A stretch of DNA of 60,094 nt, filler included, from Hausera hauseri (taxonomy: Eukaryota): the NCBI GenBank assembly GCA_046269625.1. It is 11 parts of 11 records of this genome, joined end to end, with 100 filler letters (N's around TTAATTAATTAA, not from the genome) between each part and the next. Parts side by side here need not be neighbours in the genome. Positions count along the whole stretch, not along the records: positions 1 to 4,462 come from JBJURY010568561.1; 10 more parts are not named here. One strand, written 5' to 3'. The position numbers were made by a program, and so were the translations under genes. Positions 1 to 60,094 of this stretch are shown piece after piece (position 1 is the stretch's first letter; each line of letters begins with the position of its first letter). Below the pieces are notes generated by a model. The model had not been told where the DNA came from, searched no databases, and worked only from the letters and a program-made list of their open reading frames with translations.

Positions 1-2115
1 AACTGTCCACGAAGCGAAGCCTGATTTTCCCAATATGCTTGGTAAAGGTTATATTCTTCCCCTCACTGTTGGGGATAACATCAATGTTTCCTTCAGTTCT
101 ATGTTGTTCCCGAACAATGAAATGGGAATTATAGCCACTGAGTTTATGGAACACTACAGGCACATATGGACATGTTTTGCAGCGTAGATTGCAGTTGTTA
201 CATTCAGCGCCCTGGTATTTGCCTGTAAATTGGCAGTGATCCCTGACTTTATGATTCTCCTTAGTGAATGGTTTGGAGCACAAGTACCATGCTGTTGCCT
301 TCCACCATTCTTCTTGTTTCTTCGACATGCGCATGTTGTCATTATGCTGCTGCTGCATATCTCCAATCACATGAGCCATATCTTCAAGTCGTTTCATGAA
401 ATGAGCTGCTCCGCCTGGACTCCTGAATAGAAATGGTTCACAATCCAGTCCTTTGGCATACATGCAATATGATAAAAGCTCATGATATTAGCATTCCATT
501 GTGCTGCTATGTTGTGGATTAGGACTACAACTCTTAACTGAACGCAGAATAGCCTCAAAGTCGCAATATATAACTATTGGAACCTTAATCTTCTTTTTGA
601 ACTCATTGAATTCAGTGTAATCCTCCTTGGGAAATTCTAGTATAATATAATAATTATTGCTTCAGTACATCTTGTGCTCTTTCAGCTTCTCCACAGCTAC
701 ACTGCCGATGAAATGGGACAACCATTGTATAGATATTTCTATTTGTCCATGATGTTTCGCAATTTGTGATCTGACTAGCCGCCCAAAGTCATTGATCCAA
801 ACATGTTTCTTTTCTCCATCGTCTAGTAGGAGCAGATCCCTATGATCTTCCAATTTAGTATTGCATACCTGCAGGGGATAGAATTTGTTCTCGTCCAGTC
901 CCAAGATATTGATGGACATGTTGTTGACTTCCCAAATTTTTAATTTCATCTATATATTGAGGGAACTTGATACAGTGGAAGTCATAGTTGTGCTGCATCC
1001 TTATATAGCCAAACTCGTGAAGCATGATTTTGATCCCTTACGAGTTTTGATAGAATGGAATACATTAAACACATGTTGTCGTTATTGTGGACATTGACAC
1101 ATGCTTTTTTATTAGCAATCCTATCAGGAAGCTGAATATATGAACTACCCCACATGGGAGAGTAGTTGTGAACATACACAGGCAATCTTTTGATGGTTGC
1201 CAGAATCTATCCGCTTTTCTTATCCTGGCTCTCCCCGGCTTCATGGATCAGCTTCTCGTGCGCCTCTTGCATCCATTATGCTATATTGGTGTTTTCCAAT
1301 ATTGGCCTATTTTTAGTCTTGAAGGCCTTATTGGATTCTCCGCCATCAACATTGACGTATGTGGCCTCCAGTTTCATATTGGCCTTAAAAGCTCAGCCAT
1401 GTTGTCCTGAAGAATTCCCTCTGTATCGCCTTTTGTGTATAAGCGGAAGTCTTGGAGGGTTGTTTGATTAGTTGACTCATTAACATCTGCGGCATTTTCT
1501 CTTTAATGCGGCATCATCAACTGGCCGCTGTCTTTGGCTTTTTGATGCAGCATCTTCTGCTGTTGCTATGCGTTTTAGTTCTGCATCGGGTCTTACTGCC
1601 AAAGCAGGCTGTGCAACTGGCTGTGCTGCCAAAGCAGGCTGCTGCTCATTAAATATGACCTTCTTTGACTTTGATTTGAAGTCTGTCAAATGGGCAATAT
1701 GATCTTCGTAAAACTGCATGTATTCTCCATCACATACAACCTCACATCCTGGGCAAATATAATAGGGGATCCTATTGAATTTGTATCCACAATAGCTCCT
1801 CATATTATTATGACAGTTCGGAGGGTTGTGTATTGCACATGTACAATACACGTATGAACTGCGTCTATGATTTTGCTCAGACATGGAAGTCATTATTGGC
1901 ATGGTGGTATTAAATATTTGTTTTTTCGACTTGGTGAAGGAAATCAGGTGTTGTCTATGGGCATTGTAAAAGTCTTCATATTTGGTCTGGAACACTAACT
2001 CATATGTAGGGCATATATAATACTTAGCCCTGTTGTATAGATGGCTGAAGTATTTCTGCATATTATTGCGGCAATTTTGGATTTGAACCAAACACTGTTT
2101 GTATAGATTGCACAA
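1..2115 (-). mobile_element. Degenerate Polinton/Maverick-type protein-primed PolB, family B, N-terminal half (tandem Cys/His domain, terminal-protein region, vOTU-like domain, exonuclease with endonuclease VII/HNH insert)
   Basis: Frameshifted pieces read GSSYIQLPDRIANKKACVNVHNNDNMCLMYSIL, LLLLDDGEKKHVWI, YCDFE, DHCQFTGKY and FHKLSGYNSHF. Collinear with the copies at 39758-41609 and 55146-57825. Confidence 0.88.
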
Positions 2116-2339
2116 CTAAAAATCAACCAAGTATTTGAGGAGCACAAATAAAAATCTCACTATTCGTGGAAGTGATTTTTTAAATAATAAAATATAGCCG
2201 TATCAATGCATACTGCCTCATTTATGAATTTTTTAAACTTGAATTTTTGAACACTCTGCAATACTTGGTTTTAATGTATCAAATAAATTAAATGCACTTG
2301 GGCTCCAAATATGTTTTCATACAATCAATTGGAGTGATC

Positions 2340-3420
2340 AGATTATTCCAATAATGCATACTTGACCGAATACTATCGAATTCTTCAATGTTTTATTCAT
2401 TTCGAGACTGTTCCGATACTACTATTCGAATTCGATCGAAAAATCGGCTTTTTTATTTAAGCCTTTTTTTAAATATCTAACGTCATATTCGGAATCTCCA
2501 TATATGGGTTTCTATCCCTCTACGCTTTTAGATTTTTCGAATTTTGGTTCTATTCGAATGGAAAATCAATTATTCGAAAAGTTTGACTTGTATTCGAGTT
2601 TTCAAATATCTGACGTCATAATCGGAAACAGAACATGTTAGTTTCTGTGTTTACGCTTTTACATTTCTCGATTTCCACTTGCTTGTGTGCTAAAATAAAC
2701 TTCAAAGATTTTATCGGAAAACCGTTATTATTAATTAAAGCACACTTGCACATGTGCGACACATCTGTAATGTGCTATATAGATGCACTAAGACATGGAG
2801 AATCGACTGGCGCTCTCAGATTTCTCAAGAAAATTTATGAGAGTCAAGATTATTGATACTATTTGGTGAAAATCGATATTTATTCGATTTGTGCACCGAA
2901 TTCCGGAAATCTGAGATGGAAGACCTGGGTTACAATGTGGCACTTCCTATCTGTTCCCGTTTAAACATTTGTCGAATTTTAACTCCTTGGGACCTAAAAA
3001 ACTATGAGAATTCTGCACCAGTTGCACTTTGGATCGATATTATTTAAAATCCAGTCGAGCGATTTAAATTTTAATTGCACGTTCACATAGTGCACCGTAT
3101 TTCTAATCGATTTCACCCGATTCCATGTGCTAATCATCAATATTGGACATATCGGAAAACCGATATTCTTGCTTTTTGCACACTTGCACATGTGCTGTAC
3201 ACCTGCACTGTGCACATATCGATGCACTTTGATGAGCACTACCGATTAGCACTTTGTAAATATCAATCCGATCAATTGTGCAATGTGCAGCGATCGATTT
3301 GTGAAATGTGCCTAGCAACAGTACGTAACGGCACCGTCGCCTAGAACATTACCGATCGATATTGCTCCATGTACACTATCGATTGGCACGTGCAAATTAA
3401 TTTATCGATTCGTACACCCC
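2340..3420. repeat. Degenerate internally repetitive non-coding region (possible transposon subterminal sequence)
   Basis: Imperfect direct repeats: AAATATCTrACGTCATAwTCGGAA...TACGCTTTTA at ~2471 and ~2604, and ATCGGAAAACCG...GCACACTTGCACATGTGC at ~2713 and ~3151. Rich in TCGA. Confidence 0.55.
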
Positions 3421-3662
3421 CGGGGGTGGTGCAGACTTCCCATTTTCTTCCTACTCCCATCTGTCAGCGCGGTACCAAGCAATCTGTACCAATAGCGTTT
3501 AAATTCGAACAAACGCAGACAACTTTTGTTGTCGACTATCTACACCTGGTTGCATTTAATAAGATAATGACACGAATTAATTTTTCCCAAAGATGACTTT
3601 TATCTGAAGAATGTCGGAACAACTCTGATTAGAAACAAAATCGTTAAATAAAACTTATTTAG

Positions 3663-3930
3663 AAAACAAAACTCACTAGCAAAAGTAGAAATTCGTGAGT
3701 TGGCCTTCAATCCCCAATCGGAAGAATCCCCGAGCTTCTGAGAAAAGGAAACAACGCTTAACGAGTTGGATCCGGTGTATCTGTTTACTTGGTTGCTGTT
3801 CTTGAACACTTGTCCGCTGAAGTTTTGGAATTGGTTGGAAACGCTGCATACTGTAACAAGATATCTAGAATCATTCCAGAACACTTGCAGTTTGTCAACA
3901 GAAATAACGAAGAACCAGATTCACAACTCT
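3663..3930 (+). pseudogene. H2A: Histone H2A pseudogene
   Basis: One frame reads [76 protein letters not shown]. This aligns with the H2A core (SRAGLQFPVGR...[25 protein letters not shown]...[21 protein letters not shown]). Two in-frame stops. Confidence 0.92.
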
Positions 3931-4034
3931 CTGAAATCCGTGGCCGCAAACCATGTACAGTAGATGGAAGTGAGCACACTGGGCCAACCCCCCAGGATCG
4001 AGCTCTGTCGAATAGTATAGGTCGCAAATCTGTA

Positions 4035-4462
4035 TGACTTTAGGAACTGAATATATAACGATTCGAATATTTCGGAAAAAATTTTCGAAACGTTATGTCT
4101 CAGCACCCATATATCGTATTGAAGTGAGATCAAATTTGTAAGATGGAGAAAAGAATTCTCTATCTTCAACAAATTATTCGAAAAATATTTTTCGAGCTCG
4201 ATTTTCGATTTACCGAATAATGTTGGGCCAAACATGAAAAATATTCAGTTTTTTGTGTTCTATCTAATGGTATAGGTTACAAGTCCATACGACCTACCGA
4301 TTCGAATATATATCAATTCAAATATTTCGAAAAAATTTCCAAAATGTTATATCTCCGCAACCAAACATCGCATTGACATGGGATAAAGTGTACCAGATGC
4401 AGAAAGAAATTCTCTATCGAGTGCAATTATAATGATCGATTTTCACTTTAGGATAAAATTCG
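4035..4462. repeat. Imperfect tandem repeat, ~255-bp period, about 1.7 units
   Basis: GAATATATA..ATTCrAATATTTCG..AAAAATTT...GTTATrTCTC.GCA.CCA...ATCG.ATTGA...AGATG.AGAAA..AATTCTCTATC occurs at ~4049 and again at ~4303. Confidence 0.65.
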
Positions 4463-4562
4463 NNNNNNNNNNNNNNNNNNNNNNNNNNNNNNNNNNNNNN
4501 NNNNNNTTAATTAATTAANNNNNNNNNNNNNNNNNNNNNNNNNNNNNNNNNNNNNNNNNNNN
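4463..4562. other. Artificial contig linker (N44-TTAATTAATTAA-N44). Identical linkers at 11124-11223, 17012-17111, 26283-26382, 32555-32654, 37159-37258, 41610-41709, 45909-46008, 50232-50331 and 54843-54942
   Basis: Identical 100-bp spacers that place stop codons in all six frames. Confidence 0.98.
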
Positions 4563-4737
4563 CGTTTCTGTGAGCTCACATAAAAACTGTACATCAAACA
4601 CATGTCCGGTCAAAATGTCATCGGTCAATCTCTGAATTTTACTTTCAATATACTTTTCCATTCGATTTTGTGTACTAATATTGATAAAGGTTTATAGCCG
4701 ATTTATGCGACGTCTGAGACTGCAGTGGCCAAGGACA

Positions 4738-7700
4738 CGTACCTGTGTCCCGTGTGATTTATTCAAAACACATGCCCGTATGCCGACTTTTATGAGATGC
4801 ACAAGCATCATCTCGGGCCATTCACGCGGTCCAAGATGATGCTAGTGCATTGCACCATGTACCACGGTACTGCACAAGTATAGTGCATGACGTTGGTGGT
4901 TGCCATAGTGCAATGGAGCAATACTATGGCACCACAACGGTGCACAGTAAACGAACTTATGTATGTCCCGGTTGTTCTATAGCTGATGATCAAATCAACT
5001 ATGAACAATTTTATAATCAGCACCATGATCACTTAAACCAGTTTAAGCGGTCGAAAAAACAAATAATAATGGACACATCAAAAAGAAGCAGCAGCAGCAG
5101 CAGTATTCCATCAACAAGTAGGAGACGTCAGGTATCAACAAGCCTTCACAAATACTTGCAAAACAACAGAAATCAAAAGCAGCAGATGGAGCAGCAGCAG
5201 CAGGAACAGGAGCAACAGGGGGAGGAACCACGCATTACTGTCAAGTACGATCTGAAAAAATCTTACGTGGATATCAAAGTGAACATGCCAGCGACAACAA
5301 CAACAACACATTTGAGATATGTTCCATCCATTGTGCGAAACCGGTTGGAATCTGAAGTGGAAAAATTCCAACACCACCACTGCAAAGTGCAGTATTATGC
5401 ACTTGTAGAATTCTAAAACGTGCAAGGCAACATGAAACAATGGTACCTGTCACATCGAGCTGTACCACATACCGAGGATTTTATTGCTGAGATTAGCGAA
5501 AAGCTCGAGGAGAAAATCGCCAGCTACACGGAAAATGGTAGTGGATGGCGAATTGTAAAGATTGTCACTCTCGGCTTTATCATTACAAAATCGAGTTACA
5601 TGATTTACTTGTCAAGGCGATCATTCATACCGACACCTGCAGCCCTAAAACACTCTAAGTCCGTAGTGAATGTAGAAAATAATAGCGACGAATACTGTTT
5701 TCTTTACAGTATTTTGACGAAGTGCCCAGAAATCGTACAAATCGTTCAAAACAATATCGTCAGTATTTTCCGAATTGGACTTTGGTGAAAAGCTGGATGC
5801 CGATGAAACTCAAAACCATTCCGGCTTTTGAACGGCGTAACCCGACACTGTCAATCAACGTTTTCCGGTACAACTCAGTAATAGCGATACCAACAGATGA
5901 GGAAATTTACAAGAATTATCACGTGGACATAATCTATCGAAGTCGGAACCCGAATGGACGTCCAATATACCTGTTGCTGTTGGAGCATGCAGAAAATTTT
6001 CATTACGTGGCCGTAACAAATCTGGACAGACTGCTGAACATTGACCATGACCAGTTCATCCAAAAACAAATACGCGAAAAATGGGAAAAACACGTGGCGC
6101 TATGCAGACGAAACGTATCGGGAACAACAATGTACTTCACGCCCGCCAAAAAGAAGCTGAGATTCAGTGACTTCGCAAACAGACAGTCCGGAATATGTGG
6201 TTTGTGCCGATATTGAAGCAATTCTACCGCGGCACAACGTATACGATCAAAAGCACATGCCAATCACCGTCGGTATGTTGCTAGTATCAATAAAAGCCAC
6301 CGGACAACCGCAGTATTACGTTTTCCACGGATGGAACTGTCTACGTGATTTCCTGCACCAGTTGGAGGCAATAGTGGAAGCGGAAATCGCACCGTGCTAC
6401 AGTAACAACAGCACTAAGTCTTTGATTTGGATAGACGAAGACAAACGCCTTACGTTTGCAGTCACAGACAAATGCTACCTGTGCCACAAAATATTACTAT
6501 TCGATAAACAGGAACGGCTCGTACCTTATCACGACCACTTTACCGGACGATAGTTGGGAGCAGCATGCAATTCATGCAATTTAGCACGGCGTGTGCGGCC
6601 ATTCCTGCCGGTGATATTTCATAACTTAAGGGGTTATGATTGTCACCATATTCTGAAATGGGCCATTAATGGATTACCACACTGGGAGCTGTCCGTAATC
6701 CCAACAACGATGAAGAAATACCTGTCTCTGTTGCCACGCATAAACCGGTTCCAGGTGCGATTCCTTGACTAATTACGGTTCCGCAATGAGTTTCTAGCAA
6801 AGCTGGTAAATTCCTTTCCGGATGTGCCGTTAACATCAACGCAGTTTCCGATGCATATTGCACGTAGCAAAAGCATATTCTCGTATGACTTTGCTGTATC
6901 GTACGAGCAGCTTCAAACAACAGAGGAATTGCCGCCGCAGTGGCTTAGTGTAACAGAAGATGAATATCGCAGAGCACAGGAATATTAGTCAGAGCTCGGC
7001 TGCAGAAGCCTATTAGATTATATGTTCCAGTATCTGAAACTGGACGTGTAATTGTTGGCCGGCGTGTTTAATATATTTCAGACTAAGGCGTTGGCGGAAG
7101 ATGGGCTGGAGGTGCTCAACTTTTGCTCCATACCGGGAATGAGGTGGACGTCGGCTCTGATATCATTGGACTGGGACATTGAGCTGTTGCAAGACGCAGA
7201 AATGTACCGACTGTTTGATGTTGGTATTCGTGGCGGCATAACATTTTTAACAAGCACTACGTAACCAGTGATGATAACACAACATCACTGCTGTACATTG
7301 ACATTAATAATAATCTGTATGGCTAGGCGCTTTCGCAACCTTTGTCGTACGGTTTATTTGAATGGTTAAGGGACAAGCGAGATCTGGAAGCAATATTGCA
7401 AAATTTACCGAGAGTAGACACGGCAGAAAACAGCTCATTCGGCTACCTTATGGAAGTCGATCTCGTTGTACCGGATGTGTTTCATGACGATTTGGACCAA
7501 TTGCCTGTCGCCCCAATCAGCCAATGTCCGCTAGGCGGCTAAAAGGTGAAGAAACTTCTCATGACGCATGAACCGAAGCTGAATTACGTGGTCAATTGGC
7601 GTCTGCTACAGTTCTACATGCATCTCGGTGTAGGAGTCACACAGGTGCATCGCGCAATGAAATTTAATCAGGCGCCGATATTCAAGGCACACATTGACGG

Positions 7701-8503
7701 AAATTCGGAAAAACGAGCCACAGCTTGTACAAAGTTTGAAAAGGACTACTACAAGTTGAAAAATAATTTTCTCTACGGCAAGATAGTAGAGAACCTCAAA
7801 AAGCGACTCAATGTGCGCCTATGTAACAACGAAAAGCGTCTGGTTACTTACACCTACAAGGCGTAGTTCAGGCGGTCAATGCACATTGCCGATGGATTGG
7901 TTGCCATGTTGTTAAACAGGGTAGAAGTCGTACTGGACCGACCAAGCTATATCGGACAAGTGGTGTTGGATCTGAGCAAGTTGCGAATGTACGAGCTCCA
8001 GTATCACTATTTGGCGCGTTACCAGCAAATGTTCGATAGCTGTGAGATCAGTATCGTTGCCGGTGACATACAGCTTTTTTATGAGCTGAAAAACGTCAGT
8101 CGCGACGAACTGCTCCGGCAGATGATGGCAGATGGATTACTGGACAAGTCCGCTGTACAGCAATGCCATTACGAACAAAATCGGCTGCTTCAAGGATGAA
8201 AGCGAAGGCCGTGTTCAATACTGCGAATGGATATTCCTGCGCCCAGTGTTACAGTCTCCTGACGGACTGTAGACCAATACGCGGTGATTATAGTCGTATC
8301 TATGAAGCAGAAGCAGAAGACGGAGGACGACAAACAAGAGGACAATCAATGACTGTGTCAAACGACCATACGATTGATTGAGCACAAGCTGTATACTATA
8401 ACAAACGGAAAAATCGCTGTCATGTAATGAAGATAAGCGAAAGTGGGTGGGGCAAAATAAGAGTCGGGCGTATGGGCATTGGCGTTTGAAATATCACGCG
8501 TGA
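4738..8503 (+). mobile_element. Near full-length degenerate Polinton-type pPolB, family A
   Basis: YTENGSGW (terminal-protein region); NNSDEYCFLYSIL...HYVAV (vOTU-like Cys/His); VCADIEA (ExoI); CYLC...HDHFTG..GAACNSCNL (endonuclease VII-like); FHNLRGYD (ExoII); YLKLDV (ExoIII); LYIDINN.LYG (motif A); KLKNNFLYGK (motif B); PSYIGQVVLDLSK; C-terminal DKR...AYGHW. Many stops and frameshifts. Confidence 0.92.
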
Positions 8504-8788
8504 TTCCTTATGTGCTCCGACGATTCGAGGCAGATAATTACAGTCATTTGTATATTGTGACAATTACTGACATCTTGTAATTTTTATTGCTTATTGTTGT
8601 TATATCACAATAATGCATTTTTGTTCACCGACTTTTTTCGTTCTGTTTTATATAGTTATTTAATTTTCTTCAAATTAAATGATGACTAAGAAAACGTTAG
8701 TTATAATAAAATTTTAATACAGTATTAAAAAGTCAATTTAACACTACAAATGCAAATAAGTTTATTAAGCATTAATCACAAAATCACG

Positions 8789-9207
8789 TCAAATCAAACT
8801 GAATTTTGACAGTTTCCACATTGAGGATTTCACGAACATCATCTCCTTGTAGCCTTTCAGCTTCAGACTTAAGTAACCTTTAGCTCCTTCAGCTTGCAAT
8901 GCTGCTGATGCTTCTCCACTTGAACGGATAATTTTCCGCATATTGCCCTTGAGAAAAAATGAGGTATCTCGAATATCTTTAGACAACTCCAAGTCATTGT
9001 CGAGTTTTTTCATTGTTTCCTCAATCGTGTTTAAATCACTGTTGTTAATTTTCTTGGGCAGCAGACCATACTTCACCTGTTTGAGTTTTATCGGTTGCGC
9101 CAACGTCAATTGAACAGGCGTTCGTAGAAAGTTCAACTTGTACCCATTGTACAACCGGGACGGTCTAACAGAATATTCGTTGTACCTGGGCTGACTAACA
9201 GAACTCG
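8789..9207 (-). CDS. Unknown PolB-A-linked ORF X, copy 1 (native start apparently lost)
   Basis: PRYNEYSVRPSRLYNGY...EGAKGYLSLKLKGYK...MWKLSKFSLI is homologous to 59601-60077 and 26383-26547. The listed ORF 8789-9364 runs on into antisense PolB-B sequence beyond ~9207. Confidence 0.75.
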
Positions 9208-9209
9208 AT

Positions 9210-11123
9210 GTCCTACATATGCCCATCATGAGAATAAGTCTCAAGTCTATCATACCCGCATTTTTACGCCCAACATCCGCACCATCTCCAACCGTTTGCC
9301 AAATCCAAAAAGGCAATCTTTTCCATCGATAGAAATGACATTGACTTACAGAGGAAATCAACAATTAATCAAGTTGGTGGAGGTAAACGACATCAACAGG
9401 ATTCTACCCAGCACCCAAAAACGAAGAAACAAAGGTCAGTAGCAGTGGATAAGGAAGCAATCAATCGCAAAATGGTTATCCATTTTATTTCTGTAACCGG
9501 TCAAAAGAGTCTTCCTAAATTTTTGGAATTTTCAAAAGCGGATGCAACCACGGCCTTAAATGAATATCTATCGGAACTCAATGCCCTAAAAGTTAACCTT
9601 GTTCTGGAGGCTGACTTTGAAAAGGATAATGAGCTGTCAAAAAGTGCTTTCAAAACATAATCAAGTCTGTCCTGCAAGCCTCAGAAATAACCAATTTCTT
9701 GGATGGAGAGTTTACGAAATTGATAACTAAAGCCGAAGAAAGCTATGCTAAGAAAAGCGGATGGACTCTTTCGAACATCAAAGGACTCAACTTGAGGATT
9801 CATAAATATTTCCCAATGCGTGGATCATAATACATTAAGCTGCCTCAATGGATTGAAGATAAAAAGGCATACATTATTGTACAAAACGCTGATAATTTAT
9901 GTTTCAAGTATTCAATTCTCTCAAAATTTGTATCTACACATTCGAAACGAGTTGAGCAGTACACCAACATTAATCATCCGTATAATTTCTCCTGTGTATC
10001 ATTTCCCCCATCGTTGCTGGATGTCAAGAAATTTGAAAAATTTAATATAAGAATCAATGTTTTTGCGACTGATGAAAAGGATAAAATATTTCCGCTCAAA
10101 GTCTGCAGTGAAGAAAAATCAGACCATCGGGATTTGCCGCTATTAAGTGATGGTGAAAAAAAACACTATGTATGGATCAAAAATTTTAAGCGGTTTGTTA
10201 GCTCATAGATCACAAAACATATGAATCGCATATTAATATGCAAGAAGTGTTTTTCACATTTTCATGATAGATATGAAAAATTAGCAGAAGAAAAGCTAAA
10301 GGATCACAAAGAGTACTGTAATGAGAAGAAATCTGTCCGGAAAAATTTTCCACAGGAAAATTTCATATATTTTAAAGAATACGAAAAAATGCTACGAGTA
10401 CCCTTCGTAGTCTACTATGATTTTGAGTCGATATTGACTCCAATCCATGCATGTCACCAAAATAATGATCATTCAAGTAATACCAGCTATCAGTTGCATG
10501 AGACAATGTCTTTTTGCATGTTTGCAAAAGGATTTTCAGACGAGCCATACCTATACAGGAACCGAAATGCAGTATCAGTTTTTATGAAACGGTAGGAAGA
10601 ACTTGTTCACAGTATCGAAGATATGAAACCGAGAAAAATGTTTATTACAGCAATTGAGAAAGCCCAATGGAAGAATGCTTCAGTATGCTACTTGTGTGCA
10701 AAACCATTTACCTCTGACAATCAGAAAGTCCGGCATCACTGTCACATCACGGGAAAATATCGTGGTCCACCATGCAATTCTTGTAATCTCCGCGGCCGAA
10801 CGGTTAAATTTATCCCTGTGATATTTCACAATTTAAGTGGGTATGAGTCACATTTCATTATAAGGGAATTGGGAAATGTGAATGGAAAATTGACGTTATT
10901 CCACATAGTGAAAAAAAGTACATTACTTTCACTGTGTATTTTGGAAAGATGCAGCTGCATTTTATAGACAGTCAAAAATTTATGACCAGTAGCTTGTATC
11001 AACTGGTGAAAAATCTGTCAGAAAGTGAACTAAAGGAGACCAGAATATACTTCCAGAATGACAAATTCCATCTAGTTAAACGAAAGGGTGTTTTTCCCTA
11101 TGACTACATCACGTCATGGAACA
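9210..11123 (+). mobile_element. Degenerate Polinton-type pPolB, family B (more divergent copy), cut by the contig end
   Basis: SYICPS...FYAQHPHHLQPFAKSKK, KSGWTL, HYVWIKNF, YYDFES, CYLC...RHHCHITGKYRGPPCNSCNL, FHNLSGYE, KRKGVFPYDY. Confidence 0.9.
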
Positions 11124-11223
11124 NNNNNNNNNNNNNNNNNNNNNNNNNNNNNNNNNNNNNNNNNNNNTTAATTAATTAANNNNNNNNNNNNNNNNNNNNN
11201 NNNNNNNNNNNNNNNNNNNNNNN

Positions 11224-12150
11224 TTTCCGAGATTACGATGTTACCGAAAAAGATGACTATCAGAATTTGCTGATTTTTTCCAGAGATATTTCACAAGGGT
11301 TACCCATTGTCGAAATAATTTGTTACGCACGAGAAATTCACAGTAGACCCATCATGAAAAGGTCGAATTGGGGAGTTTAACAGGCGACGTCAGAGAAAAG
11401 GTAAAAGCGTGCAAGAATATGCATGTGCCCTTCAGAAATTGGCTCATAGAGCGTATGCAGATGGTGACATAAGAGAAGACGCTCTCCTGACTCAATTTTG
11501 CTACGGAGTTACTAAGGAAATACAAAACTATATCACTGTTGCTGACCCTGACACATAAAGAAGCTGTCAGTAAGGCTAGAAAATTGAAGTAAACTACGGG
11601 AGATTGGAAAATATTAAAAAGCCTTATAAAACTGATGATAAAAAGATGAAAACCCTCAGTCGAAGAAAAATTTTCAAAACCGTTTTATATAACTCAGAAT
11701 CAAACGGAACAACAGCAGAAGAAGGTTACATGGCAACAAGAACAACCTCAAAAATCTGCAATGAGGAAACCAACGGTTAATCAGAATGGACAGCCATTAT
11801 GCTTTGCATGTCAAAAATATGGGCATATGGTTCGTACCTGCCCTAATCAAGGACAGTCAAGTCAAAAGAAAAGGAACGTTGATACAGTAGGTAATATATC
11901 TGATGCGGATAATAAACACGAAACTACAGATACACAGCCCAAAGAGACAATTGAAGAGCTACAACAAAAGATCAGATCCAAATTAAAAGAAAGTAAAACC
12001 AATATGACAGAGGATGAAGATAAGATAGCCGAATTAAAACACCTGTACCTTGAATTAAAGGAGCAACAAACTTGCGAGAGAAGACAGAAAGTCAATGATA
12101 AAAGTTTATTTATTGCTCCTATTGGCAGACCCAAAAAGATTCCTGCATAA
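11224..12150 (+). mobile_element. Degenerate LTR-retrotransposon Gag (capsid C-terminal domain and CCHC zinc knuckle)
   Basis: RRRQRKGKSVQEYACALQKLAHRAY...EDALLTQFCYGV...PDT at ~11380-11560 and CFACQKYGHMVRTC (CX2CX4HX4C) at ~11800. Confidence 0.8.
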
Positions 12151-12503
12151 GGATCAGATACCGAAAAGAAAAGTGCCAAGAAGAAGGATAAACCCTTGAT
12201 ACCAGAAGAAGAAGAATTGAAGACTCCGGAACTTAATCTACCTTCCGGAAATGGAAGTGAAAAGAATGAGTCAAGTGAAGAAAGTGAACCCAAAGAAGAG
12301 ATAGAAAGAATAAGGAAAAAGAAAAAAAGGAAAAATCTCCCAGTTTTGAGTCCTTACTTGTGGATCTAGATCAGGATGGCATAGAAATAGTTGGAAAAAT
12401 ATCCAGATATGCCAACCAAGAACTAATTGCTGGAACTCGGTTTAGACAAGATCTGTCTATGCTACTATAACAAACAATCAGCCATCAACAATTTGCAAAT
12501 TTA

Positions 12504-13058
12504 TTGGACTTGCTGCCAATGTATGCTGCAAGAACAAGCCCATATCAGAATATTGTACGATACATAATTTATCGATATGCGGATAGAGTGAGGATAGTTG
12601 GAGAAAATCCTGAAGTAATGGTTATATTACAACAGTATAACCAAGATTTTCATGTTCTAAGAATGAAGTCATTGGATACGATACTGACATTGAAAAAGAA
12701 TATCAATGGGATTATTCAGCCTCAAGGAGAAATAGAATTGCGTTTCTATGGACGCACTCTGCTGGATTACAAAACTTTCTATGAAGTAGATATCTGGGAA
12801 AACCGATACAATCATGTGTGTATTACTTATAGACAGACTGAACAAGAGATAATTGATGAAATTATTACTGATGTTAGGCGAAAAGAAACACAAGAAAGTG
12901 AAAGCCAGCATCAAGAGCAACTAGTAGAAGCTGGAGTGAACATTACCATATCAGAGAAATACAAACAGATAAGAGAAATCCTGGTAGACGAAAAGGAACG
13001 ACAAAGTTTTATCAATTTGTTACGACCCCTTAAACAATCAACTCACATTGACAATTAA
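12504..13058 (+). CDS. Protein segment with a ubiquitin-like domain, downstream of Gag
   Basis: VMVILQQYNQDFHVLRMKSLDTILTLKKNINGIIQPQGEIELRFYGRTLLDYKTFYEVDI matches the ubiquitin pattern DTI..vK.kI...rLiFaGkqLeD.rTl.dynI. No C-terminal GG. Confidence 0.65.
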   Translation: MDLLPMYAARTSPYQNIVRYIIYRYADRVRIVGENPEVMVILQQYNQDFHVLRMKSLDTILTLKKNINGIIQPQGEIELRFYGRTLLDYKTFYEVDIWENRYNHVCITYRQTEQEIIDEIITDVRRKETQESESQHQEQLVEAGVNITISEKYKQIREILVDEKERQSFINLLRPLKQSTHIDN

Positions 13059-13128
13059 CATTTTGTTTTTTGACAATTAACATTTTGACAATTAACATTT
13101 TTGTTTTGATTTTGACAATTAACATTTT
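13048..13128. repeat. Four copies of TTGACAATTAACATTTT
   Basis: Read directly from the sequence; overlaps the stop codon of the Ubl ORF. Confidence 0.85.
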
Positions 13129-15234
13129 CGTAACTTCGATTCAAATACTTTTGTTTTGTTTTTCCTGTGAGCCCCACATGATGGGCATTTTTATTCATCT
13201 GCTCTTTGTACAGGAACGTGTACCCAGCTTGGTAACGGCCGTATAGTTTTGAGATTTTAAAAATCAATTTGTTTTAAAAATCAATTAGTAAAATATATCA
13301 AAATGGAATGAAACGCAATAGTAGCGAAATTCTGAATTTAGAATTGAAATGTAGAACAAATACGGCACAATTGCGAACTTGCTAAAATTAGAATCGACGT
13401 ATATAAATGAGATGCAATTCGTGGATACACACACTAAAACTTAAACCACAAAATTTTTATTATTCATACCAGTGATTGTTCGAGCATTCATACAAATAAT
13501 TGTTCATTCGTTCGAACATTCATCCGTTCGTACATTCATTCGTCGACATTTACTCGGTTTCAATTTAATTCGATTTGGTTTCTATGTTTTATTGGTGTTA
13601 CGTAGATCTTACTATCAAACCCTTTTACCAAAACGTTGGGGAAATTGTAAAGCAGTTAGACGACCGAAAAATCTGAGAAATATTATTCAGAAATTATATC
13701 TAAGTGGTTTCATCAACAAATTTTGACCCTACATGGCTAATAGAGATAGTGATAATCCTTCAGCTGATGACAGAGAGACTAGTGCCCCGGAGGACAGTGG
13801 GAATTTTAATGGTAAAATGTTATTCATTATTGAACAACTGGCCGTCATATTTCATTAATATAAATGTAAATTTTGTTATTTAATAAATATATATAAAAAA
13901 TAAATGATTATGATGTATGAAGGGAAAGACGATGTGTATGAATGTTCATATGTCGAGAAGCCCACCAATTGTTACCTCAGTATTTCCATTGGAATTTAGA
14001 GGAGTTCCGGATTATGGTAGTCCTTAATTTGGAAAGAATGGAAGTTCGGCTAAAGTTGATACTCAAATATGGGAATCTTGTGCTTGGAAATCGTATAATG
14101 AATTGATATTGATTCAGAGTACCTTGAGGGTTACAAGGACATGGAGAATAACTGACGTGTTCCGTCGAGTGTTGAGCTTGTGTTGGTGTAACGGATTCAA
14201 TGATGTAGTGTTAATATATTATAGTGAGCACGAGTAGTTGTGTTCGAATTGATGGATTGAGATCATATTGGTTGGTAAGTGTATGTGATGTGTACCGAAC
14301 ATTATGGATCTCTCAAGAAAGGTATTTGAGGTCGTTTTAGCAGTTGGGTGAGTGTCTTGAGTTGCGAGCGATTTGGAGATCATTAATTCTTAAATGAAGA
14401 AATTCGATACACGATGAATAATAAAGTATTTTCGTTATGGAACTCGGAAGACCTATTTTTTACATTTGCCTTTCTCTCTAGATTGTATACCTCCTTGAAG
14501 AAATCTCCCTAAAATATATATTTATGACTAATGTTAACAAAACTACGTCTCCCCATTTATTCGGATAAATCTCAGATATTAGTTGGTCCCTCTACGTGTG
14601 TTGTGTTTTAGTATCTCACTTAATTACTCTCACCGACAATCGAGTATTTTATGATACCAAATCATTCTTTCCAGATATTAAATATTTCACGGTATCGTAT
14701 TTTGAACTACTGCGTCGAGGCATTTTAAATTTCATGAATATGACAGAATTATTATTTACTGCCACCTTCTTTAAACCACGATTGTACTAATTATCATTTT
14801 TGAGAATTGTTTTGATCGTTAGGGTCTACTAAAATGTGATTAACTTTGGTCCATTTTAATGGTGATTTGAGTAAACAAAAGTTGAATATATAATATAAAA
14901 CCTAAATGAAAATAATTTCATAAAAAATTTGCAAAAAAATAGAATCTTTAAACTTTTTCTCTTAAATTTATCGATCAGTAGAGTTTCTTTGGAAAGTTGT
15001 TTATATTGGATTGCATCGGATGACCGGTTTTCTCGGGGAGGTTGGATGCAGTAAATGGTTTGGATTTTGTTGAATATTCAGGAGGTATGCGATACTCATA
15101 CTGTGAGTAAATCCAAACACTTCAAATTGGCGATCATAAAGTCTGTGGCATGTAGATTGGATATTGGTGGTTTGGTGGAGGATTCTATTTATAGGGTCAT
15201 TGTGTCGAGCGTGGTTGCAGAGTTGTGTATCGTG

Positions 15235-15330
15235 TCACCTGATTTTAAATTTGTGACAATCACCTGATTTTAAAATAAATTTGTAACAATCAACTGATTT
15301 TAAAATAAATTTGCGACAACAATTGATTTT
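15235..15330. repeat. ~30-bp imperfect tandem repeat, about 3.5 units
   Basis: Unit CAmCTGATTTTAAA(ATAAA)TTTGTrACAAT. Confidence 0.8.
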
Positions 15331-15619
15331 GTATCATGACATCGGTATATTGTTGAGGAGATGATGTCACTTGTTGTACTAATAATATTTCATACACTAA
15401 CGATTATGACTATATTTTATTATATAATTTAGTTTAAAAGTTTTTAAATATTGAATTGTAATTTTCACTTTTGATTTGTACTATATACGGTTAATTTGAA
15501 TATGCGAGTAAGGCATAGCATACATCACAATCTGTAGAGAAACCACGAACAAGTTCATTGAATTACAAAAATTGGGATATCTAAATTCTCACGACACAAC
15601 TTGACGTGTAAATGTATAT

Positions 15620-15910
15620 CCTTGGCTAGAATCGGAATATACACCATACATTATTTTGAAATTACTGCATGTTTGATTTCTTTAAAAGAAAAGTCCAGAG
15701 TTGAGGGAAATACAGTACATGTATGTATCACTAATATGCGTAATCATAAGGACCACGTATCACAAGGAAATGAAATTGAAATATCCAAATTTTAGAATAC
15801 CACCTGACCTGTCAGTACCTATCCTTGGTTGGAATTGAAATATTTGCCATACATAATTCGGAAATAATTGCATCTAGAATGGAAGGAAATACAGTACGTG
15901 TGCATGTCGA
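15620..15910. repeat. Two diverged direct repeats of ~100 bp
   Basis: CCTTGG...CCATACAT.ATT..GAAAT.A.TGCAT...GGAAATACAGTAC at ~15620 and ~15822. Confidence 0.6.
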
Positions 15911-16920
15911 AGAAATGTATAACTAACAAACCAAGTAGCTTCTTATCACACTTCAACAATCAAAGGCGCAGGTATTTTACGTACCGAACCGCCCGCGAAC
16001 TTGCCCTTCAGATTCTATAAAGAAAAAATTTCTTTTATATGTTACTATAAATTAGATAATGAAGTACTCACCTAAATGTAACTCTATCTTTACCTGGGAA
16101 ATAGTAACACTATAATTGTTCAATTTCATTTCGAAAAGTTAACTGCCTATCGATTTTAATCATTACTTTTAAATTATTTTGTTCGTCCCTTCACAGACAT
16201 AAAGCCATACATAATATTGGACGATTACTAGTCTAACGATAGAAATTTATGACCCTTTTCTTGCGATATTACTTAAACCTAAATGCAGCAAATATGCACT
16301 GATTTTATTATGTACCTGGTTCTGTCTGTCAGCAGAACCCTCTCCAACCCTGTAAAATTTTCAGTTACAGTGAAAGTATCATAATATGAAATGATACAAA
16401 AAGTTTTATTAGATCATATTGAATGTGTAAACAGGTAAATGTAAAGGGATGCTATTGAGATGTCTGACGTAGATTTTAAAAAAATCTTTTTATGCTCGTG
16501 GTTAACAGGATGACAAAAATACACTTTTACCGACGTTTCGAACCACTGAAACTCTCCTCACGTTTGAGAGGCTAAACGCTGCCTTCTCTATCCCGGTGGT
16601 CAACTATCAGGTTTAATGTTGTACTATTTTATGACTAACATTTATTTTTCCTTTTAGTAAAATGGATGGGGTCTGCGGAGGCCAAGTAATTCTTGTGTGC
16701 CAAAAACGATAGGAAATGAGGGTCTGTTGAAAGGTACAGGAATACGGGCAGTGTCAGTAGTGATAAAGGAAATAAGAGGCTTTGAACAGAACATATAAAG
16801 AAGAAGACACAAAACTCGATTCCACGGATAGCATTTCAATGAATCCCACAGGGGAAGCGAGGATGAGGACGACCTAGAGAGGCAACCAAAATTCTGTCAG
16901 CTACCGGTCTGCAAGACAAG

Positions 16921-16926
16921 AGAGAG

Positions 16927-17011
<85 letters not shown>
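16921..17011. repeat. Compound (GA)n/(GACA)n/(GATA)n microsatellite
   Basis: Read directly; the contig ends inside it. Confidence 0.97.
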
Positions 17012-17111
17012 NNNNNNNNNNNNNNNNNNNNNNNNNNNNNNNNNNNNNNNNNNNNTTAATTAATTAANNNNNNNNNNNNNNNNNNNNNNNNNNNNNNNNN
17101 NNNNNNNNNNN

Positions 17112-17720
17112 ATTTTGTTTTTAAGAAATTTATCAAAATACGCGAAGCATACATATAAACATATAAACAGGGATTCTTTGATTGTTTTCAAATATTTGTT
17201 CAAACGCTTCTCTCAATGATTCTTCAATGAGTTTTTGTTGCCATTAAAACAGTCCACCCATATCTTGTGTATAGATCTATACAAACTAATATAACGATAT
17301 GTTTCAGGATCTGTGGATTTTTTCACGAGGTCACAAATATCACAACCCTGTGTATTATCTTTTCCACATACCTAAACTTTTAACCATTTTAGGTTTCGTG
17401 TATCAGTGGTGTAACTCATTAGCTAATTGTTTCTGAGATTCTATTGGTTCTAATAGTTTGAAATCTTCTTTAAAATCATCCTTTTGAGTGTAAAAATTTT
17501 TAGTTGCTACATTAACTATACGAGATGGATATCCAGATCCAAAACTACCTTTTCTTTTATCAGTAATTTTATTAAGGATCTAAGAATTCTATTTATAAAA
17601 TTTAATTCATTGTTTGGAATTTCATTCAACGAATGGATAAGGTTTACATCGACCATATGCCTATCTCTTAGGTCCGAGGATTTATATGCAATGGCATGAT
17701 TCAGACACGCTTAATAGGTT
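17112..17720 (-). mobile_element. Degenerate PLA2-like domain followed by Maverick-type rve integrase
   Basis: Minus strand: ACLNHAIAYKSSDLRDRHMVDVNL (parvoviral-type PLA2 pattern AC..HDIAY...DL..RH.AD..L), then QKQLANELH, GKDN..CDICDL, YRYI, VCIDLYTRYGW and LREAFEQIF...RIP (integrase pattern ELH...D.w..Dl.D...YkY...ID..sky.W). Confidence 0.65.
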
Positions 17721-19627
17721 TTACATGTTGGTAATTCTCTTGATTTGGTTCTTTTTGGTTGTACTGGTTTCCACTTGCCCTTGAATATCTCTTGTTACGC
17801 TTGGGGCTTCTATGAATTTCTTCTCTATGTTCTTTGAGTTTATATTTCCGGTCTGCTTATCTGTTTTCGCTGGAATTTTCGGTTTTTCGGTTTTTTTCTG
17901 TACCTCTGATTTCGCTGTTGCCGATGTCTTTACTTTTTCTGCTTCTTTCGGCGTTTCGGTTGAGCTTTTCGATTTTCCGATTACTTCTTTCCTTTTTATC
18001 AGGTAGAGATGGTGATTCATCGATTTTCTATCTTTTTGGTAAATTTTTTAATTGCTTTTTCTTTAAAGAATGCACTCGAGTACTCAACTAAAATGTAAAA
18101 CAAATAAAATCAGCATAATAAACATAATGAATATAAGATATTTCATTTATTTACAAAATTTTCATTACTTGCCTTGAGCTAACATGCTTTTAATATTCGA
18201 TTTGCGGTGCATTTTATGTTCTGACGAAATAAAAAATATCCATCGAATGTAGTCTGTGGTCAGTCATGTGCATAGTCAAAATGGAATATGCTGTTGTGAA
18301 TTAAACCAATACATTTTAGATTGACAGAACATCAAGGAAATATTATAAATCGAATATTAAAAAACAGAACGAACATGTTGTCAAAATTTCTAAACATGGT
18401 GGGGAGGAATTTGAACAAGTGCCCAATTCTATTACATTTTCATATTATCAATCATCATAATATTTTGCACATGTCTCTGATTATTTGTTATAAAAATTCA
18501 AATTCGTTTCATTGAAAGTTCAACCCATTGGGTAACGAGTTACTGATTGGTATAATCCCGTTTCTGTTGTCAATTAAACTACAATCCTACATAAATAACT
18601 ATTGCACAATGACGGCAGCTATGAGCTGTTCTCAGTTCAACATTCCTGTCAAAATTTTTTTCATAGAAAAGTTTCTGATAAAAGTTAGATTTATGTCAAC
18701 TTCGGGCAGACAGACCGTAAATTTCTGTCGAGATAATCGATTGACGATAATTTTTCATAGGTTTTGCACAAATAATTTAATGTAATTTTGACAAAATGAT
18801 GAAAATTTTCATAAATGAATGCTCAATATATGCCTAAAAACAACAAAGTAAAAGTTAAAATTTTCACGATAACTAAAGACGTTTTCACCTCCAAAGTAAC
18901 GTACATAGTAATTGAATTCTGCCTTGTAAATTAAGTGTCTGAACTAAAATATCAAAAATATGTTACATAATTGCAAGTGTTGCGTAAAATTTATGAAAAA
19001 ATCAAGAAGAATTTGAAGAGTCGTTAATCAATGAAACGATGTGAAAATACAAAGATTGCATTAATGACATAAACATTGGAATTTTACCACGTTCGACAAA
19101 TATGGTCAACTTTTCATCGTTTTGTAGAGATAAATATCTGTGTGGCACTTGCACAATATTCCATAAAACACCAATTTTATTACAATTCATAATCTCTACC
19201 CAACTCTAACCATATTTCTAAGTCTAATTCTCAAAGAAATTCAATTTTATAATCGAGTCTTACGTTCTTCATCGAGGTAGTACCCATTCATTGAACAATG
19301 TAAAGTCCCGTTTGGTACCATAAACAAAAACGTCTGTCAGCCTACAAATTCTTTGCTGTAGCGAAACTGTTTTTAGTTAATATCAAAGCGAATGTTTATA
19401 GAGGAGCTTTTGTCAATAAAAAATTAACTGAAAAAAATATTAAAATTTTTATCACCTGTAATCCATTTTATAATAAGTTACTCGACGAATTTTAATTTCA
19501 TTTGAATTATCATTTTGTCAAATTGACCATGAATATTTATCCTAGCTGCAGACTAATAATAGTCATATGATGAATGAGGTAGATCAATTTGAAACCAAGT
19601 CGCGAATGTTAATTGAAATTTTTACAG

Positions 19628-20302
19628 GTTGAAGCAGATGAACAAGAAATATCGAAGAAAATCCACGTTGGTTACACATCAAACGACATAACAATTGAAG
19701 ATTTACGTGGATTATTTGAGGATTATGGATATGTGACGGACATATTCATTCCGAAACCATTTCGAAATTTTGCATTTGTCACATTTGACTCGAGTGAAGC
19801 TGCACAGAAACTCATTGGACACACACTGAAATTGAAGGGACACAATCTGGTAATCGGCAGTGCCGTACCGAAAATCAGCAATCGTAAAAACCAACAGCAG
19901 CAACAACAACTTGGCATCTATCCGGAATCGGCCATTCCTGCACACACGTATCAGGCACGATATGCCAATGGCATGATTCCATCGTATGGTTGGCCGACAA
20001 TCGGTGTAACACAGAAAGTTCAGCAGACACCATATGGTGGTGGTTATTCAAATATGCCAATTAATCAAGGTGGTCAATCATACGTCATTGCCAATGGGGC
20101 ACGTGGCAATGAGACGTTCCAGAATTTCGGTGGTTATGAAGCCATGCAACAAGGATTTATGGCCGGTCAATTTGGTGAATATGCCAATCAAGGAACAGCA
20201 GCAAACACCGCACTGAATCTCCTCAAGAATCCCGATGTCGTGGCTGCTATTGTCGCTGCAGCTAGCAAATCCGGGACAATGCATGGGAAATTTCCCCAGT
20301 AG
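19628..20302 (+). CDS. TARDBP: Last coding exon of a TDP-43/TBPH homologue (RRM2 plus G/Q/N/Y-rich tail)
   Basis: KIHVGYTSNDITIEDLRGLFEDYGYVTDIFIPKPFRNFAFVTF...SAVPK matches TDP-43 RRM2 (DVFIPKPFRAFAFVTF...SNAEPK). Splice acceptor TTTACAG at 19621-19627. Confidence 0.88.
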   Translation, partial: VEADEQEISKKIHVGYTSNDITIEDLRGLFEDYGYVTDIFIPKPFRNFAFVTFDSSEAAQKLIGHTLKLKGHNLVIGSAVPKISNRKNQQQQQQLGIYPESAIPAHTYQARYANGMIPSYGWPTIGVTQKVQQTPYGGGYSNMPINQGGQSYVIANGARGNETFQNFGGYEAMQQGFMAGQFGEYANQGTAANTALNLLKNPDVVAAIVAAASKSGTMHGKFPQ

Positions 20303-21279
20303 AGAAGGTAACGAATCTAGACCGGCAGGCTGATGGGAGTGAATGAGAAATGATGTCTGCATTGATTCGCGATGTGTATTGGACTGTTTGTTGGTTTGTA
20401 AATAGGTCATTTCGATGTAGCTTCTTGACAATTGTGATTGTTCATTTTTGTTGTGGTTTGATTGTTAATAAATTATGATGAAATGTGGGTCGTTGCCGTT
20501 ATGGAATCACTGCTGATTATCACTGGACACGAGATGGATTTGTCGTTGTGGTTTGTGGGTCTGTCTGGTAGTCTGGTGGGTTTCAGCAGTTGTCGATTGA
20601 TGGAATTGTGATCGTTGTGGAGTGCAGTATGCAGCACGAAGTTTTATCTTTTTGCTATATTTCTGTGAATGTTTAATGATGGGTTTGTCGTGAATATCTT
20701 TAATTCCTATTTTATATGGCATTTCTATTTATATTCAGATACATTTACAAAATATCTCACAGGTGAAATACTTTCTGAAACCACAGATTGTTATTAAAAT
20801 CCAACAAACAGAAAGAATTTGTTGATTGCTATTCACAGGAAACAGGTCATTACTTCTAGTCATTGTTTTACAAGTTCTACACGTTCGACAAGTTAAAAAT
20901 TTGATAATTTATACCATTCTATTACCCCATCCAAACAGGCAGAAGAATGTTATGAATAAACAAAATTAATATCTCTGAAATTAGATAAAAACATTTTAAA
21001 AGTTGAATTTGATTCCAATATTCTTTTCAAGGAGTAATTCATACACAACAGTGGAATAGAATATCAAAGAAAGAAGGTTTGCAATAAGGTGGATGAACAA
21101 CATTGCTCAAGACCAGAAAGCACATGCCAGTTTGATTTCAGATATGCGAAGACAGGATTCGACTCACTGCGTATCATGAAGAAGTGCGCTCTAATATTGA
21201 CTCGAGCCTTTTCGGAAAGTGGTGGTTGTTTGGGGAAGATAAAAGTCGCCGTGGAGTGGGATAATAGAGTACATGATAT

Positions 21280-21540
21280 TGAATTGATAGTCGAAGAAAT
21301 CAGACCGGAAGCTAAGATCTTTATTTCTTCTGCAGTTAAGGTTTTTGATAGGTCTGTTATGAGTAAGGCATCGGCGGTTTTTCTGGTCTTTTCGATTTCT
21401 CTTCCTTTGGTTTTGTTCCCAGGTTTACGAGTTTCTTGTTCAGTTTGTTGGAGTAGAATTTTTGCTGATCTTGTTTAAATTTTCGAGTGTCGTGGTATTT
21501 GTGTGACTTTATGGTGCTGTTTATTATTTATATCAGGAGG
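21280..21540 (-). mobile_element. Probable N-terminal segment of the Penelope-like ORF, inverted relative to its RT
   Basis: Minus strand reads NKLNKKLVNLG...ITDLSKTLTAEEIKILASGL, like the PLE N-terminal NLS..L...E..lL..GL motif. The A-rich strand bias flips at ~21545. Confidence 0.5.
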
Positions 21541-21559
21541 GCATGGTCAGATATGTAAG

Positions 21560-23215
21560 ATTACCGGAATTCCGAAACCCATTCAGAAATCATTCATAAC
21601 CCACAACTCCAACATCGCCAGATTCTACAGCCTTATGAAAACACAAGCTAAGAAATGAAGTAAAAGTATGACCAATAGTATCGAACATCAATTCACAGGG
21701 CACGAAGATCTGGCTTCTCCAATACCTAATAAAACCGGTCTTAAAGGACTTCTCAGCCCACTTAGAGGCAGTTCCGAACTAATCAAATCAATCGAAGAAA
21801 TAGGAGAAACGATAAGTTGAGGCAACTACCCCTTTAGCTTAGACGTAGTAGCCCTATACGCATCCATTCCCTCCAAAGACGCAATACAGGCCGTATGCAG
21901 AAGACTAGAAAACAAGAATACCAACTACTACAGCATAAACGTCGAGGACATAAGAAAACTTGTAGAATCTGTCGTTGACACTACATACTTCACATTCAAC
22001 AAGGGTAAGTTCAAACAAATCTCAGGATTACCAATGGGGAAAGGCCTATCAGGAAATGTAGCCATTCTCTTCATGGATCAGATCGAACGAACAGCGATCT
22101 TAGACAATAACATCACCTTGTACAAACGATACGTAGACGACATCTGCATTATATGCAGAAACAAAGAAGAAGCCGAAGAAATACACGTGAGCATGAACGC
22201 TCTGCACAGTAGCATCAAATTTGAAATAGAACACCCAACAAAAGATAAATTACTAAGCCTATTACACTTCACTATCTCAATGCAGAAGAACGGAACCTAC
22301 GAACTCAACTTTTACAGGAAACCAGCCCTAAAGGACATATGAACTACGACTCGGCAGTTCCCAAAAAGACCAAGACAAACAATCAAAGAAGATATCGCCA
22401 GAATCAAAGGAAGTTGTAGCAAAGAAAAAGAACTTAAAGAAAATCTAGAAATACTTGAAAGAAGATTGACCATGAACGGCTACCCGATAGAATACATCCA
22501 GGAGAAACAAAAAAGATCAACCAGGAAAAGAAAAAAGAAGATAGCAAGAAAAACAAACAAAGGATGAAAAAAGAAAGAGAATATTCTACCACGACTTCCC
22601 CTACATATCAGACTAAGTGACCAGAAGGATAAGGACTATATTCAGAAAAGAAGGGTTCGACGTGAGACTATACGGTAGGAAGTACACCCTAAGAAACCTC
22701 CTCAAGAAGGCTACCAAGGAACCATGCAGAACGAGCAACTGCCCACTCAACAACGACCTATTTCTCAGGAAGAATGTAGTATACAGATTGACATGCAACA
22801 AGTGCAACAAAAACTACATAAGCAGCACAATAAGAGAGTTGCACACCATAGTAGCTGAACACCTAAAGGACGAAAAAAGCTCAATGTTCGAACACCAACA
22901 AGAGTGTAAATCAGGATTCTGGACCGAAATACTAGACACAGCTAAGGACCAGATAAACCTAAGGATCAAAGAAGCCATCCACATAAGAAGATCCAAACCC
23001 CAACTGAACATCAAACAAGAAATCGGCGATATAAACAGCATATTGTTTTGAGGAACCAATAAAAATAAAGAAAAAGGAAAAATAACAAAAGAAAGACTCA
23101 TTCAGGAAGACCAACACCAAAATAGCCATACTCTGAAGAAGGTCTTATTATTATCGAAATAGCAGAACCAAACAACTCGCAACATTATTGTCCTCTAAAA
23201 CACTTCAATTTGTTT
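21560..23215 (+). mobile_element. Penelope-like retroelement (RT plus GIY-YIG endonuclease), degenerate
   Basis: FSLDVVALYASIP, QISGLPMG, YKRYVDD, FYRKP, NGYP; then NVVYRLTCNKCNKNYI..T.R.L...EH...KEAIHI...PQLN. Confidence 0.92.
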
Positions 23216-24399
23216 AATAATAGTTGACGCAAAGCTGCTTCAATTGAATAAAATGAAAAATAGCGAATAAAAATGTTTCGAAATGTATAATGAATACACC
23301 AATAGTGCATTCATTATAATTGTTTCGATAAATTAATGTCGGCCAAATCAGGTAACAGTATGCAATCAGCTATACTGTTAACCGATTTGTCACAGTCGTC
23401 ATGCAGGGCTGTAGTCATTTAGTACAGTGCAATCATTTCTATTTTTAGCAGTTGCCTACTGCACTGCATGTGGTCTCCACATTCACCCAACTGGTGAACT
23501 ATATGTGGCATTTCTAATGTAAAAATATGGTTGTTTTAATAATTAATACACAATGCCTATTTCGATTTTTTATTGATATCGGATGTACTATTTTAATTGA
23601 TGGCCTTGTGTTTTGAAGACTTTGTTTTGTTAAGTTGCAATGAGGGTTCTAAACTTTTCAATTTATTTATTGATAATCTTGATATCAGAGTTGATATTTT
23701 ACCTCATGAATTTCTTCTGTGCATAACAATTGAAACCGGGGAAACATTTGACGTGAAATTCGATTTAAATCGGATTAATTCGTATCGTCTTGGCACACAA
23801 TTGGTTTTAAAAATAGTTAGTGCGTCATCAAAATTACCAATTTTCCACGTTTCACCTTCAATTAAAACTCGATGACTATTTGCAAAACTGGAAGGTCCAT
23901 TCAGTAGGAACGTTATGGTAACATTATACTCAAGCTAATAATGAAGCGACAAATTATGTGTTCTTGACACCTCAAGAAAAGACGTTTTTTGGTATTCTGA
24001 GTCTTGCTGTCATGTCATTCGTACTCGAATTAATAGAGATCAATTTCCAACAATGTTCGTGGTGAACTCTCAATTTTTTCGATTGTGGAAATAACCGATC
24101 TCAATTCAGTCCTGCACAACAAAAGCACCCACAGTGCAAACTAATCAAACTAATTTTTCGGAATCTCGGTTATCTACTTCGTATTCTGTCGATTCGCTTA
24201 AGTCACAGATCATTTCGACTATACCATATCAAGGTACGAGCCATCAGGATAATTCAATCGGACCGATAACGTTTAATAACTCTCAATTTAATTCGATTGC
24301 TGATTTTCCCAGATTGGACGCAGATGTCATTAAGCAGAATACCGATATTAATTCATCACTGGATAAACCAACGCCCCATCACAAGAATATTTAAAAGTC

Positions 24400-26282
24400 C
24401 TTGTTGGGCACAAATACCAACAACAAAGTGTATTACAACAAATAGTAGACTACTTTCATATCAATAATTTTGTCCTAGCACCTGACTTCGATACAGAAGA
24501 AATTTGACAATACATGATATAAGTTCTTCTTCACAGTTTTAATAGAAACAAGGATCAACCAAAAGTAATAAAAGTAGTTGATGAAGAAATAATTAGCTTG
24601 ACACAAGCAAATACCATGGAAATTTATCATTGATCAGTACAGCTACATTACGCGAGAATAGATATGCTTGCTGAGAAATACGAAATAAAATCCAAAGAGG
24701 TAATTTATACCAGATGGATCAATAGAATCAAGACTTACTTAGGATTAACCCGAGTAGACTTAATACAAAACGAGAGAGGTTATTTATTAGACTATTATAT
24801 AGACTCGCCAGCTGAAGAAATTCCAGTGACTACAATGCCATATCTGCAATATCTTACGAAAATGCATAAACAAATCACCGATGTAAACCAACACTTAAAG
24901 AACAAGAGGAATAAATTTATATTTCCCGTCAGAGATAAGAAATCTTTGGTAAACATGGATAATAATGAGTAAACTAAGCCAACTCATCTCAAATTATACA
25001 TCAGAAGGAGAATCTGTTACAAACGACAACCCTAATGGGACAACAAAATCAAATTCCATAACAAAAAGAGAGTCAATTGCGAATGAAAATTCTACTGAAC
25101 AACATGATTCAAACTCCATACCAAAAGAGAAGTCCATTACAAACGAAAACTCTACTGAACTGGACAACCAGCAGAATACTAAAAGTGTTTCAATAAACTA
25201 TCAAGACATGAAGCCAAAACTTAGTCAAGCGCTATTATTTTCATGTATTTTAGCACTATATATGACAAACGCATTGGCACAATCTACAATAAAATCCCCA
25301 GAAACTGCAAGACAATCAGCAATCGATCATATTAGACAGCCACCTCCACAAATGAATTACCCAAAGAATCAAATGGATCCAATATGGTCAAGAAATGCCT
25401 TATCAATAAAAACTAATAAGTATATTCCAATGAACCATGAGAAAGCTCTACTAATAATTATTAAAATTTTTACATTCATAATGGAAAAAACATTATGCAA
25501 GAATAAATTTCGATGTATATTACCAATGTATATACCAGGTTTATTGGCACAAATAACCCAACACATCAATTAAAGTTAAATCTAATCTCAACTATTTCTA
25601 ATCAACAAAGGCCATACACCATATTTCGAGATTATGCGAAATTACCAGAAAATACCAGATTCGAATTAAAAGATAAGCAACGATTCATATTTAAGGACTT
25701 CTCCATCCGTTATAACCCCAAGAAGAAATGTTTGATAATAAAATATGTTAAAAACCGTCAGGAAAGGAAAAAGAAGCAGCGACATTGTTTGAATTATATA
25801 GACCCATATGTGTCGCACATTCAGAATTACTGGAAAACAAATGTCGTCGTGTTTCCCAAGGGCACACCTATTCCTTAATATTCCAAGTCTCTGAACTCAT
25901 AAGTAGATTGAGTTATAATATTACCATGCGACGAACTCTCCTCGCCACGATACCCGCGAAAATAACAACAATTAAATCAATAGAAAAAAGATCCGAAATG
26001 AAAAACTCAACTAAGGAAATCAATAGTAATTAATCCGACATTTCATGCCGCTCAATACATGAATACAATAAGTTAATAAGCGCAGATGTAGATAATTCCA
26101 TAGGACTTATAGGGATAACACCTCGAATAAAAAATATTTTTTATATCATAACCTGCACGGCAAAACTAACGAGCGAAGAAGATTTTAATATAGAATATTC
26201 CAACCTACAACCATCAAGAATCTAGATACCAGATAACGATCGACAAATACTACTGACTTTACAACTACCATCTACATGTCCC
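24400..26282 (+). other. Unassigned degenerate A-rich coding-like region with an internal signal-peptide-like segment
   Basis: Several same-strand ORF pieces. A 20-aa repeat occurs about three times (ES..NENSTE..SNSI). MKPKLSQALLFSCILALYMTNALA starts at 25208. No family recognised. Confidence 0.35.
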
Positions 26283-26382
26283 NNNNNNNNNNNNNNNNNN
26301 NNNNNNNNNNNNNNNNNNNNNNNNNNTTAATTAATTAANNNNNNNNNNNNNNNNNNNNNNNNNNNNNNNNNNNNNNNNNNNN

Positions 26383-26547
26383 AATGGTCAGTTCACATAG
26401 CGGAGAAACAGCAACAGCGGCAGCAGCAGCGGCAGTTTTGCCACTAAAGGAGCTAAAGGCTATCTAACATTGAAGTTGAAAGGATACAAGGATCTGCATG
26501 GCGTTAAATCACCAAAATGGAAGCTGGAAAAGTTTACGCTGATTTGA
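26383..26547 (+). CDS. ORF X copy 2, C-terminal fragment (frameshifted)
   Basis: GAKGYLTLKLKGYKDLHGVKSPKWKLEKFTLI* is nearly identical to the C-terminus of 59601-60077. Confidence 0.8.
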
Positions 26548-26798
26548 CTTACTTTGTTTTTGGTTTCAGTTTATGATTAATAAATTTTATTGATTTTGTT
26601 TTTCATATTGTTTCTCGTCACATTTAGTTAAATATATAAATATATAGAGATAAATTAATGATAATAAAACAAAAATCAAAAACAATGAACAATATACATT
26701 CTTCATGCAAAACACAGATTACAATGAATTGTCACACTAAATAGGTCACTTTGACCTGTCTGTATTATCAGCATTGAATTCATGCGTGTGTGCGTGTT

Positions 26799-29440
26799 TT
26801 ATTCCAAACGACAGTGTACGTACTCCCAACTCTTATTCCGCCCCACACACTTACGCTTATCATCATTGCATGATAAAAGGACTTTTGTACTGCTCACCTT
26901 ATACAGCTGGTGCTCAATCGATCGGATGATCGTTTAAGACAAAACAGCCTTTGTTTATCCTCCGTTTTCTCCATCACAAATATGGCGATAATCACCGTGG
27001 TTTATTTCCGTTGGGCCAACTGAACTCCTTTGGCGCGCATTTTCGGCCCACCATCAGTTAAAAGAGTAAAACATTTTGGCCGTAGAAATACCCATTCCCC
27101 ATACTAAACCCCCATTTTTACTTTCATCCTTGAAGCCGTTGATTTTGTTTGTGATGGCATAGCTGTACAATGGATGATACTGTGGGTAATTGGACGTGTT
27201 CAGTAATCCGTCTGCCATCATTCGCCACAGTAGTTGATCGCGACTGACGTTTTCCAGTTCCATGAAAAAATTGTCTATCTCAGCAGCAATTATATTGATC
27301 CTGTGCCGCCGCCAAACATTTGCCGGTAACGTGCCAAATCGCAATACTGCAGCTCATAAATTCGCAACTTTCTCAGATTCAATACCACTTGCCCTATATA
27401 ACTTGGCTGCTCCATTACGACTTCTTCCCTGTTTAAAAGCACGGCAACCAATCCATCGGTAATATGCATTGATCGTCTGAACTGCGCCTTGCTCGTGTAC
27501 GTGACTAACCGCTTTTCGCTATTGCGCAGGCGTACATTGAGCCGCTTTTTTAGATTCTCTACTGTTTTTCCGTAGAGAGAATTATTTTTCAGTTTATAAT
27601 AGTCTTTTTCAAACTTCGTACAAGCCGCATCTCGTTTTTCCGAAATTCGATTGATACACGCCTTGAATATCGGCGCCTGTGCGTATCGGATTGCACGATG
27701 CAGCTGTGAGACGCCTACACCAAGCTGCATGTAAAAATGCAACAGACGCCCATGAACTATGTAATTTTGTTTAGGTTCATGCGTCAAAATCAGCTTCTTC
27801 ACCTTTGAGACTGGCGGACATTGGCTGATTGGTGCGACCGGCAGTTCATCCAGAAAGTCATGCAGTTTATCTGGTACAACGAGATCGAATTCCATCAGGT
27901 ATCCGATTGAGATGTTTTCTGTTGTGTCTGCTCTCGGCAGATTTTCCAGTATTGTGTCCAGGTCGTGTTTGTCAACTACCCAGCCATACAGGTTATTAAG
28001 GTCGATATACAACAGTGATGTGGTATCATCACTGGTTACATGATGCTTGTTGACAAATGTCATGCCTCAGCGAATACCAACATAAAAACATTCGGTACAT
28101 TTCCGGGTCTTGCAGTAGCTGGATATCCAGATCCAGTAACATCAGAGCTTATGCCCAACTCATTTCGGATACTGAGTAAAAGTTGAGTGGCTCCAGCCTA
28201 TCTTCTGCCAACGCTTTAGCTCGAAATGTCTGAAATACATAGGCTACAGGTACACATCCTATTTCAGATATTAAAGTATGTACTCCAACAGGTTTCTGCA
28301 GCCGAGCTCTGTCTAAAACGACTGTGCTTTGTGATATTCTTCTTCTGTGATACCGGGCCATGGCGGTGGTAGTTCGTCTGTCGTTTGGAGCTGCTCGTAC
28401 GATATCGCAAAGTCATACGAGAATATGCCTTTGCTACTTGTAATGTGTACAGAGAACTGAGTCAATGTTAGTGGCACATTTGGCAAGGCATTTTCCAGCT
28501 TTGTCAATGATAAATCAAAGAATCATACCTGGACCGGTTTATACAAACAGACAGTGACAGGTATTTCTTAATTGTAGTCGAAATTACGGATAATTCCCAG
28601 TGCGGAAATCTGCTTATTGCCAATTCCAAAATATGGTGACAACCATAACTTCTGAAGTTATGAAATACCACTGGTAGGAATGGTTGCACACGCCTTGCCA
28701 AATTGCGTGAATTCCATGCTGCTCCCAAGTATTGACCGGTAAAATGATCGTGATCTGGTACGAGCCGTTCCTGTGCATTGTATGGTAATATTTTGTGGCA
28801 CAGGTAAAAATCACCGGTGTTTGCAAACATCAACAGTTCATATTCATCTGTTCACATCAAGGATTTATTACTATTATTACTGTACCAGGGTGCAACTTCC
28901 GTTCCTACTATTGTTTCCAATTTATGCGGGAAATCACGAATACAGTTCCAGCCGTGGAAAACGTAATACTGAGGTTGAACAGTTGCTTTTATTTGGACAA
29001 CCAACATACCGACAGCGGTTGGAACATGTTTTTGGTCACATATGTTGTGCCGTGGTAAAAAAGCTTCAATATCGGCATATGCTACGTATGCCGGGCTGTC
29101 TGTTTTGATCACTTAGTGAACCTGAGCTCCTTTCTGACGGACATGACATACATTATGGTTCCTACCGAATTTTGACTTCACAGAGTCTCATGTTTCTCCA
29201 ATGTTGTTTCTGATCTGAATCCATGCAGACATACAGGACACCATTTACACTGTATCCATTTTTTGAAGAAGTGGTCACGTTCCATGTTCAGCAGTCTGCC
29301 CTGATTTGTCACTGCAACGTAATGATACTTTTCCTTTTGCTCTAATAGCAACAAATTTATTGGGCGGACATTTTGGTTCCGACTACGATAGATTATATCC
29401 ACATGAGGATTCTTATAGATTTCTTCATCTATTGGTGTGG
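26799..29440 (-). mobile_element. Degenerate pPolB family A, copy 2 (5' truncated)
   Basis: HYVAV, YADIEA, DHDHFTGQYLGAA, FHNFRSYG, LYIDLNNLYG, KLKNNSLYGKT, PSYIGQVVL. Closely collinear with 5900-8503. Confidence 0.92.
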
Positions 29441-32400
29441 CTTAAGGCAAATAATATCCACCGATCAAGAATGATTGACGAAATAGAATGACAAAGGACT
29501 GTAAAACAAAAAAATCACATTCAAAATGGTCAATAGTGAATTAAAATTCAAAACGGTGAAAACTCAAGTTTTATTTCATATTAAAACAAAATTTCTTTCT
29601 TATCACATAGATTACATCATTGTAAAATTCACGGTTTCATTAATTGAACAAGAGATTCGCAGATCAAATCATGAAAAACCATTGTAAAATTTAACGATAC
29701 TCGACCAAGAGAGGTGTACATAAAAAATTTGGAAATCAAATTGAAGCATGAAACAAGTGCAAAGTTGCAAAGAATGTCAATGTTTGATAAAGTCTGTTGA
29801 AATAAATGCACAAAATTGTATTACGAAATTACGGACAATAAACATCGACCAAAGTGATATCATACAAAGTAGAAAATGTTTCCAATTAAATAAAAACTGT
29901 CAAACGACACGAAACATATCGAGAGATTATAATGTAAAAGTTTCTGATTACGCTTGGTGACCTGGGAATCTGCAGAATGTTCGAATATACAGTCTTTGAT
30001 TGACAATGATCTGATTTAATAAAGACTAAATTTGACCAAGCTGGATGGAAAATCAGAATACATTAACCGTACCAACTAGAAATTGCAACAGTGATTTCTG
30101 GACTGAGTTTGAAACAATGTTATCGGCAAAATGAATACTATGAGCCTGACGATCAAGTTGATTTTACAGGCGTATCTAAAAAATTGATTTTTCTATGATG
30201 CTTCAGAAACTGTCTGCAATATGGTGAAATTTTTCAAAATGGAATTCATCATTGAACATTCCTTCAATGAGCTGAGTTTCGTCATGAATTTTCCGGTGCA
30301 GTCACACATTGCAACGTTTTCAAATCGGCAAACAAATAGACCATTTTCGTTATGAACTTTGACTCTTCCGATGTAGCTTTGGTTTTTGGAGTAAAAAGAT
30401 GTTCCCTTGGTCTATGAAGTGGTTCGAATGCAATTCCATGCCTTAGTCGTACTACGCGTTTTTGTCGAAGTCGATGTCGCATAACGCGTATAGAATTTTA
30501 TTAAAGATTTTCGATATTTTTCTGAATTACATTTGATCCGATCAGAGAGGGGATTTTTTGGGAAATTGTGAAGAATAAAACATTTTTTGTTAACCTTTGT
30601 CAGTGGACATTTGTTTACATACAGATTAGAAGAACCGAAAGGTAATCGAGCAAATATCAAGGCGTTTCCATTCGTCTCTTCAATATATTGATAAGCTTCT
30701 GAGTTAAAAGGGTAGTTTGGGTATTTAACTCCCAAACTTATACTACTAAACTAACTTTAGGAGAAGTCTTGAGTTTTTATTTCCTCAAGACAAAGAATAT
30801 TGTATTCAATCTTAAAAGCAGCCTGTGGGGTCTGCTTGATTTTATTTAACTTTATTGTGGGTTCGGTCAGGAAGTACACTGGCCAAACTAACCTTTACTT
30901 TTATCGATTTAAACGAATTCCTGATGGTTACGTATTAGGTAAGAAAAATTATAATTTTGGGTTATAGACCTCTTAAATAAAGTGATACATTTATATCAAA
31001 AATAAATATAAAAAGAATTTTATCAATAAGGTTTAATGATATTTATAATACAATTTACAATATACAGAAAACTTACAGCAATCTATCATACTTGAAGACA
31101 TTCAAAAATTGTGGGTCTTTCATATGAATTTGATAGAGTATATATATAGTTCCAAAATCATTAAAAATTCCAAATAAATCATGCAAAATTAAAGAAAATT
31201 CCCGAATAAATCGTGACAAATTATGGAAAATTACTATAAAATTGTACACGAAATAATGATAAAATTTAGAATGCCACAATAAAATCAAATAATTAAAGTT
31301 CACATTATTATTAATAGTCACACAATTCCGTGATCAATAATCATCACAATTGAAAGTCACAAAATTTCAAGTTGATCATTACAATTGAAAGTTACAAAGT
31401 TTCAAGTTTCGACAGTACGGTTACTTTATTAGGTAACAAAGAAATTCTAAACAGTTATCATATCCAAATTTTACCGATCGGCACAAAGTTGCATTTCAAT
31501 AATCGAATATTCAGAATCTGATGCTCAAATACACCGAAGATGGACTAGTTAAATACAGTACATATTTATTACAATGGAGTCGCGAGGGGGTTGTATTAGA
31601 ATAATCTGATTCATCCAACACTTCATTTCAGCCTTCAACTTTTTGTTTAAATAATGAATTTTTTGGCGAAGAAAAAAGAAACTCTTTCACTTTCACTTTC
31701 ACTGACATCTTGTTTCGATTTTGATTAACTGTAGAAAATCATCAAATTATTTTTTTCATTCTGAACCTTTTCCGATAAATTTTAATTAATCCAGATTTTT
31801 CTTGTAAATCCATTTTTTCAGAGTTTTGCGATGAATTACATGATGTCCAGAAAATCCCCCATTTACTTCTGTACCGTTAAATCTTGTACGGTAATTAATT
31901 AAGTTCCATTTCAAAGGTCAATTAGCTACAATGAAGAAATTTATAATTTTGGTAATTGTAGATAGGAGTAATGATGTTTAGACAAAAAGATTCGTCGAGA
32001 TTGACTCCTGAATATAGACGTTGAGATGGATAGACTTTTATTGAATTTACAACTATGCTTCGTTGAATGACTTGCGCAAATCTATTACGTAGCACATTTT
32101 ATAATAAGTAGAAGTTCTCGTGGAACTCCATTTCTAAATATACAAAAAGTTTAGAAAATGTTTTCACATTTTTGGGGGCAATATTTCAATACTGTAATAA
32201 GGGAACTCTCATTGTAGTGACCAATATGCAATTGTGAAATTATTCATGTAGATAGATAATGTCATGAGAATTTCATAACTAATTTCAGGAACTTGACAGA
32301 AGTATTTAAAGGATTCTGTCAGACATGAAAAGTAATTCAAAATTTTCTTAACTTTTATATGTATATAGTTAAATTATGATATGTACACATAGACAACATT

Positions 32401-32654
32401 AAAATATCAATATCACATTCAATTGGTGGGAAATATAATTTTCACAAAATGTCTAACAAAATATCCATGGAAATGATATTTATTATTCCAATACTTACTA
32501 AATATGTGCATTCCTATTACTCTATATCATATAGTACTTTAAAATAGTGAATCCNNNNNNNNNNNNNNNNNNNNNNNNNNNNNNNNNNNNNNNNNNNNTT
32601 AATTAATTAANNNNNNNNNNNNNNNNNNNNNNNNNNNNNNNNNNNNNNNNNNNN

Positions 32655-35600
32655 ATACGCAATTGTTCAATGCTGTATTCAAACTAACAGAACCACCAAT
32701 TGATTCGATAATACAACGATTCTTTAATGAAACTGCAATGAGGACACAAAAACCTAGTGATTTCTTATACACCTCGTTGGCTCACTTACGCACTCTGGGT
32801 GTGACCAAAGAACACAATCCGGATCTACTGCGCCAATATTTTCTTAATGCTTTACCCATTTAAATTAGGGCTTTACTTACTGTTGTTGAGGATTCTACAG
32901 CTTTAGATAAACTAGCTGAATTAGCCGATAAAGCACATGAAGTTTTACAAATACAATCACAGCCCATCATATCAGCCGCAATCACAACCGACGACAATGA
33001 ACGACATTCATCTATTGAACACCAATTGAACCAATTACTCACCGAAAATGCGGAACTACTACATACAATCAATAACATTAATGATAAGCTGAACGAACTT
33101 TCCTCACATCGACGAAATGCTTCTGCTCCTCACCTTAGCATTCTGTCTCAAGAAATCGAACACCATCACCCGCGCGGCCATTTATATGTTATTATCATAA
33201 AAAATTTAATAACAAAGCAAATAAATGCTGTTTAGGGTGTAGATATTATTCCTTCCATCTACACTCAGATAAAATTGCTTGAATCTATCATGCAAAATTT
33301 GGATCTAATGCTTGGAATTGTATTTCAGGCTGTAACTATAAAAATAACAATAACTATGCCACTGATAGACGCTCCATTTTCTCTAACAATAACATTCCTA
33401 ACTCACCAATCCAAAAAAAAAACTGATTTTGCCGCCAGCATTCATGGCAGAATCTGGCAAAGGCGACTTACCTAATTCTTCTTGCCGACACACTTCTTTT
33501 GCAGTCTTTACACTAAAAGCTGCCATTTCTGCTCTTAACATTCAATCCATAAACTTTCTCATCGATACCGGTGCAGTGACCTCATAACTACCACTTACTT
33601 TTCCGGTTCAGCATTCTTCACTTAAAACAAAACCGTTATACACCGCCTCCGGTCAACTGCTTCATATTTGCGGAACATTCAAATTATCTTTCACTCTCAC
33701 AAAATTTTCTACACCATTTCATTAGACGTTTACAGTCACTAACGTCCAGACGGCAATACTTGGCTCCGATTTCCTGTCGCACTATAACTGGCTAGTCGAT
33801 TGTAACCAACGATGCATGAAATCAAATATACTCGAAGACTGTAGTTCAGGAATAGGCAGCACCCAGACAACAGCACAACGAACGGTAAGTAGGCAATCAA
33901 TCTTAAAACACTTAATATCTCTAACCTAATTCTCTTAACTATTACGCTTTACCTCGTAAGCTTTCAAAGGATAATGTCGATAGTCAATCAGAGCTCAATG
34001 TCGACATTCACGATCTTGTATCTTCAGTAAATCACTAAACAACACCACTTACTCAAATAAGGTCTTGGACAAGACCATTCTACATCAAATTCCACTCGAT
34101 TTTCCATCAACAATTAACCAACATTCACCAAGTACTGCTAGCAACATCGGTTCATCGTCACTTCCAATATTCCAGCAACTACCCGTAAGTTTGCAACAAT
34201 TCATCAATGCCTCGTGCCCTCGTATACTTCAGAAAGATCGGAATTTCACCCCTGTAAATGGCATTTACCACCATATAATTAAACGTCACCAAAGACCAAT
34301 TTAACAAAAAGTCTGTCCATTGTCACCGCGTCGTAGGCAGGCAGTAGAGACGGAATTTTTTGAACTCGAACAATTAGGTATTGTCCGTAGATCTAAATCC
34401 CCATAGTCTTCGCCTCTCCACGTTGTCCAAAAAAGATGGATTTTTCCGACCATGCTGCGATTACCGCCAGTTTAATACTTTAACAATAATGGATGCATAC
34501 CTACTACCATTAATCAGAGACATATTATATCGGCTTAATTCTACTACAGTTTATTCAACAATTGATTTAGCCAAAGCATACCACTAAATTCCTGTCGCAC
34601 CGGAAGACATCGAGAAAACTGCAGTTACCACACCTTTCAATCTCTATGAGCACTTGTACATACCTTTCGGTCTCCGGAATGCTGCGCAGACTTTTCTGCG
34701 ACACGTCGATTCAATCCTTTCAGACTTCCCTTTTGCACACCCATATATTGACGATATCTTGGTTGCTTCTTCTTCTATTAAACAACATGAGGAACACCTA
34801 CTATCTATCTTCAAACGACTTAATCAGTTCAACCTACACATCAATTTTGCAAAATGTAACTTCTTCCAAAAACGCGTTAATTTTGTTATACATATTATCT
34901 CATCAAACTGCCATTCACCCCAGTATGATCGAGTTGAGACTCTTAAAAACGTCCAACTACCTAGGACAACCACAGAAATGTGCAGTTTTCTTGGTACCTT
35001 GCATTTTGTCCACAAATATATCCCATATTGTTCGGAACTCACGGCACATTTTGCACACTTAAGCGGAGGACAAAAACACCAGATAATCCAGTGGACACCA
35101 CAAATGGTTAACAGGTTTGATAGGCTACGCGAAGGACTAAAGACTGTTGAAATACTAGCATTTCCTAAGCCTGATACTGAGCCAATTCTGACCACAAATG
35201 CATCAAACATCGCAGTAGGCGCCGTACTACATCAGTTGTATAAAAGCGAAAATTAGCCCATAGAATTCTTTCCCCGAAAATGAACGCCGCCAGAAACTAG
35301 ATATTCAACTTTCGGTCGGGAACTGCTAGCAATAGTTCCCCACTTACTTACAGCTCGTCATTTTGTTATACGGACTGATCACAAACCGCTGATTAATATA
35401 ATGGCAATAAAACATCCTTCAACTCGACAAGAATGACAAATTTCATATTTATCCACATTTAACTTCGACAATAAACACATTGACGGTTTTGACAATCTAG
35501 TTGCCGATTTTTTATCTCGATCAGTCGGTTCAATCAATTTTTCACCAATTTTTACCCAGACAAAACTTTAAGAAAATCAGCCATCTCAAAATATTCTCAA

Positions 35601-37158
35601 ATTGTTCACGTCGCACCACATCGTTGATGGCGTGGCCTTACATACTTCCAAACCAAGACATTCCAAAATAATTCTTGCCCCATCTTTACACAAAAAGCAT
35701 TTGATAATGGTGCCAAGGCAACTTTCCGCTTACTTCAACATCAGGTAGTTTGGCCGTCAATGCGCTCCTATGTGCAAGCATGGGTTAAAGAGTGCGTGGC
35801 TCGTCAGAAATATAAAACCGTAAAACATTTAAAACCACCATTATACCACTTCTCCCGAAAATTACGTTTTGAAACAGTACATATTGATATCGTCGGTCCT
35901 CTTCCAATAGACAACGGCCACCAATTTATTCTGACCATTACTGACCGTTTCTCACGATGGCCAGAAGCCAACCCACTGCGGAGTACAAACACTGACACAA
36001 TAGCCGATACTTTCATTTGTACGTGGATTAGTAGGTTCGGCTCTCCGCGTTACATCATGTCGGATCAAGGCTCTCAATTTAAATCAAACCTGTTTAAATT
36101 CCTGGTCAACCGATTGGGGATAAGCCACATTCATACAACACCTTATCATCCCCAATCGAATGGCCTTCTCTAACGTTTCCACCGAACATTGGAAACATCA
36201 ATTAGAATTCTTGCAGAGTCCAACACCAATTGGTCTACTCTTTTTTCGTTCATTCTGCTTGGCTGGCAGAACACTCCGTCTAGGATGCTCACCAACGGAT
36301 GCTTTATTCGGAATCCCTGTACGGTCACTGTTTGAACTAACCGCTATAGAAGAGACTTCTATTTTCGAGAGGATACGAGCAGCACAGGATCACTTCGTTA
36401 CAATCAGCAAGGATTCGTTTCTCAGGCTCTTACATAATGACAAATCTTACATACCCGAATACTTATACTCGGTAAAGTTTGTATGTTAAAAAATCAGACA
36501 CCGTGCGGTTTTCAGCCACAGTACTTAAGACCTTATAAATTAGTGCAGCTGCATTCGCACAACGCTATTATCCTCAAAGGCGGAAAAAATTGTAGTGCAT
36601 ATTACTAATCTAAAACCTGTCTTTTACGTCAAAGATACTTCACCAATCGAAACATCAACCTCATTCCTCACCCCTTTACCTAACTCTACCCCAACTTCAA
36701 TTTTCCAGTCCACCACACATCATTCCGCTTTCCCCGTTTCTATGCATACATCGTCACCTCTCAATGCCATTCCTGCTCCCATTTCTGAATTTTTCTCTCC
36801 TAATTTTATCACTACTTTTGCTTCACAACATATTCCTATACTTTCGCCTATTTCTACTTCTCCACTCAACTTATCACCTTCCAAAACTATCGCAGAAAAC
36901 TGGAATAATTTACCTACAATCATCTGTTCTCCATCTTCTATATTACCTTCCCCAGAAACAACACCCAATCATACTAAAAATAATGTTTCTTTTGCCAAAC
37001 CCTACCAGCAGTCAGACACTATAGTGAAGGTACATCGCAAATCAGTCCCATTCAGTACCTATAGCAAACAACTAAATAACGAAAAATTACAACGTCTTTT
37101 ACGCACAAGAACTTATTGGACAAATTATACTGTTCGTTCTCGGGATTTTTTGTCAATC
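32655..37158 (+). mobile_element. Degenerate Ty3/Gypsy LTR retrotransposon internal region (gag-PR-RT-RH-IN), CsRn1-like CHCC Gag
   Basis: Gag CYYHKKFNNKANKCCLGC; protease FLIDTGA (~33556); RT FRPCCDYR, IDLAKAYH, PFGLRNAAQTF, YIDD; RNase H TNASNIAVGAVL, RYSTFGRELLAI, TDHKPL; integrase VHIDIVGP, SDQGSQF, YHPQSNG. Confidence 0.95.
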
Positions 37159-37258
37159 NNNNNNNNNNNNNNNNNNNNNNNNNNNNNNNNNNNNNNNNNN
37201 NNTTAATTAATTAANNNNNNNNNNNNNNNNNNNNNNNNNNNNNNNNNNNNNNNNNNNN

Positions 37259-37799
37259 CCTTCAATATTGGGAGCCTTATGCCGGTAGAGCGCAGCATCG
37301 CCGCCCAGCTCATTCCTGGAGCTGTAAAGAAATTGGCTAGATTCAAAGCATGGCTCTTTATTGTGATATCCCGGAAGCTCCTGAAAACATCTGTAAGCAG
37401 CAGCACATTTATGAGGAAATAGATATCACTGTATTCCCCTATTGTCCTGCACTGGAAGGTTTGTCATACTCTTTGGGCATGCTTATAGTCATCATCGCTA
37501 ATATGACTGGATGACAACTGACTATAAAATTCCTTCTTGTTCGGTAATGCTTTTTCATTCTGTGTTTCCCATGGCGTTATATAGTCATAAGGGAACACGC
37601 CTTTCCTCTTGACGAGATCAAATGCAGTGGGGAAGAACCGCTTCGTCTCCTTGAGTTCTTCTGCAGGGAAGTTCTTCACTAAACTATCCAATGACTAGCT
37701 CATGACGTGGAAGCTGTCTATGAATCAAAGTCTAATGCGGCCCACATGCTTAGTGAAGGTGATATATTTTTCCTCACTGTTTGGAATGACATCAATGTT
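37259..37799 (-). mobile_element. pPolB family B, downstream part of the copy interrupted at 37800-39757
   Basis: NIDVIPNSEEKY, KRKGVFPYDY, LLLTDVF, FFTAPGMSW. Continues the reading of the 39758 segment. Confidence 0.9.
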
Positions 37800-39757
37800 T
37801 GTAGTGCCCACAGCGGCCGGCGCCCTCTGGTCCATCTGGTTGGACACGGCCGAGCCTCCTTCGCCGCCGTGTTGGGCTCCTAATTAGTTCTATTTTCCTC
37901 CTCGAAAGAGCATCCATAATACCAAGGCCTCAGGCAAGTGTTTCATTTTTCTCTGAAAGACAGACCTCTTTAAAATGTTTTCGAAATGGCAAAAGTCCAA
38001 TCCTTTCAAACGTGAATTATCAATAAGATTATTCCATTATCAAGACCGCTTCTCATCATTTAATCAGTTCTGTTCAATCACAGACTTTCAAAACTTTATA
38101 GTAAAGTAGCGCGTTTGATAAAACGCAACGATTGTCAAACAATTCTTGATCACATTCACACTGTCTTTTTAAACTGTGAATATACTATGATAGCATGGAT
38201 TCGTTGGTTTCTGAAAGTGTGATAACATTGTAAGAAAATGGAAAGAATTGTTTACAGCATATTCGGAAAACACCCTCAAATTATCGGAAATTTGATGATG
38301 AAACCGGTTACAAAACAAAAAAACATTCTGTGTTTTCCCACAAAGATCAAAAACGAAAATGGTGTTGAAGTAGCTCCACTCTGTAATAAATCAACGGTCC
38401 CTATTTTACCATACGTGATTAGGATTTAACACAAGTTCTTTTTTGGGGATTTCTGTGGCACGAGCATAATGCATTCTCTCACGTACCAAAATATTCAAAA
38501 TGCTCAACATCGAAACAAGCTAGCAAGTGAATTGATGCTATACCACATGCAGATTAACAAAAAACATGCTAAGTTGTTAATGTCTTGTACTATTTCTGAC
38601 TTAAGATCAGTCAAAGAGGACATAAAGTAATTGTCTTATCCTCCACGCGAAATCAGTGAAATTGATTTAACCCTGGTCATCTTGGGAATGTTTGACAGTT
38701 TGGGATATATTTCAAAATGGCAAATACCCAGATCAATGTTAGCGCATTTTATTTCAGTGGTAAAGAAAGGCCATCGCGATCCGCCCTATCACAATTGGAC
38801 TCATGCATTTAATTTTGCTCATCTTGTACACCAATGATAAATCTCATTTATAGCACCGTCAGCGAATGATGAACCGAAGAATCGTGTGCCGTAATGTCCG
38901 GCGTTCCGAAACACCAACATCTATGGAAAGACAACGATCAGTTCAAACGACCAAAGGTGTTACCGGCACCGACGTACAGCGTACTGCTGACAGATTGGGT
39001 TGGTAATCGGATGAGTTACCCGTTGTTGTTTTTGGATTCTCCGGACACACCATATTCAAAAAATTACGTTCCGATCGCTCCAAAAAAATTATGACTCGAT
39101 TATTTCGACATTGGTGCAGAGGCCCATGTGAACATGTTTTACTAACACTTACTTTTTTGTCACATAATTTGATTTGATTGACCAAGAGGAGCTGGAAAAT
39201 TTGCAAAATATGATGAAAGACATTTGTCACATCCTGAAATAGTATTATTTCCAACAACCAAAAGAATCAACCCCCGAAAAATTGTTTCTGTATCAATTTT
39301 TTTACTGCATAGAATTCTCGAATTTTGTACTCATTTTATACAAGTTTTCTTTCTATAGTTAGCTATTTTTTGTTCTGGTTTTTGACAAATAATCTAATGT
39401 GTGACTTTCATTGCGTTTTGAACTTTGTGCTCATGTGTTTTCAATTGTTGTTCCAACAATATTCATTGTATCGATTTTTATATTTTATTATCGCATGTTG
39501 AATAAGACGTGATTGCTTTATTTGAATAAAACAGAATTTTTGTGCTTAAAATAAATCTAAAAATTTCTCTCAGCGACATTTTGAATCGAGCTTATTCATA
39601 CTACTTAAATATTCTGTTTTTGTCCATATTCAATAAAGAGCATCAATTTGTAATTTTGAGCATTTTGTGAATTTAAGCATTTGGATCGTTTAATCGTGTC
39701 TGAAGTCTCAACTTATCAAAAAAAGATCCTATTGGCGGGATAAAAAACTAGACAACA
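37800..39757. mobile_element. 1958-bp TG...CA-bounded solo-LTR-like insertion with a 5-bp target duplication
   Basis: Starts TGTAGTG and ends GACAACA. Flanked by ATGTT (37795-37799) and GTGTT (39758-39762). Removing it restores PolB ..LGNIERNIDVIPNSEEKY. Confidence 0.75.
38310..38835 (+). pseudogene. PDE2: Fragment of a PDE2-like cGMP-stimulated phosphodiesterase (end of GAF-B to start of catalytic domain), no evident introns
   Basis: NILCFP..KNEN..VAPLCNK; FCGTSIMHSLTYQNIQNAQHRNKLASELMLYHM; VKKGHRDPPYHNWTHAF. Compare PDE2A [32 protein letters not shown] and VKKGYRDPPYHNWMHAF. In-frame TAA at ~38628 plus frameshifts. Confidence 0.88.
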
Positions 39758-41609
39758 GTGTTCCTCTCAATATTACCCAGTTCCAGAACAATGAAGTGGG
39801 AATCATAACCACTGAGATTGTGGAACACTACAGGCACGTATGTACATGTTTTGCAACTCAGATTGCAGTTGTTGCATGCTGCACCTCGATATTTGCCTGT
39901 AAAATGGCAGTGATCCCTGACTTTATAATTATCCTTGGTGAAGGACTTGTCGCACAAGTAACATGTTGTTGCCTTGCGCCATTCATCTTCTTGCTGCTTC
40001 GACATGCTCATTGTATCCTTATGCTGCTGAAGCATGTTTTCAAGCCTATGAGTCATGTCTTCTAATCTCTTTATAAAATGTGCTGCTGCGTCTGGCCCTC
40101 TGAATAGAAATGGTTTATAGTCCAGTCCTTTTCATACATACAATATGATGAGAGTTCATGATATTGGTATGCTGTTGTGCTGCTATGTTGGAGATTATAA
40201 CTGCTGCTGTGAACTGGGCTGAGGGTAGTCTCAAAATCACAATAGACAACAATCGGCACCTTCTGCATCTTTTCGAACTTCTTGAATTCCAGGTAATCCT
40301 CCTTGAGAGTACTGCTCGGATGGAATAGTTCGTATTACAGTAGGTCGTGTGCTCCACCAGCTTTTCTGCGGCTATGTTTCCATTATAATGGATAAAGCAT
40401 CTCTCACATATTTCCAGCCTTCATTTATGCTTGGATATTTGGGATCCTACGAGGCGCTCAAAATTACTGATCAGACGAAATGCCTCTTTTCTCCATCATC
40501 TAGCAGGAGTAGATCCCTATGATCATCCAATTCCTCATTGCACACATATAAGGGATAAAATTTGTCCTCCTCCAATCCGAAGATGTTGATACAGATGTTG
40601 TTCACGCTTTCAAATTTCACGACTTCATCTAGGTTCGGCGGGAATGAAATACAACTGAAGTCGTATGTGTGCTACACTTTGTAATATATCCAAACTCGGG
40701 AAGCATTATGTTGACCCTGGACTAGTTTTGATAAAATGGCATACATGAAACACATGTTGTCATTATTATGGACATTGATCCACGCCTTTTCCTTAACTAT
40801 CCATTCAGGAAGCGGTATGTAGGAGCTGCCTCTCATGGGAGAATACTTGTGCACATGCACAGGTATCCCCTTTATTGTTGATAAATTCCAACCAATTCTT
40901 GTCCTGGCTTTCTTCGGCTTCGCGGATAAGCCTTGAATAGTCCTCAGTAATGAAATCCTTAATGTTAAAGGATTTCAATAGTGGCCTGTTCTTTGTCTTG
41001 AAGGCTCTATCAGACAGCTCTCCTTTGACATTGGTGAAGGTGGCTTCCAATTTGAATTTCACCTTAAGGGCCTTCAGCTCAAACAAGTTGTCCTGGAGAA
41101 TTCCTCCTGCTTCCTCCTTTGAATATTGCAGGAATTCATGGAGCTATGTCTGCCCCACTGCTGCTATGAAGTATCGCCGCACTTTGCTCTTCAGTGCAGC
41201 TGCATCAACTGGGCGCTGTCTTTGGCTTTTTGATGGAGCATCTGCTGCTACTTTTGATAGGCGTTTTTGTCCTGTATCAGGCCTTGCTGCCAAAGCAGAC
41301 TGTGCTGCCAAAGAAGGATGCTGCTCATTAAATATGACCTTCTTTCTCTTTTAATTAAAGTCTGTCAAATGGAAAATATTATCTTTGAAAAACTGCATGT
41401 GTTCGCCATCACATAGAGCCTCACATCCAGGACAAATATAATAGAGGACTCTATTGAATTTGTATCCATAATAGCTCCTCATGGCATTGTGGCAATTCTG
41501 AGGGTTGTGTATTGCACATATGCAATACACATATGAACTGCACCTTTGGTTTCCTTTGGCACGAAAGTCGTTATTTGCATATTGGTACTGAATATTTGTT
41601 ATTTCGACT
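39758..41609 (-). mobile_element. pPolB family B, N-terminal part with Cys/His domain
   Basis: YYICPGCE, LKALKVKFKLEATF, RGSSYIPLPEWI, DNMCFMYAIL, YCDFET, RDHCHFTGKYRGAACNNCNL, FHNLSGYD. Confidence 0.92.
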
Positions 41610-41847
41610 NNNNNNNNNNNNNNNNNNNNNNNNNNNNNNNNNNNNNNNNNNNNTTAATTAATTAANNNNNNNNNNNNNNNNNNNNNNNNNNNNNNNNNNN
41701 NNNNNNNNNTGGTAATTTATTTTCATCAAATCTGCTCTTATTTCGCATAAAATTTAATTCCTTTGATTTTGTCCGTAACAGGACATTTGAATCACTCATT
41801 GTGAATTTGTAATTTCTAATTTCCATAAAAAATTGATTCATATTTAT

Positions 41848-42755
41848 TTATATACAATTACACCATACATATATATTCCAATACATTTGAACCGGTGTAC
41901 ATGACACAATGCATCTCTGGGTGTCAACACACTGGTATTCATTTGTTGGGTCCACACATTGTCCGAAATAGAAACTGTAAAAATCAGTAGTCACATTTGT
42001 ACTGGTGCTTTCAATGATGGTGTCGTTAACTGTAGGGTAGTAAAACCCTCCAAGCATATAGAATCTTAAAAATACATAATTCTGCGTGAAATAGATGGGA
42101 TATTCGGTTCCAGGAAAATGGTTTGCATTACATAAGGTTTTTACACTGCCATCCGCTGGACTTATCAACTAAAAATAACCTTATTTCATAAAAATCGATT
42201 ATTGATTTTGAATTGAACAGTTACATAACGTTTAAAATATTTCTAGAGTATACTTTTATTTCCTTTTTCAATTCATTAAAGTATTGTATCAAAATTATAT
42301 CACAGATATCGAAAACGCACCTGCATACATCCCGTAATGCAATTTGACCCACAGGCAGCTGCTATGGCATTGGCAGCAGCAGGAAAATAAGTTTGTGTCA
42401 AGTTAAAATTATATCTAGTCCCGGTATTCGTATCAAATTGCCAAAATCGAAAAAATAAACCAAAGTAACGTTGATAAGCAAAATTTCCTTGGGGTGTCCC
42501 CATGAGTACAATCAGGCAATTTATAATGTGGGTATTATTCATCAATCCAGATCCCCTAAGTGACCAGAATAAAGTACCTCCAGACAATTGAGAAAAATTA
42601 AGGTTGTTGTTTTGAATACAACTGTCGTAGACATACCCTGAATGTTATATTAGGGCAATGAAACCTGAACGGAATACGTTATTCAACGTACCCACTTGGG
42701 GATTAACGGCAATGAGACCATCTAGTGCGAGTAGAAAGAAGATAACTGCAAACAT
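41848..42755 (-). CDS. Multi-exon secreted or membrane protein, CUB-like domain followed by the start of an LDLa-like repeat
   Basis: ATG at 42755 gives signal peptide MFAVIFFLLALDGLIA. GT..AG introns after exon 1 and after GCMQ. CUB-like C...F.F.QFD...C..LC....V.LRF, then CVDPTNEYQCVDTQRCI. The 3' end is not resolved. Confidence 0.55.
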
Positions 42756-43994
42756 TCAATCTAATGCAATGCTGTTTACACTTGTAATGATATTGCTCTT
42801 CACTCTGCTGTTATGAAGAAGAATGCACTATTATTGCAGCATCGTTTGATGATTAACGGTGGTTTCGTTTTACCGTCAATTTTATACTTGTTCTACTTAC
42901 ACTAAAATTAATTTCTTCCATTAATCTGTGGTTACCTTCAGAATTTTTTAGACTACACGCATAAGAAATAATACAAATTTTTTGCCAATTTTCTACTAAC
43001 GTTCGATTTATTATAAAATATTTGTTGAACATCAATCAAAATTTATTTGCTATGATGAGAAAATATGGACTTCTAAATGTTACGTTACTTCGCACTTCTT
43101 CAATTTCCTCCCAAAACATACAAAATTTCGTTCCAATTTTCAATATAAATTTTACTGAAACCGAATTTCCAGTTTGTCGTTCGTGTTATGTAAAAGTAAA
43201 ATGTATTCGTCTAACTAACAGCTACATCAATAATATTTCTTCCTTCTATATAAATTTTAACTTCACAGATGAATGATGACATTTTATGAGTCAAATAATA
43301 CACGGATATTTATTAGGTCGAATACGAAACACGACGGTAGTATCATTAAATAGTTAGGTTGTCGCAAAATTTCCAGCATTAATTTGTTTTTAAGCGATGC
43401 TTTAAATCGATGCGCATATTTTTCCCAACGGAGAGTATATGTAACTGTTATAGTAGTTTTCATTGGCGAAATCAAAAATTATTTCGGAGGAATATTCGTT
43501 TTTGTAATGAAATAAGTTTTAGTTCTTTTCAAAAATTTTTTGGTAGCTGAGATGGGAGAACGAGGTCATCCCTTCAAAAGGCCATTGTATGGAGTACGAA
43601 AGTCAATAAAAATAGTCGATAAACAATATTAAAACAATAAAGTCTCTTTACTGAAATAAATGCAAAAAATGCATCAAACGATCACAATATGAACATTCAT
43701 CACACACGCACACATCCGATTTGATAAAAATTGAATAAGACATCTGAATAAATGCTCGTAGGATTATGTCATGTTCCATAAATTGCATTCCTATGACATT
43801 CGAGTAATGAAAACATCAACGAGCTAAACGAGAAATTAAAGATTTTTAAATGCGAACCAATTTATAAAACTAATTATTCAATTAAAAGCGTTATTAAATT
43901 AATTATTTTCTCCAATTAATTATCTAATTTAATTAACAATTTTATTCATTTATTACTGAAATTAATTAACAACAAATGTTACCATTAAAATATA

Positions 43995-45431
43995 TCACAA
44001 GGATGATATTCGAATATCCGTTGATGGACCAATAAAAAATTGACAAATCTGGAAAAGCGAAATAAAATCTTCGGGAGTCAATAAAACAAAATTATTCGAC
44101 TCATTACGATGAATAGACGAACATGGATGACCGTAAAACTAAACAATCAATTCGAACAAAACTCCAATAAAATACCGGCCAAAAAACGCAGGAGCACGAT
44201 TTACATTTGGCTAATTTCACTGGGAAATAATGTCTGTCACCAAAACGTCTTAACAGTTGAGTATAAATGAATTTCCAATTACAATCGTCGACACTCGTCA
44301 TTTCTTTACGAGGTAAAACTGCACCGAGCTGCTCAGTAGAAAAATGGTAAGCAACTAAATGTTTCCATAGCAACTCGTCATTGACTAGATTCTGAAGTGT
44401 AAAAAATGTCTGACTAGCCATTTTCAAATCATGTGGACATGTCAAATGGCGAAGTATTTTGAATAAACATTAGGATTGCAAATCATCCAAAGGACGGTTT
44501 TCGGAAGACTGAAGAATACATTTTGAAATAATTTTATGAATCACCATTCGAACTAATAGAAAATAATTAAATTTAATAAATTCATACCGTCGGAAATTCC
44601 ACATTTTCCAACAACTGCTGCATTTCCGCAACGGTATCTAAATGGCCGCGCCACAACTGAAAACTCCCGACATGATTATATTTATTCCGTTCCAAACTAT
44701 CTTGCAAATCCCGCAGCAATTTTCTCATATGATCCGTGTTATTCTTCGTCACCATCACTAATCCAACAATCATTTAAAATTTGAATTGCCAACCAAACCT
44801 TGTCGAAGAATTTCGTTCAATAAATCAATGATGTAAAGCTGAGTTCGTCCGGTCAACGACAACAATTTATCAATGACCATTATTTCAATAACTCGGTAAA
44901 TATATGCAAACCGTCGAATATCTCTAATGGCAACTTTGAAATCCAATGCGAATAATGCTTCACTGAAACTCGTTATGACTTTGCACTGAAATGAAAATAT
45001 GCCGATAAAATAATTCATTTAAACAAAACACAAACAAGCATGGCGGGATGTGCATCCCACGATTTAGACAAAACACACCATTTTCGTCCTGCAACACAAA
45101 ATATTTTATTTCCTACCGCTTTTGTCGGTAACGTCTTGATAAAAACATGCGGCTGATAAAACCCTCCATCAGCTAATTCATGAAAACAATCATAGCTATT
45201 CTTTCTGTCATTTGAATCTGATTGGAATTCATTTATAGAATTTCGAAAAGCAATATTAAAAATCAACCAATTCGTTTATAATTAATTTCGAAAAACAAAC
45301 CGTTTAACAAAATTCTCGTTTAACATTTCAAAAATTCTCAAACGACACAACTTCTTCTGTTCCCAATGACCATTTTCTGTTTTGACGTATTCAAATCCAG
45401 GATCACGCCAATCTTTACTTAAAAAAGGCAT
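43995..45431 (-). CDS. FBXO25/32: F-box protein of the FBXO25/FBXO32 (atrogin-1) family, multi-exon, with an in-frame TAA in the F-box
   Basis: MPFLSKDWRDPG (family MPFLGQDWRSPG), SEALFALDF..AIRDIRRFAYI, LW.HL..YHF, C..CSCVFW, a 37-nt intron, then GHPC...LTPEDFISLF (family LSPQDFINLF). TAA at 44472-44470. Confidence 0.9.
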
Positions 45432-46008
45432 TGTCGTTTCACTTAATGCTGTCAATTAAATCGAAAATGGGAAATGAAAAATTCCATTCTACCACCAAAT
45501 TTATAACAGTTGTGCATGTTTTGTAAAAGGTTTCACAGAAAATCGAAACCAATTATATGATGACAATTTGTGTACTTTATAAAACATTGCTTAATAATTA
45601 TGTAATATATAGACTAATTTTAAAATGTTTATTTAGCTAATTTAATTTTAAAAAATTGATACTTATGTTTACGTATTAATTTGTATTTCCGAAATTGTAT
45701 TAAATAATCTAGAAGGGTGGAAAGTCTGTAAAACATTTTGATCAAGAATTAGCTGTTTAAAGAATTATATATTTCGTCTCTTTATTTTGACACAACAAAT
45801 TGTTAAAGTTCACAGAAATCTTCATCAGAAGCTGCTGATTTTCTTCATATAAAATAGTTCTTTAATTTAATATATTAGAATAATTCCTTTATAAAGTGTT
45901 ATCTAATTNNNNNNNNNNNNNNNNNNNNNNNNNNNNNNNNNNNNNNNNNNNNTTAATTAATTAANNNNNNNNNNNNNNNNNNNNNNNNNNNNNNNNNNNN
46001 NNNNNNNN

Positions 46009-46693
46009 TTTCTGAAACACAATCACAAAAGATGAGACACCTCTGAGCTGTTATATATCAGAAACTAAACGTGAATCTGCTGAATGGAAGATTCCAGGAG
46101 TGAAACCATCACTGAAAATGAGAACTGGCACATCTCACAAGAAATGCATGATGCTAGCAATCTTTTGGGACATGAAAGACTTTCTTAAAGTGGATTTTGC
46201 TGCATCAGATATCAAATTCATCTCTGATTATTATTTGCACCCGATAAAGGAAGCAAGAAGAAAGCGACGGAAAAGAGGAAAGAATGAATTATGGATATTG
46301 CATGACAATGCTCCAATCCACACATCCCATCTGACAACAGCGACAATTGATTCATGTGGATTATCACTGGTAGCTTACCACCATAGAGTCCTGACCTCAC
46401 CCCTAGTGATTTTCACTTTTTCCGACAAATGAAGAAAAATTTGCGAGAAAAATTCTTCGATTGTGCTAGTGATCTGCACCATTATGTCACAGATTCTTTG
46501 ACTTCATACCCAAAAACCCTCTATGAAAAGGACTTTTTGGACTTGGTGTCATGATGGCGAAAATGCGTGGACGTTGGTGCAGCTTATATTGAGAAATAAA
46601 CCTAGACTGGTTGCTCGTTTGGTGTTGAAAGTTTGAATAAAATTGGTTGTTAATTTCTTGTCGAGTCTAAATACTTAATGGGCGCACCACGTA
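46009..46693 (+). mobile_element. Mariner transposon, 3' part with right TIR and TA target site
   Basis: ITKDET, MLAIFWD, LHDNAPIH, SPDLTPSDFHFF, W.KCV...G.YIEK*. TIR ...ATACTTAATGGGCGCACCACG followed by TA at 46692-46693. Confidence 0.92.
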
Positions 46694-48030
46694 TGTTACA
46701 TGGGCATGTCAAAGTCAGCAAAACGATAGCTCTTTTAAATCAAAAATTCTACTGGCCGGGTATATCTTTTCATGTTAGAATACAAATAGGAAAATGTAAA
46801 GAGTGCCAAGTGCGTAACAATCAACATGCAGACAAAAATATGGCACATGGTGTGGTGTTTCTTTTGGCCCAGTTAAAGAATTTGTATATATTTGTATATT
46901 CTCGAAAAGTTTTGTTTTAAGACAAAAAGTTTTTGTGGCAACTTCGAGGTGAATAAACACTTTCAGTTTGACCATTTAATTGTTCTTTAATTTCGAACTC
47001 TGTGAAAATTTTCTAAATCAGCGGTTATCATTATCAACATTTTTGGATATGGGATTTATAGCAAATAATGGATTTTATGAGTATTTGCACAATATGTTGT
47101 CGAAAATTAATCAAATGTCTTCGTTTATGTGATTGCAAATCTCTGAAAGATTTCCAAAATTTCGATAAGACCTCAGTGTCAAATATCGAACTTTCGTGTC
47201 GAACAGAACTAAATTTTTCTTCAGGTACAAGCGACTGCAATTCATGGATGATTATTTTGCTGACCATCCGGGTCAATTTCAACTAAAATCAGATTTAACA
47301 GATCGGCTAATTCAAATGGCTCAACAATTTCAGTCGTTCAAGGATCTACACTCGATGGTGAGTGAATGGAAAATACCGGATAATCGTGAAACAACACATG
47401 GATCCTTAAATGCTGAGTATCCCTTTGACCTCTTCCAGAAGGCAGAAATGGATGTAGATACATTTTGGGATTCATAGATAACTTTTCAAAATACCCAAAA
47501 AACGATATGCAAATCCATATTCAACAAGTAGATTTCGCAATCTGGAATCCCTGGCAGGATACATTCAGATAGGAGTACTTCGTTCGAGAACGAGATACTA
47601 CATGGATTATATGCACTCCTCGAAATAAGAAAATCCAGGACCTCACCATAATATCCCCAGGGATACGGGGTGATTGAGACATTATTATGCACGGTGAAAA
47701 ATATGCTTTACGTAACAGATAAGTCATCCAACTGTGTGCGGGAAAAAGCAATTCCCATTATTGAATTCGGACTGAGAAATACTGGATCCTCACCATTCGA
47801 GCTGATATTTGGTCGAAAGACGAAATTCGTTTATTCGGAAAAGAAAGTCATTCCAGTAAAAGGGGGAAATCATCGCCTCTATGTAACAGATCTGCAAAAA
47901 ATATTACAAGTACTTAGCCAACAGATAAAGGCTAAGCATGAACTGAGAAAGCCGATTACTACAGGTAACGGCGTCAAGCTGACCATTGGTGATATGATAC
48001 TGGCTAGAATATTACCCTGAATCAAAGGTA
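46694..48030 (+). mobile_element. Degenerate Gypsy-type integrase interrupted by a solo LTR
   Basis: HHCC region LHGH..KT...FYWPG...C..CQ. After the insert: YPFD, YILGFIDNFSKY, GIPGRIHSD, KSRTSP.YPQG, TGSSPFELIFGR. Confidence 0.85.
46851..47396. mobile_element. 546-bp solo-LTR-like insertion with a perfect 5-bp TSD (CATGG)
   Basis: CATGG at 46846-46850, then TGTGGTG...AAACAACA, then CATGG at 47397-47401. Confidence 0.82.
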
Positions 48031-49329
48031 TGGTTTCATAGCCTGATCAAAGCGGCAATCCTGAAGAAAATTAGACGGCGAACAATGGTGAAAATTGCCC
48101 GATATTTTGGGGTGCTTGAACTCACCCCTGATAGTTCGGAGTTCATCCACCCAGGTTTTAACATTATAATATTTGTCGGGAATTTATAGCGATTGACATC
48201 CAACTTTTCTTCTTGTTTCGATACAATTCCCGAACCAACCATCAAATGAAAACGAGATTAAACGCAATTCCAAATGTATTTTTTTAAAAATTTACAAAAT
48301 AGAACTCTGATTGTGAAAGTGAAACTAAACAACATAATCAATTTCAATATATATGTTTTTTGCTTATTATTTTTACACTTGGAATATTTAAAGAATAAAT
48401 AATTTTGTACAATAAAAGGTTGGGCGATTTCGTCGCTTTTCCGCCAACCTCCTGGCAACTGTTTTATAAAATAATGACTCAATTTTGACTGGTTGTTCAA
48501 CGAATGACAGAATCTGTCGATGGCAATTTTCAGACAAATTCGGTTTCGTTATTTGATAAATTGAATTTTCGAAAATTGACCGAAATCAAAAGTGCAAATG
48601 CCAAGAGTTAAATTTTATTTTGTCCCATATTTGTAGCAAGATATCGAAGTGCCAGAGTTTCTTGTAATGGACATCATCGAGTGATATCATGAGTGATTGA
48701 AATCCATCATTTCCTAATTTTGGAATATGTTATATTTGCAGATTTAGCGAATGTTTCCTGATGAAAATAATAAAAATTGTTTGACAAAATCGATAGAATT
48801 TCAGATAAATCAATCGTTTGAATTGACGAATCTAACAAAGTAGAGAGTGTATCGGTGTGATTCATTTGTTCTGTGCGATAAAATTCGTGTAAATTTGGAT
48901 AAAATCTTTTAACTTAATCTAATTGCCAATGTCAAAAGAAATTATGCATATTTCTTAAGTGGTCATTACAGAATTTAAATGCTGTGATTATTCAGCTCGC
49001 TTTGGAGTTTGACAGTTGTAACGTGGCTATTTTGACAGACTTTTCATATGTTAGAACTGTTATCGAGGTCAAAAGCAATGGATCATTTCTGTAAAATTGC
49101 CCGTGAGGTAAATTACGTATTATGGCCAACGAGTAGACGAAATGGATTTTCTGAAAACAACCTGGCTAAGTTAGAGTAGATCCGAATAAAGTGTAATATT
49201 TTCGTTGAATAAATCTGTTGTGGATCCGTTAAATCCGAATGAAATTAAAATATGACCCTCGATGGACTAAACTTTTATTTTGTCTGTTAATCTAGGATTC
49301 AAAGGTATTGACAAATATCTTTGACTAAA

Positions 49330-49430
49330 AATCTATTTTGAATGTTTGGACGATGTTCTTTAAGGTATAGACAAAATGCTGTAACGAATGTTGGGAGAAC
49401 TGGTGGCTTTGCTGGGTTTGATTTTCGGGT
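49330..49430 (-). pseudogene. Possible N-terminal fragment of an HMG box
   Basis: PAKPPVLPTFVTAFCLYLKEHRPNI resembles the HMG-box start (PKRP.tAF.lf..e.Rp.i), but the continuation is not convincing. Confidence 0.3.
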
Positions 49431-49691
49431 GTTTGATTGAACGGTTGGAACGACAGTTTCGATGTTGTAAATTTGGTTATGATTGGGGATAATTAATCCA
49501 TTGTTCAAATTTGTCAAAAGAAGGAGGTTGTATTTCCATTGCTCATCATGCGATTATAGCAGCAAAATCCGTATAATACCATCCAACGGCAAAACCCTCC
49601 ATTGCCAGCAGCACAATCGGGACGAAAACAATGCATGCAGCCGTGCTCGGCCAAAGTGGGCCAGGGAGCCGCAAAACGTAAATATATATTG

Positions 49692-50231
49692 AGTAGTATA
49701 AAATTGTCGGTTCTGGCACAGACCCCTCCCAATATAAATTACGTAACTTCCAGTCTGAAATTGCGCAACTTTCGGTGTAAATTTGCGTCACTTACGGTGT
49801 AAATTTGCGTCACTTCCGGTGAAATTGGCGCAATTTTACGTAATTTTCACCGGACGTTGGGCAATTACTGAGCAGAAAATGACGCAAAGATACGCAGCAG
49901 CCGTGTCCTCATATGCTCTAAATTGAAAAATTGTGAAANNNNNNNNNNAAAATCCCGTAAAGACACCGAGAAATTGATCTGAAAGAAAAGGTGGTTTTTG
50001 GGGAATTGCGTCGGACTGAAGAAATATATCGCAATTTTTTCATCACGGTTGACCTTGGCACAACAGCGCGGTTCGAATGATATAAGGATTGTAGGGATAA
50101 CCTTTCTGGATAGCCCTTAAAAGGATATGCCGGTTCTGACACAGTTCCGGTTTCTTGGTGAAAATGGTCGGAAATTCAATATCTCAGCCCGTAGGGGTCG
50201 TACGGAGTTCCTTTTGGTGTCATTCGATTCG
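49692..50231 (+). repeat. Candidate Polinton/Maverick terminal inverted repeat
   Basis: Starts with AGTAGT (Polinton-type end). Contains a 22-bp-period repeat CGGTGTAAATTTGCGTCACTT at 49773 and 49795, a degenerate third copy at 49817, and TTCCGG motifs. The partner TIR is not in the contig. A 10-N gap lies at 49939-49948. Confidence 0.45.
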
Positions 50232-50331
50232 NNNNNNNNNNNNNNNNNNNNNNNNNNNNNNNNNNNNNNNNNNNNTTAATTAATTAANNNNNNNNNNNNN
50301 NNNNNNNNNNNNNNNNNNNNNNNNNNNNNNN

Positions 50332-50728
50332 TAAACGACAGAAGGTTCGGTTGCGTGTTGGTCATATCTGTTAAAGGTTCTCGAACGTCTTTCGGCGCAG
50401 ACGTTAGGTGTTTGATGGCAGATAAAACATCACTTTGCAAGGCGACGAGTTGCTCAAACTCTTCATATGTAAGGGAGATCCCAGTGTTTGTTGGAAATTT
50501 TTTTTAGTTTCCCCCAAAGTATCTTCTAACATGTATCAACACTCTGTTTCGATACGAGGAAACTGTAACTAGCTTCGCCGGACCTATCGGTTTTGCCAAG
50601 GCCGAGTCACCAGTCATGTAAACGTCATTGGCAATTTGTGTAAACATTTTGAAAAAACAGACCCTCTGGGTGTGTGCAACTCGATTATATACCATTATAA
50701 CCGGTTTACGCCGGATGTGTGACGTCAT
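50332..50728 (-). CDS. PC4-like ssDNA-binding protein of the Maverick (one in-frame stop)
   Basis: KLVTVSSYRNRVLIHVRRYF...*..FPTNTGISLTYEEFEQL matches the PC4 signature V.V..f.g...i.iR.y....P.kkGIsL..e.w..L. Confidence 0.8.
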
Positions 50729-51215
50729 AGATTTTTATACCACCTGAGTTTCCCCGCAGCCAAGGTCGGATGAGATGCCAAATGAGGCTATCATTGACGT
50801 GTTGTCTCATTGAGGAAAAACACATGGTGACGCGTCGCATGCTCCCACCTCTGGCTTTGATGAGGATAAAATAAATGGCGTAGAGCCCGCAAGCATTACT
50901 AAACACATCTTGTATGGTGTGCCCATTGTAGACCGGTTCTCTGGTAGAATTTCGTTTAATGAAATCCAAAATGTCGGCGTGCAGCGGTGGGAGGCCAAAA
51001 AAATCAAAATAATGAAACGTGCCCATGCCATCAAAGTAAAGGGCTACCCAATGCGTACCAGGCAGATCGCTGGGGTCGGTATTTATGACAAAGGCCGCCG
51101 GCTCTGTCGGGTCGATGCGTTTGGGTACCATGTCTCGGGGTATGACTCTGACAGGATGTCGGCGGACGAAAATGTCAGATTGTAAAATTGTTTGTATCTG
51201 TCGAGTGTCCATCAT
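50706..51215 (-). CDS. Maverick adenain-like cysteine protease (peptidase C5)
   Basis: Open 169-aa ORF with INTDP...PGTHW, YFD.FG and Q.....ACG.Y catalytic motifs. Confidence 0.93.
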   Translation of the reverse strand: MMDTRQIQTILQSDIFVRRHPVRVIPRDMVPKRIDPTEPAAFVINTDPSDLPGTHWVALYFDGMGTFHYFDFFGLPPLHADILDFIKRNSTREPVYNGHTIQDVFSNACGLYAIYFILIKARGGSMRRVTMCFSSMRQHVNDSLIWHLIRPWLRGNSGGIKIYDVTHPA

Positions 51216-52425
51216 TTAAGCCACAAAGTCCAGTAACACTTGTCTGGTTTTGGAAATTTCAATGATATAGACTTGCTCAGCGTACACCACCACTTGTAAA
51301 GGGTCGGGCATCACAGTGGAGGGCAGTTTTTCGCTAATTCAAACTGGTCCCCGTCCAAAAGGCTGGGACTTAGGTCGAAAACGTAGAGGGCGTAACCGTC
51401 TTTGAAACTGTTGTAGTCGACGTCGCAGCCAGTGTCCTTACCGATCAGACCCATGGCTAGACTGGTACCAAAGAAAGCATGGGTGTAATGGTCGCGGTCG
51501 AAGTCTATCATTAGCGGCTTTTCGGTGGTCGTCCTCCCATCGACGGTGACGATGAGTACATCAAACCGAAATGTTGAAAGTTGAACGGGTTATTTCTATA
51601 GGTCCCATTAAAGGCCGAGGAATTTACTATACCTAGCACGATTCGCGTCGGGGTTTGACTGAAAAAAAACGATTGTTTTGAATGTGCGACAACATTCCTC
51701 TGGGTACGAACAATGTCTTTATCATGACTCGTTTGATGGGGTATTTCATGTTCGCCGTCACCAACACTTTTTCATGGGCCAGAGAGATGGCCGGGTGTAA
51801 CTTGCCTTTTCTGACCACCAGGACGGCTGAAATTATAACTGATTTGTAACCTACCGCGGGGTCCTCGGCTATGAGGTTGAATGAGTCTTTAGAAGGGGTG
51901 AGTTTGATTTTTACGTCCACCCCATTCAGCATGTAACAGTCTTGGGTGAAAATGGCAGCTTTGGTTTTGTCGAAAAATTTTGGCGTGTCGTTGTAGTACA
52001 GGGCTGCCGTCAGGTGACCCCTCTTGGCTTCCCGCCCGTAATTTAAAACCATCTTGAGGTAACATCTGAAAGGGTAAGTGTTCTTGCTCGGCGTGATTAA
52101 CGTGTCGTTCAGGGCGATGTCAACTTGGGAAAATAAACTGTGCAGGTAATTGTTGACCAGGGCCACTTCGGCACCGTCGGGTAAATTGTCGCCATTGGCC
52201 AAAGCGACTTTGACTCTCACATGTACAAAAGTATTAAACAAATCCAGATACTCTTCACGGCTTCCCGATATTACAAATTCTATGGGGGGCCCCGTGCGCA
52301 AGAGAAGCGAGAGGGTGAATTTCTACAAACTGTCCTTCCTCTACCGCCGTTTGCGTGGGAGGAACGCTAAACTAATCCAAACCCGAGTGGAGACATTCGC
52401 AATTGCCGGGGTGAATAAGAGCCAT
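51216..52425 (-). pseudogene. Maverick major capsid protein (hexon/PY), degenerate
   Basis: LD*FSVPPTQTAV, GPPIEFVI.G..EYLDL..T, VNNYLHSLFSQVD, YPFR.Y, MLNGVD, YPIKRV, GYALYVFDLSP, VVYAE...I...RQVLLD. Confidence 0.9.
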
Positions 52426-52427
52426 TA

Positions 52428-52909
52428 TTAATCAAAGATGTCTGAATGCTGCTGCTTCTTTACTCGTCGTTTCTTGGACTCGTTGTGAGAACCGATCCGG
52501 TCGACGGTTGGTTTTATTCTTTTATTAAGGGTTCGCCGGGCGGCACGGCTTTTCTTTTACGATGCAGGCCACCACCCAATTGGTTGCCGGTCACATGATT
52601 CACGGCCCCTTGCAACAGTCTCTGTCCGGCTTCTTTGGCTCGATCTCGGAAGGCTTCGCCTACGTTTTTACCTGTTAACGTGTCCTGGGCCACTTTCAAA
52701 CCCGTCCTGACACCTTCCCTGATTAAAGCTTTTCTGCCTGTTGTTAACCACGGCAATATTATTCAGTCCAACCTGCTAAAGAAACTGCCAATGCCTCTTC
52801 CTCGTTGACATCTGCCGCCGACGAAAATGGGGATGCCGTCTCCCGCTTGACTGGTGTAAACGTCTTTGTAAACTTCTGCTCTTCGATGTAAAGGAGTGTG
52901 TCTGACCAT
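52428..52909 (-). pseudogene. Maverick basic core-like protein (QRGxGIG family), degenerate
   Basis: YTSQAGDGIPIFVGGRCQRGRGIGSFF, followed by a basic C-terminus ending DIFD. Lies between penton and hexon. Confidence 0.75.
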
Positions 52910-52911
52910 CT

Positions 52912-53685
52912 TTATTGAAAATTGGAATGTCTCTTGGGTCGAAAATGTTACGTCACCATCGAAGAACCGTTCACGAATGGGATATTTTGTCCCAGGTCGT
53001 TGGTTAAAAGTATTTCCACGGTGTCAAAGGAAAAGTGACTCAGTGGCAGGTAGTGGGGTTTGTCGTAAATTCTAAAGACCGAAACAAAATTTCTGTCCAA
53101 CATGGGCACCGTTCATAACAAAGGTACGATGATATCTCCAACTGGTCTCACGGCAACGATATCACAGTACACGAACACGTTTCTTATGTTGCTGTCCAAA
53201 TTGTCTTGCGCTTTACCCACTTGGAGAGGGTCCTTGTCCATTATGTGGGTTTTTGCCAGGCCCAATATATTTTTCAACTTGTCGCTGATGACGACATCCG
53301 CCCCCGCCTCGAATCTTTCCAGCAAGGTGGTTTTCTGCATTTTGTGGTAATGGATTTTCAACATGGGCAGTTCGCCGCTCTTTGCTCGTGAGGTAAACTG
53401 TTTGTTTAATTCGTCAAAAACATCGGAGGGTGACTTGTACAGGCCGGGTCTTAGTGTAATTTCAAACGACGGCTTGGTGTCATTCACGTGAGGGTGGTAA
53501 CATAACCACACTTCGTTCTCTAGCACGTTAAAGTAACTGTTTGTGAATTCACTCTCTGCCAAACCCACTTTGTATTGTGAGTTCAAGTCTATGGTTTGCA
53601 GGAGTTTCACGTAAAAGTGTTCGGGTCCGTTATCGGGAAATGTTTTCATAGAGGCATTGCTCAGCAGAGTCACGTAAAAACTCAT
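52912..53685 (-). pseudogene. Maverick minor capsid protein (penton/PX), with stops in the C-terminus
   Basis: MSFYVTLLSNASM..FPDN, VGLAE, VFVYCDIV....VGD...PLL, Y.KPHYLP, IPF..G...VT.HFR. Confidence 0.9.
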
Positions 53686-53703
53686 CGCAAGCTCGTCTTT
53701 GGA

Positions 53704-53925
53704 TTAGGACAGATAACCGAGAGAACTGCACAGTAAAACTATCCACAGCTTGTTTTCCTGATCGTTGCTCGTAGTCAGATTGAAGAGAGACATGCAGATG
53801 ACGGTATATATCGCCAACAGTTGCGAAAAAAACACGACTTCTACGCTAGGAACTAGTTGACCAAACCAATATGTGATGGGTCTTCTTTCTACTATTTCGT
53901 TGAGGGGAGTGGCTTCTTCAGCCAT
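53704..53925 (-). CDS. Small two-TM Maverick protein
   Basis: VVFFSQL.AIY.VI..SL.NLT......LW..LL.SSLGYL. Hydrophobic, located between integrase and penton. Confidence 0.7.
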   Translation of the reverse strand: MAEEATPLNEIVERRPITYWFGQLVPSVEVVFFSQLLAIYTVICMSLFNLTTSNDQENKLWIVLLCSSLGYLS

Positions 53926-53927
53926 GA

Positions 53928-54842
53928 CTATTCTTTATATCTCGAAATGTGTTTTCCCGAAATCCAACTGTTGAATGAAGAATTATATCCGAACCATTTC
54001 ACTAAATATTCTTTACCGCCCGCCATTCGCCTTTCTCGCACTGCACTTCTTATTCTGTAAACTTATTTGTCTCCCACTTTTTGGATCTCTTTCTTGTAAA
54101 GCGAACATAAAAGTTCTTCACCGCTATCGTCTTTGAGCACATAAGGTATTGGGTTCATCGCATTTATGCGAGACACTGTAAACACTTCTTCCGTCCACAC
54201 CAGAGTGTAGCCTTTCTTAAAATTTTGTCTGGCTTGAGTGAGGTGGACGCGGTCTCCTTCCGTAAACGCTTTTCTGCCGACTGCATCGGGAGACGAATAT
54301 AAATTGTTCCACACAACTTCTTGATTGCTCAAATTTACGTTGGCGGGAGCCATGCGTATACTCTTGAGATAAGATTCGTTGTAATTTAAAAGTAAATCGT
54401 CGTTGGCGTCTACGTAGCGAAGCCCGATTGTTTTGGTAAAGTATCACCACATTTTTTCTTTTAAAGTTCGGTTAAAGTGCTCCACCACGGCTGCCTTGAC
54501 ATCCTCATTTTCCATTGTGAAGAAACGCACCCCTCGGTCTTTGAGAAACTTGAGGAATGTTTTGTTTAGAAATTTGCTGCCTTTGTCTGTCTGTAGCACC
54601 ATGGGTTTGCGTTTGGCAAATATTTTTCTCACGGCCTCAACGAGCTAATTGCCCGTTTTCTTCTTTATTGGAATCGCCCAACCGTATTTGCTAAATACGT
54701 CTATGCATGTCAGTAGGTACGACATTCCGTCATTAAATGTTTTTAACGTTCTCATATCTATCAGATCGGCCTGAAACTTGTGACCCATGCCGCCCGTCAC
54801 GATCGGTCGCCTCTTAAATTTGCGACGAATGGGTTTATGAAG
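53928..54842 (-). pseudogene. Maverick retroviral-like integrase with C-terminal chromodomain
   Basis: HKPIRRKFKRR, FQADLIDM, YLLTCIDVFSKYGW, LQTDKGS.F, KAAVVEHFNRTLK, FKKGY...W..E.F, YLVKWFGY...FNSWI. Confidence 0.92.
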
Positions 54843-55145
54843 NNNNNNNNNNNNNNNNNNNNNNNNNNNNNNNNNNNNNNNNNNNNTTAATTAATTAANN
54901 NNNNNNNNNNNNNNNNNNNNNNNNNNNNNNNNNNNNNNNNNNATACACACAAACAAACGTTCACACACCACATATTTTTGAACTATTCCTTTCTCAGGTT
55001 ACTTTATTTCACTCCCACACGCTATAAACAAGTTTTGCGTTTTGAAAAGTTATATTGTTATGAAATAAATGTGTTATAAATTTAGTTGACAACGCTATAT
55101 TTCTATACAATATTTATTAAACAAAGAATAACAATATGTACATAT

Positions 55146-57825
55146 TTACATTGCAACATGTCCGTAAGATTGTGTATGGATTCCATCACCTAGGATCTGC
55201 CTCTTGTCATCCATCCAATCTAGGCTTTTCTTCTGTAATGTTACTATCTCAGTGTTATGAGTCCTTACTGGATCCTTCGCATCACCGATATGATATAAGT
55301 CTGCTCATGCAGAACTCTAACATAGTCTTTGAAGCCAATCTTCTTTGCTGAGGTCGCCCTTTGAACCCATTTAGCCCGCTTCTTTACATGGTTACCTATA
55401 TAAATGGCATACATTTTGGACCTAAGAGCCACAAATCTCTAGATTATTGTCCCATTCACCTCGTTTTTGAATTTCCCAAAGATCTTTTTGTCGATAACTG
55501 AATAGTTGGGATGTTACTTCAAATAATCCGAGGTATCAATGTCATATGCCAATTGTGCAAAGTCCTTATAAATATCATCTGTATGAATCTGATAGATGAA
55601 ACTATCCGTATCCATATACATCAGCTGCGTGGATTCGAATTTGTGCGCCATGATATTATAGTGGAATCTGTACATCAAGGTCTTTGAGAGGTCGAGGATT
55701 GCCATACCCACATATATAGGCTTGTTGAATTGCAAAGATGTTTTCAGCATATGGATGTTGACCAAGTTCTCAGCATATATGGTGCTGCTGTGGAAATTGG
55801 GCTTGGCAATGAGTTTCTTTGCCCGCTTCCAGTCACATACCAGCTCGATGTTGATGCTGTTGCGAATATTCTCCATGGTCTTGCCAAAGACCGAGTTGTT
55901 GTAAAGCTTGAATTGATCCTTCTCAAAGTCTTTCTTGGCATTAGTCCGCAGCTTCGTACTGAGATCTATGTATTACTGCAGCCATATGGACTGGCTGAAC
56001 TGCAGGGCTCTATGGATCTTAGTAATGCGGAGTCCATTTCTGACCGCCTACTGGAGATTTATGTAGTGGATTGCATACCTTGCTCTACTATCCAGATGGC
56101 AGAGCAGTTTTCTATGCTTTCCTCGGGGCGGAGGCCTGCTCTGGATATTGTATGTCCACATCCACTATGTATTCCGTATCTCCAGTGAGATCCAGGTCCA
56201 GTATAGGGATGTTTTCGGAATGCTCGACCCACTTGAAGTTATCATATGGCAATGGGGCGCTCATTGCCCATCCATATAGGTTGTTGGCATCCAGGTATGA
56301 TATATATGACGATTCCTTGGATGGATCATACTGGGCCATATACTTGTTGCTGGCCTCGATATACCGGTGAATGGCCTGGCATATTCCACCTCTAATGCCT
56401 CTCTCAATCATGAGTATAATGTTGTAATCTTTTATGATCTGCAGACAGACTCCTGTATATCTCAGTATATCTGCCTAGCTCATCCCTGGAGCCGTAAAGA
56501 AATGAGCCGGATCCAATGCATGGCTCTTGATCGTAACATCCCTGAAACTCTCAAAGACATCCGTCAGAAGCAGCACGTCCGTCTTGAGGTATATGTCGCT
56601 CTATTCCCCTAATGTTCAGCATTGAAATGCATGCTAGACTTTTTGAGCATGTTGGTAGTCATCATCACTGATATCGGAATCAGAGAGGATATTGTAAAAG
56701 TCCTTTGCCGGCAGTATTTCCCATGATGTTATATAGTCATAGGGAAACATGCCTTTCCTCTTGACGAGGTCAAATGTAGTAGGGAAGAACCGCTTCGTTT
56801 CCTTGAGTTCTTCTGCAGGGAGGTTCTTCACTAAACTGTCAAGTGAAGACGACATGAAACGAAAACTGTCTACGAAGCGAAGCCTGATTTTCCCAATATG
56901 CTCGGTAAAGATGATATACTTCTCCTCACTATTAGGGATCACCTCAATGTTTCCTTCAATGATGCCCAGTTCCCGAACAATAAAATTGGAATCATAGCAA
57001 CTGAGATTATGGAACACTACAGGCACATATTTACATGTTTTGCAACGCAGATTGCAGTTGTTGCATGCCACACTCCCATATATGCCTGTAAAATGGCAAT
57101 GATCCCTGACTTTATAATTATCCTTAGTGAATGATTTGGAGCACAAGTAACATGCTGTTGCCTTGCGCCATTCTTCGTCTTGCTGCTTCGATATTCTCAT
57201 GTCGTCCTTATGCTGATGCTGCATATCTCCAATCCTATGAGCCATATCTTCAAGTCGTTTCATGAAATGTGCTGCTGCGCCTGGACCTCTGAATAGAAAT
57301 GGTTCACTGTCCAGTCCCTTGGCATATGATGAGAGCTCATGATATTGGTATGCCGTTGTGCTGCTATGTTGTGGATTAGGACTGCAACTATGTACTGGGC
57401 GCAGAATAGCTTCAAAGTCGCAATAGATAACTATTGGGACCTTGTATTCTTCTCGAATTCCTTGAATTCAATGTAATCCTCTTTTTGAAAATCTGGCCTT
57501 ATATAATAATTATTGTTGCAGTACATCTTGCGCTCTTTCAGCTTCAATACAGCTACATCGCCGCTGAAATGGGACAAGCATCATTTATATATTTCTATTT
57601 GTCCATGATGTTTCGTAATTTGTGATCTGACTAGCCGATCAGAGTCTTTGATCCAAACATAATGTTTCTTTTCTCCATCATCTAGTAGGAACAGATCCCT
57701 ATGATCTTCCAATTCAGCATCACATCTGCCAGGGATAGAATTTGTCATCCTCATCGAATCCCAAGATATTGATGTACATGTTGACATTTCCAAATTTTTA
57801 ACTTCATCTATGGATGGAGGTTATA
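55146..57825 (-). mobile_element. pPolB family B, vOTU region to C-terminus, degenerate
   Basis: HYVWIKD, YCDFEA, RDHCHFTG, YLKTDV, GIRGG, YLDANNLYGWAM, KLYNNSVFGKTMEN, YMDTDS, DDKR...SYGH. Confidence 0.93.
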
Positions 57826-59265
57826 ACTGTGTGTGAGTGAGATATGTTTGAAAAGAGATGTTTGGTTAGAAAATGTAAAAATATATAGAATGTGGAATTA
57901 AATCACAAGTTATATAATTGTGACGCAACCCCCGTAGATGTTCATAGAGACAGACGAGGAGGAGGATAGTATATGGACACCCATATACATGCAAGTATCT
58001 GCACATGTGTATTTATATGTAAAGGTATTAATGGAAAGAAATAGGGCAAAAGGAAATTTTTATCACAAATGGATTAAAAATATTGAAATAATAATTTAAA
58101 TATTTAAAATTTGAATGTCTTCTATAACTATAAAGGAAAGAAGTTAGAATGTCTTATCAGTCTAATCAAAGTCAAAAGTTGTTTTTCTGTGGCAATGTCT
58201 ATAAATTTCAATACAAAGGAGGAAAGGATGTTAGAATCTTACGGAAATTGGAATTAGATTTACTCTGGATCGTATCACGAATGATAAAAATGAGATTATT
58301 AAGCTTAATATCAGAAAGAAGGCTAAATTGGAATTTATTTCACACTACTGATGAAGATGTTTAACTACAGGTCATCTGTATTAATAGAGCAAATGATTCC
58401 TTGAAAAATGTTGGGGAATTGATAGACGTGGGCAGACAAACTTATGTATTGTTTAAGTTAAGTGGTGGATACACAACAAACAATATTAAGATAGATGGTT
58501 CTTGGTATTTACATACACCGATCAATCATCGAGACTCGTATAGTGAGGTATGTGAACAAAATTGATTCAGAATGTTACCCCGACGAAAACTAATCTTTGA
58601 TAACATGGGATATTACTTAACGAAGAACTCGACTAAGATACACAACGGAGACAACGATACTCTGGTTATTTATCAGAGGTGTTGGGTCTATCCTCTCATT
58701 GAATTCTGTGAAGATGTCTCACAAAACAAAACTGATTCGAAACGCTCTAAGTGGAGTCACCGACAGGCACTACTAGATTCGTTGAAAAGATCTCGATTCA
58801 TTGACTTCGGAGCTATAACGTACTCTCATGTAAATGTTGCTGGTGATCATAGAGGTGAATGGAGGTTGTTATATGGGCTCAAAGGTATTGTTTATTGTAC
58901 TTATTCTCGTTTTTATTCCTTGTCTTGTTCTTTGAGCGTTGGCGGGGGTTGGAAACAATGTGTAGGTATGTATGTGATTACATTGATGATTGATGAGGTC
59001 TGTGTGGTTGTAATGGGGCTAGAATCAGGGGTTAAGAAAGGAGCTATATGTATTAGTTGGCTGAAGTCTGGTGGGAAGTCGTATAAATTCGTAGACAAAA
59101 CACTACTGGATGGGGACGAAAATAATTATGGGCCTAGCTTAATGGAGTTCGTGTTTATTGATAGAATGGTTGTAGTTTCTGTGTCTGGATGAGAATGCCG
59201 GTGCAAAAAGTAATAAAGGTCATGTTAACACGAACTCATTATATAATAGTTATAAAGATTCTCCA

Positions 59266-59373
59266 TTGTATACGGTGACCAATCCAAAAGTCCCTTTTCC
59301 ATGCAATGATGATAAGCGTAAATGGATGGGACGAAATAAGAGTTGGGCGTACGGACATTGTCGTTTGGAATAA
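59266..59373 (+). mobile_element. C-terminal remnant of pPolB family A
   Basis: LYTVTNPK...DDKRKWMGRNKSWAYGHCRLE* matches the 3' ends at ~8390-8503 and 26799-26910. Confidence 0.8.
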
Positions 59374-59600
59374 AACACACGCATGAATTCGGTGCAGATA
59401 GATCATATTACTGTGACAATTCATTGTGATCTGCTTGTTTTATATAAATAATGTATATTATTCGTTGTATTTGCCTTTTGTTTTATTATCATTTAATTTA
59501 TCTATTTAACTTAATGTGACGAGAAACGATGTGAAAAACAAACAAACAAAATCAATAAAATTTATTACTATTCGTAAGGTAAAATCAAAAACAAAGTAAG

Positions 59601-60077
59601 TCAAATCAACGTAAGCTTTCCTATCTTCCATATTGGTGATTTAACGCCGTGAAGATCCTTGTGTCCTTTCAATTTCAATGTTAGATGACCTTTAGCTCCT
59701 TCCGGTGGCAAAACTGTTTTTACCGCTGCTTCTGCTGTTTGTTCGCCATGTGAACTGATAATTTTCGCCATATTTTCTTTCAGAAAAATCGACGGTGTAT
59801 TTCGAATATCGTTACTCAACGCCAAATCACTATCAACTTTTCTAATTGTGTTTTTCATAGTATCCAAATCATCATCGCTTATCTTTTTCGACAATATACC
59901 ATATTTCACTGGTTTGATTTTGACCGTTTGCGTTAATGGCAATTGAACAGCGTTGCGTACATAATGTAAGTTGTATCTATTATACAACCTGGAATTTCTG
60001 ACCGAATATTCGCTGTACCGTGGCTTTTTTGAGAGACTCGCGGAACTGTCACCTGTTGAATTGTTTTGCAGAGACAT
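59601..60077 (-). CDS. ORF X copy 3, intact 158 aa, function unknown
   Basis: Open from ATG to stop. Homologous to 8789-9207 and 26383-26547. Convergent with the PolB-A 3' end. Confidence 0.8.
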   Translation of the reverse strand: MSLQNNSTGDSSASLSKKPRYSEYSVRNSRLYNRYNLHYVRNAVQLPLTQTVKIKPVKYGILSKKISDDDLDTMKNTIRKVDSDLALSNDIRNTPSIFLKENMAKIISSHGEQTAEAAVKTVLPPEGAKGHLTLKLKGHKDLHGVKSPIWKIGKLTLI

Positions 60078-60094
60078 TTGTTAAATAAGACAAA

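Follow-up and report, generated by a model that had tools for sequence, protein, structure and literature searches.

DNA polymerases of Polintons and alpha-adintoviruses (pPolB) are described as TP-vOTU-EXO-PALM precursors with an HNH insert, an architecture that is complete in P0073, and in passages of their main texts the published accounts of this precursor place no domain before the terminal protein (TP) (PMC11161782, PMC8502044, PMC10748475). The main text of PMC11161782 puts the linking Ser/Tyr in a loop that precedes the final strand of TP, argues that vOTU cleavage falls between TP and vOTU, and calls the details of TP removal unclear. The main texts of PMC11161782 and PMC10748475 nowhere use the word 'zinc', and that of PMC8502044 mentions zinc for separate 'Oncoid' ORFs upstream of PolB. 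As a class, N-terminal fingers on pPolB are not new. The unit described here, a Cys/His module of about 70 aa that heads pPolB in one to three copies, is real, selected, part of pPolB and unnamed. It is predicted to be a C2H2-class variant extended by a CCHC site, occupies a slot of a known kind, and adds an unnamed, putative zinc-finger family of at least 70 clusters at 50% identity. No description of it was found in main-text passages and abstracts, those of PMC12721341 included; Repbase, subscription papers, the SI of PMC11161782 and the PMC8502044 genome maps may bear on its novelty.

The window, that is, the whole stretch of 60,094 nt from Hausera hauseri that was analysed, consists of 11 joined stretches in which units were placed by six-frame reading and profile searches (Table 1). 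With a control profile of 92 outside units and zero rows from the Hausera genome, all six instances listed in an earlier note on this DNA were recovered, at 52, 51, 22, 53, 26 and 46 bits; beyond them the next-best match in the window scored -0.2 bits, and the top score in 20 locally shuffled windows was 4.5 bits. Two of the copies, those at 4731 and 9199, cover profile positions 33/35-71 and are C-terminal halves. The 4731 copy is out of frame with the neighbouring unit 2 and, by comparison with L051/L056, has its 5' half deleted, and the 9199 copy sits at a nested-insertion junction. Both families to which the unit had been assigned, PolB-A and PolB-B, carry it, but the 9199 copy represents a third. 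The outline of the unit also had to be redrawn: it measures about 70 rather than 60 aa, an N-terminal Cys/Cys/His/Cys site that had been missed belongs to it, and the first unit of the first pair extends to 2112 instead of ending at 2080. Family A units 1 and 2 share an open frame at 1480-2115 (-).

Table 1. Units, terminal proteins and associated features placed in the window
Feature	Position	Strand	Basis
TP of family A pPolB, broken	1123..1398	-	phmmer with P0073 TP region, 67 bits
Family A unit 2, full CCHC + CPxC/HxxH	1660..1863	-	outside profile, 52.1 bits
Family A unit 1, ligands degenerate here	1918..2112	-	outside profile, 50.9 bits
GT..AG intron-like segment, 45 nt, directly before family A first unit	2116..2160	-	sequence reading
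Family B unit 1, C-terminal half only	4731..4835	+	outside profile, 22.4 bits
Family B unit 2	4865..5062	+	outside profile, 53.1 bits
TP of family B pPolB, in unit 2 frame, one stop	5375..5713	+	97.6 bits to P0044 TP
Family C unit, C-terminal half, with stops	9199..9315	+	outside profile, 25.6 bits
Family C pPolB: TP, vOTU, exonuclease with endonuclease VII (HNH) insert, broken	9502..11122	+	PF02945, E 2.8e-07
TP of family A pPolB	40804..41146	-	in frame with unit through isolated stops
Family A unit 2, second locus	41339..41548	-	outside profile, 46.3 bits
Family A unit 1 tail, at stretch end	41549-41609	-	precedes unit 2 at 41339..41548

In the better-preserved copies, an N-terminal group C-x5/6-C-x4-H-x2/6-C is followed by a C-terminal group CPxC-x12/15-H-x2-H and then by L..F and a basic pair, an anatomy that we regard as almost certain. 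Across 95 domains of 70 outside proteins the core is nearly invariant (C38 0.99, C41 1.00, F52 1.00, H56 1.00, H59 0.98), and the N-site, where occupied, reads C (0.98 of 54), C (0.97 of 62), H (0.89 of 65) and C (0.87 of 71), these figures being partly circular because the profile was built from motif-picked units. The H-x2-H spacing is kept in 98% of the 95 domains, Phe stands at +4 after the last His in 0.86, and K/R at +8 and +9 in 0.59 and 0.68, respectively. The helix surface is acidic and variable around a conserved aromatic core, and besides the KK segment no surface residues are conserved across lineages in these domains. In 15 of 87 motif-picked units an I/V-W motif takes the place of the CCHC site, and in one family of this genome the first unit has no first Cys/His group; since some units thus do without that group, CCHH is the core, to which CCHC has been added. 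The I/V-W sub-lineage includes P0015, P0016, P0045, P0047, P0056, P0061 and P0065. The invariant Cys/His residues are consistent with zinc, as the earlier note had proposed, and the unit is predicted to bind two zinc ions.

A structure model (pLDDT 88.6, pTM 0.72) predicts a compact helix-three strands-helix fold (H15-26, E27-30, E33-38, E43-46, H49-59), in which the last Cys of the N-terminal site opens a long helix that packs into the second site. The C-terminal half is thereby predicted to belong to the C2H2 class as a variant, rather than to a fold class of its own. Pfam profiles (21 and 46 members) and structure search matched the unit to no named family and gave no confident match to a described finger, in agreement with the earlier note. 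The top structural match in both searches was the SERRATE/ARS2 finger (PDB 3ax1, 6f7j, 7qy5; PF04959), which, as presented in the main text of PMC3177193, shares with the unit model the alpha-beta-beta-beta-alpha order and the kink that follows the His pair, and has an implied role in binding nucleic acids. Its ligand spacing, C-x4-C and H-x4-H, is not that of the unit, whose sequence gives no profile match to it. We consider an RNA-binding finger of this kind, acting for example on the element's own transcript, very unlikely.

The BED finger (PF02892; ZBED2, PDB 2djr) carries a W..F motif, CxxC and HL-x3/4-H, whereas the unit has Phe at the place of the last BED His, shows no Pfam match to it, and reaches an hhalign probability of 2.8% against 11 BED fingers of its own genome; BED is also absent from the structural matches listed for model 2. 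Classical C2H2 arrays (PF00096) occupy the same pre-TP slot and are likewise tandem, but their spacing is C-x2/4-C-x12-H-x3/5-H, as against C-x2-C-x12/15-H-x2-H plus a second site in the unit. No PF00096 match was present among the families listed (21 members; 46 members, best 25 of 43 families), and in six proteins carrying both, PF00096 scores the classical fingers and not the unit. Foldseek returned CTCF/Kaiso fingers for the unit model only at E above 2, and the secondary structure fits a hairpin and helix. Retroviral CCHC zinc knuckles follow the pattern C-x2-C-x4-H-x4-C; the N-site has the C-x4-H-x4-C tail in common with them (PF00098) but a first spacing of x5-6, not x2, and no Pfam match.

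Weak matches to zf_UBZ (PF18439) over the unit (E 0.0024 in P0019, 0.14 in P0034 and 2.1 in 1 of 21 members) reach at best 17.9 bits against a Pfam cut-off of 25.6. A UBZ-like, ubiquitin-binding finger serving the vOTU deubiquitinase would fit these matches and the OTU protease within the same polyprotein, but all of them fall under the cut-off and the unit has no conserved Asp between its histidines, a residue that UBZ fingers need; such a role is extremely unlikely.

Several loci and one outside protein show that the units (1-3) are followed, in one frame, by a low-complexity linker, TP, vOTU, exonuclease (HNH) and palm. An open frame of 443 aa runs from Met through two units into TP and vOTU in L022, another of 542 aa from the unit 1 tail through unit 2 to ExoI in L021, and in L115 and L116 (family B) the frame continues into TP and the vOTU Cys motif; a long low-complexity linker separates units from TP. 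One outside cluster provides an intact pPolB of 1,286 aa with two units (PF02945, E 7.9e-09), and after the unit a single frame holds the TP loop (S-G-W), the vOTU Cys and His, ExoI, the HNH insert and the palm, domains that were recognized by motif and position rather than by folding. TP lies at most 900 bp downstream in 35 of the 45 loci fetched by unit alone; seven of the others are on contigs that are too short, and three have no detected TP but still run into the usual linker. It was also found in 20/20 further loci, for which the query itself contained TP. Wherever the sequence reaches them, carriers keep the TP loop serine and the vOTU Cys/His; P0016 is without the vOTU Cys motif, probably through a frameshift. 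The open frames and the intact protein bear out the assignment of the unit to the pPolB reading frame, with units running into TP/vOTU rather than forming a separate ORF, and the continuity with the TP region claimed for the window holds for 4796-5788 and about 40900-41550.

Pairwise dN/dS was 0.32 for family A unit 1 (the 14 copies of 20 that stayed in register) and 0.28 for the family B unit 1 core (14 of 22), compared with 0.36 (13 of 18 copies) and 0.38 (14 of 17) for TP cores, showing, at the level of sequence comparison, purifying selection on the unit equal to that on TP. This selection argues against a passenger or purely structural appendage with no ligand of its own, as do the retention and duplication of the unit in two distant lineages and the long linker between it and TP. 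Most pPolBs do without the unit and some copies have lost the N-terminal site, as a passenger might, but we find this reading hardly credible.

A HMMER search over 1.84 billion representatives returned 70 proteins at E<=0.001 (26 at 1e-10), carrying one unit in 49 cases, two in 17 and three in 4. TP is present in 16, a further 12 run on without it, 6 have classical C2H2 fingers upstream of the unit, and 42 end within 60 aa; the tails of 16 of these short-ended proteins read like translation into an intron by our own pattern, applied to protein only. The intron-like tails, in which the intron is AT-rich, come right after a single unit in P0017, P0022, P0025, P0029-P0033, P0036, P0039, P0040, P0042, P0043, P0058, P0060 and P0072. 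The 20 outside proteins whose source was looked up came from ENA (18) and JGI assemblies (2), none with an informative name, and the family seems confined to poorly annotated assemblies. The unit was found in 0/104 full-length pPolBs related through TP+vOTU, named insect proteins included, and classical C2H2 motifs occupy the pre-TP slot in 6 of these (e.g. P0086, Nilaparvata).

A quick tree of 31 TP-to-ExoI regions (12 carriers and 19 of the 104 non-carriers), for which non-carriers were chosen solely on their similarity to type A and in which three rows were less than half filled, divided the carriers into two groups, in line with the earlier view that the unit is common to two distant pPolB types. 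A single carrier clade was rejected (p-AU 0.00067) in a retest following an earlier, flawed tree. The two groups may have arisen by transfer or repeated loss, the unit tree giving no firm branching, and the pre-TP slot appears exchangeable between distant polymerase lineages. In P0054, P0066 and P0068 the unit is followed by coiled-coil-like or Ser-rich sequence, not TP, a possible non-polymerase use. These three proteins, the lineage restriction of the unit and its swapping between pPolB lineages, as is often seen in host-facing parts, and the acidic, variable helix over a conserved aromatic core would suit a protein adaptor on TP whose partner is the element's integrase or a host protein of the nucleus or chromatin, and which thereby directs import, retention or integration. 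Conservation of the surface across lineages is limited to the KK segment, however, and the slot is shared with C2H2 arrays, and we regard an adaptor as possible but rather unlikely.

The reading that we tentatively prefer is that the unit, an N-terminal accessory module of the Polinton polymerase precursor, is a weakly sequence-specific tether to duplex nucleic acid or chromatin that stays with TP on the DNA ends. It is favoured because of the slot shared with C2H2 arrays, the tandem copies and the conserved basic pair; the unit fills the place that classical C2H2 fingers hold in other pPolBs. Following the main text of PMC11161782, priming would take place on the TP loop serine, and, since vOTU would cut between TP and vOTU, the units would stay with TP on the 5' ends. 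Release by vOTU, as proposed in the earlier note, would then be right in that the unit leaves the polymerase, but TP would go with it, and the two would stay on the DNA end (PMC11161782). The weakest step concerns the ligand, which may be duplex DNA or chromatin, recognized with little sequence preference and contacted by the basic segment that lies one to two turns beyond the final His; the tether might help the precursor to dock at the ends and keep the linear copy within the nucleus.

Recognition of the TIR or origin in a sequence-specific manner, the role put forward earlier, would suit tandem fingers that adjoin the priming domain and a predicted C2H2-like fold, but finds no support here: at the positions with which classical fingers read bases, the helix is acidic and variable and has no conserved base-reading residues. 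The copy number of 1 to 3 and the replication of most related pPolBs without the unit also count against it, and we judge it quite improbable. The unit bears on how TP-linked Polinton DNA is imported, held in the nucleus and handed over to the integrase, and, as a small, foldable, selected module fixed to TP, offers a concrete reagent for Polinton DNA handling.

Three unit searches of the genome gave at least 150 matches each, and the genome holds at least five unit families, two of them added by the search with an outside query. In family A, AG directly precedes the first unit in 14 of 15 loci and 11 of 13 have ATG|GT(A/G)A upstream, delimiting a segment of about 45-50 nt; an acceptor-like AG was also present before the first unit in family B (15/16) and family D (5/8), and in family C it directly preceded the unit in 0 of 16 loci. 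We infer that the segment is spliced out, which suggests that Polinton polymerase genes are spliced, with a micro first exon. Intron-like segments precede the first unit of families A, B and D in L006-L039, L044-L118 and L135-L162. Because an intron-like segment precedes the unit here and many outside relatives seem to enter one after it, the unit, as a new two-zinc fold, could be a mobile exon, exchanged by co-resident Polinton lineages, present also in non-polymerase spliced genes, and serving as a host-adapted hook on TP that decides where the element is held or integrated, a scenario that we consider unlikely.

No TIR was located at the unit loci, whose contigs are mostly shorter than 8 kb. 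Immediately downstream of the family B pPolB, and convergent to it, is a conserved ORF that has no Pfam match (window 8789-9364(-) and 59601-60080(-)); it also occurs in L126, L127, L129, L178-L181 and L186, and the family C pPolB is inserted into this ORF near 9200. The region 50332-54842 encodes an adenain protease (PF00770, E 1.3e-05) together with ORFs that gave no Pfam hit and that resemble Polinton major capsid, penton and integrase C-terminus. Among the loci compared, L173 alone has a fragment that resembles the putative capsid ORF of the window, 2.3 kb upstream of a unit. A zinc-knuckle ORF at 11650-12150(+) stands beside a weakly ubiquitin-like ORF at 12471-13058(+), both below cut-off. 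At 19613-20302(+) an RRM (PF00076, E 1.5e-09), presumably TDP-43-like, is followed by a Q/G/N-rich tail. Fragments that by eye we take to resemble Penelope-type RT/GIY-YIG, Gypsy pol and mariner transposase lie at 21821-23051(+), 34588-36489(+) and 46016-46432(+), respectively. The assembly also contains two quite different ARS2 genes (L086, L087), one of them presumably vertebrate-like, and may mix organisms.

What the first reader, a model, noticed from the sequence alone, without database searches (positions are those of the whole stretch)
59266..60077. Conserved convergent PolB-A / ORF X cassette, three independent copies; ORF X is an unknown protein, possibly an SSB
Seen: in three contigs (8503/8789, 26799/26547, 59373/59601) the PolB-A stop faces the ORF X stop across a 230-290-bp AT-rich spacer. 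ORF X is intact here and open over ~140 codons in copy 1. It matches none of the core Maverick genes I know. Inference: the C-terminal G.KG.L.LKLKG.K...G..SP.WK...L pattern of alternating beta strands resembles the end of OB-fold, T7 gp2.5-like ssDNA-binding proteins, which would suit strand-displacement replication. With the novel N-terminal domain, this defines a distinct replication module.
Basis: partly seen in the sequence, partly recalled or inferred. Interest (0 to 1): 0.7.

Follow-up and report, generated by a model that had tools for sequence, protein, structure and literature searches.

The report
Maverick transposon's tail-less ssDNA-binding protein
This small gene belongs to a very common, decaying virus-like transposon; its predicted shape matches phage T7-type single-stranded-DNA-binding proteins, so it likely coated exposed DNA strands while the transposon copied itself, and the transposon carries a second, divergent copy of the gene.

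Summary
The three stop-to-stop junctions are real (spacers 285, 251 and 227 bp, 74% AT). The SSB guess holds. The AlphaFold model (pLDDT 79) best matches Enc34 SSB, T7 gp2.5, ASFV CP312R and DUF2815 (Z 7.4-7.8, next hit 4.7), and many giant-virus proteins. The family's G-Y-K motif aligns weakly with T7's DNA-stacking Tyr158. Unlike phage SSBs, ORF X has no acidic tail (pI 9.9). Between subfamilies dN/dS is 0.32.

The 'cassette' is overstated. ORF X is the last gene of an accessory block (TBP-like, a second ORF X paralog, dUTPase, RING) in a full Maverick with integrase and capsid-module genes. The genome holds at least 150 scored copies per subfamily, out of thousands of candidates. An open frame here is what neutral decay gives. 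At this locus only 108 bp of PolB-A survive. The PolB N-terminus carries the motifs of the known TP-vOTU layout.

An 'SSDBP' label already appears on two published adintovirus maps, and this scan found a Polinton gp2.5-like SSB on other DNA. Verdict: a new, tail-less, duplicated variant of a known kind; binding is untested.

The parts
59601..60077 (-). ORF X, copy 3: 158-aa predicted gp2.5/CP312R-type OB-fold protein; basic; no acidic C-tail; His at 139 where 49 of 60 genomic copies have Tyr
59374..59600 (.). 227-bp AT-rich spacer between the facing stop codons, with AATAAA on both strands (likely shared 3' end region)
59266..59373 (+). Last 108 bp of PolB-A (protein-primed family B polymerase), all that remains at this locus
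57820..59265 (+). Separate low-copy repeat that ends in ...CA exactly at 59265 and interrupts PolB-A; not part of the Maverick unit
8789..9203 (-). ORF X, copy 1 (second subfamily, 55% identity); 5' end cut by a PolB-B fragment from about 9204
5100..8503 (+). PolB-A, copy 1, broken; N-terminal part with TP/vOTU-type motifs; start approximate
26383..26547 (+). ORF X, copy 2: C-terminal end only, cut by the end of the stretch
26799..29442 (-). PolB-A, copy 2, broken (Pfam DNA_pol_B_2 E 2.9e-4 on one piece)

Best explanation
ORF X is an accessory gene of a high-copy, now decaying Maverick/Polinton, and it likely encodes a compact T7 gp2.5-type single-stranded-DNA-binding protein for the element's replication.

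Shown: the gene order, the copy number, past purifying selection, the lack of an acidic tail, and a second paralog (X2) in the same element.

Predicted: an OB barrel with a long helix (68-81) directly after the second strand, and a G-Y-K motif at the end of strand 128-142 in the position of T7 Tyr158-Lys159.

Inferred mechanism: the protein-primed PolB starts at the ends and displaces one strand. ORF X protein would coat that strand by base stacking (Y139; Y35, F/Y39, Y59 and W150 are also conserved aromatics) and by phosphate contacts (K58, K140), protecting it until second-strand synthesis. Without an acidic tail it would bind tightly and would not recruit the polymerase through a tail. The facing stop codons reflect gene order, not a separate module.
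For: Model: pLDDT 79, pTM 0.69.
VIA over 48,161 chains: the top four are all of this fold class: Enc34 SSB Z 7.8 (rmsd 3.2, 113 aligned), T7 gp2.5 7.7 (3.2, 111), ASFV CP312R 7.6 (4.2, 132), DUF2815 7.4 (3.3, 110); the next is 4.7.
Foldseek PDB ranks 1-9 are the same proteins plus 4jg2. BFVD gives 34 hits at E<=1e-3; the named ones among them are large-DNA-virus proteins. The Atlas, queried with ortholog P0001, points to Nucleocytoviricota clusters, some carrying DUF5871/DUF2738.
hhalign puts G-H/Y-K on T7 P157-Y158-K159 (E 0.0012). With a gp2.5 profile the score is 21.4, against a maximum of 17.4 in 60 shuffles and 17.3 in 9 unrelated proteins. Tyr158 is needed for ssDNA binding (PMC5686142).
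Among 18 remote homologs: G138 17, Y139 13, K140 16, Y35 16, K58 15.
Between-subfamily dN/dS is 0.32; the shifted frames give 0.92-1.19, except the antisense frame that shares third positions, at 0.44.
Against: No binding assay exists, and a shared fold shows no function. Z under 8 is common for that search, and no PDB Foldseek hit reached E<=1e-3.
The sequence link is weak: probability 19.5 with one alignment and 2.8 with the larger one; there is no meaningful alignment to Enc34 ORF6.
There is no Pfam, NCBIfam or PHROG family for ORF X.
The acidic tail is missing, and tail-less Enc34 SSB binds dsDNA as well as ssDNA (PMC5686142), so ssDNA preference is not assured.
This copy has His at 139. 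Linkage to a polymerase outside this genome could not be seen.
Confidence: 0.72

Rival explanations
1. It has the same fold but works as a general nucleic-acid binder, for example a basic core or genome-condensing protein, or a transcription helper beside the TBP-like gene, with no ssDNA preference.
For: pI 9.9, net charge +12, no acidic tail. Removing the tail of Enc34 SSB abolishes ssDNA/dsDNA discrimination. It lies in a block with TBP-like, dUTPase and RING genes.
Against: All four top structural matches belong to the gp2.5-type SSB class, and the stacking aromatic position is conserved.
Confidence: 0.16
2. It acts mainly as a strand-annealing or recombination helper (panhandle formation, excision or integration intermediates), not as a replication coat.
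For: One phage record names its gp2.5 homolog an ssDNA binding and annealing protein. Annealing by T7 gp2.5 is otherwise recalled. The element keeps two paralogs.
Against: Nothing here separates annealing from coating, and strand displacement creates a direct need for coating (inference).
Confidence: 0.07
3. The OB fold was repurposed for protein-protein or host-modulating work and no longer binds DNA.
For: Only 6-12% identity to the solved SSBs; its upstream neighbour is a RING gene.
Against: Aromatic and basic residues are conserved over 18 remote homologs, in register with T7 Y158/K159.
Confidence: 0.05

Closest known systems
T7-type SSBs: T7 gp2.5 (1je5), Enc34 ORF6 (5odk/5odl), DUF2815 (4klk, 4jg2)
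   Same: Predicted OB barrel with a long helix after strand 2; aromatic plus lysine at the end of strand 4 in register with Y158/K159.
   Different: No acidic C-terminal tail, pI 9.9; about 120-aa core; extra N-terminal strands (30-47); eukaryotic, protein-primed replicon; two paralogs per element.
Large-DNA-virus gp2.5-like proteins: ASFV CP312R (8hw5, 7yeq), DUF2738 (PF10927), DUF5871 (PF19196)
   Same: CP312R aligns over the longest range, 21-158; BFVD and Atlas hits point here.
   Different: Those are mostly 180-450 aa; ORF X has no Pfam hit to either DUF; it is carried by a Maverick, not a giant virus.
'SSDBP' on Alpha adintovirus maps (PMC8502044, Suppl. Fig. S2; labels next to the Hydra and Stylophora rows)
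   Same: An ssDNA-binding gene annotated in animal polintons; the same figure also labels dUTPase, IAP and MAEL genes.
   Different: Only the label was seen, with no sequence or fold, so homology to ORF X is untested; it is not discussed in the main text.
SSBs of protein-primed replicons: phi29 p5 / Bam35 ORF2, PRD1 P12/P19, adenovirus DBP
   Same: Same inferred job beside a protein-primed polymerase.
   Different: These are non-OB or only remotely OB-like (10.1101/2021.03.25.437074); none appeared among the top fold hits.

Membership tests
T7-type (gp2.5/DUF2815) SSB | OB-fold barrel structurally grouped with 1je5/5odk/4klk | tested here: met
   Predicted model; Z 7.4-7.8, rmsd 3.2-3.3, 110-113 aligned; next unrelated hit 4.7
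T7-type (gp2.5/DUF2815) SSB | Long helix directly after strand beta2 (hallmark per PMC5686142) | tested here: met
   E60-64 then H68-81 in the model; the strand numbering is my reading
T7-type (gp2.5/DUF2815) SSB | Stacking aromatic at strand 4 (T7 Y158, Enc34 W150) | tested here: inconclusive
   Weak profile alignment puts position 139 on Y158; Tyr in 13 of 18 homologs and 49 of 60 copies, His in this copy; no residue-level structural alignment was available
T7-type (gp2.5/DUF2815) SSB | Long acidic C-terminal tail | tested here: not met
   0 D/E in the last 15 residues of both window copies, and the chain ends at the last strand; at most 5 D/E in P0001-P0024; T7 homologs have the tail
T7-type (gp2.5/DUF2815) SSB | ssDNA-preferring binding | not testable with these tools
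   Needs an assay
DUF2738/DUF5871 large-DNA-virus SSB-like | Profile hit to PF10927 or PF19196 | tested here: not met
   0 of 22 and 0 of 25 alignment members at E<=1
DUF2738/DUF5871 large-DNA-virus SSB-like | Shared fold | tested here: met
   BFVD 34 hits at E<=1e-3; Atlas TM 0.62-0.70 by query, under its naming bar
Maverick/Polinton (adintovirus-type) | pPolB plus rve integrase | tested here: met
   DNA_pol_B_2 E 2.9e-4; rve E 5.7e-7 plus chromo; both are fragments below the Pfam cut-offs; joined through overlapping loci
Maverick/Polinton (adintovirus-type) | Capsid proteins, packaging ATPase, adenain protease | tested here: inconclusive
   The protease matches the window's Peptidase_C5 gene (E 7e-6 and 2e-4). 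The MCP-like gene matches the gene beside that protease (E 2e-18). MCP, minor capsid and ATPase names rest on recalled motifs; Pfam gave nothing
Maverick/Polinton (adintovirus-type) | Terminal inverted repeats and 6-bp target duplication | not tested
   The assembly is too fragmented; the element's ends were not mapped
Adintovirus 'SSDBP' | Sequence homology to the labelled genes | not testable with these tools
   Only map labels were readable; Fig. S1 (slides) had no reader, and no accession table was in the part held

The most novel reading that the evidence does not exclude
Animal Mavericks carry an undescribed family of tail-less gp2.5-type SSBs, akin to those of giant viruses, and this lineage uses two paralogs with divided labour. 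X is the basic DNA-coating unit. X2 has moved the acidic, aromatic-tipped regulatory tail to its N-terminus, and possibly forms a hetero-oligomer with X that links displaced DNA to the protein-primed polymerase.
Probability: 0.15. Interest if true: 0.68.

Novelty: new variant of a known kind. Interest (0 to 1): 0.42.

Why it matters
Protein-primed strand-displacement replication needs a way to protect the displaced strand. The papers I read on polinton polymerase architecture and adintovirus genes do not describe a polinton SSB in their main text. A 2021 preprint treats protein-primed genomes as lacking typical OB-fold SSBs. A gp2.5/CP312R-type protein in an animal Maverick supplies a small, testable candidate and adds a replication gene shared with large DNA viruses. 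The missing tail and the paralog pair raise a clear question about how it is regulated. The effect is moderate: the fold class is known, and an SSDBP label is already on two adintovirus maps.

Tried and rejected
Sequence libraries gave nothing for ORF X: Pfam, NCBIfam, PHROGs, PDB sequences, phage records by tblastn, and the single-sequence protein search (0 of 21 candidates).

Gene context of remote homologs was not obtained. All cluster members listed were unnamed. The Atlas gave no usable hit for the X2 ortholog.

The fold of the PolB-A N-terminal region failed (pLDDT 35) and was not searched. No RNA holder was listed.

Within-subfamily dN/dS is 0.46-0.50 against 0.64-0.72 in the neutral simulation. 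I do not take this as ongoing selection: the 30 copies per subfamily were the best protein scorers, internal branches are included, and stops occur at near-neutral numbers.

Rejected ideas: a stand-alone 5-kb PolB+X element (homology runs on for more than 6 kb upstream of X); ORF X as a minor capsid protein (OB fold; other genes in the element look like minor capsid genes); host domestication of this copy (it is no more intact than chance).

The Kazlauskas and Venclovas 2012 paper was not held; it is cited only through PMC11253617.

Full report
OBSERVATION. The window is a pack of 11 stretches from one 869-Mb, highly fragmented eukaryotic assembly. The spacers are 285, 251 and 227 bp and 74% AT. 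ORF X is open for 158 codons from 60077 to 59601. Two details weaken the picture. At this locus only 108 bp of PolB-A remain: 5' of 59266 lies a different repeat, and the four other copies that I inspected across this point also end there, with unrelated flanks. In one public run, summed contig depth jumps from about 100 to about 20,000 at that boundary (contigs only, and possibly the source sample). In copy 1 the start of ORF X is replaced by a PolB-B fragment.

COPY NUMBER AND DECAY. Searches of the own genome scored 150 matches for copy 3 (from 3548 candidates) and 151 for copy 1 (from 4055). The top 30 of each are 70-85% identical to the query, and many carry stops. Of these, 13 of 30 and 11 of 30 are open, with a mean of 0.97 stops; a neutral simulation gives 27-50% open. 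The open frame here therefore needs no special explanation. Between the two subfamilies dN/dS is 0.32, and differences by codon position are 0.31/0.24/0.42. The shifted frames give 0.92-1.19, apart from the antisense frame that shares third positions (0.44). ORF X was thus a real gene under purifying selection while the element was active.

CONTEXT. I examined the top 30 loci per subfamily plus 20 hand-picked long contigs, dropping 4 duplicates and the 2 window loci. PolB-A faces ORF X in 30 of 31 and 4 of 10 loci with enough downstream DNA. A RING gene precedes ORF X in 18 of 24 and 14 of 14 loci. Overlapping loci give this order towards PolB: protease, MCP-like, pX-like, two minor-capsid-like genes, integrase (rve plus chromo), small gene and ATPase-like gene on one strand; then TBP-like, X2, dUTPase, exonuclease-like, RING and ORF X on the other strand; then PolB-A facing them. 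The capsid, ATPase, pX and exonuclease names rest on recalled motifs. X2 is a paralog of ORF X (hhalign probability 97.9, E 3e-13). It has TBP-like upstream in 11 of 11 loci and dUTPase downstream in 9 of 9, out of 19 loci of which these had enough flank. The junction is therefore one gene boundary in a full Maverick, not a two-gene module.

HOMOLOGS. A profile of 22 open copies found 18 proteins at E<=1e-3 among 1.84 billion; a second round added 10. Apart from one ortholog at 54%, they are 17-27% identical to ORF X, 102-224 aa long and unnamed. Conserved in the 18: Y35 (16), L40 (17), K58 (15), F/Y59 (15), G138 (17), Y139 (13), K140 (16), P148 (16), W150 (12). Their gene context could not be read.

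FOLD. AlphaFold2 on 37 rows gave pLDDT 79 and pTM 0.69. VIA ranked Enc34 SSB, T7 gp2.5, ASFV CP312R and DUF2815 at Z 7.4-7.8, then dropped to 4.7, with many other OB proteins below. Foldseek ranked the same set first, without reaching E 1e-3, and gave 34 BFVD hits at E<=1e-3. The Atlas, queried with P0001, pointed to Nucleocytoviricota clusters, some with DUF5871/DUF2738. The hallmark long helix after strand 2 (PMC5686142) is present. Profile alignment places G-Y-K on T7 P157-Y158-K159. The signal is weak but lies above 60 shuffles and 9 unrelated proteins; Enc34 ORF6 did not align. The acidic tail of the phage proteins is absent and the pI is 9.9.

MECHANISM. Shown: gene order, selection, composition. 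Predicted: fold and stacking position. Inferred: coating of the strand displaced by the protein-primed polymerase, by aromatic stacking and lysine contacts (0.72). Rivals: a general nucleic-acid binder (0.16; tail-less Enc34 binds dsDNA too), an annealing helper (0.07), or a non-DNA role (0.05). Because the tail test fails, I say it works like a T7-type SSB and do not file it as a member.

PolB-A N-TERMINUS. It has a G-S-G-W stretch, then C-F-x-Y-S-I and a later H-Y-V, and it matches the PolB-B N-terminus weakly. This fits the TP-vOTU layout described for polinton polymerases; the link from these motifs to those domains is recalled. My fold of the region failed. The 'novel domain' is unsupported but not structurally excluded.

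LITERATURE. What I saw: PMC5686142, parts 1-3 of 5. PMC8502044, passages, section 3.2 and the text of Suppl. Fig. S2, where 'SSDBP' is written twice, next to the Hydra and Stylophora rows; Fig. S1 was unreadable and may show what that label is. Passages only of 10.1101/2024.03.18.585575, 10.1101/2021.03.25.437074 (65), PMC11253617 (51: T7-like SSB in gamadviruses and four large-DNA-virus families), 10.1101/2022.07.28.501842 (45: a DUF2738/5871 gene in a figure legend on polinton-like virus maps) and PMC6431247. Seven searches listed no paper describing a gp2.5-type SSB in animal Mavericks; several listed papers were seen only as listings, and most subscription papers are not held. One unchecked scan note reports the same kind of gene in another genome; I had stated my reading before seeing it.

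VERDICT. New variant of a known kind; interest 0.42.

Noticed in passing
L109:9-710 (-); L062:1083-1765: Paralog X2 (about 235 aa) has an acidic N-terminal motif ending in WxWLF, kept in the outside orthologs P0002 and P0020, followed by a basic stretch. It has 150 scored copies from 3732 candidates.
   Followed up: partly
L062:657-3484: Accessory block: TBP-like (Pfam TBP 6e-10), X2, dUTPase (2e-19), a gene resembling DEDD/MAEL-type exonucleases (recalled; no Pfam hit), RING (3e-7). A Maverick-borne TBP-like gene may deserve its own look.
   Followed up: partly
window 57820-59265: Low-copy repeat (47 matches) with two unknown reading frames (about 58140-58570 and 58580-59192), ending in AATAAA...CA like an LTR. 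It joins a PolB-B fragment to the PolB-A remnant with no evident target duplication: possibly recombination or an assembly chimera.
   Followed up: partly
L117:612-1453 (+): GAPDH-like reading frames and a kinase-like fragment (about 1942-2196) lie right beside Maverick capsid-module genes; names are from recalled motifs. Either captured host genes or flanking DNA.
   Followed up: no
L117:2702-3604 and 3908-4678 (-): Two minor-capsid-like genes in tandem after the integrase (recalled motifs; no Pfam hit).
   Followed up: no
window 50332-54842: Integrase, capsid-like and adenain (Peptidase_C5, E 1.3e-5) genes of a different, GC-richer Maverick family.
   Followed up: partly
window 4600-5100; L071:213-737: Small CXXC-rich reading frame upstream of PolB-A, at the place where adintovirus 'Oncoid' genes lie.
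   Followed up: no
window 19613-20302: RRM_1 reading frame (E 1.5e-9), unrelated to this finding.
   Followed up: no
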